A stretch of 64,000 nucleotides of DNA from Eubacteriales bacterium (lineage in GTDB: Bacteria; Bacillota; Clostridia; Oscillospirales; CAG-272): assembly GCA_045128275.1 (NCBI GenBank), contig JBGVRH010000063.1, positions 1,739 through 65,738 on the forward strand. Reading direction: 5' to 3'. Within the stretch, counting starts at the first letter, position 1. Every line of letters begins with the position of its first letter. Of this stretch, positions 1-64,000 are shown piece by piece. The notes beneath the pieces were generated by a model. The model was not told the DNA's origin and did no database searches. It was given only the letters and a program-made list of their open reading frames with translations. Both the position numbers and the translations under genes were made by a program.

Positions 1-135
1 GGTCATGTCCATCTGCTGGAGTGGAACGCGGCTGACATCCACGCCGTACTCGGAAAGGAGCTTTCCCAGCACCCCGCGGAGCTGGTCGTCATTGAGCTTC
101 AGGAGGCGGTCCAGGCTTTTCTTATCCAGTTGCAT
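1..135 (-). CDS. hypothetical protein, N-terminal fragment (gene runs off the left edge)
   Basis: Reverse-strand ATG at 133-135 (MQLDKKSLDRLLKLNDDQLRGVL...) preceded by a GAAGGGG RBS-like motif. Frame is open to the window edge. No family recognised. Confidence 0.35.
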   Translation of the reverse strand, partial: MQLDKKSLDRLLKLNDDQLRGVLGKLLSEYGVDVSRVPLQQMDMT

Positions 136-329
136 GATATACCCCTTCTGCCGCCGCAGGGATTACCGAGTCCCAAGGGGCGCGGCGAAAGGCGGCTACT
201 CTCATGGTATGCGGCAGAGAAAAAAGTGTGATTTCTTTGGAAAATTCATGTAAAATTCATGGACAAACCAAAGATTCCGTGGTATACTATACAGTGGAAT
301 GATATACACCTCACCGAAAGGAGACAGCC

Positions 330-848
330 ATGACCCTGCTGGTTCTCTCGGACAGCCACGGCCGCCCCGATCTCATAGAAGAAGCCATCCGCCGCGTCCG
401 TCCCGACGGCATCCTCTTTGCGGGAGACGGGCTCAGGGATCTTTCCCGCGTGGAGATCTCTTGCCCCCTGTGGGCGGTGGCGGGGAACTGCGATTGGCTC
501 ACCACCCCCCTCATTATAAACGACGGCGTGTTTGAGCCGCAGAACGAGGAGCTGATCACGGTGGAGGGTGTCCGTATCCTCCTCATGCACGGCCATAAGT
601 ACGGAGTCAAGAGCGGTCTCGGTCAAGCCGTCGCAAGGGCGGTGCAAAGAGACGCCGATCTGCTCATCTTCGGCCATACCCATATCCCTCTGGAGCTGCA
701 TCTGCGCCCCGACGGCGGCAGAGCCGACTTCTCGGTCACAAAGCCCTTGACCCTGTTCAACCCGGGAAGCCTGGGAGACCGTCACGCCTCCTTCGGCACC
801 GTCACGGTGCGGAACGGACAGCTTCTGTGCGGTCACGGGGAGCTTTGA
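330..848 (+). CDS. YfcE/MJ0936-type metallophosphoesterase
   Basis: MTLLVLSDSHG...FAGD...GNCD...LMHGH...FGHTH metallophosphoesterase motif series. AAAGGAG RBS upstream of the ATG. Confidence 0.8.
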   Translation: MTLLVLSDSHGRPDLIEEAIRRVRPDGILFAGDGLRDLSRVEISCPLWAVAGNCDWLTTPLIINDGVFEPQNEELITVEGVRILLMHGHKYGVKSGLGQAVARAVQRDADLLIFGHTHIPLELHLRPDGGRADFSVTKPLTLFNPGSLGDRHASFGTVTVRNGQLLCGHGEL

Positions 849-914
849 CAGCCCTACGGGCAAAAAAGAAAGACCGTCCCGCCCGTAGGCGAAACGGCCT
901 GACCCTGTGTTCGA

Positions 915-1223
915 TCAGTAATCCTCGGAAGCCTCTTCCTCAACATCCTCGACCTCGTTCTCGGCGTTCTCCAGTGCCTCATAGTAGGCCTCGATGACGG
1001 CCTTTTCCAGGGCGGCGCGGAACTGAGAATTGATGGGATGTACGATATCCCGGTAGGTATCGTCCGGGTTCTTGCGGCTGGGCATCACGATAAAGTACTT
1101 GTCTCGGGCATTGATGACCTTGATGTCGTGAACCGCCAGCTGACCGTCAAAGGTCACGGACACGATGGCCTTCATGGGGCCCTCATCAAAAAGCTTTCTT
1201 ACCTTCACATCAGTAATCTGCAT
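915..1223 (-). CDS. spoVG: septation/sporulation regulator SpoVG
   Basis: [11 protein letters not shown]...[19 protein letters not shown]...FIVMPSRK is the canonical SpoVG N-terminus. Start trimmed to the internal ATG at 1221-1223. Acidic C-terminal tail. Confidence 0.9.
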
Positions 1224-1465
1224 ACATGTACCTCCGTTCCAAAATCCGCGTCGGCGGATCGGATGCTTCAAGTATAACCCAATTGCATGAAATCTATTTA
1301 AAGAAATTGGATATTTTTTGTGAATTTTTATTCGCCTTTTTGACCCGTTCAGTACCATTCGGCTAATTATTCATAACACATGCGCAAAACCGCCATTTTT
1401 CCCCAATAACGAGGATTTCGATTGGTTTTTCCCCGTCGTATACCGCGAAAGGATGGTCTTACACC

Positions 1466-2929
1466 ATGTCCACACCCAACACCCACGAGGGCTCTGCCCG
1501 CATCAACGCCTATCTGAAAGCCTGCGCCGACCAAGGCGGATCGGTATTTTTCATCGGCATCGGCGGCGTCATGATGTCCTCCCTGGCCCTGCTCACCGCC
1601 AGGGCAGGCTTCCCCGTCTTCGGCTCTGACCGCGCCCGCACCGCCGTCACCGATGCCCTCACCGCCGAGGGGATCCGCGTGCTGTACGGTCACGCCGCCG
1701 AGAACATCCCCGCGGATTGCGGGCTGACCGTATACACCGTGGCCATCTCGGAGGATAATCCCGAGTACAGAGCCTCCCTGGAGCGGGGGATCCCCTGCGT
1801 GTCCCGCGCCGACTACCTGGGAGCGCTCATGACCGACTACACCCGCCGCGTGGGTGTGGCGGGGATGCACGGCAAGAGCACCTGCACCTCCATGTGCGCC
1901 CAGATCCTTCTGGATGCCGAGGTAGACCCCACCATCCTGTCGGGGGCCACCTATGCCCCCATGGGAGGCGCGTACCGTCTGGGGGATTCCAAGGAGCATT
2001 TCCTCTTCGAGGCCTGCGAGTACATGGACTCCTTCCTGGACTTCAATCCCACCGTAGCGGTTCTGCTGGGCGCAGAGCTGGAGCACGTGGACTACTTCAA
2101 GGACATGGAGCAGATCACCGAGTCCTTCGCCCGCTTCGCTTCCCTGACGGGGGAGGGCGGAGTGACGGTGGTGAATCTCGACGATGACAACATCCTGGAG
2201 TCCGCCCGCCGCGCCCTGGAGCGGGGCAGGACAGGACGGCTGATCACCTTCAGCGCAAAGGGCGCACCCGCCGCCGACTTCCGTGCCGCCATGATCCGTA
2301 CCCGGCGGGGGCTCCCCTGCTTTGAGCTGATCGCCCATGGCGAGTCCTGGGGGCAGGTCACCATGGCCGTCCCCGGACGGCACCAGGTGATCAACGCCCT
2401 GGCCGCCGCCGCCGCCATGGATGCCTGCGGGATCTCCAAGGAGGCGATCCTGTCGGGTCTTGCCCACTACTGTGGGGCAGGCCGCCGCATGGAGTACAAG
2501 GGGACGGTCAACGGCGCCAAGGTCTACGACGATTACGGCCACCATCCCACCGAGGTCAAGGCCACCCTGGAAGGTGCCAAAGCTCTCTGCGGTGCCGAAT
2601 CTCAGGACGGCCGTCTCATCTGCGTCTTCCAGCCCCACACCTACAGCCGCACCGCCGCCCTGTACGACGAGTTCCTCACCGCCTTCGATGCCGCTGACAA
2701 ACTGATCCTCATAGACATCTACGCCGCAAGAGAAGACAATATCTACGGCGTGTCCTCGGCCGGGCTGGCTCACGACATCTGCCAAGCGACGCCCGACAAG
2801 GCCGACTTTTGCGCCACCCCCAACACCGCCGCCGAGGCGATCCGCGCCCTTGCCAAGGAGGGCGACACCGTGGTCATCATGGGCGCGGGAGACGTGATCC
2901 AGGTGACGGCAAGGTTGTTTGAAAGCTGA
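1466..2929 (+). CDS. murC: UDP-N-acetylmuramate--L-alanine ligase
   Basis: FIGIGGVMMSSLA N-terminal Rossmann motif, GMHGKSTCTSM P-loop, Mur ligase middle and C-terminal domains, typical length. Confidence 0.9.
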   Translation: MSTPNTHEGSARINAYLKACADQGGSVFFIGIGGVMMSSLALLTARAGFPVFGSDRARTAVTDALTAEGIRVLYGHAAENIPADCGLTVYTVAISEDNPEYRASLERGIPCVSRADYLGALMTDYTRRVGVAGMHGKSTCTSMCAQILLDAEVDPTILSGATYAPMGGAYRLGDSKEHFLFEACEYMDSFLDFNPTVAVLLGAELEHVDYFKDMEQITESFARFASLTGEGGVTVVNLDDDNILESARRALERGRTGRLITFSAKGAPAADFRAAMIRTRRGLPCFELIAHGESWGQVTMAVPGRHQVINALAAAAAMDACGISKEAILSGLAHYCGAGRRMEYKGTVNGAKVYDDYGHHPTEVKATLEGAKALCGAESQDGRLICVFQPHTYSRTAALYDEFLTAFDAADKLILIDIYAAREDNIYGVSSAGLAHDICQATPDKADFCATPNTAAEAIRALAKEGDTVVIMGAGDVIQVTARLFES

Positions 2930-2935
2930 ATTCAA

Positions 2936-3150
2936 ATTGCAGTTTATCGGTCAGAGACCGATAAACTGCAATTAAGGTAATAGGTAATAGTGAATAGTGA
3001 AGAGGTGAGGAGGGAAACCTTCGGTTTCCTTCATTTCAATCAAAAATGGACAGATCCGAAGGATCTGCACCTCCACTCTTCACTTTTCACTCTTCACTCT
3101 TCACTCTTCACTTCAAATTTGGGTTTATCGAAGAGCGATAAACCAAAATT
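2936..3150. repeat. nested palindromic REP-like intergenic element
   Basis: Outer hairpins built on TTTATCG-N5-CGATAAA (2939-2976 and 3116-3147). Inner inverted arms AGTGAATAGTGAAGAGGTGAGG / CCTCCACTCTTCACTTTTCACT with CTCTTCA heptad runs. Two small central hairpins (GGAAACCTTCGGTTTCC, CAGATCCGAAGGATCTG). Confidence 0.6.
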
Positions 3151-3176
3151 TACCCCTCCACGAAAGGATTTTTTCT

Positions 3177-4598
3177 ATGGTCTTTTCCTCCACCATATTC
3201 CTCTTCGGGTTCCTCCCCCTCTCCCTTCTGATCTACTATATCATGCCGCTGAAGGGGCGGAATCTGGCTCTGTTCCTTTTGAGCCTGGTCTTCTACGGCT
3301 TCGGAGAGCCTACCTACATCCTGGTGATGCTCTTCTCGGTCACGGTGGCCTACCTCACGGGCTTCCCCATCGGCAAGTACCGCGAGAGCGCCCCCAAGAA
3401 GGCAAAATTCTGGCTGATCCTGTCGGTCTGCCTCAATTTGGGCATGCTGCTGTTCTTCAAGTATACCAACTTCTTCCTGGAGAACCTGGCCCTGATCCCC
3501 CCGCTGGCGGATGTGATCCACCCCATCGAGGGGCTGACCCTGCCCATCGGCATCAGCTTCTACACCTTCCAGATCATGTCCTACTCCATCGACCTCTATC
3601 GGGGCAGCACCGACACCCAACGGAGCTATATCTCCTTCGGCGCGTACGTGGCCCTTTTCCCCCAGCTCATCGCGGGCCCCATCGTCCGCTACCGCGACGT
3701 GGACGATCAGCTCATCACCCGCGAGCATTCGGTGGACAAGTTCTCTACGGGCGTCAGCCGCTTTACGGTGGGCTTTGCCAAGAAGATCCTGCTGGGCGAC
3801 TCCCTGGCCGCCGTCTACGCCTACCTCGGCACGGCCTACGCGGTAGAGCCCACCACCCTGACCGCCTGGCTCATGGTGCTGACCTACACCCTCCACATCT
3901 ACTTCGACTTCGCGGGCTACTCCGACATGGCCATTGGCCTTGGGCGGATGCTGGGCTTTGAGTTTTTGGAGAACTTCAACTATCCCTACCTGGCCTCCTC
4001 CATCACCGACTTCTGGCGGCGGTGGCACATCTCCCTGTCCTCCTGGTTCAGAGAGTACGTCTACATCCCCCTGGGCGGCAACCGCAAGGGCCTCTCCCGC
4101 CAGATCCTCAACATGGCGGTGGTGTGGTTCCTCACGGGCTTCTGGCACGGTGCGGCCTGGAACTTCATCCTGTGGGGCGTGTTCTACTTCGTGATCCTAG
4201 CCCTGGAAAAGCTTTTCCTTCTCAAGTGGTTCGAGAAGACCCCCGTCACCCGTGCCCTGGGCCATGTCTGGGCCCTGCTCCTCATCGGGATCGGCTGGAT
4301 GATCTTCGACCACACCGACCTCACCGAGGCCTTCGCCGTCATCGGCGGTCTCTTCGGCATCGGTACGGTGGGAGCCGCCTCCCCCGTGGTGGGCTACGAG
4401 CTGCTCCGCGCCCTGCCGCTCCTGGCCGTTTCGGTGATCGCCGCCACACCCTGGCCCGCGAGACTCTTTGCCAAGCTGGAGGCCAAGCGCCCCGCCGTGG
4501 CCTTCCTCCGTCCCGTCATGATCGCCGCCGCTCTGCTCCTGGCCGTGGCCTACATGGTCAGCGGCACCTTCAGCCCCTTCCTCTACTATATCTTCTAA
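3177..4598 (+). CDS. MBOAT-family membrane O-acyltransferase (AlgI/DltB-like)
   Basis: Polytopic membrane protein with ISFYTFQ...FPQLIAGPI...FWRRWHISLSSWFREYVYIPLGGNR, including the conserved MBOAT His region. Confidence 0.85.
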   Translation: MVFSSTIFLFGFLPLSLLIYYIMPLKGRNLALFLLSLVFYGFGEPTYILVMLFSVTVAYLTGFPIGKYRESAPKKAKFWLILSVCLNLGMLLFFKYTNFFLENLALIPPLADVIHPIEGLTLPIGISFYTFQIMSYSIDLYRGSTDTQRSYISFGAYVALFPQLIAGPIVRYRDVDDQLITREHSVDKFSTGVSRFTVGFAKKILLGDSLAAVYAYLGTAYAVEPTTLTAWLMVLTYTLHIYFDFAGYSDMAIGLGRMLGFEFLENFNYPYLASSITDFWRRWHISLSSWFREYVYIPLGGNRKGLSRQILNMAVVWFLTGFWHGAAWNFILWGVFYFVILALEKLFLLKWFEKTPVTRALGHVWALLLIGIGWMIFDHTDLTEAFAVIGGLFGIGTVGAASPVVGYELLRALPLLAVSVIAATPWPARLFAKLEAKRPAVAFLRPVMIAAALLLAVAYMVSGTFSPFLYYIF

Positions 4599-4607
4599 AG
4601 GATCTGT

Positions 4608-5819
4608 ATGAAAAAAACCATCAATACGACGGTCACCGTCCTGTTCCTCCTCCTGATCTTCGGGTTCGGAGTGGCGTTCTGGGCCGTGCCCGATAACGGC
4701 TTCTCTCCCGAGGAGAACCGCCCGCTCCAGACCTTCCCCACCTTCTCCGCCGACGGCTGGCTGGAGGGTAAGGTCTCCTCCCAGCTCATCACCTACTACT
4801 CGGATCAGTTCCCCCTCCGCGGCACCTGGCTCGACCTCCATGCCTTCGGAGAGCTGGGCGCGGGGCGCGGAGAGAGCAACGGAGTTCTGGTCGCCCCCAA
4901 CGGTCAGCTGGCGGTGCGCCGCTTTGACGCTTACCTCTCCCGCTTTGAGCGGTTGGAGGACACCGACTACTACAGCCCCGACCACGTACAGCGGGGCCTG
5001 AATGCCCTGATCGACCTGGACAAGGCCCTGTCCGAGCGAAAGATCCCCCTCTGCGTCCTCCTGGCCCCCCGCACCATCGACGTCACCGCCGCCGACTTCG
5101 GCTACCCCACAGAGCTGACCGACGGCCTGGACGAGACCATTCGCCATACCCTGGGGGATGCCGGGGTCAACAGCGTGGAGCTGCTGGAGACCTTCCGTGA
5201 GATGCACGAGGCGGGGGAGTACGTCTACTACCGCACCGACCACCACTGGACCACCAAGGGAGCCTACGTGGCCTATACCGCCGTGATGGAGTCCTGGGGC
5301 ATGGAGAAAGAGATCCTTCCCTACGATGCCTTTACGGTCCGTGAGATCCAAGGCTTCTACGGCACCACTCACTCCCGTACGGGGCTTTCCTGCATCCCCC
5401 CCGACACCCTGGAGATCTGGGAGGCCCCCGACGATAACCGCTACACCGTCTTCGAGCGCAGCGGCGATGATATCAAGACCATCATCGAGTCGGGCTTCAT
5501 CAGCGAAAAGTACCTGTCGGAGAAGGACAAATACAGCGCCTTCCTGGACGGCACCCACAACTGCCTCTTCATCATCGACAAGGAGGCCGCCGAGAGGGGT
5601 GAGTCCCGTCCCCGCCTGCTTCTGGCCCGTGACTCCTTCGCCAACAGTATGGTTCCCTTCCTGGCCCGCCACTTCGACATCTGCATGGTCAACCTCACGG
5701 GCAGCGTGGACATGACCGACCTCTCCTCCCTCTGTCGGGAATACGCCTGCGGCCGCGTGCTGGTGGTCTGCAACCGAGAAAACCTCATCACCTCGGACTG
5801 CCTGACCCGCGTGCGGTAA
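4608..5819 (+). CDS. DHHW-family protein (AlgX/AlgJ-like partner of the MBOAT enzyme)
   Basis: N-terminal TM helix and a literal YYRTDHHWTTKGAY DHHW motif. Starts 10 nt after the MBOAT stop. Confidence 0.8.
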   Translation: MKKTINTTVTVLFLLLIFGFGVAFWAVPDNGFSPEENRPLQTFPTFSADGWLEGKVSSQLITYYSDQFPLRGTWLDLHAFGELGAGRGESNGVLVAPNGQLAVRRFDAYLSRFERLEDTDYYSPDHVQRGLNALIDLDKALSERKIPLCVLLAPRTIDVTAADFGYPTELTDGLDETIRHTLGDAGVNSVELLETFREMHEAGEYVYYRTDHHWTTKGAYVAYTAVMESWGMEKEILPYDAFTVREIQGFYGTTHSRTGLSCIPPDTLEIWEAPDDNRYTVFERSGDDIKTIIESGFISEKYLSEKDKYSAFLDGTHNCLFIIDKEAAERGESRPRLLLARDSFANSMVPFLARHFDICMVNLTGSVDMTDLSSLCREYACGRVLVVCNRENLITSDCLTRVR

Positions 5820-5881
5820 GCCTGACCCATCTCCGACTCCCAAGCCGCTTTTTCCGTCAAGGGGAATTTTAAAAAATCCCC

Positions 5882-5910
5882 TTGACAAAGCGGAGGATCT
5901 ATGCTATAAT
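5882..5910 (+). promoter_or_regulatory. sigma-A-type promoter for tRNA-Pro
   Basis: TTGACA (5882-5887), 17-nt spacer, TATAAT (5905-5910), 10 nt upstream of the tRNA. Confidence 0.55.
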
Positions 5911-5920
5911 ACATAAGTTA

Positions 5921-5996
5921 CGAGGTGTAGCGCAGGTGGTAGCGCGCCAGTTTCGGGTACTGGAGGCCGCGAGTTCGAGTCCCGCCACTTCGACCA
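5921..5996 (+). tRNA. tRNA-Pro (anticodon CGG)
   Basis: Hand-folded cloverleaf: acceptor CGAGGTG/CACTTCG, anticodon stem CCAGT/ACTGG with loop TTCGGGT (CGG, G37), T-arm GAGTTCGAGTC, encoded CCA. Confidence 0.9.
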
Positions 5997-6059
5997 AACC
6001 TTACTAATTCGAACGTTCGAAATTCAAAACGAATTGTGAACGGATTAGTAAGGTTTTTT
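5997..6059 (+). terminator. hairpin plus T-run directly after tRNA-Pro (supplied by the islet)
   Basis: AACCTTACTAAT...ATTAGTAAGGTT stem followed by TTTTTC. Confidence 0.6.
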
Positions 6060-6261
6060 CTTTATAAAGAATGGCTTATTGCGACTATAACTCGCTAACT
6101 TGAACATCCTTGGAAATGATTGGTTTTGTGAGGTTTATATTTTTTGTTATGAATTTTTATATACTAGCTCATATTTGCCGCAATAGATGAAATCAATCGA
6201 TATTCAGTCTCCATGTTCAAAGAAGGCACGTGTAGTACGTGCCTTCTTTGAATATGGATTG

Positions 6262-7179
6262 TTATTTAGCGTTATTTTTCAAATATTTTATTAACCAAGT
6301 AATTATTGTAACAACAATTCCCGAACAACCAACTTCTATATATCTATTTGTCCAAGTAGTTTCACCTGTTTTATTATCAATAATGATTGCAATTATCAAT
6401 AAAACTGCTAACAATGAGATGGTGATCACCGATGCAATTATATTTTTTTTGCAGAAATACTTTTTGAATTTTTCGTTTTTTTGTTCTTTTAATTGTGCTT
6501 TCAATTCCTCGTATTCATCGGATTTGCACATTCTACGTCGAACTTGTTCAAAATCTTTCTTCCAATCCTCATTTAGAACTGCTAGTTGCTCTTCTGTAAC
6601 ATTCAATCCTAAATCAAGAAATTTATCAGTATGTCCCGATACTGTAGGATTTTTGGGTTTATACGGAGTATCCAAATAATGAAAAACGACTGAAACAAAG
6701 GATTCACCAACTTTTATAACAATTAAATCCGATGATGTATTGTGGAAAGCAATAAGTGAATCACCGGAAAAATTGGGGCCGACCATTGTTCCAATATGTC
6801 CTAACCCTTTGGATACCATTCCTACTTTTGAATGATATGTACCACCAATATAACTACTCACAGATAATACTTCTTGCGTTTCAATTAGTGTGGTTGACAA
6901 GGGCAAAAGAATAATGTATTTTTCCCCCTTACTTTCAATAACTGCACTATCGCGAGCTTCTAGTTTGATCCTTCTATTGTGGCGATTGTCCTGTTTCAAA
7001 GAAAATTTTTTGTTCTTGTCTTTTTCCTGTTCATCAACAAAAATATCGTGAGAAATTGTTGTCCACGCAAATTCACTAGAACATAAATTTATTGAATTCT
7101 CTTTAATATTACTTTCTTTAAACGGATATATACATAATCCTTTTCCCAACTCATTTAATATATCATGTTTACTTAACAT
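6262..7179 (-). CDS. dCTP deaminase/dUTPase-fold protein fused to a coiled-coil and two C-terminal TM helices
   Basis: Start trimmed to ATG 7177-7179 (GGAG RBS). MLSKHDILNEL...I.P plus GPNFSGDSLIAFHNTSSDLIVIKVGESFVSVVFHYL aligns without gaps by eye to E. coli Dcd [36 protein letters not shown]. C-terminal helices IIASVITISLLAVLLIIAIII and CSGIVVTIITWLIKYL. Confidence 0.7.
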   Translation of the reverse strand: MLSKHDILNELGKGLCIYPFKESNIKENSINLCSSEFAWTTISHDIFVDEQEKDKNKKFSLKQDNRHNRRIKLEARDSAVIESKGEKYIILLPLSTTLIETQEVLSVSSYIGGTYHSKVGMVSKGLGHIGTMVGPNFSGDSLIAFHNTSSDLIVIKVGESFVSVVFHYLDTPYKPKNPTVSGHTDKFLDLGLNVTEEQLAVLNEDWKKDFEQVRRRMCKSDEYEELKAQLKEQKNEKFKKYFCKKNIIASVITISLLAVLLIIAIIIDNKTGETTWTNRYIEVGCSGIVVTIITWLIKYLKNNAK

Positions 7180-7362
7180 ATTTACGCTCCATTCAAATAA
7201 AAATTGAATTACAGTTTCAATCACATGATTTTTGGCGGTTGAAAACCGATTGGATTCAGAGCAATGACTTTTTACCTCAACACCCTGTTCCTAATATTCG
7301 TCATTTTCAAGCATATTATAACACATTTTATATTAAATGTAAATATTAGTGAAGAAAATAAT

Positions 7363-7615
7363 CCCGATTTTTTAGCCTTTCGTTGTGTCCAGTGTAGCAT
7401 AGGTGTCTCGCAGATGTAAACGTAAAAAAATATCACCGAAAAAAGAAAATAGATATAGAACAGCCAGGTAGCGTTACCTGGTTTTTTTCTATATCCATAA
7501 GCAATATTTTTTTGTGTACTGAAAGCAGTCACGACCTCTCGTTGACATCTGCACACCTCACTCGGAATGAACGAGATTACCTCCCGACCTATGCTCCCCT
7601 GACCCTGCCGAAAGG
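7363..7615. repeat. ~250-bp structured module, copy 1 (second copy at 39021-39275)
   Basis: Colinear similarity to 39021-39275. Shared blocks: CCTTTCGT..GTGTCCAGTGTAGCATAG, a central hairpin plus T-run (7463-7487), GCAATATTTTTT.GTGTACT, and CTCTCGTTGACATCTGCACA.CTCACTCG..CTCCCGACCTATGCTCCC.GACCCTGCCGAAA. Confidence 0.7.
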
Positions 7616-7876
7616 CAAAATAAAAAATCAGGAGGTAATCCAAAATGAAAAAAGTAGTTTACTCAGTAACAAGGTATTCTGCAGGCACCAGATTGGAAAA
7701 ACATTGTAAATCAAGAGAAAATACTGTTTTCCCGCCACAGTCTTTGGCTTTGTTTTGTGGGTCATCGTAGCCGTTCAACCAGGGTTGAAACGGTTGGTTT
7801 CGGGGATCTCTTCAAACTGCCGGTAACGTTTCTCCTTTGCGCTCTCCAGGTGCAGTTTGATGCTCGGCTCTGCCGA

Positions 7877-7906
7877 GCGGAGTTCAGAGTCCCACCCCTT
7901 CGACCA
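7877..7906 (+). repeat. degenerate duplicate of the tRNA-Pro 3' end (att-like scar)
   Basis: GCGGAGTTCAGAGTCCCACCCCTTCGACCA versus the tRNA GCGAGTTCGAGTCCCGCCACTTCGACCA. Confidence 0.65.
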
Positions 7907-7915
7907 TAAAAAAGA

Positions 7916-7954
7916 CAGGCGCGCAGCTCATCCCGAGCTGCGCGCCTGCTTTTC
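7916..7954 (+). terminator. GC-rich hairpin terminator (probably the original tRNA-Pro terminator)
   Basis: CAGGCGCGCAGCTC-ATCC-GAGCTGCGCGCCTG followed by CTTTTCT. Confidence 0.6.
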
Positions 7955-8005
7955 TAATTTTTTATTTACCAAAGACAGTCGGATACGTCAATTTTTCCGA
8001 TCCGA

Positions 8006-8770
8006 TCAATCCGACAACGCCTGGTAAGGAATGACCTTGTCAACCTCGTCCATGGAGGAGAAGAACGCCACGAAACCAAAATCAACGGTGTCGCCGTCCT
8101 CAGCCGAATTTGCCAGACCGAAGCGCAGATATCCCAGGTAGCCGGCTTCGGCATCGTAGCAGAAGGCAAGATCGGAGATATCGATCGTCACATACGCCCA
8201 GTCACCGTCGGTGGCACGGAACGAATAGTCCACGTTGTCACCGTTTCCATGGGCCGCATGACCCTCGGTACCCATGTACAGATTCAGACCTTGGTTGTAC
8301 TTGGAACGGTACTTAATAACCAGAATATTATCCACGGGCGTGTCTTCTCGGATCAGGTAGAAGTAGGGATCCCATACGTTATCGGAACCGTAGCGGAACA
8401 GAGCGGTCAGGCTGCCGTCCTCGTTCAACGTCAGACCGCCGAAATCGCTCCAGTCCTGCTGTTCGTTGTTGGCGGCCTTCAGAATATCCTCTGTTGCCAG
8501 GATCGTGGTGGCGTATTGTCCCACCTCTTCCAGGGTCGGGTGGTAGATCTCCTCTTTTGCCTCGGTCGTTTCCTCTTCGGTGGTGGCCTCCTCGGTGGGT
8601 GCCTCAGTGGTAGCCTCTTCGGTGGGTGCCTCGGTTTCGGGGGCTTCAGTGGTGGCCTCCTCGGTGGGTGCCTCGGTAACAGTGGAGTCGGTGGTCTCGG
8701 GAGCTTGGTCGCATGCTGCCATGCACAGCAGAACGGACAGGGCAAGGGCCGCAATGATCCAATGTTTCAT
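8006..8770 (-). CDS. lipoprotein with TEAPTEEAT-type linker repeats, function unknown
   Basis: Start trimmed to MKHWIIAALALSVLLCMAAC (lipobox) with an AGGTGAAAAG RBS. Acidic Thr/Glu/Ala/Pro repeats, then a globular C-terminal domain. Confidence 0.7.
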   Translation of the reverse strand: MKHWIIAALALSVLLCMAACDQAPETTDSTVTEAPTEEATTEAPETEAPTEEATTEAPTEEATTEEETTEAKEEIYHPTLEEVGQYATTILATEDILKAANNEQQDWSDFGGLTLNEDGSLTALFRYGSDNVWDPYFYLIREDTPVDNILVIKYRSKYNQGLNLYMGTEGHAAHGNGDNVDYSFRATDGDWAYVTIDISDLAFCYDAEAGYLGYLRFGLANSAEDGDTVDFGFVAFFSSMDEVDKVIPYQALSD

Positions 8771-9238
8771 ACTTTTCACCTCGCAATTGCTTATAGTGGT
8801 TTCATCATACCATACTTGGAACACAAACACAACCGTTTTGCGATCTTCACACTTTACCGAACTCATCCGCAAGCACGGTCTCACCGTCTTCCTCTGTATG
8901 ATATCCGATATTATAGCATAAAACATACATTTTTTTCAAGTGGTTTTTGTAAAGAATACTGACTATATATTCCGTATGTGCGAATCATTTCGCCGCCCAC
9001 CTTTCGTGCGCAGTCAACGGTCTTTTTCTCTTTTCCCGGCCCTTCGTTCCAAGCTGCTATGGCCCCCAACGCTTGTAATGCGGGCAGTATATCCGTCTGT
9101 GACGGCTCGATCCGTCATACGTATTGACTTTTCGTGGGAAAAATGCTATACTGTATTTGGAAAATCCAATATCGTTTCTGTTGATACGATATTGGAACAG
9201 CCTTGTCAATCAAACGCGCAAGGAAAGGAGCAATCCCC

Positions 9239-9988
9239 ATGAGCAAGCTTTTTCCCCCTATGACCAGTAAGCCCGAGAAGATCCAGATTTTTGCCATGAT
9301 CCCCTGCTGGCTTTGGGTTTTTGTGCTGTTACCTATGTTCATGCCCTTTTTGGGTGAGGGACTCTGGGAGCAATGGGAGTCCAGCGTCTGGCTACAGATC
9401 GGCTACCACGTGCTCAACGGGATCATTCTGCTGGCACTCATATCCGGCTACCTGAAGGAAGAATGGTTCATGGTGACCACCGACGTGGGTCACTACCTGA
9501 AGCACATCGCGCTGACCGTGGGTCTGATCGTGGGAACCGTGCTTCTGTGGACAGGTATTCTGTCCCTTTGCGGCTTTCCCTCCGACTATATATGGGAATG
9601 CCTTCCGATGGCGGAAATGTCCGTCAGCCATACCCCTCTGTTTGTGTTGCAGCTCCAGCCCATCCTCGGTGCTATTGTCCTGTCGGTGTTCCCGCCCATC
9701 AGCATCTGCGCCTTGTTCTACTGCTTCGGGTTCGCGCCCGTGTGTTACCGAAAGCCCTGGCTGGCCTATCTGTGCGTGGCCGTCATGCCCCTGATCCCTT
9801 CCATCGTGGATATTCTCTGGAGGGGTGACGCCGCCTTCGTGCTGACGGGATACCTCGTCCATCTCCCCATCCACCTGCTGGCGTGCTGGTCCTACCAAAA
9901 GACGGATAACGTGTGGACGCCCCTGATCACCCTGTCGGTCACGAATCTGCTGACATCCATCGTCCTCCCCCTCCTCCTGTTTCGGTAA
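9239..9988 (+). CDS. polytopic membrane protein, function unknown
   Basis: AAGGAAAGGAG RBS before ATG 9239. About 7 hydrophobic helices. No confident family call. Confidence 0.6.
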   Translation: MSKLFPPMTSKPEKIQIFAMIPCWLWVFVLLPMFMPFLGEGLWEQWESSVWLQIGYHVLNGIILLALISGYLKEEWFMVTTDVGHYLKHIALTVGLIVGTVLLWTGILSLCGFPSDYIWECLPMAEMSVSHTPLFVLQLQPILGAIVLSVFPPISICALFYCFGFAPVCYRKPWLAYLCVAVMPLIPSIVDILWRGDAAFVLTGYLVHLPIHLLACWSYQKTDNVWTPLITLSVTNLLTSIVLPLLLFR

Positions 9989-10253
9989 GCATACATAACG
10001 GGGGGCGAGTAGGTATAAAATCTTACTTTGTTTCGAGGATCCCCGATGCAGGCGAGTACGAGGTTCATCCGAGACTTGCTCGCGGTACAGCCGCTCGGGA
10101 AATAGAGAGCCCTTGCTCCGCTCGGGGCAAGCCGCCCGGGCTTCTCTCCAATCGGCCTTTCTCGTTGCTTGCGGAGATTTCAAGCGACTCATATTTTTCG
10201 CAATAAAAAAGACACCGACGAGAGTCTGCAAACTTATCGGTAAAATCGAATAG

Positions 10254-10298
10254 CCTTCCCCAGTGGGGGAAGGGGGACCGCGTTAGCGGTGGATGAGG
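10254..10298. repeat. REP-like element (hairpin plus GGACCGCGWTAGCGGTGGA), copy 1
   Basis: CCTTCCCC-AGTG-GGGGAAGG hairpin then GGGACCGCGTTAGCGGTGGATGAGG. Near-identical motif at 11553-11595. Confidence 0.65.
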
Positions 10299-10387
10299 TG
10301 TTTAAAACAAACGAAAAAGACTCCTCATCCGTCAGCCTTCGGCTGCCACCTTCTCCCACAGGAGAAGGCTTTTTTTATACGCAGAAA

Positions 10388-10416
10388 GCAAAGAAATGCC
10401 CCGCACGAGGCGGGGC
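10388..10416 (-). terminator. rho-independent terminator of the XRE-TPR gene
   Basis: GCCCCGCCTCGTGCGGGGC hairpin followed by ATTTCTTT on the minus strand, just after the stop codon. Confidence 0.6.
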
Positions 10417-10421
10417 AAGGA

Positions 10422-11288
10422 TCATTTGCTCAATTGTTCAATTGTTTTTCGGCATCTCTCGATTGTTTTTGTAAGATTTTTCTGCAAGGATTTGTTTTCG
10501 GGGATGGGATTATTTTCAAGGAAATTTTCCGAAAGTGTAATGGCTAACGAATAGACTTTCGAGGCTTGTTTCTTTTCTCCAGTCAAATTATGCATATTTC
10601 CGCAAAGTACAATCGAATGGATCAGTTGCCGTTGAAATTGCGAAACATTATCAGTATAACACTTTAAAGCCTTTTCATACTCTTTACGATTCTCATATAT
10701 GCGACCAAACGCAGCTTCTTTATTAAATCCAATTACCGAAGGCAACGATTCAGATAATGCTGCTGCTTTTTCAACTTCGCCCATTTCGCAATATAACTTG
10801 ATTAGCCATTCTGTTGCTTCGATCAAAACGCTTAAATCCTTACAATAAGACAATATCAGCCTGCCTGCACGCTCACATTCTTCAAATATAGCATTTCGTT
10901 CAGCATCGTTTACGGTGTCTCCGTCTGCCAGCAAACATTCGCCGCACGAAAGCAATTCCGAAAGTAATCTTATATCTCCCGGATAGGTTCTAAGGGCTTC
11001 TTTCAATAACGCATATTCATCCTTATATGACTCCTGAGTTGTTGCCTTATCAATCAATGTTTGGACTTCATCAACATCCATCTTTTCTTCTACTCCAAAC
11101 AAAACATCTGTACTGACCCCAAAGAAATGTGCAATGGGCACAACTTGTGAAATGTCGGGCATTCCGATATTATTCTCCCATTTAGAAATTGCTTGAGCAG
11201 TAATATTTAAGTTTTCTGCAAGTTGTTCTTGTGTGAGATTGCGAGAACAACGAAGTTCACGAATTATGTTACCTATTGTTTTTGCCAT
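10422..11288 (-). CDS. XRE-family HTH plus TPR-like regulator (RRNPP/Rgg/PlcR-like architecture)
   Basis: MAKTIGNIIRELRCSRNLTQEQLAENLNITAQAISKWENN is a classic XRE HTH. The ~220-aa helical C-terminal part has TPR-like periodicity. GGAGG RBS. The gene is strongly AT-rich compared with its flanks. Confidence 0.8.
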   Translation of the reverse strand: MAKTIGNIIRELRCSRNLTQEQLAENLNITAQAISKWENNIGMPDISQVVPIAHFFGVSTDVLFGVEEKMDVDEVQTLIDKATTQESYKDEYALLKEALRTYPGDIRLLSELLSCGECLLADGDTVNDAERNAIFEECERAGRLILSYCKDLSVLIEATEWLIKLYCEMGEVEKAAALSESLPSVIGFNKEAAFGRIYENRKEYEKALKCYTDNVSQFQRQLIHSIVLCGNMHNLTGEKKQASKVYSLAITLSENFLENNPIPENKSLQKNLTKTIERCRKTIEQLSK

Positions 11289-11552
11289 AAAAGATCCTCC
11301 TAAAATCAAGTGACGAAATTAAGCGCTTTCTTTCGTTGTCCTTATTATATCACTAATTTTTATTATTGAAAAGCGACCCAAAAGAAATAGCGCTCAACTG
11401 TGCGTTGACAAAAGACATAATAGCAACTTCGATGTAACTATCTTTCTACTATTCTCGACGCTTGCGTCTGGGGCAAGCATAGCGCGTGGCAGTCTACGCA
11501 CCATCGGGCAGAAGCCCGAACCCACTATCCGCAGAGGAACGGCACGCAAAAG

Positions 11553-11595
11553 CCTCCCTCCGAGAGGGAGGGGGACCGCGATAGCGGTGGAAGGA
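11553..11595. repeat. REP-like element, copy 2
   Basis: CCTCCCTC-CGAG-AGGGAGGG hairpin then GGACCGCGATAGCGGTGGAAGGAG. Same orientation as copy 1. Confidence 0.65.
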
Positions 11596-11907
11596 GCCCG
11601 CGTGACTTTGCAATTTGCGCGGATTTTATTGTCACGCGCTCTCCCTCAGTCTTTTGCTACGCAAAAACCAGCTCCCTCCCGGAGGGAGCCTTTCATAAGT
11701 TCACTCCGACAGAAAAACACCACCAAAGAGATTTTCTTGGTGGTGTTCGTGTTTTCTCCGCTAAAGATGCATAGCAGAGCGGTGTCTTTTTTGTTGGCAG
11801 GGATGGTTAAGGGTAAATCAGCTATATCCAAAGTAAGATCAATCATTCACCGAGAATCCGCGTCTGCCATGGTGTCTGCTCAGAAGTACCGAATCCGATG
11901 AAATCCT

Positions 11908-14900
11908 TCACGGCTCCTCCACCGTGAAGTCCACCTGCAGCACCACGCTGCCGTCGGCACCGCGGATGACGGCCTTGTACTCTCCTGCGGGGAGAACATC
12001 GTACATATGGCCCACCTGCCAGTTGCCGCGGTTGTCGCCGGGGATGTCGGTCAGCTTGAAGGTGGAGCCTGCCACCACCGTGGCGGTGGCCCCGGGATAG
12101 CCCTCAAAGCGGGCCCAGTAGATGCTGGCATCCTGGCCGGGAACGAAATTACGGGGATAGATGCAGATCTGGTCGGTGGCGATGGTGCCCCCCGCCGTGA
12201 TCCAGATATCCTCGCCTACCTTGTAGGTCTCCTTGTCCAGCTCGATGCGGCGGGTCTCGTCGGGTTCTGCGGGGTTCTCGGAGTCCTGCGACTTGGCGGT
12301 AACCGTGAAATTGACCTGTGCCACCACGGCTCCCGTATCGTCGCGGAGCACCACCTTGTACTCGCCCACGGGGAGCATTTCGTACATATGGCCCACCTGC
12401 CAGTTGCCGCGGTTATCACCGGGGAGGTCGGTCATCTTGACGGTCACCCCGCTGGGAATGACCACCGAGCCGTCCGGGTTGCCCTCAAAGCGTGTCCAGT
12501 AGATGCTAGCATCCTGGCCCGGGACGAAATCCACGGGGTAGACCGCCAGGGTGTCGGTCTTGGGATTGGCCACGGGAGTGATGAGAATGTCCTCGCCCTG
12601 CGCGAAGGCGGTCTTGTTCAGCGTCAGCTTGCGCTCGATCACCGTGACGTTATCCTCGTATTTGGCCTCGATGAGATCCCCCACCCAGATGGGATTGGTG
12701 AAGGCGAAGCCGCCCATGGCGTCGAAGTCACCGTACAGGGAGGACTCGGAAAAGACCTCCACGCGGAAGAACTGACCGTCCTGCACTTCGATCTCGCGGG
12801 TCAGCTCAAACAGGTGGGTCTCCCCGTCCTTCTCGCTGTCAAAGAGGGTCTCCACTATGCGGGCTTGGTAGGCCTCCTCCACGTTCCCCGTCATGGTGTA
12901 GGTGTAGAGGAGGATCTTGGTCAGGGGAGCGCCCTGATCGGCCACGCGGAGGGTAAGGGTGGCCTTGCCGCTCTCGGGGAGGGAGAGGGCATCGCCCATG
13001 CTCACGCCGTCGATGTCAAAGCGAATCTCGGCGCCGTTGGTGCCGTAGAAGTGGCCGTTTTTGAGGGCATCCAGCACGGCGGCGGGGGTGACCTCCTCCA
13101 GCAGGAGGGCGTTACCCGTGCGGCTGACGATCTCTTTGCCGTGGCCGTCGGTGTTGCTGATGCCGTAGTAGCGCTGCTCACCCTTAAGGTTGTAGCGATC
13201 CCACCACTCAAAGGCCTTTTCGGTGGCTCCCTTGGTGATGCCGTTGGCGTAGGAATCGGCGTTGTAGACCTCAATGCCCGTAAAGCCCTTATAGACGAAC
13301 ACCTGCGTCTGGTCAGCCCCCACACCCGGCCACTTCCACGAGCCTGTGTTGGAGAAGTAGAAGGGATGGGCGGGGAAACAGAGGCCTCCCTCGGAAATGA
13401 TCTCGTTCATGAGCCTCTGCCACTCGGCGGCATCGGGGCGGTAGGCGGCCATGATCTCCCACATATGTCCCGTATGGCCCCCCGAATGGCGGTGGGGCAC
13501 GCCGTACTCCAGCATATGGCCGTACTCGGTGGTGATCTCGTTGGCGGTGATGGCCAGGAAATTCTGATAGTGGGCTACGGCCTGAGAGATGGGGGAGGTC
13601 TGCGTCACATCATAGTTGTGGTCGGTAGCGATCATGAAGGCGTGGCCCTTACCGACGGCGGTGCCGAAGTTATCGGTCAGGGAGTCTCGGCCGTCGCTGA
13701 GTGTGCTGTGGGTATGGGCATCCCCCACGTAGTAGCCCAAGCCCGCCGCCACCAGCGGCAGGGACTCGGCCATGACCGTCAGGTCGCTTTGGGACAGAAG
13801 CTTCAGGTCAAAGAGCATACTGCCGCCATCGTTGATCTTCAGCTTGAAGGTGACGGGAGCGGTCTCGCCAGCCTTGACGGTGACGCTTTGCGCCGCCTCG
13901 GCGCAGGAGACCGCCAGCAAGGGATGGCTCAGGGAGAGCTTGAAGACCCGATCAGTATCCGAGTCGTTGTGGAGGGTAGCGGAAAGCTCCACATCCTTCC
14001 CTGCCTTGGCCTCGCCACTCATCTTCAAGTCGCTGAAGTAGTATTCGGCGGCGGGGTGATAGGGACGAAGGGGAGGCACGGGATCACTCAGCCACGCCAC
14101 GGTCTTCTCGTAGAGGGCGGTAACGTCGGCGGGATCCATCGCCTTGTCGTGGATGGCCGCACCCGTGAAAACGGTGGGAGGGGCGGGGTAGTCGGTAATG
14201 ACACGGTTATAGCCCACGTCGGCACCGATGACGTAGATGAAGGGGGACTCGCCAAAGGCGAAATCGCCTGCCTTGATCGTGCCCTGCTCTACACCGTTGA
14301 TATAGAAGCGGAGCATCTTGCGCTCGGCGCTGTATACGCCCACCAAATGGTACAGCTCGCCCACCGTAGCCTCCTCCTTGGCGAGGACGGAGGTATAGTT
14401 GCGGGTACTGCTGTCGAACTGCTGGAAGAGGAATTTCCCGTCCTCCAGAGCCAGACCGAACATACCGTTCTGGGTGGCCGAGAAGAGGGCCTGGAAGCCG
14501 TCGCCCAACGTTTCAGTGAGCTGGACTGTCAGCTCGATGGTGTAGCCGTCGGTGATGGAGGCTCGCAGGGTCTCATCCTCGGCGTAGGCCGAGAGGTCAA
14601 GGGCAGCGGACTGTCCCTCGGCGGCGGTCTTGCGGTAGGCGGGGATCGTGTAGGTCTTGCCCTTATGAGTGACCTCACAGGAGCCGATCTCGCCACCCGC
14701 CAGCATGGTGGCGGCGTAGCCTACGGCATCCCCCAGGGTCTTGCCGTCAAAGATGCCCATCTGCGCCAGCACGCCGTCCTTGGGGGTATACTCCACGTTC
14801 ACCGAGGGGTCGGGGATGTGGATGCCGTCGGGCTCGGGGGCTGTGTCGGAGGGGGTGGATCCATCGGGGCTTGACTCCGCAGGATCCGTTTCGTCGGGAT

Positions 14901-15081
14901 CGGTGTCTGCGGGGAGCGTATCGGGGGCGGTGATGCCCTCGGACTCGGTGGGGATCTCGGCTGCTGTGGTGTCGGGGGCGGTATCCGTGGGTGTCGGGGT
15001 GTCCTTACAGGCTGTGAAGAGAAGGAGCACCGTCAGGCCGAGCAGGAGGACGAAAATGAGATGCTTTCCAAGCCGTTTCAT
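11908..15081 (-). CDS. large secreted lipoprotein: LamG-like domain, PHP (CehA/McbA-type) metallohydrolase, duplicated C-terminal Ig-like modules
   Basis: Lipobox LLFTAC. GDAHTHSTLSDGRDS...ATDHNY PHP motifs. Two near-duplicate C-terminal modules (IYW.RFEG...PGDNRGNWQVGHMY..LP.GEYK). GAAAGGAG RBS. Confidence 0.85.
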   Translation of the reverse strand: MKRLGKHLIFVLLLGLTVLLLFTACKDTPTPTDTAPDTTAAEIPTESEGITAPDTLPADTDPDETDPAESSPDGSTPSDTAPEPDGIHIPDPSVNVEYTPKDGVLAQMGIFDGKTLGDAVGYAATMLAGGEIGSCEVTHKGKTYTIPAYRKTAAEGQSAALDLSAYAEDETLRASITDGYTIELTVQLTETLGDGFQALFSATQNGMFGLALEDGKFLFQQFDSSTRNYTSVLAKEEATVGELYHLVGVYSAERKMLRFYINGVEQGTIKAGDFAFGESPFIYVIGADVGYNRVITDYPAPPTVFTGAAIHDKAMDPADVTALYEKTVAWLSDPVPPLRPYHPAAEYYFSDLKMSGEAKAGKDVELSATLHNDSDTDRVFKLSLSHPLLAVSCAEAAQSVTVKAGETAPVTFKLKINDGGSMLFDLKLLSQSDLTVMAESLPLVAAGLGYYVGDAHTHSTLSDGRDSLTDNFGTAVGKGHAFMIATDHNYDVTQTSPISQAVAHYQNFLAITANEITTEYGHMLEYGVPHRHSGGHTGHMWEIMAAYRPDAAEWQRLMNEIISEGGLCFPAHPFYFSNTGSWKWPGVGADQTQVFVYKGFTGIEVYNADSYANGITKGATEKAFEWWDRYNLKGEQRYYGISNTDGHGKEIVSRTGNALLLEEVTPAAVLDALKNGHFYGTNGAEIRFDIDGVSMGDALSLPESGKATLTLRVADQGAPLTKILLYTYTMTGNVEEAYQARIVETLFDSEKDGETHLFELTREIEVQDGQFFRVEVFSESSLYGDFDAMGGFAFTNPIWVGDLIEAKYEDNVTVIERKLTLNKTAFAQGEDILITPVANPKTDTLAVYPVDFVPGQDASIYWTRFEGNPDGSVVIPSGVTVKMTDLPGDNRGNWQVGHMYEMLPVGEYKVVLRDDTGAVVAQVNFTVTAKSQDSENPAEPDETRRIELDKETYKVGEDIWITAGGTIATDQICIYPRNFVPGQDASIYWARFEGYPGATATVVAGSTFKLTDIPGDNRGNWQVGHMYDVLPAGEYKAVIRGADGSVVLQVDFTVEEP

Positions 15082-15119
15082 TGTGAGATTCTCCTTTCAC
15101 GGAATCGAAATTTTCGGGG

Positions 15120-17573
15120 TTAAGATTCGGGGAATTGGATAGATGGATCGTGAGCCTGCCCGAAGACCTCCATCTCGCTCATCTCGATGCAGTAGCCGCC
15201 GCCCGCGGTACTGGACTGGGTAAGACGGGTGGCGTAGAGGCGGACGTAGCGGGCGGGGACGAGATCAAACGCGAGGATACGGTCATCCTGGGTCTGGGGA
15301 TTGTTGTCCCCCTTGACCGACTTGACCGTGACAAAGGTCTCGCCGTCCAACGAGACCTGGATCTCGTAGTCCTCGGGGAAGACGTTGACCCCGTTCCAGA
15401 TGCCGCGAGGCACCAGCTTGACGCAGTTGAGATCGTAGACCGCCAAGAGGTCAACGGTGATCCACTCCTTGGAGGAGGCCCGCTCGTTGCGGAACAGCTC
15501 GGAGGCCCAGGCGCGGGTGTAGTCGCCGTCGGTGATGTAGGTATGGTGGCAGGTCCACTCGGGAACGTCGGTGGTGGAGGAGAAGTCCACCACGGGCTTG
15601 TTCAGGGCAAGATTCTGTCCCTCGGTGAGATCCTCGGCGGTGTAGGCCGTGGGGATCCTGTCGGGGATACTGCCGTCGTCCTTGTAGACCATCAGCTCAC
15701 CGATGTCGGCATAGCCGCCGGCTCCCTTGAGGCCGCGGACACAGACTCGGACAAAGCGAGCCTCGGTGTCGGCAAAGCGGAAGACCGATACGAAATCCCG
15801 AGGGAGAGCCTCTGTGTTCTTGACTACCTCTGTCCAGCTCGTGCCGTCGGCAGAGACCAGCAGGGAGAAGTCGGTGGGGCTGAAGACACCGCAGAGAGGC
15901 CCCACCCCGGCGGGGTAAAGGTCGATACGGTTGACCGTCTTGACCTCGCCCAGATCCACGGTCAGGAGCTGATCCTCCCCCCGCTTGGCGGTGAGGCGGG
16001 CGGCACTTGCGCTATCCACGATGCCGTCGGTGAGGTTGTAGAGGTAGTAGTTCTCGGAGCCCATGGAGGAAGTACCCTTGACGGGGGCGTGGAGGGCCAG
16101 GTTTTGGTTCTGCTCGGTCTCGGTCTTCACGAAATCTCCCGCGGGGAGCTTGATGAGGGCGCAGTCTCCTGCCGCGAGAGTCAGGGTAATACCGCCGTCC
16201 CGCAGGGCAGTCTCGGTCAGCGCGCCGGTTTCGTCGCTAACGAGGAAAATCGAGGTCAGACCCGCAAGGGTGAGGGTGACAGTCTGCTCCTTGGTGATGT
16301 CCTTGTTCACGACGAAGACGTATTCGCCGTCGCCCCGCCGCTCCTCCATAAAGGAGAGAATGACGTCGGCCTGTCCCGCCTGCACGAAGCAATCCCCGGG
16401 CAAAAGCTCGTAGGCACCGCCCGTTTTGTTGCGGCTGTGGTAGACCTGCATGGCATCGCAGGCGGCCAGGTGGGTACCGATGGCGTGGATCTTTTTGTTG
16501 ATCTTCACCACCTCGTGATACAGCTCGGTGGGCTTGTTGTCGCGGTCGAGGATGGCCACGGTGTAGTTGCCCTCGTCGGTGGTGGGCGTGCCCCAGGTGA
16601 AGAACTTGATCTCCTTGACACCGTAGGCCAGGGCGGCCATCATGTTGTAGCGGAGATCCGCTCCCGAGGGGGTGCGGTAGCCCCCCACCATACCCACCGA
16701 CTGGACGTAAACGGCGGTATCACAGCCCGTGATCAGACCCGCGCGGCGGATGTCCTCGTAGTTGGAGAACAGACCGTGCTCGTTGACGCCTCCGCCCTCG
16801 GGGAAGCAGTAGCAATCCATGGAGAGAGTCCCCCCGTTTTTCAGCAGCCCGCCGTAGTCACAGAGCTGGCGGAGGTACACGTCACGGGAGGGGTAGGCCG
16901 CCCCGGGAAGGAAGTTGACGTTGACGTAGGCATCGGGGCAGACCTCGCGGAAGATGTTCTCGGCGTGGGCGTAGGGAGAGGGGTTGTAGGGCTCATCCAC
17001 GATGAAGAAACCGCCGAAGCCGGGGAGATCCTTATACTTTTCCGCGATCTTCCGCAGCTGCTCGTCGGACTGATTCAGAGCGTTCATAACGTCCACGTCA
17101 CGGGTCAGGAGCTTGAGACCGTAGCGGTCGCAATCCTCCATGGCGGCCTTGTACCACTTGAAGGTATGGGACTCGGCCACCCACGGGCGGGAGGGGTACA
17201 CGTGGGACAGGATGTCAATGTCAGCGTCCTTGCAGAGCTGCAGCATCTCGTCCCGCAGGCTCTCGGTCATGAGAGGGACGAGGTAGGCGTTGAGGGTAAT
17301 GTTATCACGCATGGTAGGCTCTCCTGCGGAAGGATTTTCGGGGGCGGTCTCAACGGGGTCCGTAGCGGGGGGATCCGTGTCCGCTGGATCGGTGGGGTTC
17401 ACGGCATCCGTCTCGCCAGGTGTATCGGTGGGTATCTCCCCCGCGGTAGTATCCTCCGAAGGAGGGGGCGTGGGTTGGCAGGCAAGCAGGCCTACAGGCA
17501 AAAGACTCAGACATAATAGCAGGATGCTCAAGCGGACAGAAAGCCTGCTGCGTATGATATGACGACTGTACAT
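15120..17573 (-). CDS. lipoprotein with a glycoside-hydrolase-like TIM barrel and two discoidin (F5/8 type C) domains
   Basis: Start trimmed to MYSRHIIRSRLSV...LLAC (lipobox) with a GGAGG RBS. Two NLAL..PV...YxxxxLTDG...W.....W..VDL modules typical of discoidin carbohydrate-binding domains. Confidence 0.8.
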   Translation of the reverse strand: MYSRHIIRSRLSVRLSILLLCLSLLPVGLLACQPTPPPSEDTTAGEIPTDTPGETDAVNPTDPADTDPPATDPVETAPENPSAGEPTMRDNITLNAYLVPLMTESLRDEMLQLCKDADIDILSHVYPSRPWVAESHTFKWYKAAMEDCDRYGLKLLTRDVDVMNALNQSDEQLRKIAEKYKDLPGFGGFFIVDEPYNPSPYAHAENIFREVCPDAYVNVNFLPGAAYPSRDVYLRQLCDYGGLLKNGGTLSMDCYCFPEGGGVNEHGLFSNYEDIRRAGLITGCDTAVYVQSVGMVGGYRTPSGADLRYNMMAALAYGVKEIKFFTWGTPTTDEGNYTVAILDRDNKPTELYHEVVKINKKIHAIGTHLAACDAMQVYHSRNKTGGAYELLPGDCFVQAGQADVILSFMEERRGDGEYVFVVNKDITKEQTVTLTLAGLTSIFLVSDETGALTETALRDGGITLTLAAGDCALIKLPAGDFVKTETEQNQNLALHAPVKGTSSMGSENYYLYNLTDGIVDSASAARLTAKRGEDQLLTVDLGEVKTVNRIDLYPAGVGPLCGVFSPTDFSLLVSADGTSWTEVVKNTEALPRDFVSVFRFADTEARFVRVCVRGLKGAGGYADIGELMVYKDDGSIPDRIPTAYTAEDLTEGQNLALNKPVVDFSSTTDVPEWTCHHTYITDGDYTRAWASELFRNERASSKEWITVDLLAVYDLNCVKLVPRGIWNGVNVFPEDYEIQVSLDGETFVTVKSVKGDNNPQTQDDRILAFDLVPARYVRLYATRLTQSSTAGGGYCIEMSEMEVFGQAHDPSIQFPES

Positions 17574-17676
17574 GGCAACCTCCAATAAAAAATATGGGTA
17601 AACTGATGGAAAATCCACCATCTACCCATATTTTATCATAGGTTATGCACAGAATCTATAACGAAATAGGCCTTCA

Positions 17677-18597
17677 CTATAACGATTTTGGCAATCCAAT
17701 GCGGTATGCGGTGGGCGTGATGCCGTACAGCCGTTTGAAGGTCTTGGTAAAGAAGCTGTGAGAGGCGAATCCGCACCGTGCGGCGATCTCGGACAGGCTG
17801 AGGTCACTCCCCGAAAGCAGGGCGGTGGCCCGCTCCATGCGGCAGGAGATCTGGTACTCCTTAGGGGTCTTTCCCGTATAGCCCTTGAAGCGGCGGATAA
17901 AGCTGCTCTGCTCCATATAGAAACGGGCAGCCAGCTCGGAGACTCGCAGCTCCTCTGCACACCTCTCGGACAGAACGGCAGTTGCCTCTCGCACCCATGC
18001 GGGATATTGCTTGGGAGAGGGTTCCCCTCCGTAATACTCCTCCAAGGCCTCGGTGAGCAACCGCGTGATCAGCAGGTTGACCGTCAGCTCTCCCATGGGT
18101 GAAAGATTTCCCAGCTCTTTGGTAATACGGTCCAGAAGCTCGGTATAGTGCCCCGCTTCCCGTGGGCGGATCACGGTAAAGCCCCCCTGATTCCAAAGGC
18201 TTTCGAAATACTCGCAGTACTCCCCTGCGATATTGACAAAGCAGAACCGCCAGTCGTCGTTGAGGCTGCGGGTCAGGGCGGGCAGGGCACTGCTGACAAA
18301 GACCATATCCCCTCGCTCCACCCGCCTGGTCTCACCGCGGTAGGTGATCTCTCCCGCGCCGCTGACCGTCACGAAAAAGCAGTAGGCGTCAAAGCCCTCG
18401 CGGTAGTAGGAAAAGCCCCGTCCCTCGCGATACTTGCCTGTTGATCGGGCCACAAACGGCAGCTCTGACCCTTGCGCGATCTTACCGTGAAGAACGTTCA
18501 CCGGGGCCTCAATACTGTCCATGCTCAAGGCCTCTCGGGGCGCGGTTTTCTGCCCGTCGGCATCCGGGACAGACCGTTTGTTCTCTTTCTCATCCAT
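17677..18597 (-). CDS. AraC-family transcriptional regulator
   Basis: Cupin-like N-terminal part plus a C-terminal AraC HTH (SLSEIAARCGFASHSFFTKTFKRLYGITPTAYR). Start trimmed to MDEKENK (AAAAGGAG RBS). Confidence 0.85.
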   Translation of the reverse strand: MDEKENKRSVPDADGQKTAPREALSMDSIEAPVNVLHGKIAQGSELPFVARSTGKYREGRGFSYYREGFDAYCFFVTVSGAGEITYRGETRRVERGDMVFVSSALPALTRSLNDDWRFCFVNIAGEYCEYFESLWNQGGFTVIRPREAGHYTELLDRITKELGNLSPMGELTVNLLITRLLTEALEEYYGGEPSPKQYPAWVREATAVLSERCAEELRVSELAARFYMEQSSFIRRFKGYTGKTPKEYQISCRMERATALLSGSDLSLSEIAARCGFASHSFFTKTFKRLYGITPTAYRIGLPKSL

Positions 18598-18794
18598 AGG
18601 CGCACGCTCCTTTTGAGGAATTTGTCCGTAGTTGCGGACGGTCAGAAGGGAGATCACGACTTTATTGTAGCACAAAAATACTGTTCTGTCAACAGAATCG
18701 AGCCATTCGGGATGCAGCGTGAAGCTTTTGGTCTCCTGGGATTACGGGCACGAAACAAAAGGCCTTCGTATAGTTGACCCGATACGAAAGCTTT

Positions 18795-19120
18795 GGGTGA
18801 TGAAATCGTCATGCACGATGACCTCCGATCTTTGATCGGTAACTGAAATGTTTTTCCATAATCCTACGTGGAACGGTCCCGATGAAAATCGGGGCTGTTC
18901 TGTTTATACGGGGTGGAAAGAGAATTTCGATATCGAAAATGGATCGTGTGAAACGAGCCGTATGAAAGATTCTGAGGGCACAGAGAGGCACTTGGAAACG
19001 CCTATAAGCCTTACGGGAATAGGAAAAAAAGAAGAACCTAAGACAAACAACAGGCTATGCCATGTGTTCGTTTTAGGTTCTTATTGGCGGAGATGGGGGA
19101 ATGCCATTCATGTACACAAC
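18795..19120. repeat. junction module, copy A (others at ~32105-32294 and ~39800-40080)
   Basis: Shared blocks with copies B and F: GAAATCGTCATG, hairpin GGAAC.GTCCCGATGAAA.TCGGGGCTGTT, ACGAGCCGTA, hairpin AAGAACCTAAGACAAACA...TGTTCGTTTTAGGTTCTT, then TGGCGGAGATGG. Confidence 0.7.
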
Positions 19121-19139
19121 ACCCTGTACTCCTTAAAAT
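19024..19139 (-). ncRNA. candidate ~115-nt transcript ending in a tRNA-Ser acceptor-like 3' segment (or att scar)
   Basis: Minus strand has TTGACA (19169-19174), 17 nt, TACAAT (19146-19151). Then ...GGAGTACAGGGTGTTGTGTACATGAATGGCATTCCCCCATCTCCGCCA, the AAGAACCTAA hairpin and a U-run. Confidence 0.35.
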
Positions 19140-19205
19140 GGCTATATTGTATCACAGAAATCCTTCCCTGTCAACAGATTCTTCCCGCCGTCTCCCCGCG
19201 GGGAA

Positions 19206-19925
19206 TCACTCTTCCGCTTGCCTTTTCTTCCGCATCGCCGCCGCGATCACGTCGTTCACATTGTCTTGCTTGATGGTAGCAGGATACTTCTTGACCATTT
19301 CAGCAAGCGCTGCCCTCGCAGCCCGTTCATCCTCGCTGAGCTCCACGAACAGGGCAGAGAGATCCTCGCAGGCAAGGATCCTCTCCAAAAGCCCCCGCGC
19401 GTGATCCGCCACGTTGTCCCAGCTGCCGTACAATTTCCGTACAGCCACGTCGATCATTTCATAGGTCAACGGCTTGCCGGCCATCTGTTGCTCGTACACA
19501 ATACCCGCTATGTCCGACAGATCCTTCTTGTACTGTCTTCCGGATACCAGCTTCATGGCTACAAGATACTCTGATCTGACGGTACGGATCTGGAGGACAC
19601 CTGAAAAGGTTTTGTAATACTCGGAGTACTGTACGATCTTCGGGGTATACGAGGCTGTCTTTTTGAAATCATCATTGACCCAACCGTTGGGCAAGCCGAA
19701 CTTATCACCCACGGCGTTGATTGCCTCTTTCATGATCGCGGGGGAATCGTAGCTAGCGTCAATATCGTAGGAAGAGGCACGAAACCCGTAATTGATCAGC
19801 ACCGACGCGCCCCCAACCAGGATCATTTCCGCAGGTGCTCCGTGCCCTCTTTTCCGATACTCCTTGGCGAGTTCTTTCAGGTAACCTTCCAAATTTTCCT
19901 TCGTAAAAGGAATATCAATAGACAT
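19206..19925 (-). CDS. nucleotidyltransferase-fold protein (AbiEii/DUF6036-like), putative toxin
   Basis: ILVGGASVLINYGFRASSYDIDASY resembles the GG.A...R.T.D.D NTase motif of AbiEii-type proteins. The ATG at 19925 (GTGAGG RBS) overlaps the stop of the upstream HTH gene by 11 nt. Confidence 0.65.
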   Translation of the reverse strand: MSIDIPFTKENLEGYLKELAKEYRKRGHGAPAEMILVGGASVLINYGFRASSYDIDASYDSPAIMKEAINAVGDKFGLPNGWVNDDFKKTASYTPKIVQYSEYYKTFSGVLQIRTVRSEYLVAMKLVSGRQYKKDLSDIAGIVYEQQMAGKPLTYEMIDVAVRKLYGSWDNVADHARGLLERILACEDLSALFVELSEDERAARAALAEMVKKYPATIKQDNVNDVIAAAMRKKRQAEE

Positions 19926-20481
19926 TTCGGACCTCACTTTCTACAATGTTGAATCGCAAAAATTCGGGGATCGCTTCCCTCTTGCATTTTTCCTTCGCGT
20001 CCGTATCCCCGTCCAATTTTGCCAGAAGCAGAACGTCTCTTGGATACAGCGGCTCCTTCAACGAATGGGTGCGGATCTCATCATATCTGGTGCAAAGCGG
20101 AATGCCGTGGATCCTGCTCAGATAGTCCACCATCGCCAGCAGATAGAAGGCTTCGGGATACCATCTCTTGCTCCAGTATTTGCTGATTTCATCCTTTTGC
20201 AAGGTCTCAACAATGAAATCCAGTTCATCCCGATCCTTCACAAGATGGCACACGTTACTTTTGAAAATCTCAAAATCCGGCCGCGGCTCCATAGAGTCCG
20301 TCAGAAGCTCCTCCATGGAAACGTTCAGGATCTTTGACAGCTTATATACTGTTTCCGCCGAGCATTTCTCCAGCCTTGTTTTGCCACGCACCACCTCAGA
20401 CAATGTTGTGTACGGAATACCGCTGAGCTTCGCGCACTGGTACATGGATATGTTTCTCTCTTTCAGCATGGCGTCAAGCAT
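19915..20481 (-). CDS. XRE-family HTH protein, putative antitoxin/regulator
   Basis: MLKERNISMYQCAKLSGIPYTTLSEVVRGKTRLEKCSAETVYKLSKILNVSMEELL is an XRE HTH. It carries a ~120-aa C-terminal domain and is translationally coupled to the NTase gene. Confidence 0.7.
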   Translation of the reverse strand: MLDAMLKERNISMYQCAKLSGIPYTTLSEVVRGKTRLEKCSAETVYKLSKILNVSMEELLTDSMEPRPDFEIFKSNVCHLVKDRDELDFIVETLQKDEISKYWSKRWYPEAFYLLAMVDYLSRIHGIPLCTRYDEIRTHSLKEPLYPRDVLLLAKLDGDTDAKEKCKREAIPEFLRFNIVESEVRNVY

Positions 20482-20587
20482 GGAATTCGCCTCCTTTCCT
20501 TGATATTATTATAACGCTTTTCCGTTATATTGTCAATAGTATCGGCGGATTTTGAGAAAATTATTGTTATGTGGGAAAAAAGTATAG

Positions 20588-20692
20588 AAAAAAACCCGAA
20601 CCGAACAGTAATGTATTCGATTCAGGTCCTTTTTGTGGCGGAGATGGGGGGAAGGCCGATCATGTACACAACAGTTCCTTCTCCCCTTTGGT
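20588..20692 (-). ncRNA. diverged copy of the promoter / tRNA-Ser-like 3' motif / terminator module
   Basis: Minus strand has TTGACG (20722-20727), 17 nt, TATAGT (20699-20704). Then ...GGGGAGAAGGAACTGTTGTGTACATGATCGGCCTTCCCCCCATCTCCGCCA, hairpin CCTGAATCGAA...TTCGGTTCGGG and T7. Confidence 0.35.
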
Positions 20693-20920
20693 AACCATAC
20701 TATAGCAGAAAACACGGGTCGCGTCAATGATCCCCCATGCGTTACCTATACCTGTACGAAGGCGGTAGGCTTCATGTGATATTGAGAGCAAAGCTCCTTT
20801 AACAGGATACGGTCTTCATTCCAATTTTTTTCGGTTCTGTATTGCATTTCCCCGTTCCCTATGCTATAATAAAGGGAGAGATCAAGCTTCAAAAGTCAAA
20901 TTTCAACGAAGGAGTAGCGC

Positions 20921-23900
20921 ATGGATACCCAAAAGCTAAATCGTTGGGCAGAGCTGCTGCTGGACACGGGAAAACGGAATAATCTGGTCAATTTCAAGGA
21001 TACCAAAACCTCGTCCGTGGAGGTTCTTTTTCCCAATACCGCCACGCTGTTTTCCAAAGCAGAGAATTCGCCTGTGTTTGAGGTATATGATCCCAAGCTG
21101 GCTGATGATAAGGATGAGCTTGAGGAGACGGACGCGTCTTTGCCTGCCGTGTTGGAGAACGTGATCACCGACGGCGCGGAGCCCATCGCGGCTCCCGAGG
21201 AGGTTTCGGACACCGAGGATCCCGCCCGAGCCGCGTATCTCCGAGAGCACATCGCAAAGGTACGTAAGCAAAGCCAGATCCTACTCTATAATTCCGCCGC
21301 CAACCCCTTGATCGCTCTTAAGAGCATCCATAAAAGAGCCGCCTCGGCTATTGAGGAAACCGGTGTCAACGTCGCTTACATGGCCTTCGGCTTTATCCAT
21401 TGGAAGGAATCCGCCGATTCCCAGCCGATTTTCCGCGCGCCCATCCTCCTGGCGCCCGTTCTTTTTGAAAACGAGTCCGCTATTGAGCCCTATCAGATCC
21501 GTATGACCGAGGATGACGTCATTGTCAACCCCACCTTCAGCTTCAAGCTCCATGCCGAATACAACGTCACGCTCCCGCCCTTGGGCGAGGAATCCTTTGA
21601 GGAATACATCGCGAAGGTGTCCGATACCGTAACTAAGCTGGGTTGGTCGGTCTCGACCGAGTGCAAGATCGGTATTTTCTCCTTCTTGAAGATCAATATG
21701 TATCAGGATCTCAAGGAAAACGCCGAGACCATTCTGGGAAACGACAACGTCAGACGCCTGTTGGGAGAACCCGTGGAGGATAGAGAGGGCGATACCGAAA
21801 GCGGAACCGCGCCTGTGATCCACAACATACTCGTGGATCTTCACAACGTGGTAGACGCGGATTCCAGCCAATTGGAAGCCATCCGCATGGCCAAGGAAGG
21901 CAAAAGCTTTGTCCTGCAGGGTCCTCCCGGCACCGGTAAGAGCCAGACGATCACCAACATACTCGCCGAGTGTCTCAGCGACGGCAAGAAGGTCCTGTTC
22001 GTCTCCGAAAAGCTGGCGGCTTTGAACGTCGTGTACGAAAAACTCAAGCAGGCGGGACTGGAGGAGTTCTGTCTGGAGCTGCACAGCCACAAGGCCAATA
22101 AAAAGGACGTGATCGCCGATCTTTGCCAAACCATCCGAAAAGCGCCAACTCGGGTCAAGGAGGAAGCGGCGGCGGAGATCTCCGCTAAGATCAAAGCGCA
22201 AAAGCAGCTGGACACCTATGCTGCCGAGCTGCACAAGCCCCGCCCCGTGGTGGGTAAGTCGCTGTTCCAATTGATCAGCGCCCACGCCGCCCTCAATCGC
22301 GCCGAAGATATCGACTATATAATCCCCGAAGTGGATACCAAGGATGAGAACTATCTGAACGAGCTCTGCGCTCTGCTGGATCAGTATTCCTCCTTTATTT
22401 CCACCATCGGCTATGACTACCGAAGCCACGCATGGCTGGGCTTTTGCAAAAACGATCTTTCGCAAAGAGCCAGACTGACCCTGCAAAACGATCTTGAGAT
22501 CGCTGAAAAGACCTTGCGTGCGCTTTCGGCAGTCGTTCAGAGCTTGAAGGAAGCTTACGGTCTGCCTATCGACGACCTCCGGGCGCTGTACCGTTACCAT
22601 GAATTTCTTCAATTCTACAGTGAATCCGACGTCATCACTCCCTCGCTGCTCTCGGCTTCGGCGGTTCAGACCGTACAGGAGGCACTGTCCCGACTGATCC
22701 CCGCAGCGCGCGATATCGTCACTGCCCGCGAAGCCTTATCCGCGGAATACGATTCCGAGTTATACGCCCTCGACGGCGCGGATCTCCATAAGCAGCTGAC
22801 CCGCAGGTTTGACAGCATCTTTTCCCGCCTGTTCAATGGGGATTACCGCCGCATCATCCAGGACATCCGACTCTGCCGTAAGGACGGCAAAAAGGTATCC
22901 TATGCCGAAGCCGTCCGCGTCACCAGGTTGCTCGCCGACTATCGGAGCAGTCTGGAGGAGTTCGAGACCGTCGCGCCTGCCGTGGCCTCCCACCTCGGCC
23001 CCGCTTACGTTGGCGTTGACAGTCCTTGGGAGCGGATCTCCGCGGAGGTGACTCGGCTTTCCGAGCTACTCCCTCGTATAGGCGATCTCGGTTCCCTGCC
23101 GACGGTTCCCATCGCTCTGCACCGAGAGAATCAGGAGCGCGTTGCCGCCGCTGTCCAAAGCATATCCGAGATCCGCACCCGCGACGGAGCCATACTGGAG
23201 GCTGTCAGCGGTTGCTTCGATCCCCTCTTCTGGGATCTGTACGGGACCCCCTTTGAAGCCGCGATCCGCAAGTGCGCGGAGTGTCCCAATAAAATGGATA
23301 CTCTGGAGAACTGGTGCCGTTTCTACGATCTGCTGGTGCGCCTCCACGGTCTGAACGCGCTCACCTTTATCCACTACCTCATTGATCACGGTCTGGCCTC
23401 CCATCACGTCTCGGACATCTACCGCCGCGCGTATTACAGCCAGCAGATCGAATCCATCATCTACATGGAGCCGTCCCTCGCGGGATTCTCCCGCATCGCG
23501 CAGGACAAGGCTGTCAGAACCTTTGCCGAAAAGGACGAGCATCAATTCGGCATCAGCCGGGCCCGCATCAAGGCCGAGCTGTCGTCCATGCGTCCTCCTT
23601 TGGATATGATGGCCGCGGGCAGTGCTACCTCGATCCTGTTGCGCGAGGGAGAGAAAAAGCGAAAGCAAAAGAGCATCCGCACGCTGCTCTCCGAGATCGG
23701 CGATCTGATCCAGGTAATCAAGCCTTGCTTCCTTATGTCCCCGCTGAGTGTCAGTACGTTTCTCAGCGCGTCGGGTATCCGCTTTGACGTGATCGTTTTT
23801 GACGAGGCATCCCAGATCTTTCCCCAGGATGCCGTTGGCGCGATCTACCGCGGCAAACAGCTCATCGTAGTGGGTGACTCCCGTCAGATGCCCCCCAGCA

Positions 23901-25600
23901 ACTTCTTCAACACCACCGTGGAGGTGGAGGATACCGACGAGGAAAGCGGTGACGTTACCGACTTTGAATCCATTCTGGACATCTGCTCTACCACGTTCCC
24001 CCAGATCCGCCTGAAATGGCATTATCGCAGCCGCTATGAACAGCTCATTTCCTTCTCCAATAAGAATTTCTACGACAACGATCTCATCACCTTCCCCTCG
24101 GTCAAGGCCGACCGCCCCTGGATCGGCGTGGACTATCACTACGTGGACGGGACCTTCGATCACCGCTCCAAAGCCAACCACAAGGAAGCCGAGTATATCG
24201 TGGATCTGATCTACAAGAATATCGATATGTATCCCGAGAGAAGTCTGGGTGTCGTGGCATTCAGCGTTTCCCAGCAGGATCTGATCGACAAGCTGCTCTC
24301 CAAGCGCAGACAAGCCTGTCCCGAAAGGGAATACTTCTTCCGATCAGACCGCAAGGAGCCTTTCTTCATCAAGAATCTGGAGACTGTGCAGGGTGACGAG
24401 CGGGATACCGTTATTTTCAGCGTAGGCTACGCCAAGGACGCGCAGGGTAAGCTCCTGCACAATTTCGGTCCCTTGAACCGCGCGGGCGGCGAACGGCGGC
24501 TGAACGTGGCGGTGACCCGAGCCAAGATCAACGTGCAGTTGGTTTCGTCGTTGCACCATACCGACATTGATCTCAACCGCACCAAGGCTGACGGAGCCCG
24601 ACTGCTGAAAGAGTATCTGGATTATGCCGAAAACGGCCCCGACGCGCTGCTGCGCTCCATCACGCTTCCCGAAAACGACAGCTTCGACTCCTCCTTCGAG
24701 CAGGAGGTCTGCCAATTCCTGCGAGGCCACGGTTACACGGTAGATACACAGGTCGGCTGCTCGGGCTTCCGCATTGATCTGGGTCTGCGTCTGCCCGACA
24801 GCTCGGATTACGTGCTGGCCATCGAATGTGACGGTGCCTCCTATCACGCCTCGCATAACGCCCGCGACCGTGACCGCTTACGGCAGGAGATCCTGGAACG
24901 CATGGGATGGCGATTCTACCGCATTTGGTCCACGGATTGGTTCAAAAACAAGCGAACCGAACAGGAACGCCTCCTTACAGCCGTTGCCGATGCCATTCAC
25001 GCCCCGAAAAATTCTCCTCCTCCACCGTCTCACACCGTTGACCCAGAGCCGACCTTCGATCTCCCCGCCGAGGTCAAGCATTTTGAGTTTCCCGTCTATA
25101 AGGAGGTCAGCGTAACGGATATCTACTATAGCACGGGATGCTCTTATCTGGAGGCTGTCCTGAAGGTTCTCAAAACCGAGGCCCCCCTTTCCGAGGAATG
25201 GCTGCTCAAGCGTTCGGTGGAGATATTCGACCGTGAAAAGGTCACCAGCGTCGTCATTACGGAGTATCGGGAGGCCATGACGGGTCACCAGCGACAGGGC
25301 ATCGCGATCCGAGACGGATTTCTCTATCTCCAAGGGCAAACCAACTATCAGCTTCGTGTACCCGCTCCCAACAGACCTCCGCGAGAGATCCGGCACATTG
25401 CCCTTGAGGAGCTGGCCGCAGGTATGTACGAGATCATCCGTCAGAACATCTCGCTGGACAAGACGAGTCTCTTCCACTTGCTTGCCGGCAAGCTCAGCTT
25501 TACCCGCGCGGGCAACGCAATCCAGGAACGGTTGGAGCGGGCGCTGTCCCAATTGCGTAGCGTGGTAGATATTTCGGGCGATACGATCTCGCTGAAATAG
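20921..25600 (+). CDS. 1559-aa SF1 (Upf1/DNA2-like) helicase fused to a Vsr/DUF559-type endonuclease fold and a DUF3320-like C-terminus (DUF4011-type N-terminus)
   Basis: Walker A GPPGTGKSQTITNIL, VVGDSRQMPPSNFF, ETVQGDERDTVIFSVGY and RRLNVAVTRAK helicase motifs. LAIECDGASYHASHNARDRDRLRQEILERMGWRFYRIWSTDWF is the DUF559/Vsr-like module. GAAGGAG RBS. Confidence 0.85.
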   Translation: MDTQKLNRWAELLLDTGKRNNLVNFKDTKTSSVEVLFPNTATLFSKAENSPVFEVYDPKLADDKDELEETDASLPAVLENVITDGAEPIAAPEEVSDTEDPARAAYLREHIAKVRKQSQILLYNSAANPLIALKSIHKRAASAIEETGVNVAYMAFGFIHWKESADSQPIFRAPILLAPVLFENESAIEPYQIRMTEDDVIVNPTFSFKLHAEYNVTLPPLGEESFEEYIAKVSDTVTKLGWSVSTECKIGIFSFLKINMYQDLKENAETILGNDNVRRLLGEPVEDREGDTESGTAPVIHNILVDLHNVVDADSSQLEAIRMAKEGKSFVLQGPPGTGKSQTITNILAECLSDGKKVLFVSEKLAALNVVYEKLKQAGLEEFCLELHSHKANKKDVIADLCQTIRKAPTRVKEEAAAEISAKIKAQKQLDTYAAELHKPRPVVGKSLFQLISAHAALNRAEDIDYIIPEVDTKDENYLNELCALLDQYSSFISTIGYDYRSHAWLGFCKNDLSQRARLTLQNDLEIAEKTLRALSAVVQSLKEAYGLPIDDLRALYRYHEFLQFYSESDVITPSLLSASAVQTVQEALSRLIPAARDIVTAREALSAEYDSELYALDGADLHKQLTRRFDSIFSRLFNGDYRRIIQDIRLCRKDGKKVSYAEAVRVTRLLADYRSSLEEFETVAPAVASHLGPAYVGVDSPWERISAEVTRLSELLPRIGDLGSLPTVPIALHRENQERVAAAVQSISEIRTRDGAILEAVSGCFDPLFWDLYGTPFEAAIRKCAECPNKMDTLENWCRFYDLLVRLHGLNALTFIHYLIDHGLASHHVSDIYRRAYYSQQIESIIYMEPSLAGFSRIAQDKAVRTFAEKDEHQFGISRARIKAELSSMRPPLDMMAAGSATSILLREGEKKRKQKSIRTLLSEIGDLIQVIKPCFLMSPLSVSTFLSASGIRFDVIVFDEASQIFPQDAVGAIYRGKQLIVVGDSRQMPPSNFFNTTVEVEDTDEESGDVTDFESILDICSTTFPQIRLKWHYRSRYEQLISFSNKNFYDNDLITFPSVKADRPWIGVDYHYVDGTFDHRSKANHKEAEYIVDLIYKNIDMYPERSLGVVAFSVSQQDLIDKLLSKRRQACPEREYFFRSDRKEPFFIKNLETVQGDERDTVIFSVGYAKDAQGKLLHNFGPLNRAGGERRLNVAVTRAKINVQLVSSLHHTDIDLNRTKADGARLLKEYLDYAENGPDALLRSITLPENDSFDSSFEQEVCQFLRGHGYTVDTQVGCSGFRIDLGLRLPDSSDYVLAIECDGASYHASHNARDRDRLRQEILERMGWRFYRIWSTDWFKNKRTEQERLLTAVADAIHAPKNSPPPPSHTVDPEPTFDLPAEVKHFEFPVYKEVSVTDIYYSTGCSYLEAVLKVLKTEAPLSEEWLLKRSVEIFDREKVTSVVITEYREAMTGHQRQGIAIRDGFLYLQGQTNYQLRVPAPNRPPREIRHIALEELAAGMYEIIRQNISLDKTSLFHLLAGKLSFTRAGNAIQERLERALSQLRSVVDISGDTISLK

Positions 25601-25705
25601 CTTTGCGGCTGTTTCGCGAGACGCGGGATCGAGGCACATATCTACATCGTATATACATAGGGTAATTACATATAGGAAAAAGCACCGCGCGCGGTGCTTT
25701 TCTGT

Positions 25706-25738
25706 TAGCGGAGATGGAGATAACGGTCATGTACACAG
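25706..25738. repeat. degenerate copy of the GCGGAGATGG...CATGTACACA core (site D)
   Basis: TAGCGGAGATGGAGATAACGGTCATGTACACAG preceded by hairpin GCACCGCGCGCGGTGC plus T-run. Confidence 0.5.
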
Positions 25739-25870
25739 CCAAAACTCTTTCGCGGTATAACCTACGGCATCATAAAACCGCGGCCATCCCCCATCCCACG
25801 GACAGGAGGACAGCCACGGTCTCATACCCAAACGGCCGATCATTCTCGGTCATTCACATAGAGCGGTCCA

Positions 25871-28800
25871 TCAACGCTCTTTTTTCTTTTTCAGAGTCAC
25901 CGCTCCCGCCACCGCGCAAAGGATGGCCGCGCAGGAGACCGTCACGGATCCACAGCCGCCCTTGGGCTTTTCGGTGTCGAACTCGGTCTCGCTGTCGGGG
26001 GTAGGATCGGCGGTGGTATCGGTGTCAGGCGCTGAGGTTTCCGACTCCGCGGGCTCGGTAGGCGTGCTCGTATCGGGCTCGGCGGTGTCGGGATCGGCAG
26101 GCTCGGTGGGAGTCGTGTCCACCTCGGTGTCGGCGGGCGTGTCCGCCTCCACGGCCTCCCAGACCGCCGTCAGGGTGACGTCGGCGGCGGGCATGGCGAA
26201 GTCAGACAGCTCCACCGTGTTCCCCTCGGAGTCGGCCCAGCCTTTGAAGGTATAGCCCTCGCGGGTGGGAGTCTTGATGGCGCTCAGGTCAGGGGTCTCG
26301 CCCTTGCGGAGCACCTGCGCCGCGGGGGTACCCGTACCGCCCGCGCCGTTGAAGATCAGGGCGTAGACCTCGGCCTTCAGGGGGAGCTTGTCGGTCATGG
26401 TCAGCTGGCCCGACTCGGAGAGGGTGACGTTATCCAGACTCATGGCGGAGTTGTAGCCTGCCAGGGTGAGGATGGCCGCCCCCAAAGGCTCCTTGTCGGT
26501 ATGGTCGATGATCAGCTCGCCGTCCAGCCAGAAGCGGATGTGACCGCCCTCGTAGGACAGGCCGAACTGGTACCACTTGCCGTTCTCCAGGGCATAGCTC
26601 TTGTTGAACAGCACCGAGGGGACACCGTTCTTGAATTTGCGGAGCTGGATATACTTCAGCACGGTGTTGTACTCCACGAAATACTGGGTGTTGGAGTCCA
26701 CGCGGCAGAAGCTGATACCCACGTTGCCGTCCACGGAGGAGGTGACCTCGTCCACGCGTACGTGGAAGCGGAGATCAAAGGCATCGGTCATGTCGTCCAG
26801 CTGGAGCTTGTAGGAGCCCGAGCCGTTGGGATGGCTGATAAAGGAATTGCCCTCCTCGGTTTTGGTTTCCCAGCCTGTATAGTCGAAGGTGGGGGCAACG
26901 GGCTTCTCGAAGGTCTCCTCAAAGGTCTCGGGGAAGGTGACCTTGTCGCTGCGGATGGCGGCGTTGTCCACCGTCAGCTCACCCGCCTCGGACAGCTCGG
27001 CTCCGATGCAGAGGCTTGCGGGGGCGGTGACCGTAAAGGTCAGGGAGAGCTTCTTAGTCTCGCCCTTGGGGATATCCAGGGTAGCCACGGTGGCTCCGCT
27101 GACCGCGTCGCGGACGAAGAGCTGACCCTTACCCGACACGAGGTCGGTGTCCATGGAGAAGGTGTGCTCGCCCATGCCGAGATGGAGGCCTTCGTATAGA
27201 GAAGCCACGCCCGTCAGCTTGCCACGGTGTGCTCTACCCTCGCCCACAGACTCCACCGCGCCGTCCTCGCCCAGAGTCCAGCTCCAGTTGGACAGGCCCG
27301 TGGTCCAGCCGTTCTTGCCCTTCTTGCGCTCGAAGTCGCCGTTGACAAAGTTGGATGCCGAGGTGATGCCGCAGTCGGTCAGCACGTCGGTGGCTTGGAT
27401 GCACTCCAGGGTACATTGGGAATTATACTTGTTTTTCAGGATGCGGACCTGCTTGACGGGGGAGTAGTCGTCGGTCTCGGTGTTGTCAAAGCCTGTCTTG
27501 CCGTAGTAGGGGTTATCGGGCCAGGCACCCACCGAATAGCTGCCCGACAGGACGTTATCGGTGACCGTGATGTCCTTGATCTCCTGCAGGGACTGATCGG
27601 GAGCGTCGGTACCCCAGGGAATAAAGGTGATGCCGTGACCGCCGAAGATGTTGCTGTGAAGGACGGTGATATCCTCGATGCAGTTGTCTCCGCCGGGGTT
27701 GGGATGCCACCACACCAGACCGCGGGGGTCGTTATAGGTAGAGCAGAGGGTGATGGCGTCGTCGTTGGAGTAGAAGGTGAAGCGGTCGATGATGACGTGC
27801 TTGGTGCCGATGGTGCAGGCCACGCCGTCGCCCGAGGCGCAGGTGACCTCACGGACAGTGAGGCCGCCGATATAGGCGTTCTCGCAGTCGCGGAGGTTGA
27901 AGTTGTAGTTGTTGGTGCGGAGCAGGGTGATGTTGTTGACCTCGATGTTCTCGCATTGGAAGAAGCCCACGGGAATGACGTGGAGGCGGTTCTCACAGCC
28001 CGTCCAGATGGTGGCGCCGCTGACGCTGTCCAGATTCTCGCCGCCCGTATCCACCGAGCGGATGATGCCGCCGCCCGTCAGCTTGATGTTCTCGACCCCG
28101 TCGCCCTGGATCAGGGGGAGGTTATGGCAGGAGCAGGCGTGGGTCCAGTTGACACCCGGGATCACAATATCGTGGCCGTAGACGATATCATACTGATAAT
28201 CCGCCACGCGGGGGGACTGCCACAGCACGGCCCCCTCCTCGATACGCAGCTCCACGTTGTCCTTCATCTTGATATTGGTGATGACGTAACGACGGCCGTA
28301 GAAGGAGTCGTCACCGGGGACAATGACGGTGCCGCCGCCCTGACCCGAGACAGAGTCGATGGCGGCCTGGATCTTGGCGGTATCATCGGTGAAGCCGTCA
28401 CCCACGGCACCAAACTTTTCGTCGGTGACCTTGACCGAGCGGTCGGGAAGAGTGAAGGCGTAGGGGTTCTCGGTGAAGTCGGTGAAGTTCTCGATCTGGA
28501 AGCGGTCGGACACCTTCACAGGGCCATCGGGGGTCTCCACGGCGCAGATGAAGAGGGTGGAGAGATGGGTGACTACGCCGTTCTGCAGGGGGAAGGAGAA
28601 GGTGAAGTCGGTGCCGTTGGCCGTAACGGTGTGGAGGAGCTTGGCACTCTCAAGGCTTTCCGCCCAGTTGGAGATGGACAGCTCGTAGAGGTTGACCTTC
28701 GCCCCCGCGTAGGCGGCGTCCAGCTTGCCCTTGACGGTAACGGTCTCGGTATCGGCGAGGCAGGAGATCATTTCTCCCGCGTAGTCGTAGATGGCCTTCT

Positions 28801-30370
28801 CCCGCTCAAAGGAGATGGCGTCAAAGGAGATGGTACCGTCCGTAGCGCCCACAGGCTCCACCTTGAAGCCGCGGAGGTAGCCCACGGCGTCGGGGCAGGC
28901 CGAGAAGTTGGCGTAGACCGTCTGCCAATCGCCGTGAGGGGTCACGTCCACCAGCACAGAATGCTCGGCGGTGTAGCGGTTCACGGCGGGGGTCTTGAAG
29001 TAGACACGGAGCTGGGCGGCATCGGTATCATTCTTCAGGCGGAAGAAAATGGTGTTCTTGATGTCCAGTCGGGCGCAGTAGGCGTCGCCCACGGGGGCGG
29101 TGATGGTGGGGGACTGGAGGGCGGTACCCGCCCCGTTCAGGGTATAGACCAGCGCGCCGTCACGGGCACCCTGCCCCAGAGCGACCGAGCCCCGGGAGGC
29201 CACAAACCCTGCCAGAGAGCCTTCGGTGGTAAATTCCAGATCCAGATCGGCCACCTCGGGGGCGGCGGTGGGGTCGGTGTCGTAGAGCTTGAGGTTCTTG
29301 AGCTTGGGGGTGGCGTTGTAGCCTTGCACCGTCCAGATGCCCGAGGCGAGATCATCCCCGCGGGTATCGGTGACCTCGTGGATCTTGACGTTGTCGATAT
29401 ACCAGACCAGACAGTTGTCCGCTACGGCGAGCTTCCAGTTATACCACTTGTTCAGCTCCACCGTGACAGCGGTCTCCTTCCCTACGGTGGCGGAGGCCCC
29501 GTTGATGATACGCCGCACGCGGGCGACCTTGAGGACGGTATTGTACTCAAAGAAATACTTCTGCCCGTCAGCAAAGGTATAGGTCACGCCCATATTACCG
29601 TCCACCGAGGAGCGGCTGTCCATTTGGGCAATATCCAGAGAAAGGGCGTTACTGGTCACCGCCTCCTTGGTGGGAAGCTGGGTCACGGCGGCGGAGCTGA
29701 CACCCGTCAGGACGTTCTCGCCGTTCTCCACCGACTTACCCCACCCGCCGATGCTCCAATCGGGGTAGGCGTTCTCCAGATCGTTATACATTTTGAGGCA
29801 CTTGATGCGGGGGGTGGCATTGTAGCCCTGGATGCACCAGTAGCCCCCGGTCAGCGGGTCTCCCTTGGTATCGGTGAGGGTGTAGAGCAGCTCGCCGTTG
29901 AGGTACCATTGGATGCCGTTCTGGGCCATGACCACCTTGAAGTGGTGCCACTCCTTGAGACCCAGCTCCAGGCTCTTGGCCGCGCCGATATGGCTGTCCA
30001 CGCCCGGGCCGATACGGCGGATACGGACCAGCTTGCTGACGGTATTGTACTCAAAGAAGTACTGGTAGCCGTTCGTCATCTTGTAGGCGGGACCGATACT
30101 GCCGTCCACGGTGCCGTAGGAGTCCTCCATGTAGATGTCGAACTCCAGATACATATAGTCGGTGGGATCGGAGTAGAGAAGGTTCAGGGAATTGGAGCGG
30201 TGGCCGATCAGCACAGGCTCACCGTTCTCGTCCCCGACGGTCCAGCCATCGGTCAGCCAGCCTGTGAAGGCATCAGAAGCGGCAGTCGCGGGAACGAGAC
30301 CGACGGCCGTGCCGCACAGAAGCAGCGAGGCCAGCAGGAGGGAGGTGAATTTGCGATAGACGTGTTTCAT
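25871..30370 (-). CDS. 1499-aa cell-surface glycan-active protein: three LamG/DUF1080-like modules, pectate-lyase-fold (GH28/GH55-like) beta-helix, Listeria-Bacteroides repeat, C-terminal TM anchor
   Basis: Start trimmed to MKHVYRKFTSLLLASLLLCG (signal peptide, GGAGACC RBS). G..YFFEYNTV.K....RR recurs three times. FGAVGDGFTDDTAKIQAAID matches the pectate_lyase_3 N-terminal motif. REGYTFKGWADSEGN repeat. Final hydrophobic helix plus KKKKER. Confidence 0.85.
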   Translation of the reverse strand: MKHVYRKFTSLLLASLLLCGTAVGLVPATAASDAFTGWLTDGWTVGDENGEPVLIGHRSNSLNLLYSDPTDYMYLEFDIYMEDSYGTVDGSIGPAYKMTNGYQYFFEYNTVSKLVRIRRIGPGVDSHIGAAKSLELGLKEWHHFKVVMAQNGIQWYLNGELLYTLTDTKGDPLTGGYWCIQGYNATPRIKCLKMYNDLENAYPDWSIGGWGKSVENGENVLTGVSSAAVTQLPTKEAVTSNALSLDIAQMDSRSSVDGNMGVTYTFADGQKYFFEYNTVLKVARVRRIINGASATVGKETAVTVELNKWYNWKLAVADNCLVWYIDNVKIHEVTDTRGDDLASGIWTVQGYNATPKLKNLKLYDTDPTAAPEVADLDLEFTTEGSLAGFVASRGSVALGQGARDGALVYTLNGAGTALQSPTITAPVGDAYCARLDIKNTIFFRLKNDTDAAQLRVYFKTPAVNRYTAEHSVLVDVTPHGDWQTVYANFSACPDAVGYLRGFKVEPVGATDGTISFDAISFEREKAIYDYAGEMISCLADTETVTVKGKLDAAYAGAKVNLYELSISNWAESLESAKLLHTVTANGTDFTFSFPLQNGVVTHLSTLFICAVETPDGPVKVSDRFQIENFTDFTENPYAFTLPDRSVKVTDEKFGAVGDGFTDDTAKIQAAIDSVSGQGGGTVIVPGDDSFYGRRYVITNIKMKDNVELRIEEGAVLWQSPRVADYQYDIVYGHDIVIPGVNWTHACSCHNLPLIQGDGVENIKLTGGGIIRSVDTGGENLDSVSGATIWTGCENRLHVIPVGFFQCENIEVNNITLLRTNNYNFNLRDCENAYIGGLTVREVTCASGDGVACTIGTKHVIIDRFTFYSNDDAITLCSTYNDPRGLVWWHPNPGGDNCIEDITVLHSNIFGGHGITFIPWGTDAPDQSLQEIKDITVTDNVLSGSYSVGAWPDNPYYGKTGFDNTETDDYSPVKQVRILKNKYNSQCTLECIQATDVLTDCGITSASNFVNGDFERKKGKNGWTTGLSNWSWTLGEDGAVESVGEGRAHRGKLTGVASLYEGLHLGMGEHTFSMDTDLVSGKGQLFVRDAVSGATVATLDIPKGETKKLSLTFTVTAPASLCIGAELSEAGELTVDNAAIRSDKVTFPETFEETFEKPVAPTFDYTGWETKTEEGNSFISHPNGSGSYKLQLDDMTDAFDLRFHVRVDEVTSSVDGNVGISFCRVDSNTQYFVEYNTVLKYIQLRKFKNGVPSVLFNKSYALENGKWYQFGLSYEGGHIRFWLDGELIIDHTDKEPLGAAILTLAGYNSAMSLDNVTLSESGQLTMTDKLPLKAEVYALIFNGAGGTGTPAAQVLRKGETPDLSAIKTPTREGYTFKGWADSEGNTVELSDFAMPAADVTLTAVWEAVEADTPADTEVDTTPTEPADPDTAEPDTSTPTEPAESETSAPDTDTTADPTPDSETEFDTEKPKGGCGSVTVSCAAILCAVAGAVTLKKKKER

Positions 30371-30393
30371 GGTGGTCTCCTTTCGGGATTGAG

Positions 30394-31494
30394 TCAACGG
30401 ATAAATATGGACGAAGGGTAGAGGCGCCCGATCAGCTGTCCGACACCGAGGCAGGTCTCCGCCACGTCCTTCAGGGCAAAAAAGCCTTGCGTGTAGACGT
30501 CCTGCTTGATGTATCCCCTCTGCCGCCCCTCCATGAGGTAGCGTCGGTCCGCCAAGGAGCACTCGTGGCCGATCACGAAGGTGGCGAGGGGACGGGCGAG
30601 CCGCCGCTCGATCTTTTCAATGGCGGCGCAGGCAATGTGGGTCACGCCGCTGGATATGTAGAGGCAATCCACGTCCCCTCCGTCAAAGCAACCGATCAAC
30701 CGCTGTGCCAGGGTGGAGGGGGCGATCCGCGCCGTGGGGTCCAGCTCGATATGAAAAATCTGCGCCTCGGGGAAAAGCTCCCTCGCCTTGTCACAGACAC
30801 CCTTCACCCTCTGCTCGGATACCTGAGCGCTGCTGTTGTGGCGGGTGCAGATCACACCCAGACTGCGAATATCCACCCCGCAAGAGGCAATGAGCGAGGC
30901 GGCGCGCTCTCCCTCACCGTAGCCATCGGGACCAACGAAGACGGTGTGGGCATGGGCGCGGAACCAATCCGGCGTCATGTAGTCTTGGGTATCGTTGAAG
31001 ATCACGGTAGGAATGGAGGCTTTTTCCAAAAAACCGCGGCAGGCCTGACCGCCTACGGGGAACAGGATAAGCCCATCCGAGTTATCCGACTCCAGGGCTG
31101 AGAACAGCGAAAGGCTGTCGGGTTCAGTTTGGGGAAAGCTGTGGTAGCTGTAGCGGAGCTGAATGGGGATCCCCTCCTTCTCCAGCACAGCCTTGCTCTT
31201 TTCAATGCCCGCTACAGCCTCCCGCCAGAAGTACAGGGGACGGGAGGGGATGACCACGCTGATCCGCAGGGGACGGCGGGGGGAAGAGGACTCGGAGACT
31301 CCCTCGGAAAGCCCATCTCCCGACAGAGTCAATCCATACTTCTCGGCCTCCCGCCGAACCATATCCACGGTACTCCTCGAAAAGCTGAAGGGATTGGCAA
31401 GGATCTTATAAATGCTGGACTCCGACACCCCCGTATTCCGTGAAATACGGCGGATGGCATCACGCTTGCTTTTGCTGCTGGGGTGCTCTGTCAT
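30394..31494 (-). CDS. LacI-like regulator (N-terminal HTH plus periplasmic-binding-protein-type sugar-binding domain)
   Basis: RDAIRRISRNTGVSESSIYKILAN HTH followed by a PBP1-like alpha/beta domain. Start trimmed to MTEHPSS. The stop lies 24 nt upstream of the start of the 1499-aa gene. Confidence 0.7.
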   Translation of the reverse strand: MTEHPSSKSKRDAIRRISRNTGVSESSIYKILANPFSFSRSTVDMVRREAEKYGLTLSGDGLSEGVSESSSPRRPLRISVVIPSRPLYFWREAVAGIEKSKAVLEKEGIPIQLRYSYHSFPQTEPDSLSLFSALESDNSDGLILFPVGGQACRGFLEKASIPTVIFNDTQDYMTPDWFRAHAHTVFVGPDGYGEGERAASLIASCGVDIRSLGVICTRHNSSAQVSEQRVKGVCDKARELFPEAQIFHIELDPTARIAPSTLAQRLIGCFDGGDVDCLYISSGVTHIACAAIEKIERRLARPLATFVIGHECSLADRRYLMEGRQRGYIKQDVYTQGFFALKDVAETCLGVGQLIGRLYPSSIFIR

Positions 31495-31731
31495 AGGATA
31501 CTCTTTCCGGCTCGCAGCCATAGAACTGTTTTTATGATACCATACAGTTGGCGGAAAATAAATATACAGATTCCACAATTTTTCGGGGTGACTTTTGGGC
31601 AAGTAACAGAGGATCGGGAGGGTCCGCCTTCCTTCTGCTTCAAGCGGTTAAAACGGCAGCGGGCCGGCCGAAAGTCCAAAAAGGGGCCGGGTCAAATGCT
31701 TTGCAAAAAAGCAAATGACCCAGTCCCTTGG

Positions 31732-31765
31732 TCGCGGAGATGGGGAATGACGGTCACGTTCAACG
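31732..31765. repeat. degenerate copy of the GCGGAGATGG core (site E)
   Basis: TCGCGGAGATGGGGAATGACGGTCACGTTCAACG, related to the site A/B core. Confidence 0.4.
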
Positions 31766-32104
31766 GTATAGATCCCCACATCCGAATCATCGACTTAAGA
31801 AGGTTCGTGAATATCTGTGTCAAAGAATGGGTGTTATGGAAAACACCGAGAAAGACGGCGTAGCCGGGGAAACGTCCCGGTCTATCGCCGTTGTCCCCAT
31901 TCGTACCGCACAGCCAAATAAAAAGGCAACCATTGAAATGCAACTCGAAGATCTGCAGGTCAAATTTAACGAAAGTCCCACCGCGGAACAGTTAAAGGTT
32001 GTTTTGAGCATCTTGCTGGATGCAAATCAACCGGTATGTTAAAATCATTCACACTTCGCTTTGATCGATCCGCATATTTTGACCGGGCTCATGTACGTGG
32101 GCTC

Positions 32105-32294
32105 GGTTTTCTTGTGGGGGCGCGGGGGTATTTGGGGGTCCTTTTGAGGGCACTGGCGGCACCGAAAAGCACTAGTATGCCTCTCGGATTAAAGGACAAA
32201 AAAAGAAGAACCTAAGACAAACATCAGGCTATGCCTAGTGTTCGTTTTAGGTTCTTACTGGCGGAGATGGGGGAATGCCATTCATGTACACAAC
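32105..32294. repeat. junction module, copy B
   Basis: GAGGGCACTGGCGGCACCGAAAAGCA...AAGAACCTAAGACAAACATCAGGCTATGCCTAGTGTTCGTTTTAGGTTCTTACTGGCGGAGATGGGGGAATGCCATTCATGTACACAAC is near-identical to copy A. Confidence 0.7.
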
Positions 32295-32313
32295 GCCCTA
32301 TACTCCTTAAGGT
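32198..32313 (-). ncRNA. second near-identical copy of the candidate tRNA-Ser-like transcript
   Basis: Minus strand has TTGACA (32343-32348), 17 nt, TATAAT (32320-32325). Same body and terminator as 19024-19139. Confidence 0.35.
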
Positions 32314-32379
32314 GGCCATATTATATCACAGAAATCCTTCCCTGTCAACAGATTCTTCCCACCGTCGCCCCGCGGGGAA

Positions 32380-32512
32380 TCACTCTTCCGCTTGCCTTTT
32401 ATTCCGCATCGCCGCCGCGATCACGTCGTTCATGTTGTCTTGCTTGATGGCAGCAGGATACTTCTTGACCATTTCAGCAAACGCTGCCCTCGCAGGCAAG
32501 GATCCTCTGCCA
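32380..32512 (-). pseudogene. truncated duplicate of the 3' end of the NTase gene (19206-19925)
   Basis: Near-identical to 19206-19390 but with an internal deletion between two CTCGCAG repeats. The copy ends abruptly and has no start codon or N-terminal part. Confidence 0.7.
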
Positions 32513-32663
32513 TTATTTTAACTTAATGGCATTGCCGACGAGCAGTGTCTTTTTTATTGGCGGAGGGTGTGAAACGTAAAACGACTCATTCGAATCATTC
32601 ATATTCTACAATTCTGACCCAAACCCCAAGACAAGTTGTATAAGGGAACCTCTAATCTTGAAT

Positions 32664-33890
32664 TTAATCATTAGTCAGCACCAAATTCAGCCTCACATCC
32701 CGAATGTCTACACGATCTCGAATTGCCTTTGCAATGTAATATCCTGCGTTTTCTCCCATTTGTGCACAGTTTCCCGTGACGCGGTAAGATGCCATTGCTT
32801 CTCGAGAACCTGAAATACATCTGCCTGCCACAACGATTCCGTCGTATCCCTTCGGAATCAAAGCTCGCATCGGGATGTCATAAGGTTTTACATTGAAACA
32901 TTTTTGCCCCTTATTGGCTTTCGTATGAAAATCTACGTTAAATGTTACACGAGCCACGGGATCGTGAAACCGTGATCCATTTAATATATCGTCAAGCGTC
33001 ATATAGTATTCGCCGATGATCCGTCTGGATTCTCTGACTCCCAGCATGGCGGACGATGTAATTAACTCCAGATCATGAAATTCTTCATCGTATGCTTTCA
33101 AAAATTCAAAAGCGTCGATGATCTGCGCTCTGCCCTCCATGGTTGCCTCCGTTAGGGCTTTGGCACATAAGGAATCATAATCATACATATGTGTAAATTG
33201 GACGACGCCAAAATGGGAGTGAGGCACGGGGATCAGGTACGGAACTTTGAAAGGGATCTGCTTGCCGGCTTTCTCGTAGGCCGCCCCCAATTTTTCATAG
33301 AGCATCAAGCCGTTTCTGTATTTTTCGGGGATGTTGCCGACCAAAAACATTAAGGTCATTGCCTGGCAGGCGGTGTAATCCCCGTTTTCACCCAATTCAA
33401 ACGAACAGCCCGCATTGGCCGCCACGTTTCCGTCTCCCGTACAGTCCACGATCATTTTTGCCATGACAGCGAAACGTCCACTGATATTTTCTGCAATGAT
33501 CCCATAAACTCTTTTTTGTTCGACCAGCGTTCGAGAATACGTTGTATTATATAAAACCTCCACATTGGCTTCCTGCATTTTTCGTTCCAGAATTCTCTTC
33601 ATATACTCGTAATTAAAACTCATATTGCCAAAGCCGCCAAACTGATTGCGTTCCTTCAATTCTGAAACAAGCTCACCGACGATGCCGGTCTTATTCTTGA
33701 AATCAAACAGCGGATTCATAAAGCCCGTTGTCCAGGCGCCGCCCAGACAGTTGTATCTATCCAGGATGAGCGTTTTCATACCACTGCGCCCCAGTGCGAT
33801 CGCAGCGCCGCATCCGGCCGGCCCGGCTCCAACAACTACCGCATCATAATACCCTTGAATAGGTGTTTCTAACGATTCATGAATCATCAT
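32664..33890 (-). CDS. FAD-dependent oxidoreductase
   Basis: YDAVVVGAGPAGCGAAIALGRSGMKTLILDR dinucleotide-binding motif. GGAGG RBS. AT-richer than the core genome. Confidence 0.8.
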   Translation of the reverse strand: MMIHESLETPIQGYYDAVVVGAGPAGCGAAIALGRSGMKTLILDRYNCLGGAWTTGFMNPLFDFKNKTGIVGELVSELKERNQFGGFGNMSFNYEYMKRILERKMQEANVEVLYNTTYSRTLVEQKRVYGIIAENISGRFAVMAKMIVDCTGDGNVAANAGCSFELGENGDYTACQAMTLMFLVGNIPEKYRNGLMLYEKLGAAYEKAGKQIPFKVPYLIPVPHSHFGVVQFTHMYDYDSLCAKALTEATMEGRAQIIDAFEFLKAYDEEFHDLELITSSAMLGVRESRRIIGEYYMTLDDILNGSRFHDPVARVTFNVDFHTKANKGQKCFNVKPYDIPMRALIPKGYDGIVVAGRCISGSREAMASYRVTGNCAQMGENAGYYIAKAIRDRVDIRDVRLNLVLTND

Positions 33891-33986
33891 GCTTCCTCCG
33901 TGTACGAGATGTTTTAGTTGGATTTTCTCAAATAACCGATTATGGCAGGCAAATGATCTCCGCCTGCCATGATCGGTATGAAGGGT

Positions 33987-36371
33987 TTAAGACTCCGATA
34001 ATTGTCCCTTGTATTTTTTGATCAACTCACGCATCAGATCGTAATAGAACGTGCCGTATATCCGGGACGGCTCCAGATCTCGTGAATCCTCGGGAGAATG
34101 TTGTTCTGTTTTTGACCATTCATTCCAGGTTGTCAAAAGAACCATACCCGCGCCCATATCCATAGCGCGTTGGAACTGCTTCTTAAAGGTCGCGCCATCA
34201 TTTCGGTACGAAGCCGGCACGCCGGTTCCCTCCTCCGCCGGATTTCTTCCGCGCGTGGCAGCCGAAACCGTCATACACTCCACCCGCTCGTTTAATACGG
34301 TATACGTTTGTGTCTGGCGTTCCTCCCAGCTCCAAAATCCTCGCGATTGCATGGTATCCGCGTTAAATAGCGAGGATTGCTGTCCGACATATCCCGTCAT
34401 CCAACGTACAGTAAAGCGATCATCCGTCCAGCGTGGCCTTGCACCATATTGATTGGGTGTTGCGCCGTAGCAGATCAACAAGGGCCTTCCTTCGTAGAAA
34501 AAATATTGATCCGCATATTTTTCTACGTAATCACGGTATACCTGATCCACCTTTTTTTGATGATTTCCATTATCGACGCTATCAATACCGTTATGTCCGG
34601 GACCTACAAAAATACAGATCTTCGGAGCGCCCTCGATCTGCGACCAGATCTCGAACATCAGATCCGTCGCCGTCTCGATCATACGGAAATCCTCACGAGA
34701 CGTACCCATGGTTTCGGGATCGTAATCCGTATTATTCGACCAATCCACGAAAACAAAATCCACGCCTGCGTCACGGAGCTGAATCGCGTGTCTGCGCAAA
34801 ACATCGGGATCGTTGGATACGTACTCGCCTGTTAACGGAACGTCCCACGTGCCGTTTACCCAATCTCGAGAAGGTCGATGCCATGTTGAATAAGCAATAC
34901 CGACCAATCGCTCATCGTACGGAGTCGGCTCAAAAAGCCCCACGCCTGTTTGGTCGCATGCAACGTCCTCATAATTGTAAACGACCGTTTGATACAATTC
35001 ATATAACTCGTCCATTTGATTGATTCGCTCCTTAGTTAAAGCGTTCTTACCCGCGTATATGTAGGCGCCTCCTTTGGTATTCTTTACTGTATATCCCATC
35101 CAGCGAAGAATAAAGTCTGCTGCCAATAGAATGGTATCCCCCTGCTTTACTACCGTAGGAAACGCGTAGGAATGACCATTCAGATCCATGCCTGCAGTTC
35201 CAACGTGAAATGTTAAGCGGAGATCGTCGTAAGCAAGCGCTACGGTGTCACCATTCTCTTCGTATTCAAACCCGATCATCGCAGCCACGGCTTTGGCATC
35301 GACCCAGATGGAATCATCCTCAAAATGGATCGGGGCATTCGTTTGAAATTGCTTTTTATCCTGCAAAAAATATCGGTAGCCCTCTCGCAATTCAGTCAAA
35401 GTGTCCTTGGGTTCATACGGCAGTACAGTACCGCTATCCTCCAAATACATGGAAACAATAGACGAATCACAATAGTGGGACATCACACGGAAATATCCCA
35501 GGCTATCACCGTGGGCAAACAGCTCCAGGTTAGCGGTCACGACTTCCGTTCCGTCAACCGTCAGTACACGCAACCGATCATCAGCTTCATGAAATTCAAC
35601 CGTTGCAACGGTGGTTCCGTCTGCCTTGACGGTAATCGTCGTACCGTCGTCGATCATTTCAACCCGTACACCCTTTTCGGCATCAAACGAAAAGTTTGAT
35701 CCAACAACCTTGGTCAGCCGCTCTTTTGCACCGCTTGACATATCGTTCACAATCACGTGTACGGAGTTTCCTGCAAAAGCAAACCATATGCCACTATTGA
35801 TGTATAGATTCGTAGAACCAATCACACGGGCGCCTACCATGATGGTGTGAGACGGTTCTGTTCCCGTTCGGTTGCATATGGTGGTCTCGGCTTTATAGGG
35901 ACGCAGAAGCTGCTCGTTAAATCCCACGCAGTTCCACATATCATCCGCAGAAACAATACCTGTCTCATCCATCGAAGATGTCGCGCCCTTTAAGGTCGTA
36001 AAAACCAGAGCTTCATTGCTTAAAAGATCAGCGTAGGTGTACTCGTTAAAACGGTAGTCTAAAATAATCTGTTGATTTTCGCCCGGAAGAAGCTCCGCAA
36101 GGCCGATATCCTCAAAAGCAGGACTCTCAACATCCGGCCAGGGTTCCTCAGTCTCCGGTTCTGTCGTTTCGGTTTCGTGATCAGTCGTTATTTCCGTGGG
36201 ATCGGATACGGTCTCATGATCATATGTTATGCTTTCGGAGCCCGTGTCCGCCACATCCGTATCGCCTGTGCTCGGATCAACCGCGGGATGCATACAAGCC
36301 ACAGAACCCATAAGTATGCCGACAGTAACGATCAAACACAAAAACGATTTCATCTGGTTGCGATAAGTCAT
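33987..36371 (-). CDS. lipoprotein with a copper-amine-oxidase-N-like (stalk) domain and a C-terminal glycoside-hydrolase-like TIM barrel
   Basis: Lipobox LMGSVAC and GGAGGAAAT RBS. Central IWVDAKAVAAMIGFEYEENGDTVALAYDDLRLTFHVG resembles Cu_amine_oxidN1 repeats. The C-terminal VGIAYSTWH...AGVDFVFVDWSNN is GH-like. The family assignment is uncertain. Confidence 0.65.
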   Translation of the reverse strand: MTYRNQMKSFLCLIVTVGILMGSVACMHPAVDPSTGDTDVADTGSESITYDHETVSDPTEITTDHETETTEPETEEPWPDVESPAFEDIGLAELLPGENQQIILDYRFNEYTYADLLSNEALVFTTLKGATSSMDETGIVSADDMWNCVGFNEQLLRPYKAETTICNRTGTEPSHTIMVGARVIGSTNLYINSGIWFAFAGNSVHVIVNDMSSGAKERLTKVVGSNFSFDAEKGVRVEMIDDGTTITVKADGTTVATVEFHEADDRLRVLTVDGTEVVTANLELFAHGDSLGYFRVMSHYCDSSIVSMYLEDSGTVLPYEPKDTLTELREGYRYFLQDKKQFQTNAPIHFEDDSIWVDAKAVAAMIGFEYEENGDTVALAYDDLRLTFHVGTAGMDLNGHSYAFPTVVKQGDTILLAADFILRWMGYTVKNTKGGAYIYAGKNALTKERINQMDELYELYQTVVYNYEDVACDQTGVGLFEPTPYDERLVGIAYSTWHRPSRDWVNGTWDVPLTGEYVSNDPDVLRRHAIQLRDAGVDFVFVDWSNNTDYDPETMGTSREDFRMIETATDLMFEIWSQIEGAPKICIFVGPGHNGIDSVDNGNHQKKVDQVYRDYVEKYADQYFFYEGRPLLICYGATPNQYGARPRWTDDRFTVRWMTGYVGQQSSLFNADTMQSRGFWSWEERQTQTYTVLNERVECMTVSAATRGRNPAEEGTGVPASYRNDGATFKKQFQRAMDMGAGMVLLTTWNEWSKTEQHSPEDSRDLEPSRIYGTFYYDLMRELIKKYKGQLSES

Positions 36372-36452
36372 ATTTCCTCCTGTGTGTACTCTTTGGGATC
36401 AGCAACGTTGGGTAAAACCCCGATCCGTTTACGGTTTATGGTCTGCCTTGAT

Positions 36453-37916
36453 TTACTCCTCGACTCCGTAGGCCTTCAAAAACTCCGTCAGCTTGCTTTG
36501 CAGATTCCTGTCGTTACATCTGGCCAGAAAACGACCTACAGCCGATTGCTTTTTATCCAATGCTGATTGGAACATAATCGCTGCGGAATGACTGGAGGGA
36601 AAATAATGGATATAACCGAAATCAAAGGTTCGCCCATTGATGATTATGTCGACCATTTCAGCCGACTCCGGATCGGGCGCATTCCGCGATTTGCATAGCG
36701 TCTCAATCAGCTCGTCTCGCACCATGTTATAGGAGGCGTTAGCAAGGCCCTCCAATACTGCCCCCACGAACGCTGTGTCCTGTACCGTCGTAGGAACGCA
36801 AAGCATAGCAGAACCACCGTTGACAAAGCTTTTATACTCATCCGTTGCTTGATATTTGGGCTGCGGAAGGAGTCCGTACTCATCTTCCATGGTTTTGAAA
36901 TCCGGTGAAGCCGCATTGCTTAGGGCGCCTTGCAAAAACAGACTGCGGCCATCTCTGAAGACCTCAAAAGGCACGCGCGATTTGCTGACGTCCGTTTCGT
37001 AGTAAGATTCGTTGGTTACGAACAGCTCATAGACTTTTGTGTAGATGTCCTCGATCCTTTGTGCATCGGCGTCATAATACGGCACGTTGTTTTCATCCTT
37101 TGAAAAAACACTACAACCCGTACCGTAGAAAAATGCATGAGGACTATCCAAATGCCAGCTGGTAAAGCCGTAAAAATCATGGTCCGTATCAATTTTCCCA
37201 TCACCGTTCAGATCGCGCGTTTGATTCTGCGTCATTTCGATCATGTTTTGGATGGTCCATTCTCCATCCTTAGCCAGTTGATACGGGAAAGCCATATTCT
37301 GTTCCGTCATTTTCGTCTTATTGAAAATAATGGCCTGCGTACTCAAAATACTGGAGGGAAGAACGTCTCCTCCAATCATATACAGCGTTTCCCCAATTTG
37401 AAATGCTTTTGTAGCGTCCTCATCCCACCAGGGCTGTTCATTGTCGAAATATTCCAGCTCGTGCAGATTCATGACATAGCCGGCCATAGCCAATCCGGAC
37501 GTTCCAAAAACCATATTCAGACAAACCTGCTGATATTCGTCCAGCCCGGAGGAAACGGTATTCTGTACCTGGGCAATGACGTTTGAGGAACCATTGAGTG
37601 TATTGTACTCGATGGAAACGTTGAAACGGTTTTCAACGTACAAATCTCTTTCCAACAAGGCATCCGGCAGTATTTCTCCCGTCGATGCCGCCGGTGCAGA
37701 ATCTTTGGCATTATGGTTCAAAACCGTGTACGTGTCTTTGTTGAAGTTCAAATCCGGTACTTTGTCTTGAATCCAGGCCTCGGGTTCCGTTTCATGTTCT
37801 CCGATGGAACTGCTTTCTGCATCAGGAGCTTCAGGATCCCCGCCGCCTGCGCAGGATACACAGCTCAACAACGTCGCAGCACATAATGCCAGAACTATCC
37901 ATCTTCTTTTTTTCAT
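36453..37916 (-). CDS. ABC transporter extracellular solute-binding lipoprotein (sugar type)
   Basis: MKKRRWIVLALCAATLLSCVSCAGGG lipobox, ~480-aa SBP-like size and composition. No permease or ATPase genes are adjacent. Confidence 0.7.
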   Translation of the reverse strand: MKKRRWIVLALCAATLLSCVSCAGGGDPEAPDAESSSIGEHETEPEAWIQDKVPDLNFNKDTYTVLNHNAKDSAPAASTGEILPDALLERDLYVENRFNVSIEYNTLNGSSNVIAQVQNTVSSGLDEYQQVCLNMVFGTSGLAMAGYVMNLHELEYFDNEQPWWDEDATKAFQIGETLYMIGGDVLPSSILSTQAIIFNKTKMTEQNMAFPYQLAKDGEWTIQNMIEMTQNQTRDLNGDGKIDTDHDFYGFTSWHLDSPHAFFYGTGCSVFSKDENNVPYYDADAQRIEDIYTKVYELFVTNESYYETDVSKSRVPFEVFRDGRSLFLQGALSNAASPDFKTMEDEYGLLPQPKYQATDEYKSFVNGGSAMLCVPTTVQDTAFVGAVLEGLANASYNMVRDELIETLCKSRNAPDPESAEMVDIIINGRTFDFGYIHYFPSSHSAAIMFQSALDKKQSAVGRFLARCNDRNLQSKLTEFLKAYGVEE

Positions 37917-38179
37917 GTGTCATTCCTTCCTTTTTCATATGTTTCGTGTCGCACTGTACAACACTGTATGCTTGGTCACTCTTGCAGAGAAGCCAATGCG
38001 ATCCATGCCCAAATACAGGAGCACATGATAAGTATACCATATATTTTATGATTATAAAATGCCCTATTTCGCATTTTATATTGCATTTCCCGCAAAGTTG
38101 TGCTATAATAATATGTAGGGCATCTCCGCAGCACGAACGGGCTTGTCAGTGATCTTCTTTTCAGGGAGCACCCATACAC

Positions 38180-38965
38180 ATGAATACGATGGAAAAGCGT
38201 CGATATAAATTCGGACACAACGTGAATATCCCGATCACCAACGAACATCAGTACCATATGCATAACGAATATGAGCTGTTCTATTTTTTGGACGGTTCGG
38301 CACAGTACCAAATTGAAAATACGATCTATCCACTCTCGCGCGGCGATCTGCTTTTTATTCGCCCGCGTGTTTTCCATTGTCTTATCCCATTAAAGCAGAT
38401 CGAACATGACAGATATGTTATGCAATTCAAGGAGCAAAGTATTCCCGATCTGCTACGCCCTTCTATATGCGATCTCCCTGCGGTCTGCAATATATTTAAC
38501 GGGAGCCATGTACATCGCCAATTTGAGTACGTTAGCCGTATGAAGGAGCGAATCACAAGACCTGAATTTGAGCTTTTGCTGGATCATTTGCTCGGTGAGG
38601 TACTGTTAGAACTAAAATACATACCATTGACTCAACATCACCACCCGGTGTGCGGAAATGAAATGCTTACCGACATCCTTCGTTTTATCGAGCAGCATCC
38701 GAATGTTCCTATGGACATATCATCCATTTCGGAACGGTATTTTGTCAGCCGTTCGTGGCTGGAGCATACCTTCCGCAACCAAATGGGGATGTCCGTCACA
38801 CAGTACATTCGAGTAAAAAAGATCCTGTATGCCCAAGCGTTAATTCAAAACGGATTACCGCCTACGCTCGCTGCCCAATATTGTAGCTATGATAATTATT
38901 CGACGTTCTATCGAAACTACAAAAAAATCCTGCTTCATTCTCCCGAACAGGATCTTCCCCAATGA
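38180..38965 (+). CDS. AraC-family transcriptional regulator
   Basis: Cupin-like N-terminal part (HNEYELFYFLDGSAQYQIE) and a C-terminal AraC HTH (ISSISERYFVSRSWLEHTFRNQMGMSVTQYIRVKKI). Confidence 0.85.
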   Translation: MNTMEKRRYKFGHNVNIPITNEHQYHMHNEYELFYFLDGSAQYQIENTIYPLSRGDLLFIRPRVFHCLIPLKQIEHDRYVMQFKEQSIPDLLRPSICDLPAVCNIFNGSHVHRQFEYVSRMKERITRPEFELLLDHLLGEVLLELKYIPLTQHHHPVCGNEMLTDILRFIEQHPNVPMDISSISERYFVSRSWLEHTFRNQMGMSVTQYIRVKKILYAQALIQNGLPPTLAAQYCSYDNYSTFYRNYKKILLHSPEQDLPQ

Positions 38966-39020
38966 TTTTTTCGTATATTCGTAGATCTTCACGTTGTATT
39001 TACAGATCGGATGTAATCCT

Positions 39021-39275
39021 CCCCGATTTTTGCCTTTCGTCCGTGTCCAGTGTAGCATAGCTCTCGCAGCTGTCAACCGCTTAAGTGAAAAATTATCGCT
39101 GAAAAAAGAAATAATCATCGAGAAAGTCAAGTAGCAATACTTGGCTTTTTCTTTATCCCCACGCAATATTTTTTCGTGTACTCACAAAAAACTATACCTC
39201 TCGTTGACATCTGCACATCTCACTCGCAATGATCGTGATTCTCTCCCGACCTATGCTCCCCCGACCCTGCCGAAA
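39021..39275. repeat. ~250-bp structured module, copy 2
   Basis: Colinear with 7363-7615 (see that entry). Its central hairpin is CAAGTAGCAATACTTGG plus a T-run. Confidence 0.7.
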
Positions 39276-39322
39276 TGGCTCGCGAACAGCGAAGCTGTTC
39301 AGAAAATCGGGAGGTATAGAAA

Positions 39323-39793
39323 ATGAAAACCCAAAACCCAGTAAGAATCACCAACGAAAACGTAAGGATCACCAAGAACAACGTTCAGTATATCGGTGAA
39401 TGTATCGCACTGTCTGCTATCAAGAAAATGATGCGATTCGCTCATCATCCGCGTTCTCTGGACAAGCTGTATGTTGGTCTTGTAGAGGACATTTACGGCA
39501 ACCGATGCTACAACACGACCTTCTCGGACGGTTACGATCTGGCATCCGAAGTGATCTGCTTCCTTTGCCACTATATGGGTCACAATCCGGACGACCTGGC
39601 TTGTCAGAATCGTAAAGGTGAGTTACTGACTGTCCGTTTTGCTTGCTACCATCACGCCCTGCGGTACATCGAAAAAGAATATCTTTCCGGCTATAAGACC
39701 ATCAGTGTCGAAGAATGCTCGCCCGCCGATGCCTTTATCGACTTCGAGACCCAGTATGAGATTGAGGATTACACCAAGGATGATGCTCATTAG
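39323..39793 (+). CDS. hypothetical protein (156 aa) downstream of the structured module
   Basis: GGGAGG RBS 8 nt before the ATG. No family recognised by eye. Confidence 0.5.
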   Translation: MKTQNPVRITNENVRITKNNVQYIGECIALSAIKKMMRFAHHPRSLDKLYVGLVEDIYGNRCYNTTFSDGYDLASEVICFLCHYMGHNPDDLACQNRKGELLTVRFACYHHALRYIEKEYLSGYKTISVEECSPADAFIDFETQYEIEDYTKDDAH

Positions 39794-39799
39794 CTATCT

Positions 39800-40080
39800 C
39801 GTGAAGGAAATCGTCATGTATGACGGTAAGATCGAAATCTTTTTCCATAAGCCTACGCGGAACAGTCCCGATGAAAGTCGGGGCTGTTTTGTTTATACAG
39901 GTGAATATGGATCGTATAAAACGAGCCGTACAGACGATTCTAAGGGCATTGGCGGCACTCAAAAGCAACAGGATGCCTCTCATTGTGTAAATGGATAAAA
40001 AAAGAAGAACCTAAGACAAACACAGGCTTTGATATGTGTTCGTTTTAGGTTCTTATTTGGCGGAGATGGAGAGATTTGAA
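39800..40080. repeat. junction module, copy F, ending in the displaced tRNA-Ser 3' end (att site)
   Basis: Same blocks as copies A and B. It ends in TGGCGGAGATGGAGAGATTTGAA (40058-40080), identical to 52328-52350 inside tRNA-Ser. Confidence 0.75.
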
Positions 40081-40195
40081 TTATCAAATCCACATGATTT
40101 CCCGTAAAATAGGGTGAAAGCAAACGCCTGTTTTACCTTGTATATCAGCTCTTTTTCGGATTCTCCGTGAAATGCTGTACAATCAGAGATAAACG

Positions 40196-40238
40196 CATAA
40201 GGGGTATGATAAGGGGTATAGGGGGTATAATACCCCCC
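40196..40238. repeat. arm-type repeats ATAAGGGGTA near the left att site
   Basis: CATAAGGGGTATGATAAGGGGTATAGGGGGTATAATACCCCCC; related to 52221-52249. Confidence 0.55.
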
Positions 40239-40239
40239 A

Positions 40240-40383
40240 TCATTCGTTGCCGCTCCCCTCCGCGTTGCTGGCTTCCAAAAGCCTGCGGGCATAATCTATG
40301 AGTTCTTCAAGATTCTCTGTAGTTAAATCGCCGCGCTCGGCGGCTTCGCGGACGTACTGCATGAGCTTTTCTGCTTCTGTCAT
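40240..40383 (-). CDS. small hypothetical protein (47 aa)
   Basis: MTEAEKLMQYVREAAERGDLTTENLEELIDYARRLLEASNAEGSGNE with an AAGAAAGGG RBS. Below the ORF-track cutoff. Confidence 0.3.
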   Translation of the reverse strand: MTEAEKLMQYVREAAERGDLTTENLEELIDYARRLLEASNAEGSGNE

Positions 40384-40412
40384 GGTTTACCCTTTCTTAT
40401 GTTGCCCCCGTC

Positions 40413-40441
40413 TTGACAAACGGGTGAATTTGTGGTATAAT
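40413..40441 (+). promoter_or_regulatory. consensus sigma-A promoter for the candidate sRNA
   Basis: TTGACA (40413-40418), 17 nt, TATAAT (40436-40441). Confidence 0.55.
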
Positions 40442-40447
40442 AGCGGA

Positions 40448-40520
40448 AACACCCCGTTTTCTGATTGGTACTCATGTGGCGGGGTGTCCCCCCTGTATTC
40501 GCATTACAGGGGGGTTTTTG
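40448..40520 (+). ncRNA. candidate ~73-nt sRNA, convergent with the 91-aa gene and complementary to its translation initiation region
   Basis: Promoter, then hairpin 1 (AACACCCCG...CGGGGTGT) whose loop contains TTGGTACTCATGTG. Hairpin 2 is CCCCCCTGTA-TTCGCA-TTACAGGGGGG plus T5 (terminator). No ORF. Confidence 0.45.
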
Positions 40521-40523
40521 CTT

Positions 40524-40799
40524 TCACGCAATGGTGAAGCGGCGGGACTCGGTGGGCTTGGTGAACAGGGCGGCAATGTCGGGAACCGCCTTTTTCAGAG
40601 CGGCGGTGTCAAGGCGGTTGCTGGTGATCTTCGCCCAGCGGATCTTGATGGTTCCCGCCGTGATCTCCTCGACCCCTTGCGCCTCCATCTCGGCCTTGAT
40701 CTCGGCTTCAATGGCGGCCATCTGCTCGGCCAGCTCCTCGGCCTTGGCTTTCATGTGCTTCAGGGCTCTTGCCTTTGCGTTCATTTCGTTGGTACTCAT
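40524..40799 (-). CDS. coiled-coil phage-like protein (91 aa), function unknown
   Basis: AAGGAGAA RBS, Ala/Glu/Lys-rich helix. A consensus promoter on the minus strand lies at ~40950-40984 (TTGACA-17-TATAAT). Confidence 0.6.
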   Translation of the reverse strand: MSTNEMNAKARALKHMKAKAEELAEQMAAIEAEIKAEMEAQGVEEITAGTIKIRWAKITSNRLDTAALKKAVPDIAALFTKPTESRRFTIA

Positions 40800-41147
40800 G
40801 TGTGATTCTCCTTTGTGTTTTAGATTTGAGGAGGAGCGGCGCGGGGCTTTGCAATGCCTATGTGGGTCTCACTCGCATCCGTTCGCGCTCTTGCCTTGCG
40901 TTCTTGCTTTCCCTCTCGGTACTCCCGTCCGCCTTGGCTCATCCTGTGCTTATATTATACACTATTTCGCGTGTATTGTCAAGAGGTTTTTACACTTCTT
41001 TTCGTGTAAATCTGCACAAACATTTACATTTATTTTTGTGTATTTTTGCTCTTGAAATAGTGTATAAAATGTGGTATAATATGGGTACAATGGGAGAGGG
41101 GATGCCATTAAAAAAGCCCCCGCCCACAGAGAAACGGAGGTATAACC

Positions 41148-41357
41148 ATGCCATTGCAATACAAAATTGATGTTTTGGAGGCTCTAAAGGCTAAAGGATT
41201 CAACACCACGCGACTACGCCGTGAAAAGCTCCTTGCAGAAGGAACGATCCAAAAGCTACGGGAGCAAAAGCCGATCAATTGGGAGAACATCGCGCGTATT
41301 TGCGAAATGCTCAATTGCCAGCCTAACGATTTTTTGGAATACGTGGATAAACCATGA
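41148..41357 (+). CDS. small XRE/Cro-like HTH protein
   Basis: 69 aa. LLAEGTIQKLREQKPINWENIARICEMLNCQPNDFLEY matches the HTH_26-type short regulators. GGAGG RBS. Confidence 0.7.
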   Translation: MPLQYKIDVLEALKAKGFNTTRLRREKLLAEGTIQKLREQKPINWENIARICEMLNCQPNDFLEYVDKP

Positions 41358-41452
41358 CCACCACCAAGAGGGAGCGGGCGAACCGCTCCCCTTTTTGTTT
41401 GGTCTCCCTCTGAAAAAGTTAAAACAAATATAAAAATATTTGCCAAAACCTA

Positions 41453-41481
41453 TTGACAAATAGAATAATATGCGTTATAAT
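41453..41481 (+). promoter_or_regulatory. consensus promoter for hicAB
   Basis: TTGACA, 17 nt, TATAAT, about 20 nt upstream of the hicA RBS. Confidence 0.55.
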
Positions 41482-41503
41482 ATAATCACAGGAGGGAAAC
41501 CTA

Positions 41504-41701
41504 ATGAAAAGTTATTCATCAAGGGAAGTGATCGCCATGTTAAGGGCTGACGGATGGTATTTAGTAGCCACCGAAGGAAGCCACCACCACTTCAAGCATC
41601 CCGACAAAAAGGGAAAGGTAACGGTCAAGCATCCATGCAAGGACATACCGCCAAAGACCTTGAAGAGCATTTCGATCCAGTCGGGGTTACAGTTTCCGTA
41701 A
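41504..41701 (+). CDS. hicA: HicA mRNA-interferase toxin
   Basis: SSREVIAMLRADGWYLVATEGSHHHFKHPDKKGKVTVKHP is the canonical HicA pattern. Confidence 0.9.
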   Translation: MKSYSSREVIAMLRADGWYLVATEGSHHHFKHPDKKGKVTVKHPCKDIPPKTLKSISIQSGLQFP

Positions 41702-41743
41702 TCCCGGCTTCCCCCCTGTACTTCACGAAAGGAGAGCAAGAGC

Positions 41744-42157
41744 ATGAAGAAACCCGATCGTTACGTTTATCCCGCCGTGCTGACCTATGAGGACGGCTAT
41801 GAGATCGCCGTGACCTTCCCCGATCTGCCTGGGTGCGCTACCTCGGGAGAGACCGACACCGAGGCTCTGATGATGGCCAAAGAGGCGTTAGGACTCCATC
41901 TGTGGGGCATGGAGAATGACGGTGACGAACTCCCCGCCCCTTCGCCCATCCGCGATATTGAGCTGGAGGCGGGGGAAATCGTGGCATTGGTGGAGGTATA
42001 TATGCCCTCCGTCCGTCTGTCACAGGAAAACCGCTCCGTAAACCGCACCGTGACCCTTCCCGCATGGCTGAACGCACAGGCCATGGAGCGGGGTGTAAAC
42101 TTCTCACAGGTGCTACAGGACGCGCTTCGGGCGGAGATCAACAGACCCCGCGTATAA
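41744..42157 (+). CDS. hicB: HicB antitoxin
   Basis: YVYPAVLTYEDGYEIAVTFPDLPGCATSGETDTEALMMAKEALGLHL is a HicB N-terminal domain. RHH-like C-terminus (VNRTVTLPAWLN). Confidence 0.9.
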   Translation: MKKPDRYVYPAVLTYEDGYEIAVTFPDLPGCATSGETDTEALMMAKEALGLHLWGMENDGDELPAPSPIRDIELEAGEIVALVEVYMPSVRLSQENRSVNRTVTLPAWLNAQAMERGVNFSQVLQDALRAEINRPRV

Positions 42158-42235
42158 TACCCATAAAAGGGCGGCAGAAAATGCCGTCCTTTTTGCTTTG
42201 AAAACATGGGAAAAAGTCAGCCGTGAGCGGTTGCG

Positions 42236-42748
42236 GTATATAGTCAGAAATTTCAGGTTTTTTCAGGTTTTCTTCGCTTCGTCTTTGCTTCAAAGCGGTT
42301 CACCCTCCGTGCTTCGTCCGCGCTTCGATGGAATTTTTATATAGGCGAAAATGTCAACAAATGTCAACAATCGCGCCTTTTTTATACATGACCGCAAAAC
42401 TCAAAAACGCCCGTTTTTGTCATGGTCTTGATCGGTGCGCGTGAGCGGTTTTCTCTCGGTTCTCTCTCGCTTCAAAGCGGATCGGGGATAGTATTCCATA
42501 TAGGCGGAAATATTAGGTTTTCTTAGGTTTTGCGGATGTTGATGGTTGTCCTATATATGCGGAAACGGAAGGTTTTGTAAGGTTTTCGGCTGTGATCGGC
42601 TGTTCTATATAGGCGAAAATATCAACATTCGTCATCATTCGCGCCGCCGCGTACCGTGGGCGGTTGGTTCCTATATAGGCGAAAACCTCAACATTTCTCA
42701 TCATTTGTCCGCTCTGATTATCTGCGAAAGGTCAAGTTTTGTCAAGTT
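42236..42748. repeat. iteron-like array: 6-7 units of TATATAGGCGAAAA each followed by a unit-specific tandemly doubled word
   Basis: Units start at about 42236, 42337, 42496, 42550, 42604, 42670 and (42722). See the finding for sequences. Confidence 0.7.
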
Positions 42749-42945
42749 CTTTTTCCTCACTAAATCGGTGCGTTTCTCTCGCCTCGTTTTCGGTTTGAAG
42801 CAAATTGAAGAGCCTACCCCAATCACAAACTTCCGCAGTTTTCGGGTTCAACAAGGGATCCGCCGCCGTACTCTCTTGAGCGGTTGCCCTAAAGCTGAAA
42901 AAACATAACCGCCCTCGCAAGGAAGGCGGTCATGCTTATGAAACG

Positions 42946-43956
42946 TTATTCAGTTTGCGTAGATGTATCTGTGGGTTCGGTTTGAAACTCGGTTGCCCAC
43001 TCGGTCTCTGTTTCGGGCTCCTGTGTTTCCTCCGCTATGGCCGTTGTTTCGGTTTCAGACAATTTGTCCGCGACCTTTTCCAACGGGGGAACAGCAAAGA
43101 ACGAAGCGATCATCAAAATAAACAGAATGATATTGAGCCAAACGACATGATAGAAGCGCTTGTAGATGCGTTTGAACCGATGGCATTTGTCGGGACATTC
43201 CTGACAGGACGGGGACTTGCAGGCTGCCGCTATGGTCCTCCCGCACAAGCGCCCGATAAAGTAGATCAGAAGAGACAGGATGTCTACAAAGGCCAAGGCC
43301 ATAGCGAAGAACGCTACCATAACCTTGTAGAGGGGGACACGGTTCGCCAAGAGTGCCGAAACATTTCCGAGTATCTCCATGGTACCGAAGCAAGCCACAA
43401 CGATGGCGACGAAGATTCCGAGGACGGCGATAATTTGGGAAAAGATGCTGGATTCAAATGCCTCGAGCTTCTTCTGAGTACCCATGTATTTTTTCTTTAA
43501 TTGCTGATAATGTTTGTCTGAAGCTTTTATATTTTCCTCAAATTTCTTAAACTCTTCAGTTTTTTCAGCAAACTCACCGCGTACCCGATCAACATCTGCG
43601 TTCAGGGAAAAGAAGCTATTCATTTGAAGATACTGAAGATCTACATGGTCCTTCAGTTTTCTCAACTTTTCCATGAAAGCAGCATTATCTCGGTACGGAA
43701 CGTTAGAATCACAATAACAGATGATTCGATCCAGTGTTATTGAAACCACAATTACAGGATCATCTTTCCCAGATGACTGTGACTCTTTTACCAAGTCATA
43801 AAGTGTGGATGAAATATTCGCGTATGAGTGTCGAAAGGAATCAATATCATACACGCACTCATAAAGAATTTTGGCAAAATCGGGAATATCATCGTCGCTC
43901 TTTACTTCTGCAATCAAAGTCAGAAGATCGGATAGTTCTACGTCTCTATTCTTCAT
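42946..43956 (-). CDS. uncharacterised protein: soluble N-domain, coiled coil, 3 TM helices with a Cys-rich loop (putative Panacea-associated toxin)
   Basis: Starts 3 nt after the stop of the DUF4065 gene. TM helices IFSQIIAVLGIFVAIVVACFG, VMVAFFAMALAFVDILSLLIYFIG and VVWLNIILFILMIASFFAV. Loop CKSPSCQECPDKCH. Acidic T/E-rich tail. AT-rich. Confidence 0.7.
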   Translation of the reverse strand: MKNRDVELSDLLTLIAEVKSDDDIPDFAKILYECVYDIDSFRHSYANISSTLYDLVKESQSSGKDDPVIVVSITLDRIICYCDSNVPYRDNAAFMEKLRKLKDHVDLQYLQMNSFFSLNADVDRVRGEFAEKTEEFKKFEENIKASDKHYQQLKKKYMGTQKKLEAFESSIFSQIIAVLGIFVAIVVACFGTMEILGNVSALLANRVPLYKVMVAFFAMALAFVDILSLLIYFIGRLCGRTIAAACKSPSCQECPDKCHRFKRIYKRFYHVVWLNIILFILMIASFFAVPPLEKVADKLSETETTAIAEETQEPETETEWATEFQTEPTDTSTQTE

Positions 43957-43959
43957 AGC

Positions 43960-44394
43960 TTATTTGCAAAAATAATCGCGCATATTGCGTACCGTTATCG
44001 TCTGCTGCTTATTATCAAAAGCCACTCTCCAAGGCGTACCAGCCCTGTGCGTTTCCTGAACCAGATCCCACGCGGACTGATCTCCATACCGGCAGATAAT
44101 CTTGTCAATCACACTTTTGATTTCACCGATAATCGCAGGGGTAGGATACTGCTTGCATATGGGCGACGCACCATAATGGCGGTATCTCTCGTACACGATA
44201 CGAACTACGGGACCATAGTTCCAAACTTCAATCGTGTCCTGAAAAGCGATCTCACCATGTTCCTTTAATGCTTCTCCTTGGACGAAATACAGCATCTTCT
44301 GCAATTTCAAGTTTGAAACAGGTGTTCCGTTTTCATAAGAAACCGTAATAATATACTCCGCAATTTTCATAGCAGTAGAAGTATTAAAACGCAT
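43960..44394 (-). CDS. Panacea/DUF4065-domain protein (SocA/PanA-like antitoxin)
   Basis: SNLKLQKMLYFVQGEALKEHGEIAFQDTIEVWNYGPVVRIVYERYRHYG matches the DUF4065 core (L.KLLY.aqg......g.plf.d.ieAw..GPVv..vY). GGGAGG RBS. Confidence 0.8.
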   Translation of the reverse strand: MRFNTSTAMKIAEYIITVSYENGTPVSNLKLQKMLYFVQGEALKEHGEIAFQDTIEVWNYGPVVRIVYERYRHYGASPICKQYPTPAIIGEIKSVIDKIICRYGDQSAWDLVQETHRAGTPWRVAFDNKQQTITVRNMRDYFCK

Positions 44395-44702
44395 GAATCA
44401 CTCACCTCCCATTTCGTTAAAAAATAACACAAAATCATACAATTCGACACAGTACGGTAAAATCAATACCAACGAGTGTAATATAAAACCATACCATACT
44501 ATTATCATTTTGTCAAGTACATTATAACATAATTTTGTAAACATTTCTTGTCAACGCAATGAACAAATGCAATATTTTGTCATATCTTGGCAGATTTTTG
44601 ACACATTTGTGTCATTTTAGCCGTACGGAACAAAATGGGTCCCCACGGTACCGCGAGCCGTGCTATAATACAGTATAAGCAAAAAACAGAAAGGAGGTGC
44701 CC

Positions 44703-44853
44703 CATGTCCCATACCCCATCCCCTCGTCCCCTCTTCGGCAGAGAGAAGATCACCTCGTCGGTATCCCGCGTGGACACCTCTAACGTGGTCTGCGTGCCGG
44801 AGTTTGCCCCAAAGGCCAACGCAAAGGAAACGCAACGCCGAGAATGCCCCTAA
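44703..44853 (+). CDS. small hypothetical protein (50 aa)
   Basis: Strong AAAGGAGG RBS 6 nt before the ATG (MSHTPSPRPLFGREKITSS...). No family recognised. Confidence 0.3.
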
Positions 44854-44996
44854 AAGCCCGTAGAGCGGTTTCCTATTTTGGCGTGCAAATGGTGCAATTT
44901 GTGCAATAAACGCCACACGCAAAGAATACGGGGCAAATTCGGGCATTGTGGCCGCTCATGCTCCGCTCAAAAGAAAAATCCCCCTATTTCGGGGGA

Positions 44997-45509
44997 TCAA
45001 TCGTAAATGTGGGCGGTAGCAATTGCCCAGTAAATTCTTCGGGCACGGGAGAGCCAGCCGTAAACCGTGGAGCGGGAAACATAGTGGGTCATGCAGAATT
45101 TCGTGATTCTGCTGTCAATATCACTCTTGTGGAGCGGTTCCGTAGGGCGGACAAAGTACACGGCTTTCACGGCTTCGATGATCCACGGCTTTTCCATAGC
45201 CCGTAATACGGATAGGGTTTGTGAAACGAACACCTCACACGGAATGTCGCGGGGATCCACTTCGCTGATCCGTGGAGCGGTTTCGCCGTTGGCGGCGTAC
45301 CGTCGGAATGCCTCGGTTATTTGGGCGCGTTCCGCTCTTCCCAATCGGGGCGGCTCACGGTGTCGCAAACCGCCCCTTTCTTCATTGCCCGCGCTTGTAC
45401 ATGGCTGGGGATCCTTCGCGCTTCGCTCGGGCTTTGTTTGAGATTTTCTCCTCGGTTCCTCCTTGCTTTCTTTGCGGGATTCCTCTTGGTTTGCTCTTGC
45501 TTCAAGCAT
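44997..45509 (-). CDS. HTH-containing phage regulatory protein (possibly ArpU/RinA-like late regulator)
   Basis: C-terminal THYVSRSTVYGWLSRARRIYW looks like an HTH/sigma region-4-like segment. Overlaps the stop of the 978-aa gene by 8 nt. The true start is uncertain. Confidence 0.45.
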   Translation of the reverse strand: MLEARANQEESRKESKEEPRRKSQTKPERSAKDPQPCTSAGNEERGGLRHREPPRLGRAERAQITEAFRRYAANGETAPRISEVDPRDIPCEVFVSQTLSVLRAMEKPWIIEAVKAVYFVRPTEPLHKSDIDSRITKFCMTHYVSRSTVYGWLSRARRIYWAIATAHIYD

Positions 45510-48438
45510 GGTTCATTCGGTTGCGCTTGAAGTTGAAATAGATCCGATTCGGTGCTATACGGCCATTCTTGCCCAGCATAAACCGCCCGCCCTTGATGAT
45601 TGCCCAAGACTCAAAGCCCGTGGGCGGTGTGCCGACATAGGTCAGACAGCCGTTGACCGTGTCCACGGTGATGGGGAAGGTGGCAAGGTAGCCTTTCACA
45701 TCCGTCGTTCCCGTGAGCTGGTTGATTCTACGGCCATAGAAATAGATCTGTGCCGAGGTGGCCATCTGGGATTGACGGACGGCGGCACAATGGTACGCGA
45801 TGCCGTCACCGATGATCAGCCCGTCGTTGGTGATGTAGTGGAGCTGGTAGGAGAGACATCCCGCGTCTGCGCTGTCCTTGTGCCATAGGACGGGGTATTT
45901 GCCTGTATTGACCATTACCGTGCCCCCGCTGATTCCCGAAGATTCGGGGAGATTGTGGGCGGTCTGAAGGGCATTGGAAGAGGTTGCACCCGTCAAGAGC
46001 CTAAAGCCTACCGAGTGGGCTTGTGCATAGAAGGGATCGCCGTATGGGACGTAATCTTGGACGCGGTAGGAGGCCACGGAATCGGGGATAAAGGGGTGTT
46101 TCATGGTTCCGCCCGTGGAGGACTTGGAGCCAGCGGCAAAATTATCTTCCATCCGCCAGCCGAAGTACAGGGATGTACCAAGCGCAAGGGAGATCACGGG
46201 CAAAGCCACGGGCTTGGAGGTGATGGGGTTGCCGTCCTCATCGTAGGTGGTGACCTCGGCAAGGCTCGCATCTTTCCCGCCCGATTGGCTGGAGAACGCC
46301 CGCATTACCTCGTTACGGAGGGCGACGGTCATGGCGGTGTTGGCATCGTCGGCGGTCTTTGCGCCGACCTCGCAAAACTCCTCCAGCACCGTGTAGCGAT
46401 CCTCCGATGCGGGGATCTCAAACTGGCGGATGGCGTTATTGATTTCCACCCTCGCGCCGAGCTGGTTGTAGCCCGTTGACAGGGCAATATTGGCCAGCAC
46501 GAAGTCATGGTAGATCCGCGCCGTCACGGAGGAGATGTAGTTGTCATCATCGTAGAGAGTGCCAGGGGAAGGAACGTCCTCCAGCCGTCTGAACATATAC
46601 ATCATGGAGTCCGAGGAGGAGGCCATCATGGCAAGCTGACCGCGTAAATTTTCCCCAAACTGACGGGACGACAATTTATTCGCGGACTGGTTGTGCGCCA
46701 GAACCGAAGGAAACGCGCCGTCATAGGTGGGCTTGTACTGGCGTACACGCGCCGTGACGGACGGAATATAGGTGATGCGGAACATGAGATTGGGGTAATC
46801 CAGACCCCGCAGAATGCCCGAAGGTGCGCCTGTGACGGCGGTGATGACGTTAGTGATGGAGTAATCCTCAAAGGCGTTGAGTGCGCTTGCGGCGGCATCC
46901 TGCGCCTTGTACCACAGACCTTCAATGTTGGGTGCGCCCTGCTTATAATACAGAGCATAGGTCTTGGAGGTGGGGTATGCGCCCGAGAATCCCGAGAGGA
47001 TGTCATACTCGGACTTTTCAAAGATGTACGGGGTAATGTCGCCCCCTGCGTAGGTCTTGCCGCCTACGGTAAAGGAGCCGACCTCCACCTTGAGGAGCTT
47101 TTCCACAGGGTGGGAGGTCTTGATGATGCCCGTCCCCTCGGTGATGCGTACATCCTCGGTTGCGGCGCGGATGGACATATACCCTCCCCCGAAAGGCTCG
47201 GTCATGCTTCCGTCCGCCTCATCGTCAAGGTTGACGAGGTTTGCGGCGAGAGCTTCAAGCCCTGCGGTGTAGTCGCCCACGGTGATGGTGGACGCGCCTC
47301 CGTAGCGCGTACCCTTGGAAAGGTCTGCCCGATCCAGCCCGCCCAGCTCGTCGAACTCGATATAATCAAGCCCGTCGGTGAGGTCATGGACGGCGCGGGG
47401 GATGGCGTGGACGTACTGGCCGACCTCTCGCAAGCATTCCCACAAGCTCCGACCGTTGGAGAAGCGGAACTCTGGGGCGGCCTTTTGGAAAATCTTCCTC
47501 TGCTCCTCGCTCTTGTAGCGGAGGCGGTAGCGGGGGGAGTCAAGGCCTTCTCGGAGGGTTTCGGAGGTGTCAAGGAGGATTTCCACCACATCCTCGACGG
47601 TGTATGGGTCACGGGTGACAGGATCGGCAACATTTAGAATATCAAATAAGACTCCATATTTCGGTGTCCCATTCGCCATTTTCAAAAGAGCAATAATTGT
47701 ATATACTCCCTCTTTTGTGTTATCTACTGTAAAGGATTCCGAGATTCCAATGTCGTTTTTCTCTAAAATCAAAGTCGATTCATTCTTGGGAGTGAATCGC
47801 ACAACTCCTTTAGTACTTGTTTCTACATAGGTAAGAGCCGTCTCTTTTTTGTTGTAGTATATTTTTACATCGCCTTTTGTCAAATCCGTGCCAGGAGAGA
47901 TTGATATGTGCTTATCAAAATCTACAAAAGATGAGAATGGGTAAAATGTCATGCTTCCTCTAATGATTGGCGATGAAAAACTACCAGATTTCATCAATTC
48001 AGGTTCAAACCCGCTGTCCGGAATTGGATAGTCAAACCAAGCCAAATTTCCGATTTTTGGCAAAAACAAATAATAAGGCCTCGTTGCTCCGTCTGTGTAA
48101 TCCTTCACAATCGGATTAGTGAACGCCTTATCCCCACACAGAATCCGCTCGGTCTCCTTGGTGTACTCCATTACGGTGACGGTGTGCTTGTAGCGATTCG
48201 CGCCGATCTTTTCTTCCACCTCATCGATGGCCACGATCCAGCTCATGGCGTGGTCTCCTCGCCCGATCTCCACGGGGGTGAAGGGGGCGAAAGGTTCCTT
48301 GCGGCGGGTGTTCGGCAGGTCCACCACGGCGAAATCAAGGGTCTCGTCAAGGGCTTTTTGGACAACGAATGGAAAGGTGAAATACTCGGTGTAATCCTCG
48401 CCGCCGATGATGAGGCGGTTGTATTTGGTGTTAATCAT
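45502..48438 (-). CDS. 978-aa beta-rich phage structural-like protein (tail/minor structural-like), mosaic
   Basis: No NTPase motifs. The composition and N-terminus (MINTKYNRLIIGGEDYTEYF...VDLPNTRRKEPF) are reminiscent of siphovirus tail-tip/minor structural proteins; this is a weak call. An internal AT-rich block lies at ~47630-48120. Confidence 0.5.
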   Translation of the reverse strand: MINTKYNRLIIGGEDYTEYFTFPFVVQKALDETLDFAVVDLPNTRRKEPFAPFTPVEIGRGDHAMSWIVAIDEVEEKIGANRYKHTVTVMEYTKETERILCGDKAFTNPIVKDYTDGATRPYYLFLPKIGNLAWFDYPIPDSGFEPELMKSGSFSSPIIRGSMTFYPFSSFVDFDKHISISPGTDLTKGDVKIYYNKKETALTYVETSTKGVVRFTPKNESTLILEKNDIGISESFTVDNTKEGVYTIIALLKMANGTPKYGVLFDILNVADPVTRDPYTVEDVVEILLDTSETLREGLDSPRYRLRYKSEEQRKIFQKAAPEFRFSNGRSLWECLREVGQYVHAIPRAVHDLTDGLDYIEFDELGGLDRADLSKGTRYGGASTITVGDYTAGLEALAANLVNLDDEADGSMTEPFGGGYMSIRAATEDVRITEGTGIIKTSHPVEKLLKVEVGSFTVGGKTYAGGDITPYIFEKSEYDILSGFSGAYPTSKTYALYYKQGAPNIEGLWYKAQDAAASALNAFEDYSITNVITAVTGAPSGILRGLDYPNLMFRITYIPSVTARVRQYKPTYDGAFPSVLAHNQSANKLSSRQFGENLRGQLAMMASSSDSMMYMFRRLEDVPSPGTLYDDDNYISSVTARIYHDFVLANIALSTGYNQLGARVEINNAIRQFEIPASEDRYTVLEEFCEVGAKTADDANTAMTVALRNEVMRAFSSQSGGKDASLAEVTTYDEDGNPITSKPVALPVISLALGTSLYFGWRMEDNFAAGSKSSTGGTMKHPFIPDSVASYRVQDYVPYGDPFYAQAHSVGFRLLTGATSSNALQTAHNLPESSGISGGTVMVNTGKYPVLWHKDSADAGCLSYQLHYITNDGLIIGDGIAYHCAAVRQSQMATSAQIYFYGRRINQLTGTTDVKGYLATFPITVDTVNGCLTYVGTPPTGFESWAIIKGGRFMLGKNGRIAPNRIYFNFKRNRMNHA

Positions 48439-48553
48439 GTAGCTCCTCCTTTACTGTTTGGCATTTCAATTTGAACCGCAACAACGCCCCCAACGGCTTC
48501 GGATTCGTTGGGGGTGCTTACGCGGCGGCGGTTGGTGGTTTACGGCTCTTTGC

Positions 48554-49387
48554 TCATGCTCCCGCTCCTTGCGCCGTCAATTCACGGGTAAGCTCGGCGC
48601 ACCGTTCCACGCGGCGGCTCTTGCCGTTTGGCTGACCGACCGACAGGAGCGCACAGCTCCCGAGCATTCGGTCAAATACGCGGCGTTTGTCCCTGTCATC
48701 GTCCCCTCTCAATTCTGAAAGGGTGTAATTCGTGGTGATAATGAGCGGAACAAGCCCATCCGTCAAATAATCAATGATCCGCCACTCGACCTCCGTCATA
48801 AATTCCGTGGATTGCTCCACGCCCATATCGTCAAGCACGATCAGATCATACGAAAGCAGACTTTGCAGAAAATCCACCTTATTCACGAAAACCCTGTTTC
48901 CGTCCTTGAAGGATTTGGGATCCCACAGTTTGTCCCGCAAGGTGAGGAAATCCGTCACAAGAACGTTATACCCTCGGTCAATGAGATCGTTTGCGACGGC
49001 ACACGCCAAATAGGTTTTACCGCCTCCGTTCTGACTGGAATGGAGTATGATACCGCGCCCTTGCTTCTTGTTCTCGTCGAAATTCGCACAATAGGCTTTC
49101 ATGGTGTCGGAAGCGGTGGGGTTTCGCCTGTCATCGTTGGCGAAGGTAAAATCAAATCTCCTTGACCGCTTTTTCTCAAAAGCCTTTTCCCGTCTGTTCT
49201 CGGCCTTTTGGTGGCGTTCCTTTTCGGCTTCCGTTTCTTTGCATTGACAAGAGACACGGACGATCTTACCTATAAACGTTTGTGTCATATCCTTGGATAC
49301 GGGGTGATTACACACCCCGCAATACCAAACGCCGTCCCGCTCATATTCGCCGTCCTTCGCCTTGAATCCGTTGTTTTTAACATCCAT
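48554..49387 (-). CDS. DnaC/IstB-like AAA+ helicase-loader protein
   Basis: GIILHSSQNGGGKTYLACAVANDL Walker A, DLIVLDDMGVEQ Walker B, N-terminal Cys-rich zinc-ribbon-like segment. Confidence 0.8.
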   Translation of the reverse strand: MDVKNNGFKAKDGEYERDGVWYCGVCNHPVSKDMTQTFIGKIVRVSCQCKETEAEKERHQKAENRREKAFEKKRSRRFDFTFANDDRRNPTASDTMKAYCANFDENKKQGRGIILHSSQNGGGKTYLACAVANDLIDRGYNVLVTDFLTLRDKLWDPKSFKDGNRVFVNKVDFLQSLLSYDLIVLDDMGVEQSTEFMTEVEWRIIDYLTDGLVPLIITTNYTLSELRGDDDRDKRRVFDRMLGSCALLSVGQPNGKSRRVERCAELTRELTAQGAGA

Positions 49388-50051
49388 TGAAAAATTCCTC
49401 CATGCTTATATCGTCTTGTGTGTGCGCGGGTACGGGTGTTTCATCGTCCCACCGTCCTTGATTCAGCCATGTGGCGGGGTTTGGGATGTATTGCCCATTA
49501 TCCCGCTTCCATTGATCGGAGGCTTTCTGCTCCTTGATTGCCTCCAGCATTCGCTGAAGCAGATCGGCGGAGGGCTTGACCTTCATGAACGCCTTTCGCG
49601 CCGCCTCTTTGCCCACCTTCTTGGGGTAGGCTTTCCAAAATTCAGCAAACCGCTCGGCGTACACATCCGACCCCGTAGGGGGAGAAGCGCACTTCGTGCG
49701 CGTTGTTCGCTTTGCTTCACTTAACTTCACTTCACTTATCTTCACTTCACTTAGGGGATGTAGGGGGGTAGGGGAGGGGGGTATGGTAGGGGGCTTGGGC
49801 GTTTCTGCTGTTTTGCTTCCCTTCCCCCCTTTTTGACCGTCTAAACGGCGCAAAATCGTGCTTTCACATGACTTCGCTATGGCGTTTGCGGTAGGGTTTT
49901 CAAATGTGGGGAGCGGCGTTTGGTTCTGTTGCAGATCAATCAGAGAATCTAAAACCGCCCGATAATCCTCGGGGGGCAACAGGCGCAGAAGCGGGAGCCA
50001 ATCGTAAAGGAGCAAAAACCCCTTTTCAAGGTTGTATGACTTGTTGGACAC
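49377..50051 (-). CDS. phage replisome-organiser/DnaD-like replication protein
   Basis: C-terminal FAEFWKAYPKKVGKEAARKAF...DQWKRDNGQYIPNPATWLNQGRWDDE is the conserved phage replication-protein signature. Overlaps the dnaC-like start by 11 nt. Confidence 0.75.
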   Translation of the reverse strand: MSNKSYNLEKGFLLLYDWLPLLRLLPPEDYRAVLDSLIDLQQNQTPLPTFENPTANAIAKSCESTILRRLDGQKGGKGSKTAETPKPPTIPPSPTPLHPLSEVKISEVKLSEAKRTTRTKCASPPTGSDVYAERFAEFWKAYPKKVGKEAARKAFMKVKPSADLLQRMLEAIKEQKASDQWKRDNGQYIPNPATWLNQGRWDDETPVPAHTQDDISMEEFFNGC

Positions 50052-50055
50052 CCGC

Positions 50056-50238
50056 TCACCCCCTCGCGGCCTGTTCGTTCAGCCACTTTTTAAGGGCTTC
50101 CACGGGTACGATGATGCGGCGTTCAGACACACGGACGGCGGGGAATCCTTCCCGCTTCGTCAGCTCATAGGCCACGGGGCGGCTGATACCGAGCATAGCG
50201 GCCATTTCATCGACGGAAACGGTGAGTTTTTCGGTCAT
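50056..50238 (-). CDS. xis: excisionase-family (HTH_17) DNA-binding protein
   Basis: MTEKLTVSVDEMAAMLGISRPVAYELTKREGFPAVRV. Start trimmed to the internal ATG, which overlaps the upstream stop (ATGA). Confidence 0.75.
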   Translation of the reverse strand: MTEKLTVSVDEMAAMLGISRPVAYELTKREGFPAVRVSERRIIVPVEALKKWLNEQAARG

Positions 50239-50429
50239 TCGTCCCCCTCCTTTTCTCCGCTCTCGGCCATCATTTCGCGGGCTTTCTTCTCCCAAAATCT
50301 TTCACGGTTCGCCCTTACCTTATCGGGGTTCTTCTGCCGCCACTCCTTCTGATAGGCTCGGCGGGCTTCCCTCTTGGCAGCTTCCATGTCGATGGGCTTA
50401 GCGGTCGTGGTGGGTTTGTTGCTGTTCAT
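50235..50429 (-). CDS. small basic phage/ICE-type protein
   Basis: AAAGGAG RBS; AKREARRAYQKEWRQKNPDKVRANRERFWEKKA. First gene of the leftward operon. Confidence 0.55.
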   Translation of the reverse strand: MNSNKPTTTAKPIDMEAAKREARRAYQKEWRQKNPDKVRANRERFWEKKAREMMAESGEKEGDE

Positions 50430-50478
50430 TTGTTCAGCTCCTTTCAATTAACCTTGTTAACTTTTTTTCTTTTACCTA

Positions 50479-50507
50479 TTGACAAACTAAACAGGCTTTG
50501 GTATAAT
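50479..50507 (+). promoter_or_regulatory. consensus promoter for the cI-like repressor / integrase operon
   Basis: TTGACA, 17 nt, TATAAT in the divergent intergenic region. Confidence 0.5.
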
Positions 50508-50624
50508 TATAGAGCAAAAACTAAAGAAAGTCAATACCAAAACTACACTTTCTTCACTTTTGTATGAATGAACAAATTTAGTTTGTTTTGTTTGTTTTGC
50601 TTGCACGAAAAAGGAGAGTTAAGA

Positions 50625-51014
50625 ATGTTCTACGAAAGGCTTATCATGGCATGCGCCATACACAACACCACACCAACCGCAATTTGTCGGGCTATCGGAT
50701 TATCTGAGGCCGCCGCCACCCGCTGGAAACAGGGATCAAAACCGCACGATACAACGATCAAAAAAATAGCCGATCATTTGGGGGTGAGTGTTTTCTTTTT
50801 TTGGGGTGAAGATTTAAAAAAAACGCCCATTGGTTTTATCGATGAAGCCATGACATATGAATACGAAAGGCTAAAAAACCATCAGGAAAGCGAAGCCGCC
50901 ACCACAGAGAATCCCATAATCGAAAAAATAGAAGAAGCCTTAAAAGAGCTGACAGAAGAAGAGCTGAAAGAGGTTGATCGATATGTGGATTATCTTGTAA
51001 ACCGTAAGAAGTGA
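50625..51014 (+). CDS. XRE/cI-like repressor
   Basis: Start trimmed to MFYERLIMACAIHNTTPTAICRAIGLSEAAATRWKQGSKP (GGAGAG RBS). Divergent from the xis/replication operon. Confidence 0.75.
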   Translation: MFYERLIMACAIHNTTPTAICRAIGLSEAAATRWKQGSKPHDTTIKKIADHLGVSVFFFWGEDLKKTPIGFIDEAMTYEYERLKNHQESEAATTENPIIEKIEEALKELTEEELKEVDRYVDYLVNRKK

Positions 51015-51047
51015 AACGGTTCTGAAATTTAACTTGCGGAGAAAACC

Positions 51048-52190
51048 ATGAAGAATCGTAACGCAAAAGGCGGCGGCTCCGTCCGTCAGCGCGAAAACGG
51101 CACATGGGAAGCCCGATGCACCATCAACGGGAAGCGGGTGAGCTTCTACGGGGAGAAACAGGCGGAGGTTTTGAAGGCCATGAGAGCGGCGCAGAAGTCC
51201 GCCGATGATGGCGCATACTTTGAGCCGAAACGGATCACCCTTGAAAAGTGGCTTGAAATGTGGCTTGACGAATATGTGAAGCCCTCGGCAAAACCGCTCA
51301 CCTTCGCCACCTATGAGAGCCGAACCCGTACCCACATAATCCCCGCCCTCGGTAAAATCAAGCTGGTAGCCCTCAATGCTACCCAAATACAGGCGTTCTA
51401 TAACCGTCTCCAGCGCGAAATGAACCTTTCCCCGAAAACCATCAAGAACGTCCACGGGATCCTCCACAAAGCCCTTGAACAGGCGTTGAAGCTCCGCTAT
51501 ATTGGCATGAACCCCGCCGACTCTTGCACCCTTCCCCGCATGGAGAAAAAGGAGATCCAACCGCTCAAAGAGGCAGAGCTTGCCGCCTTTCTGTCGGAGA
51601 TCCAGGAGGACGAACCGCTCCGCGATCTGTTCACCGTTGCCGTGTTCACGGGTATGCGGGAGGGTGAGATCTGCGGGCTACCGTGGGAAGCCGTAGACTT
51701 CGCAAACAACACGATCACCGTCAAGCAACAGCTCATGCGGGAAAAGAAAAAAGGCGGCCAGCACTACATAGCGGCCACCAAAAACGATAAATGGCGGAAA
51801 CTGACCGTCCCGCCGTTTGTCATGGATATTCTGAAAAGGGTACAGGAGGAGCAGAACCGCTCCCGCGATCTGATGGGCGCGGCATGGCTGAACCACTTCG
51901 GCCTTGTGTTTACGAACCCAGACGGGCGGTATATCATGCCCCAAACCGCCTTTAAACGGTTCAAGAAGGCCGCCGAGAAGGTGGGCAGACCCGATGCCCG
52001 CTTCCACGATCTGCGCCACACCTACGCCGTCATATCCCTTCAAGAGGGGGACGATATAAAGACCGTCCAGCAGAACCTCGGCCACGCCACGGCCAGCTTC
52101 ACCCTTGATGTGTACGGCCATGTTTCGGAGAAAATGAAACAGGAGAGCGCGGACAGAATGCAATCCTATTTTGAGAAAATCACCGACTAA
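51048..52190 (+). CDS. int: tyrosine site-specific integrase
   Basis: SAM-like N-domain plus a catalytic domain with TGMREGEICGL (Arg), FHDLRHTYA (H-x-x-R) and LGHATASFTLDVYGH (catalytic Tyr region). Confidence 0.9.
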   Translation: MKNRNAKGGGSVRQRENGTWEARCTINGKRVSFYGEKQAEVLKAMRAAQKSADDGAYFEPKRITLEKWLEMWLDEYVKPSAKPLTFATYESRTRTHIIPALGKIKLVALNATQIQAFYNRLQREMNLSPKTIKNVHGILHKALEQALKLRYIGMNPADSCTLPRMEKKEIQPLKEAELAAFLSEIQEDEPLRDLFTVAVFTGMREGEICGLPWEAVDFANNTITVKQQLMREKKKGGQHYIAATKNDKWRKLTVPPFVMDILKRVQEEQNRSRDLMGAAWLNHFGLVFTNPDGRYIMPQTAFKRFKKAAEKVGRPDARFHDLRHTYAVISLQEGDDIKTVQQNLGHATASFTLDVYGHVSEKMKQESADRMQSYFEKITD

Positions 52191-52220
52191 ATACCCCCGA
52201 AAAATACCCCCAAAAATTCT

Positions 52221-52249
52221 ATAAGGGGTACGATAAGGGGTAAAACCCC
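52221..52249. repeat. arm-type repeats ATAAGGGGTA near the right att site
   Basis: ATAAGGGGTACGATAAGGGGTAAAACCCC, between int and the tRNA. Confidence 0.55.
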
Positions 52250-52327
52250 GAAAAATGCCCGATTTTACGCAAAAATAAAAGCACCGAAAGTCCTTGATGG
52301 ATAAGGATTTTCGGTGTTTTCTTATGT

Positions 52328-52419
52328 TGGCGGAGATGGAGAGATTTGAACTCTCGCGCCGGTTAACCCGACCTACACCCTTAGCAGGGGCGCCTCTTCG
52401 GCCTCTTGAGTACATCTCC
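52328..52419 (-). tRNA. tRNA-Ser (anticodon GCU)
   Basis: Hand-folded on the minus strand: GGAGATG acceptor, anticodon stem CGCCC/GGGTG with loop CTGCTAA, long variable arm, T-arm GAGAGTTCAAATCTCTC, encoded CCA; 92 nt. Confidence 0.9.
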
Positions 52420-52461
52420 GTGTACCTGCGTGAGCGGCCGTTTGCAGAACTCACGCAGTAT

Positions 52462-52490
52462 ATTATACTACATAGGCGCGCGTTTGTCAA
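52462..52490 (-). promoter_or_regulatory. consensus promoter for tRNA-Ser
   Basis: Minus strand TTGACA (52485-52490), 17 nt, TATAAT (52462-52467). Confidence 0.55.
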
Positions 52491-52569
52491 GGGCTTTTTC
52501 AAAAAAGGCTGAAAAATCTTTCGATCTCATAGGGACTTTCCCGACAAGGAACAGGAGATGCTTGGCGTT

Positions 52570-53289
52570 TCAGGGCTTCATGGCGGCGCGGGCGATGCGG
52601 GCGGCCTCCTCCGAGATGGTGCAGTGGAGCTCAAACAGGGGGATGTCGGTGAGGACTCCGTCCAGAAGATCCAGGGTGGCCACAAGGGCGGCGGCATCGT
52701 CGGGGATGAGGAGTTGGGGCATGATGTCCCCGATGGCTGTTTCGGTCTTCAAAGGGGCGATGGTGTTTTTCTCGCCGCGGCGGAGGAAGCAGATGGCGGC
52801 CAGGGGAACCGAGGTATTGATATTCCAGCCCTCCTTACCGCACCAGGGGGTACCGTAGGCATACCACTTCCCGTCCTTTTTGCGGATGATGGGCTTATCG
52901 CCGTTGACGATGGAGATCTCGTCTCCGAAGGCTTGCTGCCAGAGCTTGATGTGTGTCGTCTTACCCACGCCGCTGTTGGCGGTGAAGGCGTAGCCGTAGC
53001 CGCCGTCCGAAATAACGGCGGAATGGAGGAGCATGGCCCCCAGAAGAGGGAGCTTACGGCAGATGGCACGGTAGATGCAGATACTCTCTATGTAACCGAC
53101 GGGCATGGTGGGCGGATTCTTTTTCTTTTCCGCCTCCAGCTCCTCGGCAGAGGCTTCCACCACCAGGTCGGCGGTCTCCTCGGTGAGGGGCTCGGGGGTC
53201 AGGTAGTTTGCGCACTGTCTCGTCACGTACTTATGGCGGGCGTGGATCAAAATATTGAGATCCGCCAGGCGGATGGAAAGATCGGGCAT
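52570..53289 (-). CDS. P-loop protein, HprK-related-kinase-like, function unknown
   Basis: Start trimmed to MPDLSIRLADL (AAAGGAG RBS). FTANSGVGKTTHIKLW P-loop in a ~240-aa protein. The family call is tentative. Confidence 0.5.
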   Translation of the reverse strand: MPDLSIRLADLNILIHARHKYVTRQCANYLTPEPLTEETADLVVEASAEELEAEKKKNPPTMPVGYIESICIYRAICRKLPLLGAMLLHSAVISDGGYGYAFTANSGVGKTTHIKLWQQAFGDEISIVNGDKPIIRKKDGKWYAYGTPWCGKEGWNINTSVPLAAICFLRRGEKNTIAPLKTETAIGDIMPQLLIPDDAAALVATLDLLDGVLTDIPLFELHCTISEEAARIARAAMKP

Positions 53290-53441
53290 GGGTAGCTCCT
53301 TTCGGGATAGAGGTAGAAAATGTCTTATATCGGAAACGGTCAAGGGAGGCCATGTCTCCCATAAAGCAAGATAAAACCGCGCCGACCGCCCCGAGGGGAG
53401 ACCGACGCGGTTTGCTGTGTGTTGGGTTGGCTGGGAATCGA

Positions 53442-56400
53442 TCAGACACCCGCCTCGACCATGTGGACAGTACCGCCGGAGGTGCCGTTGCCCGCCTGGC
53501 CGTAGCTGTTGTTACCCTGGATGCGGACGGTGCCGTCCTCCATGAGGTAGGCGGTGAAGCCGTAGCCTGCGGCCACGTCCAGGACGCCCTCCAGCACCTG
53601 TCTGGGAGTTCCGTCGGTGTAGGCGTGATCGCCCAGGCCGTTCTCGGTGTTGAGACCGTAGACGTAGGCCTTGCCGTCCTCGGTGAGGACGACCATATTG
53701 CCGAAGTAGATATCCGCCTTCTTGACGTTCTTCATCACAGGGACGAAGGTGGGGTTATTTCCGCCGCCCTGGTTGAAGCCGTGAAGGGTGCGCCAGCCCG
53801 AGTAGTAGAGCTGACCCGTATGATCCACAGCCAGCACCTGGTGTTCGCCGGAATCCAGGAACTCCACGTCCTTCAGAATCTGAACGGGGGTATGGATCTG
53901 TTCGCCGTGGCTCTGGGACATCTTCTTCCAGCGGTTGTCGCCCACACCCCACAGGGTGCCGTCGTTCTTGACGTAGACGGTGGAGCGGCGGCCGGCGGAG
54001 GCGAAGGCCACGTTGGTATCCAGCTTGACGAGGGAGGTGACGTTACCGCCCAGATTGGTGGTGCCCAGGGCACCGTAGGCGTTGGAGCCGATGCCCCAGA
54101 GGTTGCCCTTCTCGTCCACGATCAGGAGATGGTCGTGGCCCATGGAGACGTCCTTGACCTTAAAGTCCATCTTGACCTCGCCCAGGGTGGTATCGTCGCT
54201 CTGACCGTTGCGGCAGAGCTGACCGCAGGTGTTGCGGCCCACCGTGAAGAGGCGGCCGTCGGTGGTGAGGATGGCGGTGGTGAAGGTGGTGTCGCCGTTC
54301 TCGTAGGCGTTGGCGGCGGAGGTGACCACCTTGGCGACGCCGCTCATGACGTAGGTGGGGACGTCCACCACGGTATCGGCCACGCCCAGGCCCAGCACGC
54401 CGTAGCGGTTATCGCCCCAGGCGTAGAGCTCGCCGTCACCGGTGAGGTAGAACATATAGGTAGCGCCCGCCACGATGGTGGCGTTCTTCAGGGCGTCGGG
54501 ATCGCTGACCAGGCGCTGGGTGGAGATGGAGATGGTGCCCGACTGGCCCGCCTTCAGGATCACCTGGGAGCCCTCCACCGACTGGACGTTGCCATCCTTA
54601 TCGGTAAAGGTGATGCCCGTGACCACGAAGCCCTCCTTGGCGGTGGCGATGATGTGCAGGGTCTTGGTCTCGCCGTCCTGGAGCTTGATGACGGTGCCGT
54701 TTTGGATGGCCTCGCCGTTGACGGTGACGTCAGCGCGGCCGGAGTGGTAGCTGACGGTGATCCGCTTCTGGGAGAGATGCTCCAGCTCGCTCTCGGAGAT
54801 GCCGAAGTAGCGGAAGAAGTGATCCAGGGCGTGGGGCACGCGGTTCTTGATGAAGCTGCGGATCTTGGAGGCCTCGGTCTGCCACTTGGAGTAGGTGAAA
54901 CCGGCCTCACAATTCCAGCGTCCCTGCTGGAGGTTCATGAGGGGATCGCGCTCGGCGTACATCTCGTCGAAGATGGCAGTGAGGTACTCGGGGGTCATGT
55001 GGTTGTTGACCACGTCGTAGTAGCGCACCAGGAACTGGTTCTTGAAGCCCTGGTTCTTCATGAGGGCGCGCATCATGGTACCGCAGACCGAGTTGCTGTC
55101 AAAGGCCCAGAAGAAGTTCTCCCGCTCGGTGGTGAAATCGTAGAAGGAGAGACCCATGTCCAGGTCAAGGAGGGTGAAATGCCACTTGGTATCGAAGCCC
55201 GAGGGATCGTCGGGGTTCTTGTTGCGCCAGATCTTGATGTTGTTCTCGGGCCAGTCGCGGGCCACGTAGAAGAGGCGCACCACCCACATATCGATGAAGG
55301 AATCGATATCCATCTGGGAGGCGATGTAGTCGTAGTGCTGCTGCTCGGCCAGATTATGCTCGCGCATGTACTGCACCATCTGGTTGAAGGGATCCTGGTC
55401 ACCCTCGACACCCGAGGAGACCACGAAATCGGCGTTGGTGTTGGTATGCACCTGGCTGTAGTCGCTCTCGATGACGGTGACGTTGTCCTTGTTCACGCCG
55501 TAGTGGCTCTCCACGTACTCGGGGGAGTAGCGCTCGCGGACGTTGTACACGCCCCAGAACTCGCCGTTGATGAAGACCAGGGTGGAGGCGGTGGCCATGA
55601 TATCCACCTTGAGGCCTGCGGCGGTGGACTGCATGAAGGCATCGCGGATGTAGGAGGTACCGCAGTCGTTACCCGAGTTACGGATCATGATGCGGGAGAA
55701 GGAGGTGATGGCCTGACCCCAGGCATCCTTGGCGGTGCCGCCGAAGATATCGTAGTTGAGGTCGGACTCAAGACCGCTGTCCTGGTTGTTGATGCCCTTG
55801 AAGTAGATACGGAGGGACTTCATGGCCCAGCCCGAGGAGCCGTTACCGCTGACGGCCATCTCCACGCGGGAGTTGCCCACGCGGTCGCCCTCAGGATCAA
55901 AGACCTCCATGATGCCCACACCGCGGCGGCGGCCGCCGGTGATGGAACCCGTGAGCAGGAAGTTGTTGTAGAAGCCGTTACTACCGATGACCTCGTCCTT
56001 GGGCAGAGAGATGGACATGATGGACACGCCGTACTTCTCCAGATCGTCGGTGACGAAGTAGGTATTGGTGAAAACGTCGGTAGACTCGGTGCCGTTGGTG
56101 GCGTAGGCCTTGATGACGTGGGCACCCACCTGGGTGGACACGCTGGGAGAAGACCAGGAGCGGGTCAGGGGGCCCCAGCCCATGGCCGAGGTGTCCGTGA
56201 GCATGATGCCCGAGGTGTACTTCTTGCGGTTGCGGTTGGAGGACACCGAGGGATCCGAGCCGTCGGTGGTGTAGTAGATGGTATAGCCGTTCTTGGCGGA
56301 CAGGTTCAGGATGAAGGCCTTCTCATAGATGCCCGCGTCCTGGGAGAAGGTGACCTCGTTGAGCTTGGAGGCGACCACCTCGTTGACGGTGCCGTCGGAG

Positions 56401-57350
56401 GTGCGGGTGCGGAGGTCGCGGAGCTCGGGGGTAGCGGTGCGGGTGAGGTTGACGGTGTGGTAGCCGCTGTAATCCTTGAGGGCGGTACGGACGGCGATCT
56501 TGTTGCGGGAGAGATCGTAGAGGGAGTAGACCGAGGAGTGGTACTCCATGGTGGCTACGAAAATGGAAATGGCATCGTCAAAGACGGTGATATCCTCGTC
56601 GCGGGCGATGCTCCAGCCCGAGGGGGCCAGGAGGAGACGAATCTCCTTGTTGTCCATGTAGATATCCCACTCGGCATCGCAATGCTCGATCTTCATGACG
56701 GCATTGTCGGGGTTGAAGTCGGCGGGGGCATTGGTGCGCACCAGGTAGTAGCCCCCTGCGGGGATGATGGCACCCTCGGGGAAGACGAACTGGTCGAAGG
56801 GGTTGTTTCCGTCGCTCTTGTAGTACAGGGAGGCACCCGTCAGGGCGATGTCCTTGTCGGAGGCGTTGTAGAGCTGGATGTAGCCGTTGGAGATGAGAGC
56901 CTCGGCGCCCTTCTTGCCCGTGCCGTAGACCGAGTGGATCATCACGCCCTTGTAGGAGGCGGAGTCACCGGGGTGCAGGTCGGGGTCGTAGGGCAGGGTC
57001 TCCTCCTCGGTCTCGGAGGGCTTGGAGGTGGGCTCGTCCCCGGGGACCGTGATCACGGGCGGGTCGGTGGGGACCTCGGTGGCAGGCTCGGAGGTCTCCT
57101 CCGAGTCGGCGGGCCGGTCCGTTCCGTCGGGATCCACGGGGGAGGTGGTCTCCCCGCCGGGCTCGCGAGTAGCGGGATCGCCGCTCTCGTCGGTCTGGGT
57201 GGGGCCGCCTACGCTTACCGAGGGATCGGTGGTATCGGGCTCGTCAGGAGTCTTGTCACAGGCGGCGAGCAGGATCACCGAAAAAGCCAGCACCAGCAGT
57301 GCGGTCAGCAGCCAGAGACGGGATCTGTTGTGCTTCAAAAATTTCATCAT
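53442..57350 (-). CDS. 1302-aa lipoprotein: lamin-tail domain, CotH kinase-like domain, C-terminal RCC1-type beta-propeller repeats
   Basis: Lipobox LLAAC. LTD-like IQLYNASDKDIALTGASLYY. CotH-like DSFIDMWVVRLFYVARDWPENNIKIWR. Repeats GELYAWGDNRYGVLGLG, GNLWGIGSNAYGALG, GTLWGVGDNRW. Confidence 0.8.
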   Translation of the reverse strand: MMKFLKHNRSRLWLLTALLVLAFSVILLAACDKTPDEPDTTDPSVSVGGPTQTDESGDPATREPGGETTSPVDPDGTDRPADSEETSEPATEVPTDPPVITVPGDEPTSKPSETEEETLPYDPDLHPGDSASYKGVMIHSVYGTGKKGAEALISNGYIQLYNASDKDIALTGASLYYKSDGNNPFDQFVFPEGAIIPAGGYYLVRTNAPADFNPDNAVMKIEHCDAEWDIYMDNKEIRLLLAPSGWSIARDEDITVFDDAISIFVATMEYHSSVYSLYDLSRNKIAVRTALKDYSGYHTVNLTRTATPELRDLRTRTSDGTVNEVVASKLNEVTFSQDAGIYEKAFILNLSAKNGYTIYYTTDGSDPSVSSNRNRKKYTSGIMLTDTSAMGWGPLTRSWSSPSVSTQVGAHVIKAYATNGTESTDVFTNTYFVTDDLEKYGVSIMSISLPKDEVIGSNGFYNNFLLTGSITGGRRRGVGIMEVFDPEGDRVGNSRVEMAVSGNGSSGWAMKSLRIYFKGINNQDSGLESDLNYDIFGGTAKDAWGQAITSFSRIMIRNSGNDCGTSYIRDAFMQSTAAGLKVDIMATASTLVFINGEFWGVYNVRERYSPEYVESHYGVNKDNVTVIESDYSQVHTNTNADFVVSSGVEGDQDPFNQMVQYMREHNLAEQQHYDYIASQMDIDSFIDMWVVRLFYVARDWPENNIKIWRNKNPDDPSGFDTKWHFTLLDLDMGLSFYDFTTERENFFWAFDSNSVCGTMMRALMKNQGFKNQFLVRYYDVVNNHMTPEYLTAIFDEMYAERDPLMNLQQGRWNCEAGFTYSKWQTEASKIRSFIKNRVPHALDHFFRYFGISESELEHLSQKRITVSYHSGRADVTVNGEAIQNGTVIKLQDGETKTLHIIATAKEGFVVTGITFTDKDGNVQSVEGSQVILKAGQSGTISISTQRLVSDPDALKNATIVAGATYMFYLTGDGELYAWGDNRYGVLGLGVADTVVDVPTYVMSGVAKVVTSAANAYENGDTTFTTAILTTDGRLFTVGRNTCGQLCRNGQSDDTTLGEVKMDFKVKDVSMGHDHLLIVDEKGNLWGIGSNAYGALGTTNLGGNVTSLVKLDTNVAFASAGRRSTVYVKNDGTLWGVGDNRWKKMSQSHGEQIHTPVQILKDVEFLDSGEHQVLAVDHTGQLYYSGWRTLHGFNQGGGNNPTFVPVMKNVKKADIYFGNMVVLTEDGKAYVYGLNTENGLGDHAYTDGTPRQVLEGVLDVAAGYGFTAYLMEDGTVRIQGNNSYGQAGNGTSGGTVHMVEAGV

Positions 57351-57654
57351 AAGCGGTACCTACGCTTTCAGGAATGTGTTTCGATCTATCAAAAAGGGGG
57401 AAATGTGACTCAAAAGCAGCCTCAAATACAGCCTTGAGGGGGTCATACGAAACCATCTTATTATAGCATTTTTCTTGGAATATGTCAACACGTTCATAAA
57501 ATTTCATGGTTTTATACAATTTGTAGGCGCAGGATTTGGGGAAAGAGGCAAGGGAGGGCGGGCGGGGGTGACGGCGGGGTGAAGGAGTTCACAGAAACGG
57601 AAGCGGAAGGCAGAAAAACCCCCGCGCCGAAGAGGCGCGGGGGAGGAAAAAGAC

Positions 57655-60393
57655 TTATTCCAGCGAGGTATTGACGAAGCTGTACTTCTCGGTGAAGTAC
57701 CCGCCCGCGTAGCCGTTCCAGATGCAGGGCTCCTTGTAGAAGTGAGGAGGTGCCACGGCCAAGAGCTCGCCGCCCACGTGGTGGTGGGGGCCCAGGAGGT
57801 TGCGGAGGTTGTTGACCAGGGTCAGCTTGATCTGATTGTCTCCTGCCTTAAGGTAGGGGGTCAGATTCACCGAGTAGGGTGCCCACATAATGGTATCCAC
57901 GTCGGTGCCATTCACATTGACGCGGATGGCGTTGAGGCCCGACTTCTCGAAGACCAGCTCACGGGAAATGTCGCCCTCGGCCAGGGTGACGGTCTTCTCC
58001 ACGGCCAGCTCGCCCGAGAAGAAGAGGTAGCCCTGACGCTCGATGTTCTTCAGAGTGACCTCGGCGGCGGGGGCGGTGATGACGAAGGAGCCGTCAAAGA
58101 AGGAGGCCTTGTTGGGGATCTCCTCGAAGGTACCGATGCCCTTCACGCCGAAGTCGCCCACCAGATACATGGCCTCGATCTCCATGTCGTAGGTCAGCTT
58201 GTTCTTCTCGCTCTCGAACTGCTTGCCCTTCTCCATGTTCTCGTAGACCACGTCGGACTGGGTGAACAGGACGTGGGTCTCGATGACGTTCTCGCCCTCA
58301 TGGAACAGGCCGGAGATATCCAGCTTCTTGAAGGAGTGGTCGCAGAAGAAGCCGCAGTCAGCCTTGGTATCCACAGCCTTGCCGTTGACGGTGATCTCGA
58401 AGATCTCGGGGGTCTCGCAGGCGAGGTACAGGGTCTCGGGGATGTACTCGGCGTTCACCTTGAAGGCGCAACGGATGTCCACGGGACGCTTCAGCTCCAG
58501 GGCGCGGGAGCCTACGTTGAGGATGTACCCGTTCTCCTCCTCCAGCTTGCCGTCAAACCAGTAGTCGCAGGTATCCAGCGTGAGGGCGTTCTCGGTGGCG
58601 GAGGTGACCTTCCATGCGCCGGTCAGGTCGATGGCAGGGATCTCGGCCTTGGCAACGGGCGCGGAGGCGGGGGTGCCGTCATCGATGATGACCAGGCTGC
58701 CCCACTTGGGGAACACGTGAGTGCCGTCGAAGGGCAGAAGGTCGCCCGTAGCGGGATCCATGATCTTACCGCCGCAGGTGAAGGTTGCGGCCTGCTCTTC
58801 GTCGGTGGAGTTGACGAAGTAGCGCATGGTGAAGCCCTCTTCGGGGAACTCACGGAAGATGTAGGTGACGGCGGGGTTGTCGATGATGGGATCGGCCTCG
58901 ATCTCCTCGGCGGTGACGATCACGCCGCCGTTTGCCTTGTACTCCTCCAGCAGCTTGTTGGTGTTGGGCAGGAAGGCGATGTGAGGAGGAATGACGATCT
59001 TGTTGTAGCGCATCTCACCGATGACCAGCTCGCCTCCCTCCACGCGGCCGTGACGCTCCATGAGGATCTCGTCACCCAGGTGGTAGAGGACGTGCTTGGC
59101 ATCCAGGGCGGACATGACGTTCAGAAGCTCCTGATTGTAGTAGTTCAGGTTCTCGTTGGCCTTATCATCGTAGCAGATCCATGCGGAGGTCTGGGTGTGC
59201 ATGACCAGGGTGTTGACCTTGATCTGACCCTCGGCCAGGAGCATACCGATGCGGCTCATGGCATCGTTGAAGACCTTGTAGTCGGCCCACCAGGGCTGCT
59301 GGCAGTACATGGCCGGAGGATAGTCGCGCTTACGGATACCGCGGAGAGAGTAGCCCTCCAGATGCTGGCACATGAGGTTGACACCCCGCACCATCATCCA
59401 CTCGTAGTTGCGCTTCAGCTCATCGTGGCCCACGTTGTGGCCGCAGAGAGCGAAGGTCTCGGACAGCACCTGCTTCTTGCCGGTCTGGGCGGCGGCGGAG
59501 CAGAGCTGGGCCATGGTGAGGCAATGGAAGATGGGACGGCAGAGCCAGTCCATACCGGGGATGGTGAGGTACTCGTAGTGAGGCATGCACGCGCCGTTGG
59601 AGGTCAGCTGGGCATGGAAGGACTCCTCCAGCACCATGTGGCCGGTGAATCCCAGGTCGTGAGCCACGCACCAGTCGTAGATCTGCTTCATGAAGTTCTT
59701 GGAGAACAGCTCGGTCACCAGCTTCCAGAAGCGCATACGGGTGGTCTGGTAGTCGCCGCGAGCCACGAACAGCTCGATGAGGTGATCGTAGATGGGCTCG
59801 CCGTAGGCCTTCTCATACTCGGCGGGGAGGATGAAGCTCCACGGAATACCGTTACGGGAGATCTGGGGCTCGTCGGTGAAGAAGCCGTCGAAATTGGAGC
59901 CGTACTTGGCGTAGTAGGGCTCGTAAATTTCGTTGATGAAGTCAGCGATTACCTCACCGTCGAGGGTATCCACGTAGAAGGGGTTGACATCGTAGTAGAA
60001 GCAGTAGTTCTCGAAGCAGCAGATGACGTTGTCGCCCGTGGGATCCTCCAGGTCGGGGGTGAAGGTGCGGACACGGAGGTACTTCTGCTGGTACTTCAGA
60101 CCCTTGCCGTTGACCACGCCGCCGCCGAAGCCCGAGGGCCAGCCGTTCTCGTCGTAGGCCCATGCGTGCATACCGCGCTTTTCGGCATCCTCCACGCAGG
60201 CGGTGACGTTCTCGAACCACTCCTCGCCCATGTACTCGGTCTGGAGTCCGCCGCGGGCGTGCATGAAGAAGCCGCCGATGCCGACGTCGTCCATGAGCCC
60301 CACCTGGCGCAGGGTCTCGGGGACGTTCAGCTTCTCGTTCCACGACCAGAAGGGTACGGGACGGTACTTTTTGTCGATGTTTTTGAAGTTCAT
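57655..60393 (-). CDS. large intracellular glycoside-hydrolase-like protein (family not assigned)
   Basis: Start trimmed to MNFKNIDKKYRPVPFWSWNEKL (AAAGGAGAA RBS). The PFWSWN start and domain size are typical of glycosylhydrolase-like jelly-roll/TIM proteins. No signal peptide. Confidence 0.65.
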   Translation of the reverse strand: MNFKNIDKKYRPVPFWSWNEKLNVPETLRQVGLMDDVGIGGFFMHARGGLQTEYMGEEWFENVTACVEDAEKRGMHAWAYDENGWPSGFGGGVVNGKGLKYQQKYLRVRTFTPDLEDPTGDNVICCFENYCFYYDVNPFYVDTLDGEVIADFINEIYEPYYAKYGSNFDGFFTDEPQISRNGIPWSFILPAEYEKAYGEPIYDHLIELFVARGDYQTTRMRFWKLVTELFSKNFMKQIYDWCVAHDLGFTGHMVLEESFHAQLTSNGACMPHYEYLTIPGMDWLCRPIFHCLTMAQLCSAAAQTGKKQVLSETFALCGHNVGHDELKRNYEWMMVRGVNLMCQHLEGYSLRGIRKRDYPPAMYCQQPWWADYKVFNDAMSRIGMLLAEGQIKVNTLVMHTQTSAWICYDDKANENLNYYNQELLNVMSALDAKHVLYHLGDEILMERHGRVEGGELVIGEMRYNKIVIPPHIAFLPNTNKLLEEYKANGGVIVTAEEIEADPIIDNPAVTYIFREFPEEGFTMRYFVNSTDEEQAATFTCGGKIMDPATGDLLPFDGTHVFPKWGSLVIIDDGTPASAPVAKAEIPAIDLTGAWKVTSATENALTLDTCDYWFDGKLEEENGYILNVGSRALELKRPVDIRCAFKVNAEYIPETLYLACETPEIFEITVNGKAVDTKADCGFFCDHSFKKLDISGLFHEGENVIETHVLFTQSDVVYENMEKGKQFESEKNKLTYDMEIEAMYLVGDFGVKGIGTFEEIPNKASFFDGSFVITAPAAEVTLKNIERQGYLFFSGELAVEKTVTLAEGDISRELVFEKSGLNAIRVNVNGTDVDTIMWAPYSVNLTPYLKAGDNQIKLTLVNNLRNLLGPHHHVGGELLAVAPPHFYKEPCIWNGYAGGYFTEKYSFVNTSLE

Positions 60394-60439
60394 TATGTAT
60401 TTTCTCCTTTCGGTATTAGAGACACTAAAAAAGGGACAC

Positions 60440-61084
60440 TTATGACTTTTCTTTGATGCGACCAATCGCAAATTCCGCGGCGATCCGCATATCTTGGATA
60501 CGCACCGCCAAGAATTTCTCCAATGCAGGAATATCGTCAACCGTTCCGATCCGCCCCAGCGAGGCGATCGCGTAGACGATCTCTCCCTTGTACTTTTTTC
60601 GATCTCTCTCCAAAAAACCGTATAAAGCAGTCTTGCTTTCGGGAGTCGAAAAAGAACCTAAAGCACGTAAGGCCGCCAATCGGATCTGCCATGCGGGATG
60701 ATCCGTCAAAATGATCAGGCCGGAAATATTGGAATCCCCCGTCACCTTCACATCTGACAGAGCATCCAGAACAGACACAAGACCATCTCTGTCTGTTTCA
60801 TATTCCGCGCGACGCAACAGGAAATCCACGTATGTTTGATCAAAGCAATTCTTCAAGAGCCGTTCAATTATGATATACGCGCCTTTCCGGATCTCCGCAT
60901 TTTCTTTTCCTTCGTTGGAAATGATGATGGATTCCAAAACGGGATACCATGCGGGATCATCCAGTTTTTCCGCCTCGCGGTGGGCAAGCCAACGAAGGTC
61001 CTTTTTGGACGATCCGGCAGGCTCACGGCTGTTGAGACGGTTGATCAAGTCGTATATGTAGGCTTCGGAATCTTGTCTTTTCAT
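60440..61084 (-). CDS. HEAT-repeat protein
   Basis: Helical repeats with AWQIRLAALRALG-type HEAT signatures. Start trimmed to MKRQDSEAY. Confidence 0.6.
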   Translation of the reverse strand: MKRQDSEAYIYDLINRLNSREPAGSSKKDLRWLAHREAEKLDDPAWYPVLESIIISNEGKENAEIRKGAYIIIERLLKNCFDQTYVDFLLRRAEYETDRDGLVSVLDALSDVKVTGDSNISGLIILTDHPAWQIRLAALRALGSFSTPESKTALYGFLERDRKKYKGEIVYAIASLGRIGTVDDIPALEKFLAVRIQDMRIAAEFAIGRIKEKS

Positions 61085-61144
61085 ACTACCTTTCGTATGT
61101 AAAACAAATGATCCCAAAGATACAAGCCACGGAAAAAGCTCCGC

Positions 61145-61219
61145 ATCTATCTTGTATCTTTGTATCTTGTATCTTTGTATCTTGTATCTTTGTATCTTGT
61201 ATCTTATATCTCGTATCTC
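61145..61219. repeat. tandem 7/8-nt repeat (ATCTTGT/ATCTTTGT; 15-nt period) between spoVAC and the HEAT gene
   Basis: atcttgt atctttgt atcttgt atctttgt atcttgt atctttgt atcttgt atcttat atctcgt atctc. Confidence 0.8.
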
Positions 61220-61664
61220 AAAAAAGTGTTGTGATCCAGTAGATCACCCCGTACGCCGTCCCCGCCAGAGTCCCGTAGAGCAGCACAGGCCCCGCCACGG
61301 AGAACACCTTTGCGCCCACGCCCAGGATCAGCCCCTCGCTTTTGGCGTCAATAGCGGGGGAGACCACGGCGTTGGCAAAGCCCGTGATGGGCACCAGCGT
61401 CCCCGCTCCCGCGAACTTGGCAATGCGGTCGAAGACCCCAAAGCCCGTGAGGATGGCGGCGGCCAGCACCAGGGTGGCGGCGGTGAGCGTCCCCGCGTCT
61501 TGCTTTTCCATGCCGCAGAGATTGGTATAGGTATCGGTCAGGGCTTGCCCGATACAGCAGATGAGACCGCCCACGAGGAAGGCGCGGAGGCAATCCTTCA
61601 CAATGGGGGATCGGGGGGCGCGGGCATCGGCGTATTTTTTGTAGGTTTCTTTGGTCATGTTCAT
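61218..61664 (-). CDS. spoVAC: stage V sporulation protein AC
   Basis: YADARAPRSPIVKDCLRAFLVGGLICCIGQ...GAGTLVPITGFANAVVSPAIDAKSEG is the conserved SpoVAC pattern; ~148 aa with 4 TM helices. Confidence 0.85.
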   Translation of the reverse strand: MNMTKETYKKYADARAPRSPIVKDCLRAFLVGGLICCIGQALTDTYTNLCGMEKQDAGTLTAATLVLAAAILTGFGVFDRIAKFAGAGTLVPITGFANAVVSPAIDAKSEGLILGVGAKVFSVAGPVLLYGTLAGTAYGVIYWITTLF

Positions 61665-61726
61665 GGCGGTTCACTTCCCTTTTTTGAGGTAGTGTGCCAC
61701 GAAAGAGAGGATTTTATGCGGGCGGA

Positions 61727-62494
61727 TCAGCCGATCAGCTCGCTGTAGGCCATGTACAGGCAGGGGAGCGCCTCGGTGTAGGTTGTGTTTTGCCAGAAGG
61801 ACACCGTCCCCGCACTTTCGCCGTACACACGGATCATGTCTCCGGGCAAGAATTGCAGGGGATCGCCCAGGTTGCAGTCCTGCACGTAGATGATCAGCTC
61901 GCCGCCGCTGCGATCGCGGCAACGGTAGTAGGTCGCTCCGATATCATAGACGTCCTCGCTCTGCTCCACGCACTTCTCGACCACGGTCAGCTCCATGGCT
62001 ACATACCGTCCCTCGTCACCCGCGTGTCGGTAAAAATCCTCCACGTCCATGGGTTCGCAGAGCTGTACGTACTCCTCGCGAGAGATCTTGTCGTTGACAA
62101 GAGGCTGATTTATGAGGCTCCATAACCATCCCGAGCCCAGCGCGAGCAGCAGGATGTACCCGCCCACCACCGAGGCCGCCGTAATGATCTTGGCCTTCTT
62201 GGAGTAGGGGCTGGTGATGAACAGGATCAGACCCGCGATGCGGGACACGAAGAACATGATGAGAATGAACCACCAGGAATGATACCACGCAATGAACTGC
62301 ACCCGTCCCGAGGAATTCTTCCTCTTCTTGGGCTTCTTCACGGGCGCGCGGTTCCCTGCCCGAAATGCCTCGGGGCAGATCTTACCGCACAGGGGGCACT
62401 CCTCCGATGCGAAGTAGCACTCGCAATCGGGGCATTTATTCAATTCGGGTCGATCCAGCTCGTCTGAATCGAAATAACCTAAGCTACGGCCCAT
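61727..62494 (-). CDS. zinc-ribbon plus 2-TM membrane protein, function unknown
   Basis: Start trimmed to MGRSLGYFDSDELDRPELNKCPDCECYFASEECPLCGKIC (GGAAGGAG RBS). Two TM helices, then a soluble C-terminal domain. Confidence 0.65.
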   Translation of the reverse strand: MGRSLGYFDSDELDRPELNKCPDCECYFASEECPLCGKICPEAFRAGNRAPVKKPKKRKNSSGRVQFIAWYHSWWFILIMFFVSRIAGLILFITSPYSKKAKIITAASVVGGYILLLALGSGWLWSLINQPLVNDKISREEYVQLCEPMDVEDFYRHAGDEGRYVAMELTVVEKCVEQSEDVYDIGATYYRCRDRSGGELIIYVQDCNLGDPLQFLPGDMIRVYGESAGTVSFWQNTTYTEALPCLYMAYSELIG

Positions 62495-62511
62495 AGGCGT
62501 TTCTCCTTCCG

Positions 62512-62640
62512 TTTGCGCCAAAGGCGCAACTTCATTTGCCCCGCAGGGGCAATATCGTTGGCTCCAACGGAGCCACATCATTTGCGCAAAGCGCAACATC
62601 ATTGCCCCGCAGGGGCACATCATTTGCGCCGACGGCGCAA
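62512..62640. repeat. tandem array of six short GC-rich hairpins (period ~22 nt)
   Basis: TTGCGCC-AAA-GGCGCAA, TTGCCCC-GCA-GGGGCAA, TTGGCTCC-AAC-GGAGCCA, TTGCGC-AAA-GCGCAA, TTGCCCC-GCA-GGGGCA, TTGCGCC-GAC-GGCGCAA, separated by CATCA/CTTCA-type spacers. Confidence 0.75.
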
Positions 62641-62641
62641 C

Positions 62642-63283
62642 TTATTTCTTGGGGCTTCCCTCCATGAAGTAAGCCGCCTCCATATCCGCCACGCACAGCG
62701 CCCAGGCCAGGGGGAACATCTCCAGGGCCTTGCCCACGTTGCCGGGATCCTCGGGGCCGGAGAAGCCCATGTGGTAGCGGATGGCGAAGGCCTCGTCGCG
62801 GGTCAGGCGCATGTAGCCCGAGGCGATGTAGACAGACTTCTCCCCGTGTCCGTAGGGAAGGTTGTCTTCAATGGTATAGTAGGGCTGGGCCTCCCATCTT
62901 CCCTGCTCGTTCTTGACGTTGCGGGTGGAGACCTTGTAGAAGTTCACCTTGCAGAGGTCGTGGAGGAGGGCGGCGATGGCGATGGACTCATTGGAGTAGC
63001 TGATACCGTAGGTCTCCTTGACGCGGGGACGGTTCAGGATATCCACCAGCGCGTCGTAGACGTTGAGGGAGTGCTGGCAGAGACCGCCCTCGTAGTTGCC
63101 GTGGTAGCGGGTGGAGGCGGGGGCGGTGAAGAAGTCGGAATTCTCCAGATAGGCGAGGAGCTTATCCGCACCCTCGCGGGTGATGTTGGTCTTATAGATG
63201 TCGATGAACCGCTGGCGGTTCTCGGCGGCCTGGAGGGCGTAGGGGGAGAGGGTGGGGTTGGGGTCGGACATGGAGTAGGACAT
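62642..63283 (-). CDS. HD-domain phosphohydrolase
   Basis: STRYHGNYEGGLCQHSLNV...AALLHDLCK is the H..HD metal-binding pattern. AAAGGAG RBS. Confidence 0.8.
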   Translation of the reverse strand: MSYSMSDPNPTLSPYALQAAENRQRFIDIYKTNITREGADKLLAYLENSDFFTAPASTRYHGNYEGGLCQHSLNVYDALVDILNRPRVKETYGISYSNESIAIAALLHDLCKVNFYKVSTRNVKNEQGRWEAQPYYTIEDNLPYGHGEKSVYIASGYMRLTRDEAFAIRYHMGFSGPEDPGNVGKALEMFPLAWALCVADMEAAYFMEGSPKK

Positions 63284-63298
63284 GGGAGGCTCCTTTCG

Positions 63299-63370
63299 CT
63301 AATGAAAAATGAAGAATGAAGAATGAATAATGAATAATTGAGGATCGAAACCTACGGTTTCGTTCATTTT
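63299..63370. repeat. REP-like element related to 2985-3035 (purine heptad run plus GAAACC hairpin)
   Basis: GAATGAAGAATGAATAATGAATAATTGAGGATCGAAACCTACGGTTTCGTTCATTT versus GAATAGTGAAGAGGTGAGGAGGGAAACCTTCGGTTTCCTTCATTT. Confidence 0.55.
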
Positions 63371-63375
63371 TTGCG

Positions 63376-63999
63376 TTATGCGGTAGCGGCGGTCTGCTCG
63401 GCTTGCTTTTTGCGCTTCATGAGCTTTCGGTAGAAGTACACGCAGAACAGGAAATGCACGCCGCCCGTGACGATCCAGGAGATGGGATAGCTGATATAGA
63501 GAGCCATGATCTGACCGGGGAACAGGGGGCAGACGGTGAAGACCCAGATGATGCGGAAGACGCAGGAGCCGAGGAGGGACACGATCATGGGCTGGACGGC
63601 TCTGCCCATGCCGCGCAGGATCCCGCACCCCACGTCCATGAGGCCGCAGAGGAAGTAGGTGGCGGCGATGATCTGCAAGCGTTGCACGCCTGCTTGCACG
63701 ATGAGGTCGCGGTTCTCCCCCGAGGCGTAGATGAGCAGGAGCTTATCCCCGAAGAAGACCAGAATACCGCTGAGGGTCAGGCCGATGACCAGCACCATAC
63801 CCGCGCACTGGAAGGAGATCTTCTTGATGCGCTCGAACTTCCCTGCCCCCACGTTCTGACCCACGAAGGTCACGGCGGCCTGGTAGACCGAATTCATGGC
63901 GGTGTAGACGAAGCCCTCCAGATTGCCCGCCGCGGTGTTGCCCGCGATGGTGACGGTGGGGTAGGCGTTGACCGCCGACTGGATGATGACGTTGGACAA
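63376..63999 (-). CDS. MATE-family efflux transporter, C-terminal part (gene continues off the right edge)
   Basis: Polytopic; VGQNVGAGKFERIKK...AATYFLCGLMDVGCGILRGMG is typical of the MATE second half. Confidence 0.75.
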   Translation of the reverse strand: MSNVIIQSAVNAYPTVTIAGNTAAGNLEGFVYTAMNSVYQAAVTFVGQNVGAGKFERIKKISFQCAGMVLVIGLTLSGILVFFGDKLLLIYASGENRDLIVQAGVQRLQIIAATYFLCGLMDVGCGILRGMGRAVQPMIVSLLGSCVFRIIWVFTVCPLFPGQIMALYISYPISWIVTGGVHFLFCVYFYRKLMKRKKQAEQTAATA

Positions 64000-64000
64000 A

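Follow-up and report, generated by a model that had tools for sequence, protein, structure and literature searches.

Immunity based on nucleotide depletion, whether by a dCTP deaminase or a dGTPase, is usually viewed as starvation brought about by a single enzyme. Pycsar PycTM, the CBASS Cap15/2TM effectors and type III CRISPR Cam1 each have between one and a few TM helices fused to a small nucleotide-binding domain in the cytoplasm, and oligomer-driven membrane disruption has been proposed for effectors of this type. PrrC is an anticodon nuclease that is encoded as a stand-alone abortive-infection gene in the EcoprrI type I R-M locus and is reportedly responsive to dTTP. Among the enzymes that act on pyrimidine deoxynucleotides, Dcd enzymes are hexamers built of stacked trimers, and dUTPases need the motif-III Asp (the catalytic Asp of I-D-x-x-Y-x-G) for the hydrolysis of dUTP.

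Three described systems bear on the protein that is the subject of this report. The anti-phage dCTP deaminase (10.1101/2021.04.26.441389; DcdV, later renamed AvcD, 10.1101/2021.03.31.437871; PADLOC PDLC02373) lies on the same dC-to-dU axis but has an unrelated fold, consisting of a zinc-dependent CDA domain and a P-loop kinase-like domain, and is soluble and catalytically active. Defensive dGTPases have been found within type I R-M operons (10.1101/2021.04.26.441389), as are genes of the type G subfamily described below. In Kongming, KomB, which has a nucleotide-pyrophosphatase fold, senses deaminated dITP as part of a KomB-KomC effector complex (PMC13454610, bioRxiv 10.1101/2024.12.20.629578); a house-cleaning fold thus serves there as the receptor for a deaminated deoxynucleotide that switches on an effector, and the family reported here, DCD-TM, would be a pyrimidine counterpart by functional analogy only. 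DCD-TM is a large, undescribed family of constant architecture, which lacks the catalytic Glu of Dcd throughout and falls into two co-varying subtypes.

A gene in a tRNA-Pro islet

The coding sequence occupies 6262..7179 on the minus strand of the window (the whole stretch of DNA that was analysed, 64,000 nt in length), and the ORF list and its translation give a product of 305 aa followed by a stop codon. This product is a membrane-anchored protein of the Dcd/dUTPase fold and belongs to the type G subfamily. The ORF opens with the ATG at 7179, which is favoured over a GTG upstream at 7224 because all full-length homologues (n=237) begin with MLSK or MLSR. Reading of the sequence places a Shine-Dalgarno-like GGAG 7 nt 5' of the ATG (7187..7190, minus strand), and further upstream lies a promoter-like TTTACA-17-TATAAT with an extended -10 TG (7315..7343, minus strand), which is a consensus match only, at 11 of 12 positions. 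An inverted repeat that begins 4 nt past the stop codon (6211..6257; arms of up to 22 nt, 95% complementary) is likely the transcription terminator of the gene, a call made from structure only since no T-run is present 3' of the repeat on the minus strand.

The gene is the only recognisable one in an AT-rich islet of about 1.8 kb (5997..7782), whose limits follow from composition and from empty sites in two related genomes (L049 and L052). In agreement with the earlier note, which had described the gene as very AT-rich and as the sole cargo of the islet, the GC content is 31.4% in the gene and 33.6% in the islet, as against 56-60% in the flanks. On the left the islet is bordered by tRNA-Pro(cgg) (5921..5996, plus strand; ARAGORN; Rfam tRNA, 58.9 bits); the same note had placed the islet inside this tRNA, and while the tRNA border stands, the islet adjoins the 3' end of the tRNA instead of interrupting it. 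On the right is an element of about 125 nt (7783..7906, plus strand), which was recognised as a direct repeat and by blastn and alignment to L049 and L052, and past this tRNA-like element there is a GC-rich terminator hairpin (7916..7948; inverted-repeat structure). In both L049 and L052 the islet is absent and tRNA-Pro runs straight into the counterpart of 7783-7906.

The last 20 nt of the tRNA (5977-5996) are repeated at 7887-7906 with 18 of 20 positions matching, and the 125-nt element ends in sequence resembling the 3' end of tRNA-Pro (7880-7906). We entertained the idea that this repeat was an att duplication made by the islet. That idea is weakened because the distal copy belongs to the older 125-nt element, which is also present in relatives that lack the islet; elements homologous to 7783..7906 follow tRNA-Pro in these relatives in one or two copies. 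Odd composition, a tRNA border, a direct repeat of the tRNA 3' end and absence from relatives, the marks of a tRNA islet, are all present, and the DCD-TM gene is horizontally acquired. Homologues close to the window gene likewise adjoin tRNA-Pro, tRNA-Ser or tRNA-Thr. Other ORFs in 7275-7906 had no Pfam match, Pfam and tblastn revealed no remnant of an integrase or Xis in 7180-7900, and the Xis-like neighbour of the closest homologue had no tblastn match in the islet. Rfam identified no RNA element in the islet besides the tRNA. (A match to RT-17, at 24.8 bits against a gathering score of 40.4, was taken as chance.)

Head domain, linker and membrane anchor

Residues 1-176 (6652..7179, minus strand) form a head domain that Pfam and Foldseek identify as a beta jelly-roll of the Dcd/dUTPase fold. 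In particular, PF22769 (DCD) matches residues 2-167 with 35.9 bits (cutoff, 27), a search of the PDB with the family profile recovers the archaeal Dcd-like dUTPases 8Y1W and 9LN0 (E 4e-6), and Foldseek pairs an AF2 model (pLDDT 89.8) with structures of Dcd, DCD-DUT and dUTPase at an E of 1e-12 and a target TM-score of up to 0.85. These findings uphold the fold that the earlier note had assigned by eye; the outcome that it had named as fatal, profile searches that find no dUTPase/Dcd fold, did not occur with either Pfam or the PDB. TIGR02274 gives 40 bits, under its equivalog cutoff of 92.8 bits. With Pfam, the dUTPase profile PF00692 did not match the window protein even at E <= 10, and the CDA domain (dCMP_cyt_deam_1) was not found in it.

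The fold is shared with Dcd (1XS1; PF22769, TIGR02274) and with the bifunctional DCD-DUT enzymes of M. jannaschii, M. tuberculosis and B. halodurans (4XJC), at Foldseek E values of 1e-12 to 1e-8, and GRSS...IDPGWSG....E.YN of Dcd aligns with YHSK...VGPNFSG....A.HN of the window protein with the same motif spacing. The claim that some 200 residues align to Dcd without gaps held for the core motifs but not for about residues 40-75, where the family has an insertion relative to Dcd. The residue register was taken from an hhalign comparison of the family with E. coli Dcd, the sequence of which was checked and is 192/193 identical to 1XS1. (Note that the probability of this alignment to a single sequence is 2%, and that it was used for register only, with which Pfam, the search of the PDB by profile and Foldseek all agree.) Here hhalign pairs VGPNFSGDSLIAFHN at 133-147 with residues 127-141 of E. 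coli Dcd, and therefore D128 of Dcd corresponds to G134 and E138 of Dcd to A144; an alignment to 4XJC gives the same positions for both. The catalytic Glu of Dcd (E138 in E. coli; E145 in M. jannaschii) is thus Ala144 in the window protein, and the position of the motif-III Asp is Gly134, just as had been read from the sequence before. The window protein is almost certainly not a deaminase.

In the same register, the window protein has H for R110, M for R115 and M for R126, all of them basic residues by which E. coli Dcd holds the triphosphate, and because several such residues are replaced, nucleotide binding by the head is not assured. The titles of PDB entries 1XS4 and 2J4Q indicate that E. 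coli Dcd continues to bind dCTP or dTTP when it carries E138A. Counts in 40 and in 266 sequences identify as invariant or near-invariant K26-E27-N28-S29-x-N31-L32, E103, G113, H116-S117-K118, G125, T131-M132-x-G134-P135, G139 and H146-N147, and the pocket positions H116-S117-K118, T131, P135, G139 and N147 are invariant family-wide, as is a motif that follows the core. This post-core motif, N177-P-T179-x-S-G182-H183-x-D185-K186 (6622..6651, minus strand), was defined by conservation counts and placed relative to the end of the PDB alignment, ...LEGPAKN(P) of 8Y1W. It takes the place of dUTPase motif V (RGxxGFGSTG), which the window protein does not have; where Dcd has its nucleotide-closing C-terminal arm, the family has this conserved segment, which appears to occupy the position of the arm in Dcd/dUTPases and may act as a lid.

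Unlike the soluble Dcd of core metabolism, which has about 190 aa, the window protein carries about 130 extra residues, which make up the linker and the TM hairpin, and its gene is mobile. The linker (residues 187-245; 6445..6621, minus strand) was delimited by AF2 helices at 184-241, composition and conservation; residues 186-245 include 15 K/R and 13 D/E, and D205-W206-K207 is a conserved motif. TM helix 1 (residues 246-268; 6376..6444, minus strand) has a Kyte-Doolittle 19-residue maximum of 3.06 and coincides with an AF2 helix at 244-271, and TM helix 2 (residues 282-299; 6283..6336, minus strand) is weaker, with a Kyte-Doolittle value of 1.5 and an AF2 helix at 288-302. The loop ahead of TM2 contains D268...W276..R279...S286-G287, which is conserved within the close subfamily. 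Lys and Arg border both TM segments on the predicted cytoplasmic side, a charge pattern that corresponds to N-in, C-in. Of the C-terminal features proposed previously, the two TM segments were recovered, the second less strongly, whereas what had been taken for a coiled coil is no more than a helical linker with many charged residues.

A cytoplasmic head of ligand-binding type followed by C-terminal TM helices, the architecture of sensor-TM effectors, is seen here and is conserved across the family: at least one C-terminal hydrophobic segment occurs in 97% of 266 members, despite divergence of the TM sequences. Given that TM2 is weakly hydrophobic and that members from Bacillales have just one TM helix, the TM part may be nothing more than an anchor.

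The DCD-TM family and its two subtypes

The family profile matches 984 clusters at 50% identity. The best 150 of the 984 cluster representatives are all 110-366 aa in length, and the possibility that the same head occurs as a modular sensor on other effectors was rejected on this ground. In contrast to Dcd, none of 266 aligned members (0/266) has Glu at the position of E138; the six commonest residues there (A, S, T, P, I and L) account for 258 of the 266. Database names such as 'deoxycytidine deaminase' would need correcting for hundreds of these non-deaminating proteins. Two subtypes co-vary strictly at four positions, type G having E27-M132-G134-T179 and type D having G27-T132-D134-N179. 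Gly134 is present in 164/266 members and the Asp is kept in the 87 type-D members; the window protein is of type G, the subtype in which Gly replaces Asp128 of Dcd. Both subtypes are patchy in distribution, type G being found in Clostridia and a gammaproteobacterium and type D in Bacilli, Methanosarcinaceae and Cyanobacteria.

The best PDB matches to the family, the archaeal Dcd-like dUTPases of Thermococcus pacificus (8Y1W) and P45 (9LN0/9LN3), have target TM-scores of 0.81-0.85 and also lack the deaminase Glu (LTLMLFN). They retain Asp in VDPGWDG and RSS in motif II and are soluble proteins of about 155 aa; in the window protein, by comparison, G replaces the Asp and H-S-K replaces R-S-S, and a membrane anchor is present. 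That these nearest solved relatives are Glu-less enzymes raises the alternative that the DCD-TM head is still an enzyme, namely a membrane-tethered pyrimidine dNTP pyrophosphatase that depletes or sanitises a dNTP, maybe a phage-modified one, with Glu27 of type G standing in for the lost motif-III Asp and the TM part serving in localisation or regulation only. The strict exchange of G27/D134 for E27/G134 is what would be expected of a relocated carboxylate, the motif-II Ser and the adjacent basic residue are invariant (H-S-K/R), and type D retains the motif-III Asp; moreover, enzymes that deplete nucleotides are well-established effectors of defence (preprint 10.1101/2021.04.26.441389). We nevertheless regard this alternative as unlikely: the window protein is without both the motif-III Asp and the three Arg of the Dcd triphosphate site, it goes unmatched by the dUTPase profile, and type D is usually adjoined by a canonical dUTPase, beside which a second would be redundant.

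The family is absent from PADLOC v2, in which neither the window protein, its type-D and type-G relatives nor the partner dUTPases of type D (see below) had a real match, and the searchable literature has nothing on record of a membrane-anchored Dcd/dUTPase architecture. (The sole literature match, from DefensePredictor, was to a dUTPase domain that lacks validation and is part of another system with several domains.) The gene was also considered as phage-borne, and this was rejected: tblastn against 50,697 phage genomes returned only true dUTPases, and the 2.9 million viral contigs of IMG/VR gave only 5 matches. Because of these counts (5 in the viral contigs and 0 in the phage genomes), a phage-borne exclusion gene is disfavoured.

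Gene neighbourhoods and proposed function

Type G genes recur in defence and mobile contexts, as the earlier note had anticipated for homologues. Homologues adjoin genes for nSTAND NTPases, HNH, UvrD (UvrD-S24), HipA and Mrr proteins, and others are near OLD and R-M-like genes (SNF2, MTase, ResIII); further neighbours are MmeI, FRG and PIN (PIN_12). Some type G copies lie inside type I R-M operons, those of Ruminococcus between hsdS and hsdM, and others on a satellite-like element or at the borders of integrative elements bearing an integrase or Xis. Roughly one type G locus in three is flanked by ordinary metabolic genes. (Note that defence neighbours were tabulated by hand and are observed occurrences, not a measured enrichment.) We consider that the DCD-TM gene is probably defence or mobile-element cargo. 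The placement in R-M loci recalls PrrC, which is an unrelated cytoplasmic protein with an ABC-ATPase-like part and a nuclease, so that the likeness is limited to gene placement and nucleotide responsiveness.

All-against-all clustering of neighbours in 34 loci (type G in about 25 cases) revealed no conserved partner gene of type G. No dUTPase or dCTPase-like partner was found in any examined type G locus or in the 64-kb window, and no signal-generating enzyme adjoins type G genes, the window islet holding the DCD-TM gene alone. In this respect DCD-TM differs from PycTM, Cap15 and Cam1, whose sensors bind cyclic nucleotides from an adjacent cyclase and have folds unrelated to the DCD-TM head; there is no generator beside type G, and the sensor would be a dUTPase-fold domain, presumably trimeric. 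A PADLOC survey of the kind proposed in the earlier note left the window protein unmatched, its dCTPase model included, and identified no such gene in the window, whereas some neighbours of type D do match that model.

Type D has a different genomic setting. In 49 of 58 type-D loci the gene shares an operon with a canonical dUTPase dedicated to it, with a deaminase of the CDA family, or with both. A canonical dUTPase with all five motifs intact is immediately downstream in 39/58 (PF00692, 118-121 bits), and a large PADLOC-dCTPase-like deaminase adjoins DCD-TM in the same operon in 14/58; of these 14, 6 were scored directly against PADLOC (266-507 bits) and the other 8 were assigned by an HMM for which the 14 themselves were the input. 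In one three-gene operon (locus L103) the DCD-TM, dUTPase and dCTPase genes occupy 3950-4954, 4924-5391 and 5336-7081, respectively. The zinc-dependent CDA deaminases known from defence had been set apart from this protein beforehand, and although the folds do differ, type D shares operons with such deaminases. Distances among partner dUTPases track those among DCD heads (r = 0.60).

This correlation, the frequency of operonic partners in type D and the stacked trimers of which Dcd hexamers are built are all compatible with a non-autonomous role, in which DCD-TM serves dC-to-dU depletion immunity as an accessory or regulatory subunit that tethers, gates or reports on a dCTP deaminase and/or dUTPase encoded elsewhere, perhaps via stacked trimers. 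Such a role is quite improbable in our judgement, as type G loci and the window are free of dUTPase and dCTPase-like genes, type G is mobile as a single gene with its own predicted promoter and terminator, and some type-D copies, on Bacillales chromosomes and plasmids, are solitary.

We propose instead that DCD-TM couples a sensor head that binds pyrimidine dNTPs to a membrane effector and is a stand-alone, mobile abortive-infection candidate against phage, a proposal that we hold to be evenly poised between right and wrong. Of its parts, a head that is a nucleotide-binding, non-catalytic sensor is the prediction toward which we lean slightly, and abortive infection through membrane disruption is predicted more tentatively, with somewhat less than an even chance of being correct. 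By analogy with the fold common to these enzymes, the head would form a trimer with three inter-subunit pockets, which would be binding sites for a pyrimidine deoxynucleotide (dUTP, dCTP, dTTP or an analogue modified by phage) that is not deaminated there. A dC/dU nucleotide is proposed as the ligand because type D operons hold a dedicated dUTPase and the anti-phage dCTP deaminase. Binding or loss of the ligand would order or release the post-core arm, which continues directly into the linker; the three pairs of TM helices might then repack, and this would permeabilise or depolarise the membrane and abort the replication of the phage. In type-D operons the deaminase could act as generator, DCD-TM as receptor and the dUTPase as eraser, and type G would be a receptor-effector that is independent of co-encoded partners.

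If this is so, a deaminase-dead DCD-TM family suggests an unrecognised membrane arm of pyrimidine-nucleotide immunity, possibly with a new non-cyclic immune signal, and dUTPase/Dcd would join the housekeeping enzyme folds repurposed as immune sensors. The family is compact, at about 300 aa in one gene with its own predicted promoter, and is thus directly testable. A bolder version, which we think doubtful, is that dUTP serves both bacteria and archaea as an alarm nucleotide of immunity and that the catalytically disabled DCD-TM trimer, on binding dUTP or on sensing the ratio of dCTP to dUTP, opens or disrupts the membrane by means of its TM helices. The three-gene operon would then be the full circuit, in which the dUTPase doubles as a brake on autoimmunity, and the solitary type G would read dUTP/dCTP shifts that arise when a phage takes over nucleotide metabolism. 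Were dUTP such a signal, DCD-TM would be the pyrimidine counterpart of Kongming dITP signalling, and defence by dCTP deaminases would signal besides starving.

In Cyanobacteria the type-D genes share a conserved gene order with thyX, dcd, dut, adk and a gene resembling that of thymidylate synthase, which looks like housekeeping and not like defence. Homologues in nucleotide-metabolism operons with intact catalysis had been named in advance as evidence against a role in defence; cyanobacterial type D alone approaches that case, and in these proteins, too, the catalytic Glu is missing and the TM anchor is retained. The synteny, together with those type G loci (several) that have metabolic neighbours only and the fact that borders of mobile elements also house addiction and exclusion genes, could point away from defence altogether, to an addiction toxin, a superinfection-exclusion protein or a housekeeping, membrane-associated regulator of pyrimidine deoxynucleotides that is carried on islets. 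We judge this very unlikely: the patchy cross-domain distribution, the deviation in GC content and the variable insertion sites oppose a housekeeping role, and the genes recur within R-M operons and defence islands. Other type-D relatives adjoin CHAT and PIN_8 genes, or are found on conjugative Bacillus plasmids, beside SIR2 and near cas3.

A Dcd-like head with a substituted active site

The ORF at 6262-7179 (minus strand; 305 codons, start MLSKHD) had been assigned a Dcd/dUTPase fold by the earlier note, and profile and structure comparisons bear this out. In particular, the Pfam DCD profile PF22769 matched residues 2-167 of the window protein with 35.9 bits (cutoff 27), and a profile of 40 family members matched the archaeal Dcd-like dUTPases 8Y1W and 9LN0 (E 4e-6) and also the B. 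halodurans DCD-DUT 4XJC in the PDB. An AlphaFold2 model made from the family alignment (mean pLDDT 89.8, pTM 0.76) consists of a beta core up to about residue 168 and helices from residue 184 on. With Foldseek, this model matched M. tuberculosis, M. jannaschii and B. halodurans DCD-DUT, E. coli Dcd and archaeal dUTPases (E 1e-12 to 1e-8), with canonical trimeric dUTPases next (E about 1e-5). The dCTP deaminase equivalog TIGR02274 gave only 40 bits against a cutoff of 92.8. Note that the further claim of a gapless alignment to Dcd over some 200 residues was too strong, as the family has an insertion at about residues 40-75 relative to the Pfam profile.

The substitutions proposed for the active site, Ala for the catalytic Glu and Gly for the Asp of IDPGW, held up in two alignments. 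Using hhalign, VGPNFSGDSLIAFHN (residues 133-147) pairs with residues 127-141 of E. coli Dcd, which puts Gly134 at Asp128 and Ala144 at Glu138; HMMER alignment to 4XJC gave an identical register. (The E. coli reference sequence is identical to 1XS1 at 192 of 193 positions, and its numbering is backed by the PDB titles 'E138A' and 'E138D'.) In the hhalign register R110, R115 and R126 of Dcd are replaced by His, Met and Met, and Ser111 is retained as Ser117. The window protein is certainly not a dCTP deaminase.

The C-terminal part of the protein is predicted to be a membrane anchor. On the Kyte-Doolittle scale (19-residue maximum), hydrophobicity is strong at residues 246-268 (3.06) and moderate at residues 282-299 (1.5), and all Kyte-Doolittle windows that begin upstream of residue 220 stay at or below 1.36. 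The preceding linker (residues 186-245) contains 15 K/R and 13 D/E, and AlphaFold2 models continuous helices across the linker and TM region. Because both TM segments are flanked by K/R on the side of the head, the pair fits an N-in, C-in hairpin.

A word-indexed search returned 237 relatives of this membrane-anchored family (DCD-TM), nearly all of them full length at about 300 aa; the few that are named (in Clostridium botulinum, C. perfringens and C. tyrobutyricum) are annotated as deoxycytidine deaminase or dCTP deaminase domain-containing protein. An exhaustive profile search extended this to 984 clusters (50% identity) at E <= 1e-3, 501 of them with E <= 1e-10. The best 150 of the 984 are all 110-366 aa long, so the head is not fused to other effector domains in them. 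Among the 266 members aligned to the family HMM (each at least 225 aa), none has Glu at the Glu138 position, where the six commonest residues are Ala (191), Ser (30), Thr (16), Pro (13), Ile (4) and Leu (4), and little or no variation is seen at E103, G113, H116, S117, K/R118, G125, T131, P135, G139 and N147. In 97% of these members the region after residue 170 includes one or more hydrophobic segments; TM sequences are not conserved between clades, and Bacillales members have a single tail anchor. (One homologue, at L005 6046-6939 in an Aminipila sp. MAG, has a stop after 13 codons, and its database protein P0065, of 284 aa, begins further in; either translation begins at another site or the gene is a pseudogene.)

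The Asp128 position is Gly in 164 of the 266, Asp in 87 and Asn in 12, and it strictly co-varies with three further positions to define two subtypes: type G (E27-M132-G134-T179; 138 exact), to which the window protein belongs, and type D (G27-T132-D134-N179). Since type D is closer to canonical Dcd and Dut at each of the four positions, type G is probably the derived form. Were the co-varying Glu27, a Gly in type D, to serve catalysis, the protein would be an active membrane-tethered dNTP pyrophosphatase, which we consider unlikely.

Genomic neighbourhoods of the two subtypes

All-against-all clustering of neighbours at 34 loci (about 25 of type G) yielded no universal partner gene for type G. 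Its neighbours differ from locus to locus, and many of them are defence or mobile-element genes. In C. botulinum the gene comes after an HNH gene and before a 1,329-aa nSTAND NTPase, UvrD-S24, HipA, and either Mrr or type I R-M; in another Clostridium OLD-TOPRIM with ResIII, an N6_N4 MTase and SNF2 are near, and in C. perfringens it is convergent with a gene for a 723-aa HATPase_c_3 protein. In Ruminococcus it sits within type I R-M operons (hsdS fragment, type G gene, hsdM, hsdS, hsdR), a kind of operon in which defensive dGTPases have also been found (preprint 10.1101/2021.04.26.441389). Other copies adjoin an MmeI-type enzyme, an FRG protein with HsdR, Fic with a serine recombinase, a resolvase, a Xis-like HTH_17 gene, or PIN_12 with an integrase; one is the last gene of a small phage-satellite-like integrase-scaffold-capsid element, and one ends a prophage- or ICE-like block ahead of an ORC/CDC6-like ATPase. 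Some, that of the window among them, stand alone as insertions between housekeeping genes. The family was not found in the phage genomes searched; IMG/VR held five matches. The window protein is very probably mobile defence-island cargo.

Two side observations concern these loci. Ruminococcus contig LBCK01000005.1 carries a block with the type G gene and type I R-M genes in two copies of opposite orientation (L020 18439-35122; L021 81293-97976), with all neighbouring ORFs common to both. At L028 (6318-9591) and L029 the type G gene directly follows an AAA ATPase and Peptidase_S8 (subtilase) pair, which may itself be a defence module, and precedes HTH_17/HTH_36 genes.

Scanning with a type D alignment gave 59 loci, the known L025 and 58 new ones (L059-L116) spanning Cyanobacteria, Bacillota, Methanosarcinaceae, Desulfobacterota, Elusimicrobia and Riflebacteria. 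Of the 58, 39 have the gene of a canonical trimeric dUTPase directly downstream of DCD-TM on the same strand. These dUTPases (PF00692, 118-121 bits) have all five dUTPase motifs intact and share 51-99% identity between phyla (median 65%). The distance between two of them correlates with the distance between the corresponding DCD heads (r = 0.60, a descriptive value only, the pairs not being independent), and on this sequence evidence the two genes travel as a cassette. Fourteen of the 58 loci have an adjacent gene for a CDA zinc-deaminase-domain protein of 438-817 aa; the six that were scored against PADLOC matched its dCTPase model, the known anti-phage dCTP deaminase, with 266-507 bits, and the other eight were assigned by an HMM built from the same 14 proteins. 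Overall, the 58 loci comprise DCD-TM with Dut (31), DCD-TM with Dut and a small CDA-like protein encoded downstream (4), dCTPase with DCD-TM and Dut (4), dCTPase with DCD-TM (10) and DCD-TM alone (9). The three genes are contiguous at L093 (2445-3761, 4001-4951, 4973-5401), L102, L103 (3950-4954, 4924-5391, 5336-7081) and L109, on one strand at both L093 and L103. It has been reported that dUTP made by a defence deaminase is removed by housekeeping dUTPase (preprint 10.1101/2021.04.26.441389). That DCD-TM is a non-autonomous accessory of such dC-to-dU depletion systems would accord with these cassettes; with nine type D loci holding DCD-TM alone and type G having solitary copies, we rate it as quite unlikely.

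Type D copies on conjugative Bacillus plasmids have SIR2 adjacent and cas3 near. At 11 loci in cyanobacteria the DCD-TM/Dut pair is preceded by the gene of a 507-aa thymidylate-synthase-like protein with PterinBD-DUF4346, and at Nostocales-type loci, partly overlapping these 11, thyX, a canonical 198-aa Dcd, adk and RNase PH are nearby (for example, L066 2409-3929; L074 2699-3418, 5302-5898 on the minus strand and 6839-7459). This setting may be housekeeping synteny or a nucleotide-modifying defence module, and for that clade it speaks against defence as the sole role. For the window protein, a non-defence role strikes us as decidedly improbable.

A candidate nucleotide sensor

Strong purifying selection on a pocket that has been rebuilt argues for a specific ligand and against decay, and the genomic links of the family all point to the dCTP, dUTP, dUMP axis. 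In Dcd and dUTPases a C-terminal arm closes over the bound nucleotide. At its place the window protein has a conserved N-P-T-x-S-G-H-x-D-K segment that runs directly into the linker and TM helices and might thereby couple ligand occupancy to the membrane. Since E138A Dcd retains dCTP and dTTP binding (PDB 1XS4, 2J4Q), it is plausible by analogy that a pocket lacking the Glu binds without converting. On these grounds we favour a nucleotide-sensing head joined to a membrane effector, although for the whole chain our confidence is evenly balanced; everything said here on the function of the family we infer. A precedent is KomB of the Kongming system, a nucleotide-pyrophosphatase-fold protein that switches on an effector upon sensing dITP, a deaminated nucleotide (PMC13454610).

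PADLOC v2 has no model for type G, type D or the partner dUTPase, and a full-text literature search found no description of the DCD-TM architecture or of its linkage to dCTP deaminase. Abortive-infection effectors that join a sensor to TM helices are already known as a class; what appears to be new is a sensor of Dcd/dUTPase fold and its operonic tie to nucleotide-depletion immunity. DefensePredictor does list a dUTPase domain, but the multi-domain system that contains it is a different one and the prediction is unvalidated.

The islet at tRNA-Pro

The GC content is 31.4% for the gene and 33.6% for the islet (5997-7782), compared to 56-60% for the flanks. The islet begins directly after tRNA-Pro(cgg) (5921-5996). 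A second copy of the last 20 nt of this tRNA, with 18 of 20 positions matching, lies at 7887-7906, ahead of a strong terminator hairpin. We fetched ten related Clostridia MAG loci with the flanking gene 4608-5819 (69-76% amino-acid identity), and two of them, L049 and L052, have the same tRNA-Pro. There, within about 40 nt, come one or two copies of an element of about 125 nt homologous to window 7783-7906, and then the homologue of 9223 onwards; therefore, 5997-7782 is an insertion relative to both. The distal tRNA-like repeat is part of an older element, probably a scar of earlier integrations at tRNA-Pro. No integrase remnant was found in the islet. DNA similarity to homologous loci ends at the ends of the coding sequence. 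Close homologues (63-71% identity, one at 50%) also have tRNA neighbours: tRNA-Pro(tgg) 74 nt upstream at L002, tRNA-Pro(cgg) at L003, tRNA-Ser(tga) at L001 and L122, and tRNA-Thr at L004.

The DCD-TM gene looks like a self-contained transcription unit, having a near-consensus promoter-like site on its own strand (TTTACA-17-TATAAT with TG, 7343-7315), GGAG 7 nt upstream of the ATG, and an inverted repeat (arms of up to 22 nt) that begins 4 nt past the stop. All 40 aligned homologues start with MLSK or MLSR, which makes a longer version initiated at GTG (to 7224) unlikely.

The 125-nt element itself (window 7783-7906; L052 7493-7628 and 7677-7783; L049 3097-3217 and 3224-3330) ends in a near-copy of the tRNA-Pro 3' end and occurs as one or two tandem copies in the relatives; ARAGORN called no tRNA in it and Rfam gave no match. 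Repeated integration at tRNA-Pro may have left it as a scar, or it may be a small RNA. The otherwise non-coding right part of the islet (7631-7770) contains a 41-codon ORF (7645-7770, plus strand) with a strong AGGAGG Shine-Dalgarno and no Pfam match, overlapped by a weak sub-threshold match to Rfam RT-17 (7601-7654; 24.8 bits vs 40.4). A second stretch lacking a counterpart in L049 and L052 (7915-9222) holds an ORF (8006-8926, minus strand) whose 306-aa product has a hydrophobic segment around residues 50-70 and contains repeats rich in Thr, Glu, Ala and Pro (TEAPTEEATTEAP...). A further AT-rich patch (10400-11400, 36-41% GC), possibly a second small acquired islet, contains an ORF (10422-11309, minus strand) whose product appears by eye XRE-type HTH-like at the N-terminus and helical-repeat-like in the rest.

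Follow-up and report, generated by a model that had tools for sequence, protein, structure and literature searches.

The question raised by this locus is why a short sequence that ends like a serine tRNA should recur, always on the minus strand, along the window, by which we mean the whole 64,000-nucleotide stretch of DNA analysed here. The original prediction offered two answers: the copies could be expressed tRNA-derived small RNAs or tRNA mimics, or they could be att-type scars or pseudo-sites of a recombinase. Our analysis indicates that the modules are most likely not small tRNA-like genes but seams between islands inserted successively behind a serine tRNA, and such successive insertion is a known route to variable genome regions. 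In its specific form, the answer that seems to us the probable one is that the modules are att-type junctions of serine-recombinase elements and of their recombinase-less derivatives, stacked at tRNA-Ser. On our reading of the window, at least six units and one unrelated tyrosine-integrase island lie between 52.4 kb and 18.8 kb.

Anatomy of the putative junction

The minus strand carries three core copies (A, B and C), two degenerate cores (D and E) and a displaced tRNA end (F), all of them downstream of the tRNA-Ser(GCU) gene that anchors the array as its attB side (52328..52419, minus strand; called by ARAGORN; 3' end ...TTCAAATCTCTCCATCTCCGCCA). Module A (19024..19174, minus strand) comprises a promoter at 19146-19174, a core at 19085-19121 and a hairpin, hairpin 1, at 19024-19084. 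Module B (32259..32348, minus strand) carries a promoter at 32320-32348, an SD-like motif and the block with its tRNA-Ser 3' copy at 32259-32295, and is followed by its own hairpin 1 (32198..32258). Together A (19024-19321) and B (32198-32495) form a 298-nt direct repeat, 94% identical, whose upstream part covers the 3' end of a DUF6036 nucleotidyltransferase gene; at B this gene is truncated and travels with the module (32349..32495, minus strand). The promoter, body and hairpin originally described at these two sites are present, with promoters (TTGACA-17-TACAAT/TATAAT) that score 11-12 of 12 and the body ...TGTTGTGTACATGAATGGCATTCCCCCATCTCCGCCA. Module C (20636..20727, minus strand) likewise has the expected promoter of its own (TTGACG-17-TATAGT, 20699-20727), an SD-like motif and a related core with one additional C, the variant 6-C core at 20636-20673. 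A profile built from the family recovered A, B and C in the window at E 7e-20 to 6e-15, and it also recovered the two cores suspected of being degenerate, D at 0.002 (25706..25740, minus strand; GTGTACATGACCGTTATCTCCATCTCCGCTA; terminator 25675-25705; conserved in L017, one of the family loci from relatives, MAGs and metagenome contigs, that we denote by L-numbers) and E at 0.012 (31732..31765, minus strand), each followed by a hairpin and T-run. Site F (40058..40080, minus strand) is a direct repeat of the last 23 nt of tRNA-Ser(GCU), TTCAAATCTCTCCATCTCCGCCA; the hairpin behind it, a bidirectional terminator (39995..40057; repeat families D7 and D9), is indeed of the A/B type, with 89-92% identity.

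The 12-mer CCATCTCCGCCA occurs exactly five times in the window, and with D and E, at one mismatch each, there are seven copies, all on the minus strand and co-oriented with tRNA-Ser. Allowing at most one mismatch, 10 matches were observed in the window against 0.54 expected, a number reached in none of 100 shuffles. A search for possible trans targets, as matches to the core complement with up to three mismatches, returned just two imperfect ones outside the module and tRNA copies, at 23996 and 52002.

Related gut Clostridia MAGs and metagenome contigs contain about 45 further copies. All share the core, and each copy is built of three parts: a 22-nt block that does not vary, TGTTGTGTACATGAATGGCATT; a stretch of 12-17 nt copying the 3' end of a tRNA-Ser, whose clade-to-clade differences parallel those of tRNA-Ser; and, right after the CCA, a terminator whose type changes from copy to copy. 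Conservation across the family ends precisely at the CCA. The terminator stem sets in +1 to +7 past it in 30 of 37 copies, and roughly ten terminator types occur, several of them outside the AACCTAAA family. More than 20 copies have an identical 37-nt core despite strongly diverged promoter spacers, which argues for selection or ongoing use. In the clade of the window the tRNA-like end is CCATCTCCGCCA, and in a second clade it is CCTTCTCCGCCA; L041 holds a tRNA-Ser(GCU) with an identical CCTTCTCCGCCA end 3 kb upstream of its module, with a homologous terminator after both, and in the modules of L041 and L046 the matching 17 nt are those of a tRNA-Ser(GGA) 3' end. The earlier equation of the terminal 12 nt with the end of tRNA-Ser(GCU) therefore stands for the window and needs revision for the family, where identity extends up to 17 nt and the second clade fits tRNA-Ser(GGA) better. 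The further echoes of that tRNA proposed for the body (GGAG..TAC and AGGGTGT) did not survive, as both fall in the region that varies between copies. Neither the core nor the recombinase described below had a match in the viral collections searched, and a literature search by sequence did not find the motif.

Shuffled units and a serine-recombinase signature

The flanks of the core assort independently. Across 43 junctions there are 22 upstream and 14 downstream types in 31 combinations, and whole units running from terminator through genes to block recur in differing contexts at 97-98% DNA identity. The clearest example is a recombinase-less HTH-nucleotidyltransferase unit (19085..20635, minus strand), which extends from terminator C (20588-20633) to the module A block and contains, between the two, a promoter, an HTH gene (19915-20481) and a DUF6036 nucleotidyltransferase (19206-19925), both named from Pfam hits, and a second promoter. 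This unit (window 20643 to 19085) recurs with different neighbours and 97-98% identity in L005 and L016; its homology begins inside core C, at 20643, and in L016 stops exactly at the core A CCA, at 19085. L010 carries the nucleotidyltransferase half alone, at 98% identity, beside other neighbours and with its end likewise at 19085, and in L017 the unit is absent after a C-type junction. An AlbA_2 unit, also without a recombinase, is found again in L003 and L020, L003 has a regular module at the position held by F in the window, and further arrays are present in L015, L017, L020 and L035. Flanks and units thus shuffle at the core in related genomes, so the suggestion that copies would mark insertion boundaries there was borne out. 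The overall arrangement, co-oriented units behind one target with 3'-end repeats between them and some units lacking an integrase, is that of tandem accretion with CIMEs. Homologous recombination between near-identical cores could yield part of this shuffling without a site-specific enzyme.

The hairpin after A, B and F provides the link to a recombinase, as it serves to terminate a large-serine-recombinase-family gene running towards it. The gene codes for a Recombinase/Zn_ribbon_recom protein on the strand opposite to the modules, and C-terminal remnants of it lie behind hairpin 1 of F (39606..39902, plus strand, convergent with F; tblastn E 1e-22 and phmmer E 1e-6; ...MLISYLVKEIVMYDGKIEIFFHKPTRNSPDESRGCFVYTG) and of A (18845..18937, plus strand; tblastn E 1e-10; EMFFHNPTWNGPDENRGCSVYTGWKENFDIE), the tblastn query being a recombinase fragment from L001. 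Repeat families D8 and D14 connect the remnant beside A to the region behind F. What the window retains of the recombinase is these remnants alone, of about 30 and about 45 codons, with no intact gene. Longer fragments stand behind a module and hairpin 1 in L001 and L125, and more complete relatives are convergent to complete tRNA-Ser(UGA) (L121-L124), tRNA-Ser(GGA) (L126) and tRNA-Gln (L127-L129) genes, as well as to a further tRNA-like 3' end (L069-L074). A hairpin of the hairpin 1 family (..AACCTAAAnCGAAC..) lies directly 3' of the CCA at each locus with a more complete recombinase, the complete tRNAs in L121-L129 included. Proteins with Resolvase, Recombinase and Zn_ribbon_recom domains adjoin tRNAs in L122 and L127-L129; the closest relatives of the recombinase are split in L121-L124 and, in L126-L129, are about 360 aa long without a catalytic resolvase domain. 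A resolvase or large-serine-recombinase-family gene is therefore seen at the element end beside the attachment site, and the chromosomal target is specific and comes with a restoring copy, complete tRNA genes abutting the element hairpin after their CCA. Among the loci retrieved, none held an element with an intact recombinase and both ends, nor was the 22-nt block seen at the far end of an autonomous element; 125 ORFs neighbouring family loci contained no recurrent recombinase apart from the remnants found with phmmer.

Two other enzymes were considered as users of the core and rejected. The window has a single tyrosine recombinase, which is encoded on island 1 (40081..52327), which is bounded by tRNA-Ser(GCU) and the 23-nt repeat F and is an ordinary tyrosine-integrase island, the latest insertion and unrelated to the modules. 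Its integrase (51048-52190, plus strand) matches Phage_integrase and SAM_3, and its other genes match HTH, IstB-like, HicB, SocA/Panacea and DarT-like families. Fifteen of 20 relatives of this integrase adjoin tRNA-Ser, and no tRNA is present at the remaining five loci. The T-loop forms part of the repeats of these relatives, and neither the module core nor its block occurs at any of them. A serine recombinase upstream of the modules in L007 and L011 was set aside as well, since some 180 nt separate the end of its element from the core downstream and it belongs to a different family that adjoins another tRNA-like 3' end. Comparison with this recombinase had the side effect of exposing the hairpin/tRNA arrangement. 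The likely enzyme of the modules is accordingly a large serine recombinase and not the tyrosine integrase beside the tRNA.

These observations are consistent with a model in which serine-recombinase integrative elements insert repeatedly and site-specifically at the tRNA-Ser 3' end and leave attR/attP-type junctions. The left part of each junction would come from the newer element, as its far cargo end and the 22-nt block TGTTGTGTACATGAATGGCATT, a putative P-arm half-site; the middle would be the 12-17 nt common to the tRNA-Ser 3' end, with crossover expected inside it; and the right part would be the recombinase-proximal end of the older element, namely the terminator hairpin after the CCA with the recombinase gene facing back. 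Because the incoming element would supply a further copy of the tRNA end, every insertion would rebuild the tRNA gene and leave it usable as a target, so that elements would pile up behind it. Older elements may later shed the recombinase and become cassette-like units of terminator, genes and block, possibly still mobile in trans. Half-sites of serine-recombinase attP and attB sites are about 20-25 bp long, with imperfect dyad symmetry around a 2-bp crossover. The length of the 22-nt block is compatible with such a half-site; the dyad symmetry of the core is weak. In register, 9 of 15 positions agree with the equivalent block in a second recombinase family. The model also predicts that the last 16-18 nt of one tRNA-Ser isoacceptor would read TTCCCCC(C)ATCTCCGCCA. 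Of the two original alternatives it is thus the recombinase site that gains from boundary marking, from a tRNA-like end that tracks the clade and from a recombinase family tied to the shared hairpin; the copies appear to be att-type sites as proposed, though junctions between stacked elements rather than decayed scars.

Competing readings of the core and its promoter

The att-junction model leaves the strongly conserved promoter and SD-like motif without explanation. Both precede the 22-nt block in one clade only, where 21 of 27 copies have, at a constant distance, a promoter matching at least 10 of 12 positions, compared with 1.5% of random windows. Transcription is still plausible in that clade because the promoter is conserved there, and the outward promoter is predicted to give a transcript of about 110 nt ending at the terminator of the neighbouring element. 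The module could accordingly be read as a stand-alone, multi-copy gene for a trans-acting sRNA (promoter, about 60 nt with a C/U-rich single-stranded segment, and terminator), the shuffling being a by-product of homologous recombination. The fixed promoter distance and the onset of the terminator within 7 nt of the core fit such a gene, and about one third of downstream genes are convergent, while no fewer than six of the co-oriented genes carry an 11-12/12 promoter of their own, so that the unit would stand alone. Folding of the A transcript beats shuffled controls (z = -4), with most of the energy supplied by the terminator. The core is also present in metatranscriptome contigs, but these break at the repeat, DNA carry-over is possible, and relative to its flanks the core is covered no more deeply in RNA contigs (3-17x) than in DNA contigs (3-35x). 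We consider the sRNA gene unlikely, as the second clade keeps the core while lacking the promoter and SD-like motif, and as the recombinase remnants, the tRNA-Ser identity block and the exact break at the CCA would be left unexplained. Its tRNA-derived or tRNA-mimic version fares no better: ARAGORN and Rfam call no copy a tRNA, in keeping with the earlier remark that no cloverleaf can be drawn, the tRNA genes that ARAGORN reports in the window are tRNA-Pro and tRNA-Ser alone, and it gave none for the 19 family loci searched, Rfam returns no tRNA or sRNA-family match over the modules at E up to 10, and no fold is conserved across the two clades, the minimum-free-energy minihelix (GGAG:CUCC with a GCCA tail) having no counterpart in the second.

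The same promoter and SD-like motif could instead serve a translated leader, in which a ribosome stalled on Ser-Pro-Pro, with CCA in its A site, would mask the terminator and let transcription continue into the next unit. The layout is suggestive, in that the SD-like motif precedes a 3-codon mini-ORF (TTG TGT ACA TGA) whose stop overlaps the ATG of the 9-codon MNGIPPSPP, and the principle has a precedent, EF-P-dependent pauses being reported to affect terminator read-through (PMC5021804). The motif varies yet keeps its 7-9 nt spacing to the TTG, the 27-nt ORF length is held through divergence (MRCNAPSPP, MRGIAPSPP, MKGGTPSPP), terminator stems begin at +1 to +7, and the diverged left junction of L005/L016 retains the SD, a start-stop mini-ORF and a 14-codon ORF ending in Pro-Pro-Pro immediately before the same terminator. 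A leader-like ORF with an adjacent terminator therefore does exist in one clade. Its proline codons, however, are a direct product of the tRNA-derived sequence (..CCNTCTCCGCCA), the frame is disrupted in C (6 C) and E (4 C), substitutions show no codon periodicity (7, 5 and 8 at positions 1, 2 and 3), and the final three codons are invariant, third positions included. The convergent and self-promoted downstream genes also speak against it, as does the missing SD and promoter in the second clade, and given these downstream contexts, frame-breaking variants and tRNA-derived prolines we rejected a ribosome-mediated attenuator and regard the leader as improbable. A candidate we called Gene X, in which the promoter and first six codons run into an ORF of at least 99 codons (L118, L119), was likewise rejected as a native gene start, being an in-frame fusion, with its breakpoint in the C-run, to the 3' portion of P0002, a small gene with no relation to the modules (L120). 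Least probable is that the modules are decayed tRNA-Ser paralogues or inert, functionless leftovers of tyrosine-integrase islands that target tRNA-Ser. The last 12-17 nt do match the tRNA-Ser 3' end, and F-type leftovers of tyrosine integrases are common in this bacterial group, in tandem and inverted copies alike, but such leftovers bear the T-loop (TTCAAATCTCTCC...) and none has the TGTTGTGTACATGA block. The unchanged 37-nt core amid diverged spacers and the missing tRNA-like fold add to a case that already largely refutes this reading.

Relation to known stacked elements and implications

The closest parallels to the proposed stack appear to be the Dehalococcoides ssrA islands and the SCCmec composites. 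The ssrA islands (McMurdie et al. 2011, PMC3146451) form a tandem series downstream of a single tRNA-like gene, whose 3' end recurs as a short direct repeat at the boundaries of every island, with a CcrB-homologue serine recombinase on the reverse strand at the gene-proximal end and a conserved motif immediately 5' of each repeat that cannot be aligned to the target gene; units without integration genes were interpreted as cis-mobilizable elements. The family described here shares this layout, from tandem arrangement and repeats to recombinase position, upstream motif and recombinase-less units. It differs in its target, tRNA-Ser rather than tmRNA, in its gut Clostridia hosts, in an upstream block of 22 nt that is preceded in one clade by a consensus promoter and SD-like motif, and in a recombinase that persists in the window only as remnants. 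SCCmec and pseudo-SCC composites at rlmH (orfX), to which PMC3146451 also refers, are built by Ccr large serine recombinases. There too, a conserved gene is entered at its 3' end and the target is restored by the integration, which allows tandem elements with direct repeats between them, and recombinase-less units sit within the same arrays; host and target gene differ, and our recombinase has Pfam domains in common with Ccr. SCC junctions are not known to bear an outward promoter.

Accretion of ICEs, IMEs and CIMEs is a described process in streptococci (PMC5704250; Pavlovic 2004 and Bellanger 2011, cited therein), and the sequence of integration, decay that keeps the att sites, and new integration at the regenerated site to give a tandem composite resembles what we propose. 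The cases described there use mostly tyrosine integrases, and IMEs with serine recombinases usually integrate inside genes and not at tRNA 3' ends (PMC5704250). The arrays also recall integrons, with discrete gene units in variable order, a conserved recombination element at each 3' end, a homology break at the end of that element and a toxin-antitoxin-like unit among the cargo. In contrast to integrons, whose cassettes are defined by an IntI-type recombinase and the R''-L''...L'-R' palindrome of attC, there is no IntI tyrosine recombinase here, the core is not palindromic and does not form the foldable imperfect palindrome of an attC site, and the units have their own promoters and terminators.

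A bolder extension, which we hold to be possible though doubtful, is that the arrays form an integron-like gene-capture platform of gut Clostridia, run by serine recombinases at tRNA-Ser, with trans-mobile units and outward promoters. Units of 1.5-6 kb without a recombinase, whose cargo comprises defence or toxin-antitoxin-like, surface-protein and glycan-use genes, would then be excised and re-inserted in trans, and every unit would supply an outward consensus promoter and mini-ORF at its far end. The resulting transcript of about 110 nt would head towards the neighbour's recombinase gene and share its bidirectional terminator, and it might shut down the resident's recombinase or exert some other control over the array.

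In summary, reading the modules as att-type junctions would account for a conspicuous recurrent motif, which would mark the seams between mobile units stacked over 33 kb behind a single tRNA-Ser gene. The signature TGTTGTGTACATGA-N15-TCTCCGCCA followed by a terminator offers a means of mapping such stacks in uncultured gut Clostridia, where they mark the limits of accessory genes devoted to defence, surface proteins and glycan use. Insertion at tRNA 3' ends with restoration of the target is less documented for serine-recombinase elements than for their tyrosine-integrase counterparts, and the family therefore broadens the picture of target choice. Natural attP-like/attB pairs for related recombinases at tRNA-Ser (UGA, GGA and GCU) and tRNA-Gln could be of interest as recombination tools, and the conserved outward promoter at the seams is a lead worth following up.

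Module copies as cassette boundaries

The window carries a family of modules that in complete form comprise a promoter, a Shine-Dalgarno (SD)-like motif and a core in which a 22-nt block is joined to a copy of the tRNA-Ser 3' end, with a terminator after the CCA. Sites A (19024-19321) and B (32198-32495) form a 298-nt direct repeat of 94% identity in which, on the minus strand, near-perfect sigma-70 promoters with a TG extension (11/12 and 12/12) are accompanied by the SD-like AAGGAG and the body TGTTGTGTACATGAATGGCATTCCCCCATCTCCGCCA, ending in a long hairpin and T-run. At site C a separate promoter (10/12) precedes a core with one additional C, and the terminator is unlike that of A and B; the cores of D and E are degenerate, and a hairpin and T-run still lie 3' of each. 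ARAGORN places a tRNA-Ser(GCU) at 52328-52419 on the minus strand, and its final 23 nt recur at site F (40058-80), after which comes the A/B hairpin. Scanned with Rfam at gathering threshold, the window gave a tRNA-Pro, and this tRNA-Ser(GCU) was missed. The 12-mer CCATCTCCGCCA occurs exactly five times in the window; including D and E, with one mismatch each, there are seven copies, all on the minus strand, and at up to one mismatch 10 matches are found against 0.54 expected. A family profile search of the window returned A, B and C at E < 1e-14 and weakly recovered D and E. The repeat, the 12-mer count and the profile search together confirm the repeated promoter/body/terminator units described in the original prediction.

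BLAST comparison of the family loci, drawn from related MAGs and metagenome contigs, with the window located the boundaries of homology. Window 20643->19024/19085 has counterparts of 97-98% identity in loci L005 and L016, with homology starting inside core C, and in L016 and L010, the latter containing the nucleotidyltransferase half of the HTH-nucleotidyltransferase unit, homology stops precisely at the core A CCA and other terminators follow. L017 is collinear with window 27508->20600 and then jumps elsewhere, so that no HTH-nucleotidyltransferase unit follows its C-type junction. L003 aligns with window 38782->40069 at 94% identity and has a regular module at the position of F, and L007 has AraC, flank, hairpin and core in common with A and a different upstream promoter type. 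Clustering of 43 junctions gave 22 upstream and 14 downstream types in 31 combinations, and units running from terminator through genes to block move intact, as seen for the HTH/DUF6036 unit and the AlbA_2 unit (L003, L020). The genes beside the modules are of the usual accessory kind (BspA-type LRR proteins, Xre and AraC regulators, lectin-like glycosidases, AlbA_2), with no recurrent recombinase among those of the family loci. The module copies are, judging from these alignments, cassette boundaries.

L118 (1223-1519) and L119 have the same nucleotidyltransferase and promoter as A, with the six initial mini-ORF codons joined in frame, within the C-run, to the last two-thirds of a small gene (homologue P0002); the identical fusion allele occurs in two independent samples. 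In two MAGs the HTH-nucleotidyltransferase unit has as its left junction a strongly diverged module copy with GGAGG, ATG TAG and a 14-codon ORF ending CCT CCG CCA (L005 ~575-630, L016 ~4345-4398), and in L039 (8424-8590) a degenerate three-repeat CRISPR remnant (GTCGCCCCTCACGCAGGGGCGTAAATTGAAAC...) lies directly 3' of the core, replacing the terminator. A conserved intergenic unit of ~260 nt (window 7357-7613 and 39015-39275; L001 5108-5401, L003 241-494, L017 7482-7823), with copies 84-88% identical and no match in Rfam, lies just 5' of short genes on the plus strand, which start near 7650 and 39323, and bears a TTGACA-17-TACACT promoter-like site on the opposite strand; it may be a common 5' leader or divergent promoter region. 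Coding repeats occur in two genes: ORF 8006-8926 contains a 12-15-nt periodic repeat (8560-8694), and the lectin-like gene 11908-15081 has pairs of 103-nt and 67-nt repeats with a spacing of 381 nt (11961-12542).

Serine recombinases and the tRNA-Ser end

The flank common to A and F, behind the hairpin that follows A, B and F (hairpin 1), codes on its other strand for the C-terminal end of a Recombinase/Zn_ribbon_recom protein, with tblastn remnants at 39606-39902(+) behind F (E 1e-22) and 18845-18937(+) behind A (E 1e-10); it follows that hairpin 1 terminates this gene and is shared head-on with the module or tRNA. A phmmer search with a full large serine recombinase matched an ORF adjoining the L001 module and window 39630-39995(+). 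In relatives of the recombinase, the gene and hairpin are followed by the reverse complement of a complete tRNA, namely tRNA-Ser(UGA) on four contigs, tRNA-Ser(GGA) on one and tRNA-Gln on three, and in a sister family the tRNA position is taken by another tRNA-like 3' end, likewise as its reverse complement. In all cases among these relatives a hairpin family (..AACCTAAAnCGAAC...TTTAGGTT..TTTT) stands directly 3' of the CCA, and the window's hairpin 1 and terminator C are members of it. The relatives' elements also bear Mob_Pre or rolling-circle Rep genes and thus look like integrative mobilizable elements. In L127 (2101-4870), L129 (627-3435) and L126 (53-1162) the tRNA-nearest gene encodes a ~360 aa protein with Recombinase and Zn-ribbon domains, lacking the resolvase catalytic domain. 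This gene is preceded in L127 and L129 by one for a full 528-541 aa serine recombinase, and the two proteins may work as a pair like CcrA/CcrB or DsiA/DsiB.

The 3' part of the core is tied to tRNA-Ser. In L041, whose tRNA-Ser(GCU) ends in ...CTCCTTCTCCGCCA, the module lies 3 kb downstream of this tRNA on the same strand with an identical final 14 nt, the terminators 3' of tRNA and module are homologous, and the intervening genes (two hydrolases, one PHP protein) include no integrase. The module 3' end therefore varies between clades as tRNA-Ser does, and RGIG6481 is a further consistent case. The L041 and L046 modules have 17 nt identical to the 3' end of a tRNA-Ser(GGA), and the copied part is thus the T-stem 3' strand, acceptor 3' strand, discriminator base and CCA. 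The 22-nt block, alike at 9/15 positions to the corresponding sister-family block, is a putative serine-recombinase half-site of the expected length; the core's dyad symmetry is weak.

In the mechanism proposed here, a junction would combine the far end of a newer element, ending in the 22-nt block, with the tRNA-Ser 3' copy and the hairpin and reversed recombinase gene of an older element. Because the incoming element would restore the tRNA end, the tRNA would remain a target and elements would stack. The minus strand reads tRNA-Ser, island 1 with its tyrosine integrase, F, hairpin 1 with a recombinase remnant, 7.8 kb of cargo, B, hairpin 1, E, 6 kb of cargo, D, 5 kb of cargo, C, the HTH-nucleotidyltransferase unit, A, hairpin 1 with a recombinase remnant, then AraC and further genes. 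No autonomous element with both ends was found among the loci retrieved. With homology breaking at the cores and recombinase remnants behind hairpin 1, the earlier suggestion of att-type sites is supported in substance, as is the view that serine-recombinase elements accreted in tandem at a tRNA-type gene.

The tyrosine integrase (51048-52190) sits in an ordinary island, island 1, bounded by the tRNA and F. As the module enzyme it was rejected: among 20 relatives, 15 adjoin tRNA-Ser and the remaining five are at loci without a tRNA, their repeats include the T-loop, and the module block is absent from all of them. Island 1 also contains three iteron-like 43-nt direct repeats (TTTTATATAGGCGAAAATGTCAACA...; 42335-42711), which could indicate a replication origin or sites bound by a regulator, and toxin-antitoxin-like or defence-like genes (41744-44394), its cargo including a HicB-like antitoxin and a SocA/Panacea-domain protein beside one weakly similar to DarT. 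Tyrosine-integrase islands have also left tRNA-Ser 3' ends behind, arranged as an inverted pair around a single common terminator in L053 (937-1010) and in tandem in L055 (409 and 634); in these bacteria tRNA-Ser is thus a hot spot for insertion in general.

Promoter conservation and RNA-based readings

Pattern scans of species-representative genomes and metagenomes recovered ~45 further copies, in ~12 uncultured Clostridia/Eubacteriales MAGs and metagenome contigs, with several per genome and a spacing often of 1.7-6 kb; the viral contigs searched held no copy of the core. In the window's clade the core is invariant despite strongly diverged promoter spacers, the promoter match is at least 10/12 in 21 of 27 copies (1.5% of random windows score so), and the -10 box ends 24-27 nt upstream of TTGTGTAC. 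The second clade is AT-richer, retains TGTTGTGTACATGA and the spacing, has CCTTCTCCGCCA as its 3' end and shows no recognisable promoter or SD. Conservation breaks exactly at the CCA in both clades, and the terminator stem begins at +1 to +7 in 30 of 37 copies, with ~10 unrelated terminator types.

The TG-extended consensus promoter and position-conserved SD-like motif of one clade are under selection, and the junction model has no need of them. Some module features fit a polyproline leader (MNGIPPSPP) that gates the terminator, but the Pro codons derive from tRNA sequence, several copies are frame-shifted, and many of the genes downstream are convergent or carry promoters of their own. A small RNA acting in trans, or antisense or interference directed against the neighbouring recombinase, is possible; metatranscriptome contigs include the core but break at the repeat, with a signal no higher than in DNA runs. 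The original prediction's alternative of a pseudo-tRNA small RNA is unsupported, as ARAGORN and Rfam, the latter at gathering threshold and, as a relaxed check, at E up to 10, returned no tRNA or Rfam family over the modules, and the tRNA-body echoes it cited lie in the variable part of the module. In the minimum-energy fold the SD-like GGAG pairs with CUCC and GCCA is left unpaired in a minihelix-like arrangement, the 5' partner of which is missing from the second clade.

Tandem accretion in known systems

The pattern agrees almost point for point with the Dehalococcoides ssrA islands, where tandem islands lie behind a single tRNA-like gene whose 3' end recurs in direct repeats, the end nearest that gene carries a CcrB-like serine recombinase encoded on the reverse strand, each repeat is preceded by a conserved motif not alignable with the target, and units without an integrase are interpreted as cis-mobilizable elements (PMC3146451). 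It likewise agrees with the IME/CIME accretion model (PMC5704250). The window differs from an integron in the absence of IntI and of an attC-like palindrome, and that identity was rejected. SCCmec composites show a matching pattern as well. Tandem accretion at a tRNA-type gene is an already known kind of system, to which this family adds the promoter and SD-like motif of one clade.

Follow-up and report, generated by a model that had tools for sequence, protein, structure and literature searches.

Within the 64,000-nucleotide stretch of DNA analyzed here (the window), a 144-aa open reading frame with a Panacea (DUF4065) core is followed almost immediately by a 336-aa open reading frame whose product is predicted to cross the membrane three times. 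Do these two genes form a toxin-antitoxin (TA) pair and, if so, is the larger protein a toxin of a new type or a member of a family that has already been described? We conclude that the pair, panA-panT, is probably a type II PanAT toxin-antitoxin operon whose toxin belongs to the published PanT cluster T4, and we put the probability of this reading at about 0.8.

Organization of the panA-panT locus

Both genes lie on the reverse strand, panA (43960-44394) upstream of panT (42946-43956), and are separated by 3 nt (TAA-gct-ATG). A gap this short suggests translational coupling; reading the sequence directly, we found no Shine-Dalgarno at the panT start comparable to the GGGAGG of panA. The promoter-like region that a preliminary description of this DNA had assigned to the pair is recognizable as two tandem sigma-70-like sites, TTGACA-17-TATGTT at 44554-44526 and TTGACA-17-TATGGT with an extended TG at 44516-44488. 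Both score 10/12, and the scan upstream of panA returned 9 sites versus 4.4 ± 2.3 in shuffled sequences. A hairpin of 16 bp followed by a U-tract closes the operon (–26.2 kcal/mol, z = –4.89; 0 of 200 shuffles equally stable). It was missed by the consensus terminator scan, which accepts a hairpin only where the 8 bases beginning 0–2 nt past the stem include 5 or more T. An Rfam scan of 39900-45600 returned no RNA family. The coordinates of all features are collected in Table 1.

Table 1. Features of the panA-panT locus, in window positions
Feature	Positions	Strand	Basis
Intrinsic-terminator-like hairpin and U-tract, directly 3' of the panT stop	42898..42937	–	Folding versus shuffles
panT residues 290–336 and stop codon, acidic T/E-rich tail	42946..43089	–	Charge, alignments
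panT residues 271–289, TM3	43090..43146	–	Hydropathy, alignment A2
panT residues 236–270, basic loop, predicted cytoplasmic	43147..43251	–	Charge count
panT residues 175–231, TM1 (175–193), short outer loop, TM2 (213–231)	43264..43434	–	Hydropathy
panT residues 113–172, K/E-rich coiled-coil stalk	43441..43620	–	AlphaFold2, alignment A2
panT residues 1–112, all-helical N-domain, predicted cytoplasmic	43621..43956	–	AlphaFold2, pLDDT 80–94
panA, 144-aa standalone Panacea (DUF4065) antitoxin	43960..44394	–	Pfam PF13274
Shine-Dalgarno GGGAGG, 10 nt 5' of the panA ATG	44405..44410	–	Read directly in the sequence
Two putative tandem sigma-70-like promoter sites 5' of panA	44488..44554	–	Consensus matches only

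The pair is carried by a 12.3-kb mobile element that is integrated at tRNA-Ser and also encodes HicAB, a second TA. We found no endolysin, capsid, tail, lysis or structural genes on the element, and no defense genes beyond HicAB and panA-panT. The preliminary description had noted that the pair is AT-rich relative to the element's replication genes; its GC content is 0.44–0.45 versus 0.56–0.58 at 45–47 kb and 0.51–0.53 at 47–50 kb.

PanA is a standalone Panacea protein

The DUF4065 assignment, made at first from the translated sequence, holds in a profile search. PanA matches Pfam PF13274 (SocA_Panacea) with 64.9 bits (cutoff 25.7, E 1.6e–17), residues 31–122 covering model positions 1–112 of 113, and it also matches phrog_1281 (E 4e–40). 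The protein consists of Panacea alone, with no extra HTH, PAD1 or ZBD domain, and carries the conserved GPV motif as WNYGPVV. This motif of Panacea is required for antitoxin function in PanA(Vib. har.) (PMC8832971), and standalone Panacea is reported to act directly to neutralize its toxin (PMC10440598). A sequence search of the PDB with PanA found nothing, and the PADLOC-DB v2 models contain no family for it.

Architecture of PanT

The plan first outlined for the 336-aa protein, namely a helical N-domain, a coiled coil, three hydrophobic segments, a Cys loop and an acidic tail, was recovered in full by AlphaFold2, hydropathy and charge. Several residues of the N-domain are conserved family-wide in alignment A2: Y36, the motif FRHxYS (R42, H43, Y45) and the motif KLxDHxxLE (K100, D103, H104, L107). 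In the AlphaFold2 model one long helix (residues 92–204) makes the stalk continuous with TM1. No other part of the protein varies as much across the family, or has as many indels, as the stalk (mean p-distance 0.86, indels in A2); TM1-TM2 is the most conserved part of PanT, almost invariant among 9 close homologs (dN/dS 0.02–0.12).

The basic loop that follows contains CKSPSCQECPDKCH, with 9 K/R residues together with C246, C251, C254, C258 and H259. At least 90% of the sequences in alignment A2 share C251. In the more distant viral members the loop mostly lacks Cys altogether, so the four-Cys arrangement is a subfamily trait; the loop is a candidate zinc site. TM3 is preceded by the equivalent of the family motif KRLPYVFWxN, and N275 is conserved. 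The acidic tail (291–336) has a net charge of –12, is modeled with pLDDT <50, is predicted to lie outside the membrane, and is confined to the window PanT and its 8 closest relatives.

Structure searches with the PanT model returned designed helical repeats and 14-3-3-like noise only from the PDB (Foldseek, E ≥ 0.14) and, from BFVD, only two uncharacterized phage proteins of similar length, aligned over their full length. A PDB sequence search with the toxin family gave coiled-coil noise only. Matches to DUF2207_C, DarT, GajA, SMC and XhlA (Pfam, NCBIfam, PADLOC) were rejected as compositional or coiled-coil noise, all being under curated cutoffs; the GajA match (E 0.0011, 15.9 bits) was the only one that PanT gave among the PADLOC-DB v2 models. 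The SMC and coiled-coil matches fall on the stalk and are spurious.

The PanT family is consistently paired with Panacea genes

An exhaustive profile search places PanT in a family of 1,266 representative clusters at E ≤ 1e–3, and of 363 at E ≤ 1e–10, with mostly full-length alignments among the top matches listed. The family corresponds to phrog_5763. A word-indexed search with the single protein (8 clusters) had suggested a very rare family, and the exhaustive search overturned this; run with a 60-sequence alignment, the word-indexed search drew mostly low-complexity candidates and gained a single protein. Members occur in gut Clostridia, epsilonproteobacteria, Synergistota, Melainabacteria, prophages and gut archaeal assemblies, and also in chromosomal loci of many phyla. 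A tblastn search of GenBank phages gave one weak, unannotated match. Scanning genome contigs with the close-homolog alignment A1 gave no matches, and the genome loci were retrieved with a tighter 10-sequence sub-alignment, A3.

Among the homologous loci we evaluated those for which upstream DNA is available. In all of them (134/134) the toxin gene is preceded on the same strand by a Panacea gene, which abuts it in 126. Among viral loci the Panacea frame is directly upstream in 63 of 63; among GTDB genome loci it is upstream in 71 of 71, abutting in 63 and 74–586 nt away in the remaining 8. All six close-homolog loci have the same panA-panT arrangement. This survey of homolog neighborhoods, of the kind proposed in the preliminary description, shows the pairing with Panacea to be essentially obligate.

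Assignment of PanT to the published cluster T4

Cluster T4 was catalogued by Kurata et al. 2022 (PNAS 119:e2102212119, PMC8832971), and the T4 table of that paper lists, by exact accession, four members of our family: WP_028042020.1, WP_026943962.1, WP_108775278.1 and WP_016146556.1. The window PanT matches WP_028042020.1 over residues 41–284 (BLASTP E 1e–20; hhalign 98.4%) and the Helicobacter rodentium member WP_026943962.1 over columns 10–283 (hhalign 95.8%, E 7.7e–9); the latter in turn matches the family HMM with E 7.7e–39. Family matches reach the H. rodentium, H. labetoulli and Campylobacter concisus members. Identity of the window PanT to the T4 members named in the paper is only ~25–28%. 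Two intergenic gaps also agree with those in the T4 table (H. rodentium –20, Lactimicrobium +6). T4 toxins are described as having a coiled-coil-like N-terminal region and TM helices at the C-terminus (PMC8832971), and PanT fits this architecture by AlphaFold2 and hydropathy.

The validated T4 pair is PanA/PanT of Helicobacter sp. 13S00482-2 (WP_095295401.1/WP_095295403.1). Its toxin, PanT(Hel. sp.), is toxic in E. coli and neutralized by PanA, shuts down transcription, translation and replication together, and causes strong DiSC3(5) depolarization without SYTOX uptake, i.e. without large pores (PMC8832971). A second tested member, WP_074138355.1 from a C. difficile phage, was scored as 'not Toxic' in E. 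coli, and PanA-PanT pull-downs were published for five PanAT pairs, all other than T4 (PMC8832971). The tie of our protein to WP_095295403.1 is indirect and runs through the paper's own clustering and the matches to three other epsilonproteobacterial species. By homology, then, PanT would be a membrane-acting toxin, as the preliminary description proposed; toxicity, neutralization and depolarization are taken over from the published homolog and would apply to the window pair by analogy.

The same description had put PanT forward as a candidate new type of toxin, and this part does not stand: the four accession matches identify the family as T4, and a family already catalogued in 2022 with a tested member is not a new toxin type. 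Among the papers searched we found no later ones on T4 or PanT, and the Helicobacter T4 pair does not appear in the NetFlax paper. What the present analysis adds are the N-domain motifs FRHxYS and KLxDHxxLE, the four-Cys loop of the subfamily, recombination mosaics and the 12.3-kb carrier.

Purifying selection and recombination in the operon

Between homologs, dN/dS is 0.02–0.34 across all regions, as expected from purifying selection. It is 0–0.15 in panA and 0.09–0.18 in the N-domain of panT, and the latter range led us to reject positive selection on that domain. Since dN/dS is low and the pair is kept across hundreds of lineages, panA and panT are not chance open reading frames.

Comparison of near-identical operons revealed mosaics. 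PanA is 100% identical in the window and in two further loci, L069 and L071. The L069 toxin has a swapped loop/TM3 module (28% identity), and the L071 toxin is diverged from the N-domain through TM2, with dS of 0.5–1.6 versus 0.06 in panA. Because dS jumps from 0.06 to 0.8–1.6, we attribute the divergence to recombination. An identical PanA alongside a swapped loop/TM3 indicates that PanA specificity is independent of that module. A mirror-tree comparison of PanA with toxin regions gave Spearman correlations of 0.51 for the N-domain and 0.34 for loop/TM3; these are weak and confounded by shared phylogeny, and for this reason we do not rely on them. Taken together, the mosaics and this weak, phylogeny-confounded signal suggest that the PanA contact site may lie outside loop/TM3.

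Proposed mechanism and biological role

We suggest that panA and panT are transcribed as one message from their own promoter, with PanA translated from its strong ribosome-binding site and PanT through coupling 3 nt downstream. The three helices would insert PanT into the cytoplasmic membrane, leaving the N-domain on its coiled-coil stalk and the basic four-Cys loop in the cytoplasm and the acidic tail outside; the stalk may also mediate oligomerization. Unrestrained, PanT would dissipate the membrane potential by ion leakage rather than through large pores, and growth would stop. PanA, as a standalone Panacea protein, would make direct contact with PanT from the cytoplasmic side; it would bind the N-domain, the stalk or TM1-2 and not the loop, TM3 or tail, and bound PanA would keep the toxin inactive. 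The role of panA-panT would most likely be to stabilize the 12.3-kb element, to kill infected cells upon loss or displacement of PanA, or both.

Whether abortive infection or phage exclusion is the main role is a question about biology that is compatible with the TA mechanism and sets defense against plain element addiction. Here PanA or the N-domain of PanT would sense a phage product, the channel would be released, and the infected cell would be depolarized and die. We regard this as possible but rather unlikely. Members of the family abound in prophages and viral contigs, where they occupy accessory-gene positions, and the NetFlax authors put Panacea forward as a sensor and showed antiphage activity of another membrane-depolarizing TA, RosmerTA of phage Kita. 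Moreover, relative to the L001 variant the element is most diverged in the panA-3'/panT-5' region, and panA/panT alleles are shuffled by recombination. However, our literature search found no defense or antiphage phenotype reported for any T4 pair, neither protein matches PADLOC models above noise, and the uniformly low dN/dS gives no sign of positive selection on the N-domain. An element with HicAB and no other defense genes fits element stabilization equally well.

More speculatively, and in our view with still smaller odds, T4-type PanT might be an antitoxin-gated ion channel on a stalk whose N-domain senses a ligand or protein, making the pair a sensor-effector defense system rather than plain addiction. 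In this reading the variable coiled coil would hold the N-domain, with its invariant cluster Y36/R42/H43/Y45 and K100/D103/H104, at ~60 residues from the membrane. In the subfamily of the window PanT, the four-Cys loop would serve as a further switch, operated by zinc or redox, and PanA and the N-domain would jointly time the opening, for example on phage infection.

It is quite improbable that PanT is non-toxic in its native host, a membrane-anchored structural or signaling protein (e.g. for superinfection exclusion) with PanA as a regulatory partner and not an antidote. One of the two tested T4 members is indeed not toxic in E. coli, but the authors themselves treat non-toxicity in a heterologous host as weak evidence (PMC8832971), and the other member is toxic and rescued by PanA. 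PanT also far exceeds typical membrane TA toxins in size and complexity and has a conserved polar set (RH..Y, DH) in a folded N-domain. Against this, in 134 of 134 evaluable loci the gene is strictly co-linear with one of an antitoxin family, with frames mostly overlapping or abutting, and this is the signature of a TA pair. Finally, pinholins depolarize without large pores, as would PanT, there are weak sub-threshold XhlA/hemolysin matches over the stalk, and some viral loci have the pair near lysis-type genes; nevertheless, a holin/antiholin-like lysis timer, with PanT as a pinholin-like depolarizer and PanA as its inhibitor, is very hard to reconcile with a carrier element that has no endolysin, capsid or tail genes, with a family that is also chromosomal in many phyla and present in archaeal assemblies, with proteins of 270–350 aa bearing a large cytoplasmic N-domain (170 aa in the window PanT), unlike holins, and with an XhlA score of 12.3 bits against a cutoff of 34.7.

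Implications for annotation and mutagenesis

The panA-panT pair is a real module, but not the first of a new class. Where a gene annotated as phrog_5763 or "hypothetical protein" comes after a Panacea gene, it can be labeled a PanT (T4-type) membrane toxin, a relabeling that reaches more than 1,000 representative clusters. The T4 family is among the largest partners of PanA and has a phenotype for only one member. The N-domain motifs, the Cys loop of the subfamily and the mosaics in which PanA tolerates a swapped loop/TM3 offer handles for mutagenesis.

Comparison with known systems

The pair most resembles the PanT T4 systems. As in these, a standalone Panacea antitoxin lies directly upstream of the toxin (antitoxin-toxin order, gaps of about –20 to +20 nt), the N-terminal part is helical and coiled-coil, the TM helices are C-terminal, and there is homology to the four listed members. 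T4 hosts are mostly Firmicutes together with Helicobacter and Campylobacter, often with the pair in prophages. The window PanT differs in its ~25–28% identity, the four-Cys basic loop before TM3 and the long acidic T/E tail; the N-domain motifs and Cys loop found here are absent from the description of Kurata et al. 2022.

RosmerTA (RmrT/RmrA) of Gordonia phage Kita is likewise a two-gene module borne by a phage; its toxin has its membrane region at the C-terminus and depolarizes cells, and its antiphage activity is demonstrated. Its antitoxin, however, is an ImmA-type protease/HTH protein and not Panacea, its toxin also permeabilizes the membrane, and we saw no sequence relationship between it and the window pair. 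SocAB of Caulobacter crescentus, a type VI TA, shares an antitoxin with a Panacea domain. SocA, however, acts as a ClpXP adaptor in the degradation of SocB, which is not a membrane protein, whereas published PanAs neutralize without ClpXP or Lon (PMC8832971). Membership of our pair in SocAB was rejected: with the NCBIfam SocA equivalog NF047745 PanA reaches 86.7 bits (cutoff 190), and its three-TM partner is unrelated to SocB.

The PanTs of clusters T3 and T12 (E. coli STEC O31, Bartonella apis/choladocola) are likewise membrane-depolarizing toxins neutralized by PanA, which contacts the cytoplasmic segment ahead of the TM region. These are small peptides with a charged N-terminus that form large pores (SYTOX-positive), whereas the T4-type PanT of the window, at 336 aa, combines a folded N-domain with a stalk and three TM helices, and its validated relative depolarizes without permeabilizing.

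The panAT locus and its carrier element

The Panacea gene (panA) and the gene of its three-TM partner (panT) are separated by 3 nt (TAA-gct-ATG). A preliminary description, made from the sequence alone, gave both ORFs their exact positions, and its observation is confirmed in all details: the pair is AT-rich (GC 0.44 versus 0.51–0.58 in the genes upstream), and two sigma-70-like sites lie upstream of it. A GGGAGG ribosome-binding site precedes panA, none precedes panT, and directly 3' of panT there is a 16-bp hairpin with a U-tract (–26.2 kcal/mol, z = –4.9).

A 24-nt direct repeat delimits a 12.3-kb integrated element around the pair. The right copy overlaps the 3' end of tRNA-Ser(GCT) and adjoins a tyrosine integrase; an HTH repressor and a replication module (DnaD-like initiator, DnaC-like loader) are also encoded. 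We found no virion (capsid, tail) or lysis genes in these 12.3 kb, which makes the element a candidate satellite-like or replicative integrative element.

Features of the element and its surroundings (window positions)
Feature	Position	Strand	Remark
~250-nt recurring sequence	~39812-40063; 18845-19096; 32198-32270		first copy left of the left att copy
Integrated element	40057-52350		12.3 kb
Direct repeat TTGGCGGAGATGGAGAGATTTGAA	40057-40080 and 52327-52350		24 nt, element bounds
HicA	41504-41701
HicB	41744-42157
Iteron-like array	42229-42711		between panT terminator and hicB
panT	42946-43956	minus	336 aa
panA	43960-44394	minus	144 aa
Sigma-70-like sites	44554-44526 and 44516-44488		upstream of the pair
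Orphan ORF	45502-48438	minus	978 aa, largest element gene
DnaC-like helicase loader	48554-49387
DnaD-like replication initiator	49377-50051
Tyrosine integrase	51048-52190
tRNA-Ser(GCT)	52328-52419	minus

A related metagenomic genome (locus L001) has a variant of the element at this site, with the host flank 95.7% identical and the element 79–88% identical; the panA-3'/panT-5' stretch does not align in blastn because of its high divergence. The complete HicAB toxin–antitoxin pair, encoded on the strand opposite to PanAT and ~800 nt downstream of it, is absent from this otherwise syntenic element and thus represents an indel between element variants. The iteron-like array, in which a TATATAGGCG(A/G)AAA-type unit occurs six times as two 43–44-nt subtypes (D1, D2), is kept there and may be the replication origin of the element or a set of regulator-binding sites. 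The orphan ORF has no match at all in Pfam or PHROG; it is conserved (975 aa) in the element variants L001 and L002, flanked by the DnaC-like loader gene and by the small gene preceding panA. The ~250-nt sequence (89–96% identity to the L001 copy) is a candidate intergenic repeat or IS remnant.

Domain architecture of PanA and PanT

Panacea is the sole domain of PanA, and the proposed DUF4065 assignment holds in profile searches (Pfam PF13274, SocA_Panacea, formerly DUF4065: 64.9 bits, gathering score 25.7; phrog_1281: E 4e–40). Its NCBIfam SocA equivalog score (86.7 bits) is far under the cutoff of 190. For PanT, nothing scored above threshold among curated families; it matches phrog_5763, a family of unknown function (E 3.9e–26).

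In an AlphaFold2 model based on nine homologues, the N-domain of PanT is confidently all-helical (pLDDT 80–94, residues 1–160), and residues 92–204 form one helix continuous into the first membrane segment. Hydropathy and charge analysis places TM segments at 175–193, 213–231, and 271–289. The loop at 236–270, with nine K/R and a CKSPSCQECPDKCH cluster, is predicted to be cytoplasmic by the positive-inside rule, and the tail (291–336, net charge –12) to lie outside the membrane. Model, hydropathy, and charge match the layout first described: soluble N-domain, coiled coil, three TM helices, Cys-rich loop, and acidic tail. We found no solved structure related by sequence to PanA or PanT and no significant structural neighbour of the PanT N-domain.

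The toxin family is paired with Panacea

A word-indexed search with PanT returned only eight related clusters, all metagenomic; their alignment has a nearly invariant TM1-TM2 and an N-domain ~45% identical. Exhaustive profile search recovered 1,266 representative clusters at E ≤ 1e–3 (363 at E ≤ 1e–10), and the top matches listed are mostly 270–350 aa and align end to end. Family-wide features were read from a 60-sequence alignment. Conserved in the N-domain are Y36, a FRHxYS motif (R42, H43, Y45), and a KLxDHxxLE motif (K100, D103, H104, L107). A highly variable coiled coil with many indels is followed by TM1 and TM2; next come a basic loop with Cys, a KRLPYVFWxN motif, and TM3.

For a sample of 64 IMG/VR and 74 GTDB species-genome loci, we HMM-scored all ORFs for the toxin family and Panacea. 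A Panacea ORF lies immediately upstream on the same strand at 63/63 viral loci with upstream DNA (three other viral cases, which start at a contig edge, were left out). All 71 evaluable genome loci have one as well: it abuts the toxin gene in 63 and lies 74–586 nt upstream on the same strand in the remaining 8, where the toxin ORFs look frameshifted or mis-started. The arrangement is the same at 6/6 close homologue loci. The association is thus essentially obligate and extends from unrelated phage backbones to chromosomes of many phyla.

One viral contig (L025) has a second Panacea ORF (4382-4939, minus) ~1.5 kb downstream of its pair on the opposite strand, which may belong to another PanAT module. 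The toxin with its upstream Panacea also occurs in archaeal assemblies (L108, L113, L116, L122, L131, L136, L145) of Methanomethylophilaceae, Ca. Methanoprimaticola, Thermoplasmata, and Methanosarcinaceae, mostly from gut or rumen samples, pointing either to transfer of the module between domains or to contamination during binning.

Recombination and PanA specificity

PanA is 100% identical in the window and in loci L071 (toxin P0002) and L069 (toxin P0003). Between the window and L071, dS is 0.06 in panA, 0.5–1.6 from the first toxin codon through TM2, and 0.07 at the 3' end. The loop/TM3 module of the L069 toxin is 28% identical to the window protein and 96% to the P0005 group. Recombination thus shuffles alleles. 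A single PanA accommodates an N-domain that differs by 18% as well as an exchanged C-terminal module, which places PanA specificity outside the loop, TM3, and tail. Values of dN/dS (0.02–0.34 throughout) indicate purifying selection with no arms-race signature.

P0003 joins a window-type N-domain and stalk to a P0005-type loop/TM3/tail (compare window 43090-43270 and L001). Its breakpoint falls inside the TM1-TM2 coding sequence, a nearly invariant stretch that may serve to anchor recombination.

Relation to the T4 toxins and proposed mode of action

Kurata et al. (2022) catalogued Panacea-adjacent toxins in numbered clusters (PMC8832971). Cluster T4 is large and mostly Firmicutes, includes Helicobacter, Campylobacter, and Fusobacterium members, and always has the antitoxin before the toxin with small gaps; its validated toxin, PanT(Hel. 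sp.) from Helicobacter sp. 13S00482-2, has an N-terminal coiled-coil-like region and C-terminal TM helices (PMC8832971). Exact-sequence look-ups of our family members gave four accessions, all in the T4 table: WP_028042020.1 (Ca. Stoquefichus massiliensis), WP_026943962.1 (Helicobacter rodentium ATCC 700285), WP_108775278.1 (Lactimicrobium massiliense), and WP_016146556.1 (Butyricicoccus pullicaecorum DSM 23266). Measured intergenic gaps equal the table values (H. rodentium –20, Lactimicrobium +6). PanT matches WP_028042020.1 over residues 41–284, from the FRHSY motif to TM3 (BLASTP E 1e–20; hhalign probability 98.4%), and the H. rodentium member over columns 10–283 (hhalign 95.8%, E 7.7e–9). 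By these sequence matches, PanT is assigned to the published, partly validated T4 family as a divergent member; the link to PanT(Hel. sp.) itself rests on the paper's clustering and on matches in three other epsilonproteobacterial species.

PanT(Hel. sp.) is toxic in E. coli, with growth rescued by PanA; it shuts down transcription, translation, and replication simultaneously and strongly depolarises cells in the DiSC3(5) assay with no uptake of SYTOX Green, i.e. ion leakage rather than large pores (PMC8832971). Neutralisation by PanA requires neither ClpXP nor Lon (PMC8832971). The other T4 member tested by these authors, encoded by a C. difficile phage, lacked toxicity in E. coli (PMC8832971). 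The NetFlax follow-up shows direct toxin neutralisation by standalone Panacea and proposes Panacea as a sensor (PMC10440598). By homology, the window pair would act like PanT(Hel. sp.) and its PanA. The N-in, C-out three-TM topology and long stalk suggest that PanT oligomers form a channel, whose regulatory end would be the cytoplasmic N-domain.

The presence of two TA modules on a small replicating element is consistent with a role in addiction, and the frequent occurrence in prophages is just as consistent with defence. We found no antiphage phenotype of T4 in a literature search, and no PADLOC model matches the pair. We consider a sensor-gated channel acting in defence rather unlikely. The size of PanT, its cytoplasmic domain, and the lack of lysis genes make a holin-like function unlikely.

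The preliminary reading of a PanAT pair with a membrane toxin was right. New here are the conserved N-domain motifs, the subfamily-specific acidic tail and predicted cytoplasmic four-Cys loop, the mosaic evidence for toxin regions not bound by PanA, the family breadth including gut archaeal assemblies, and the equation of phrog_5763 with T4. The overall novelty is modest: the proposed new toxin type is the published T4 family.
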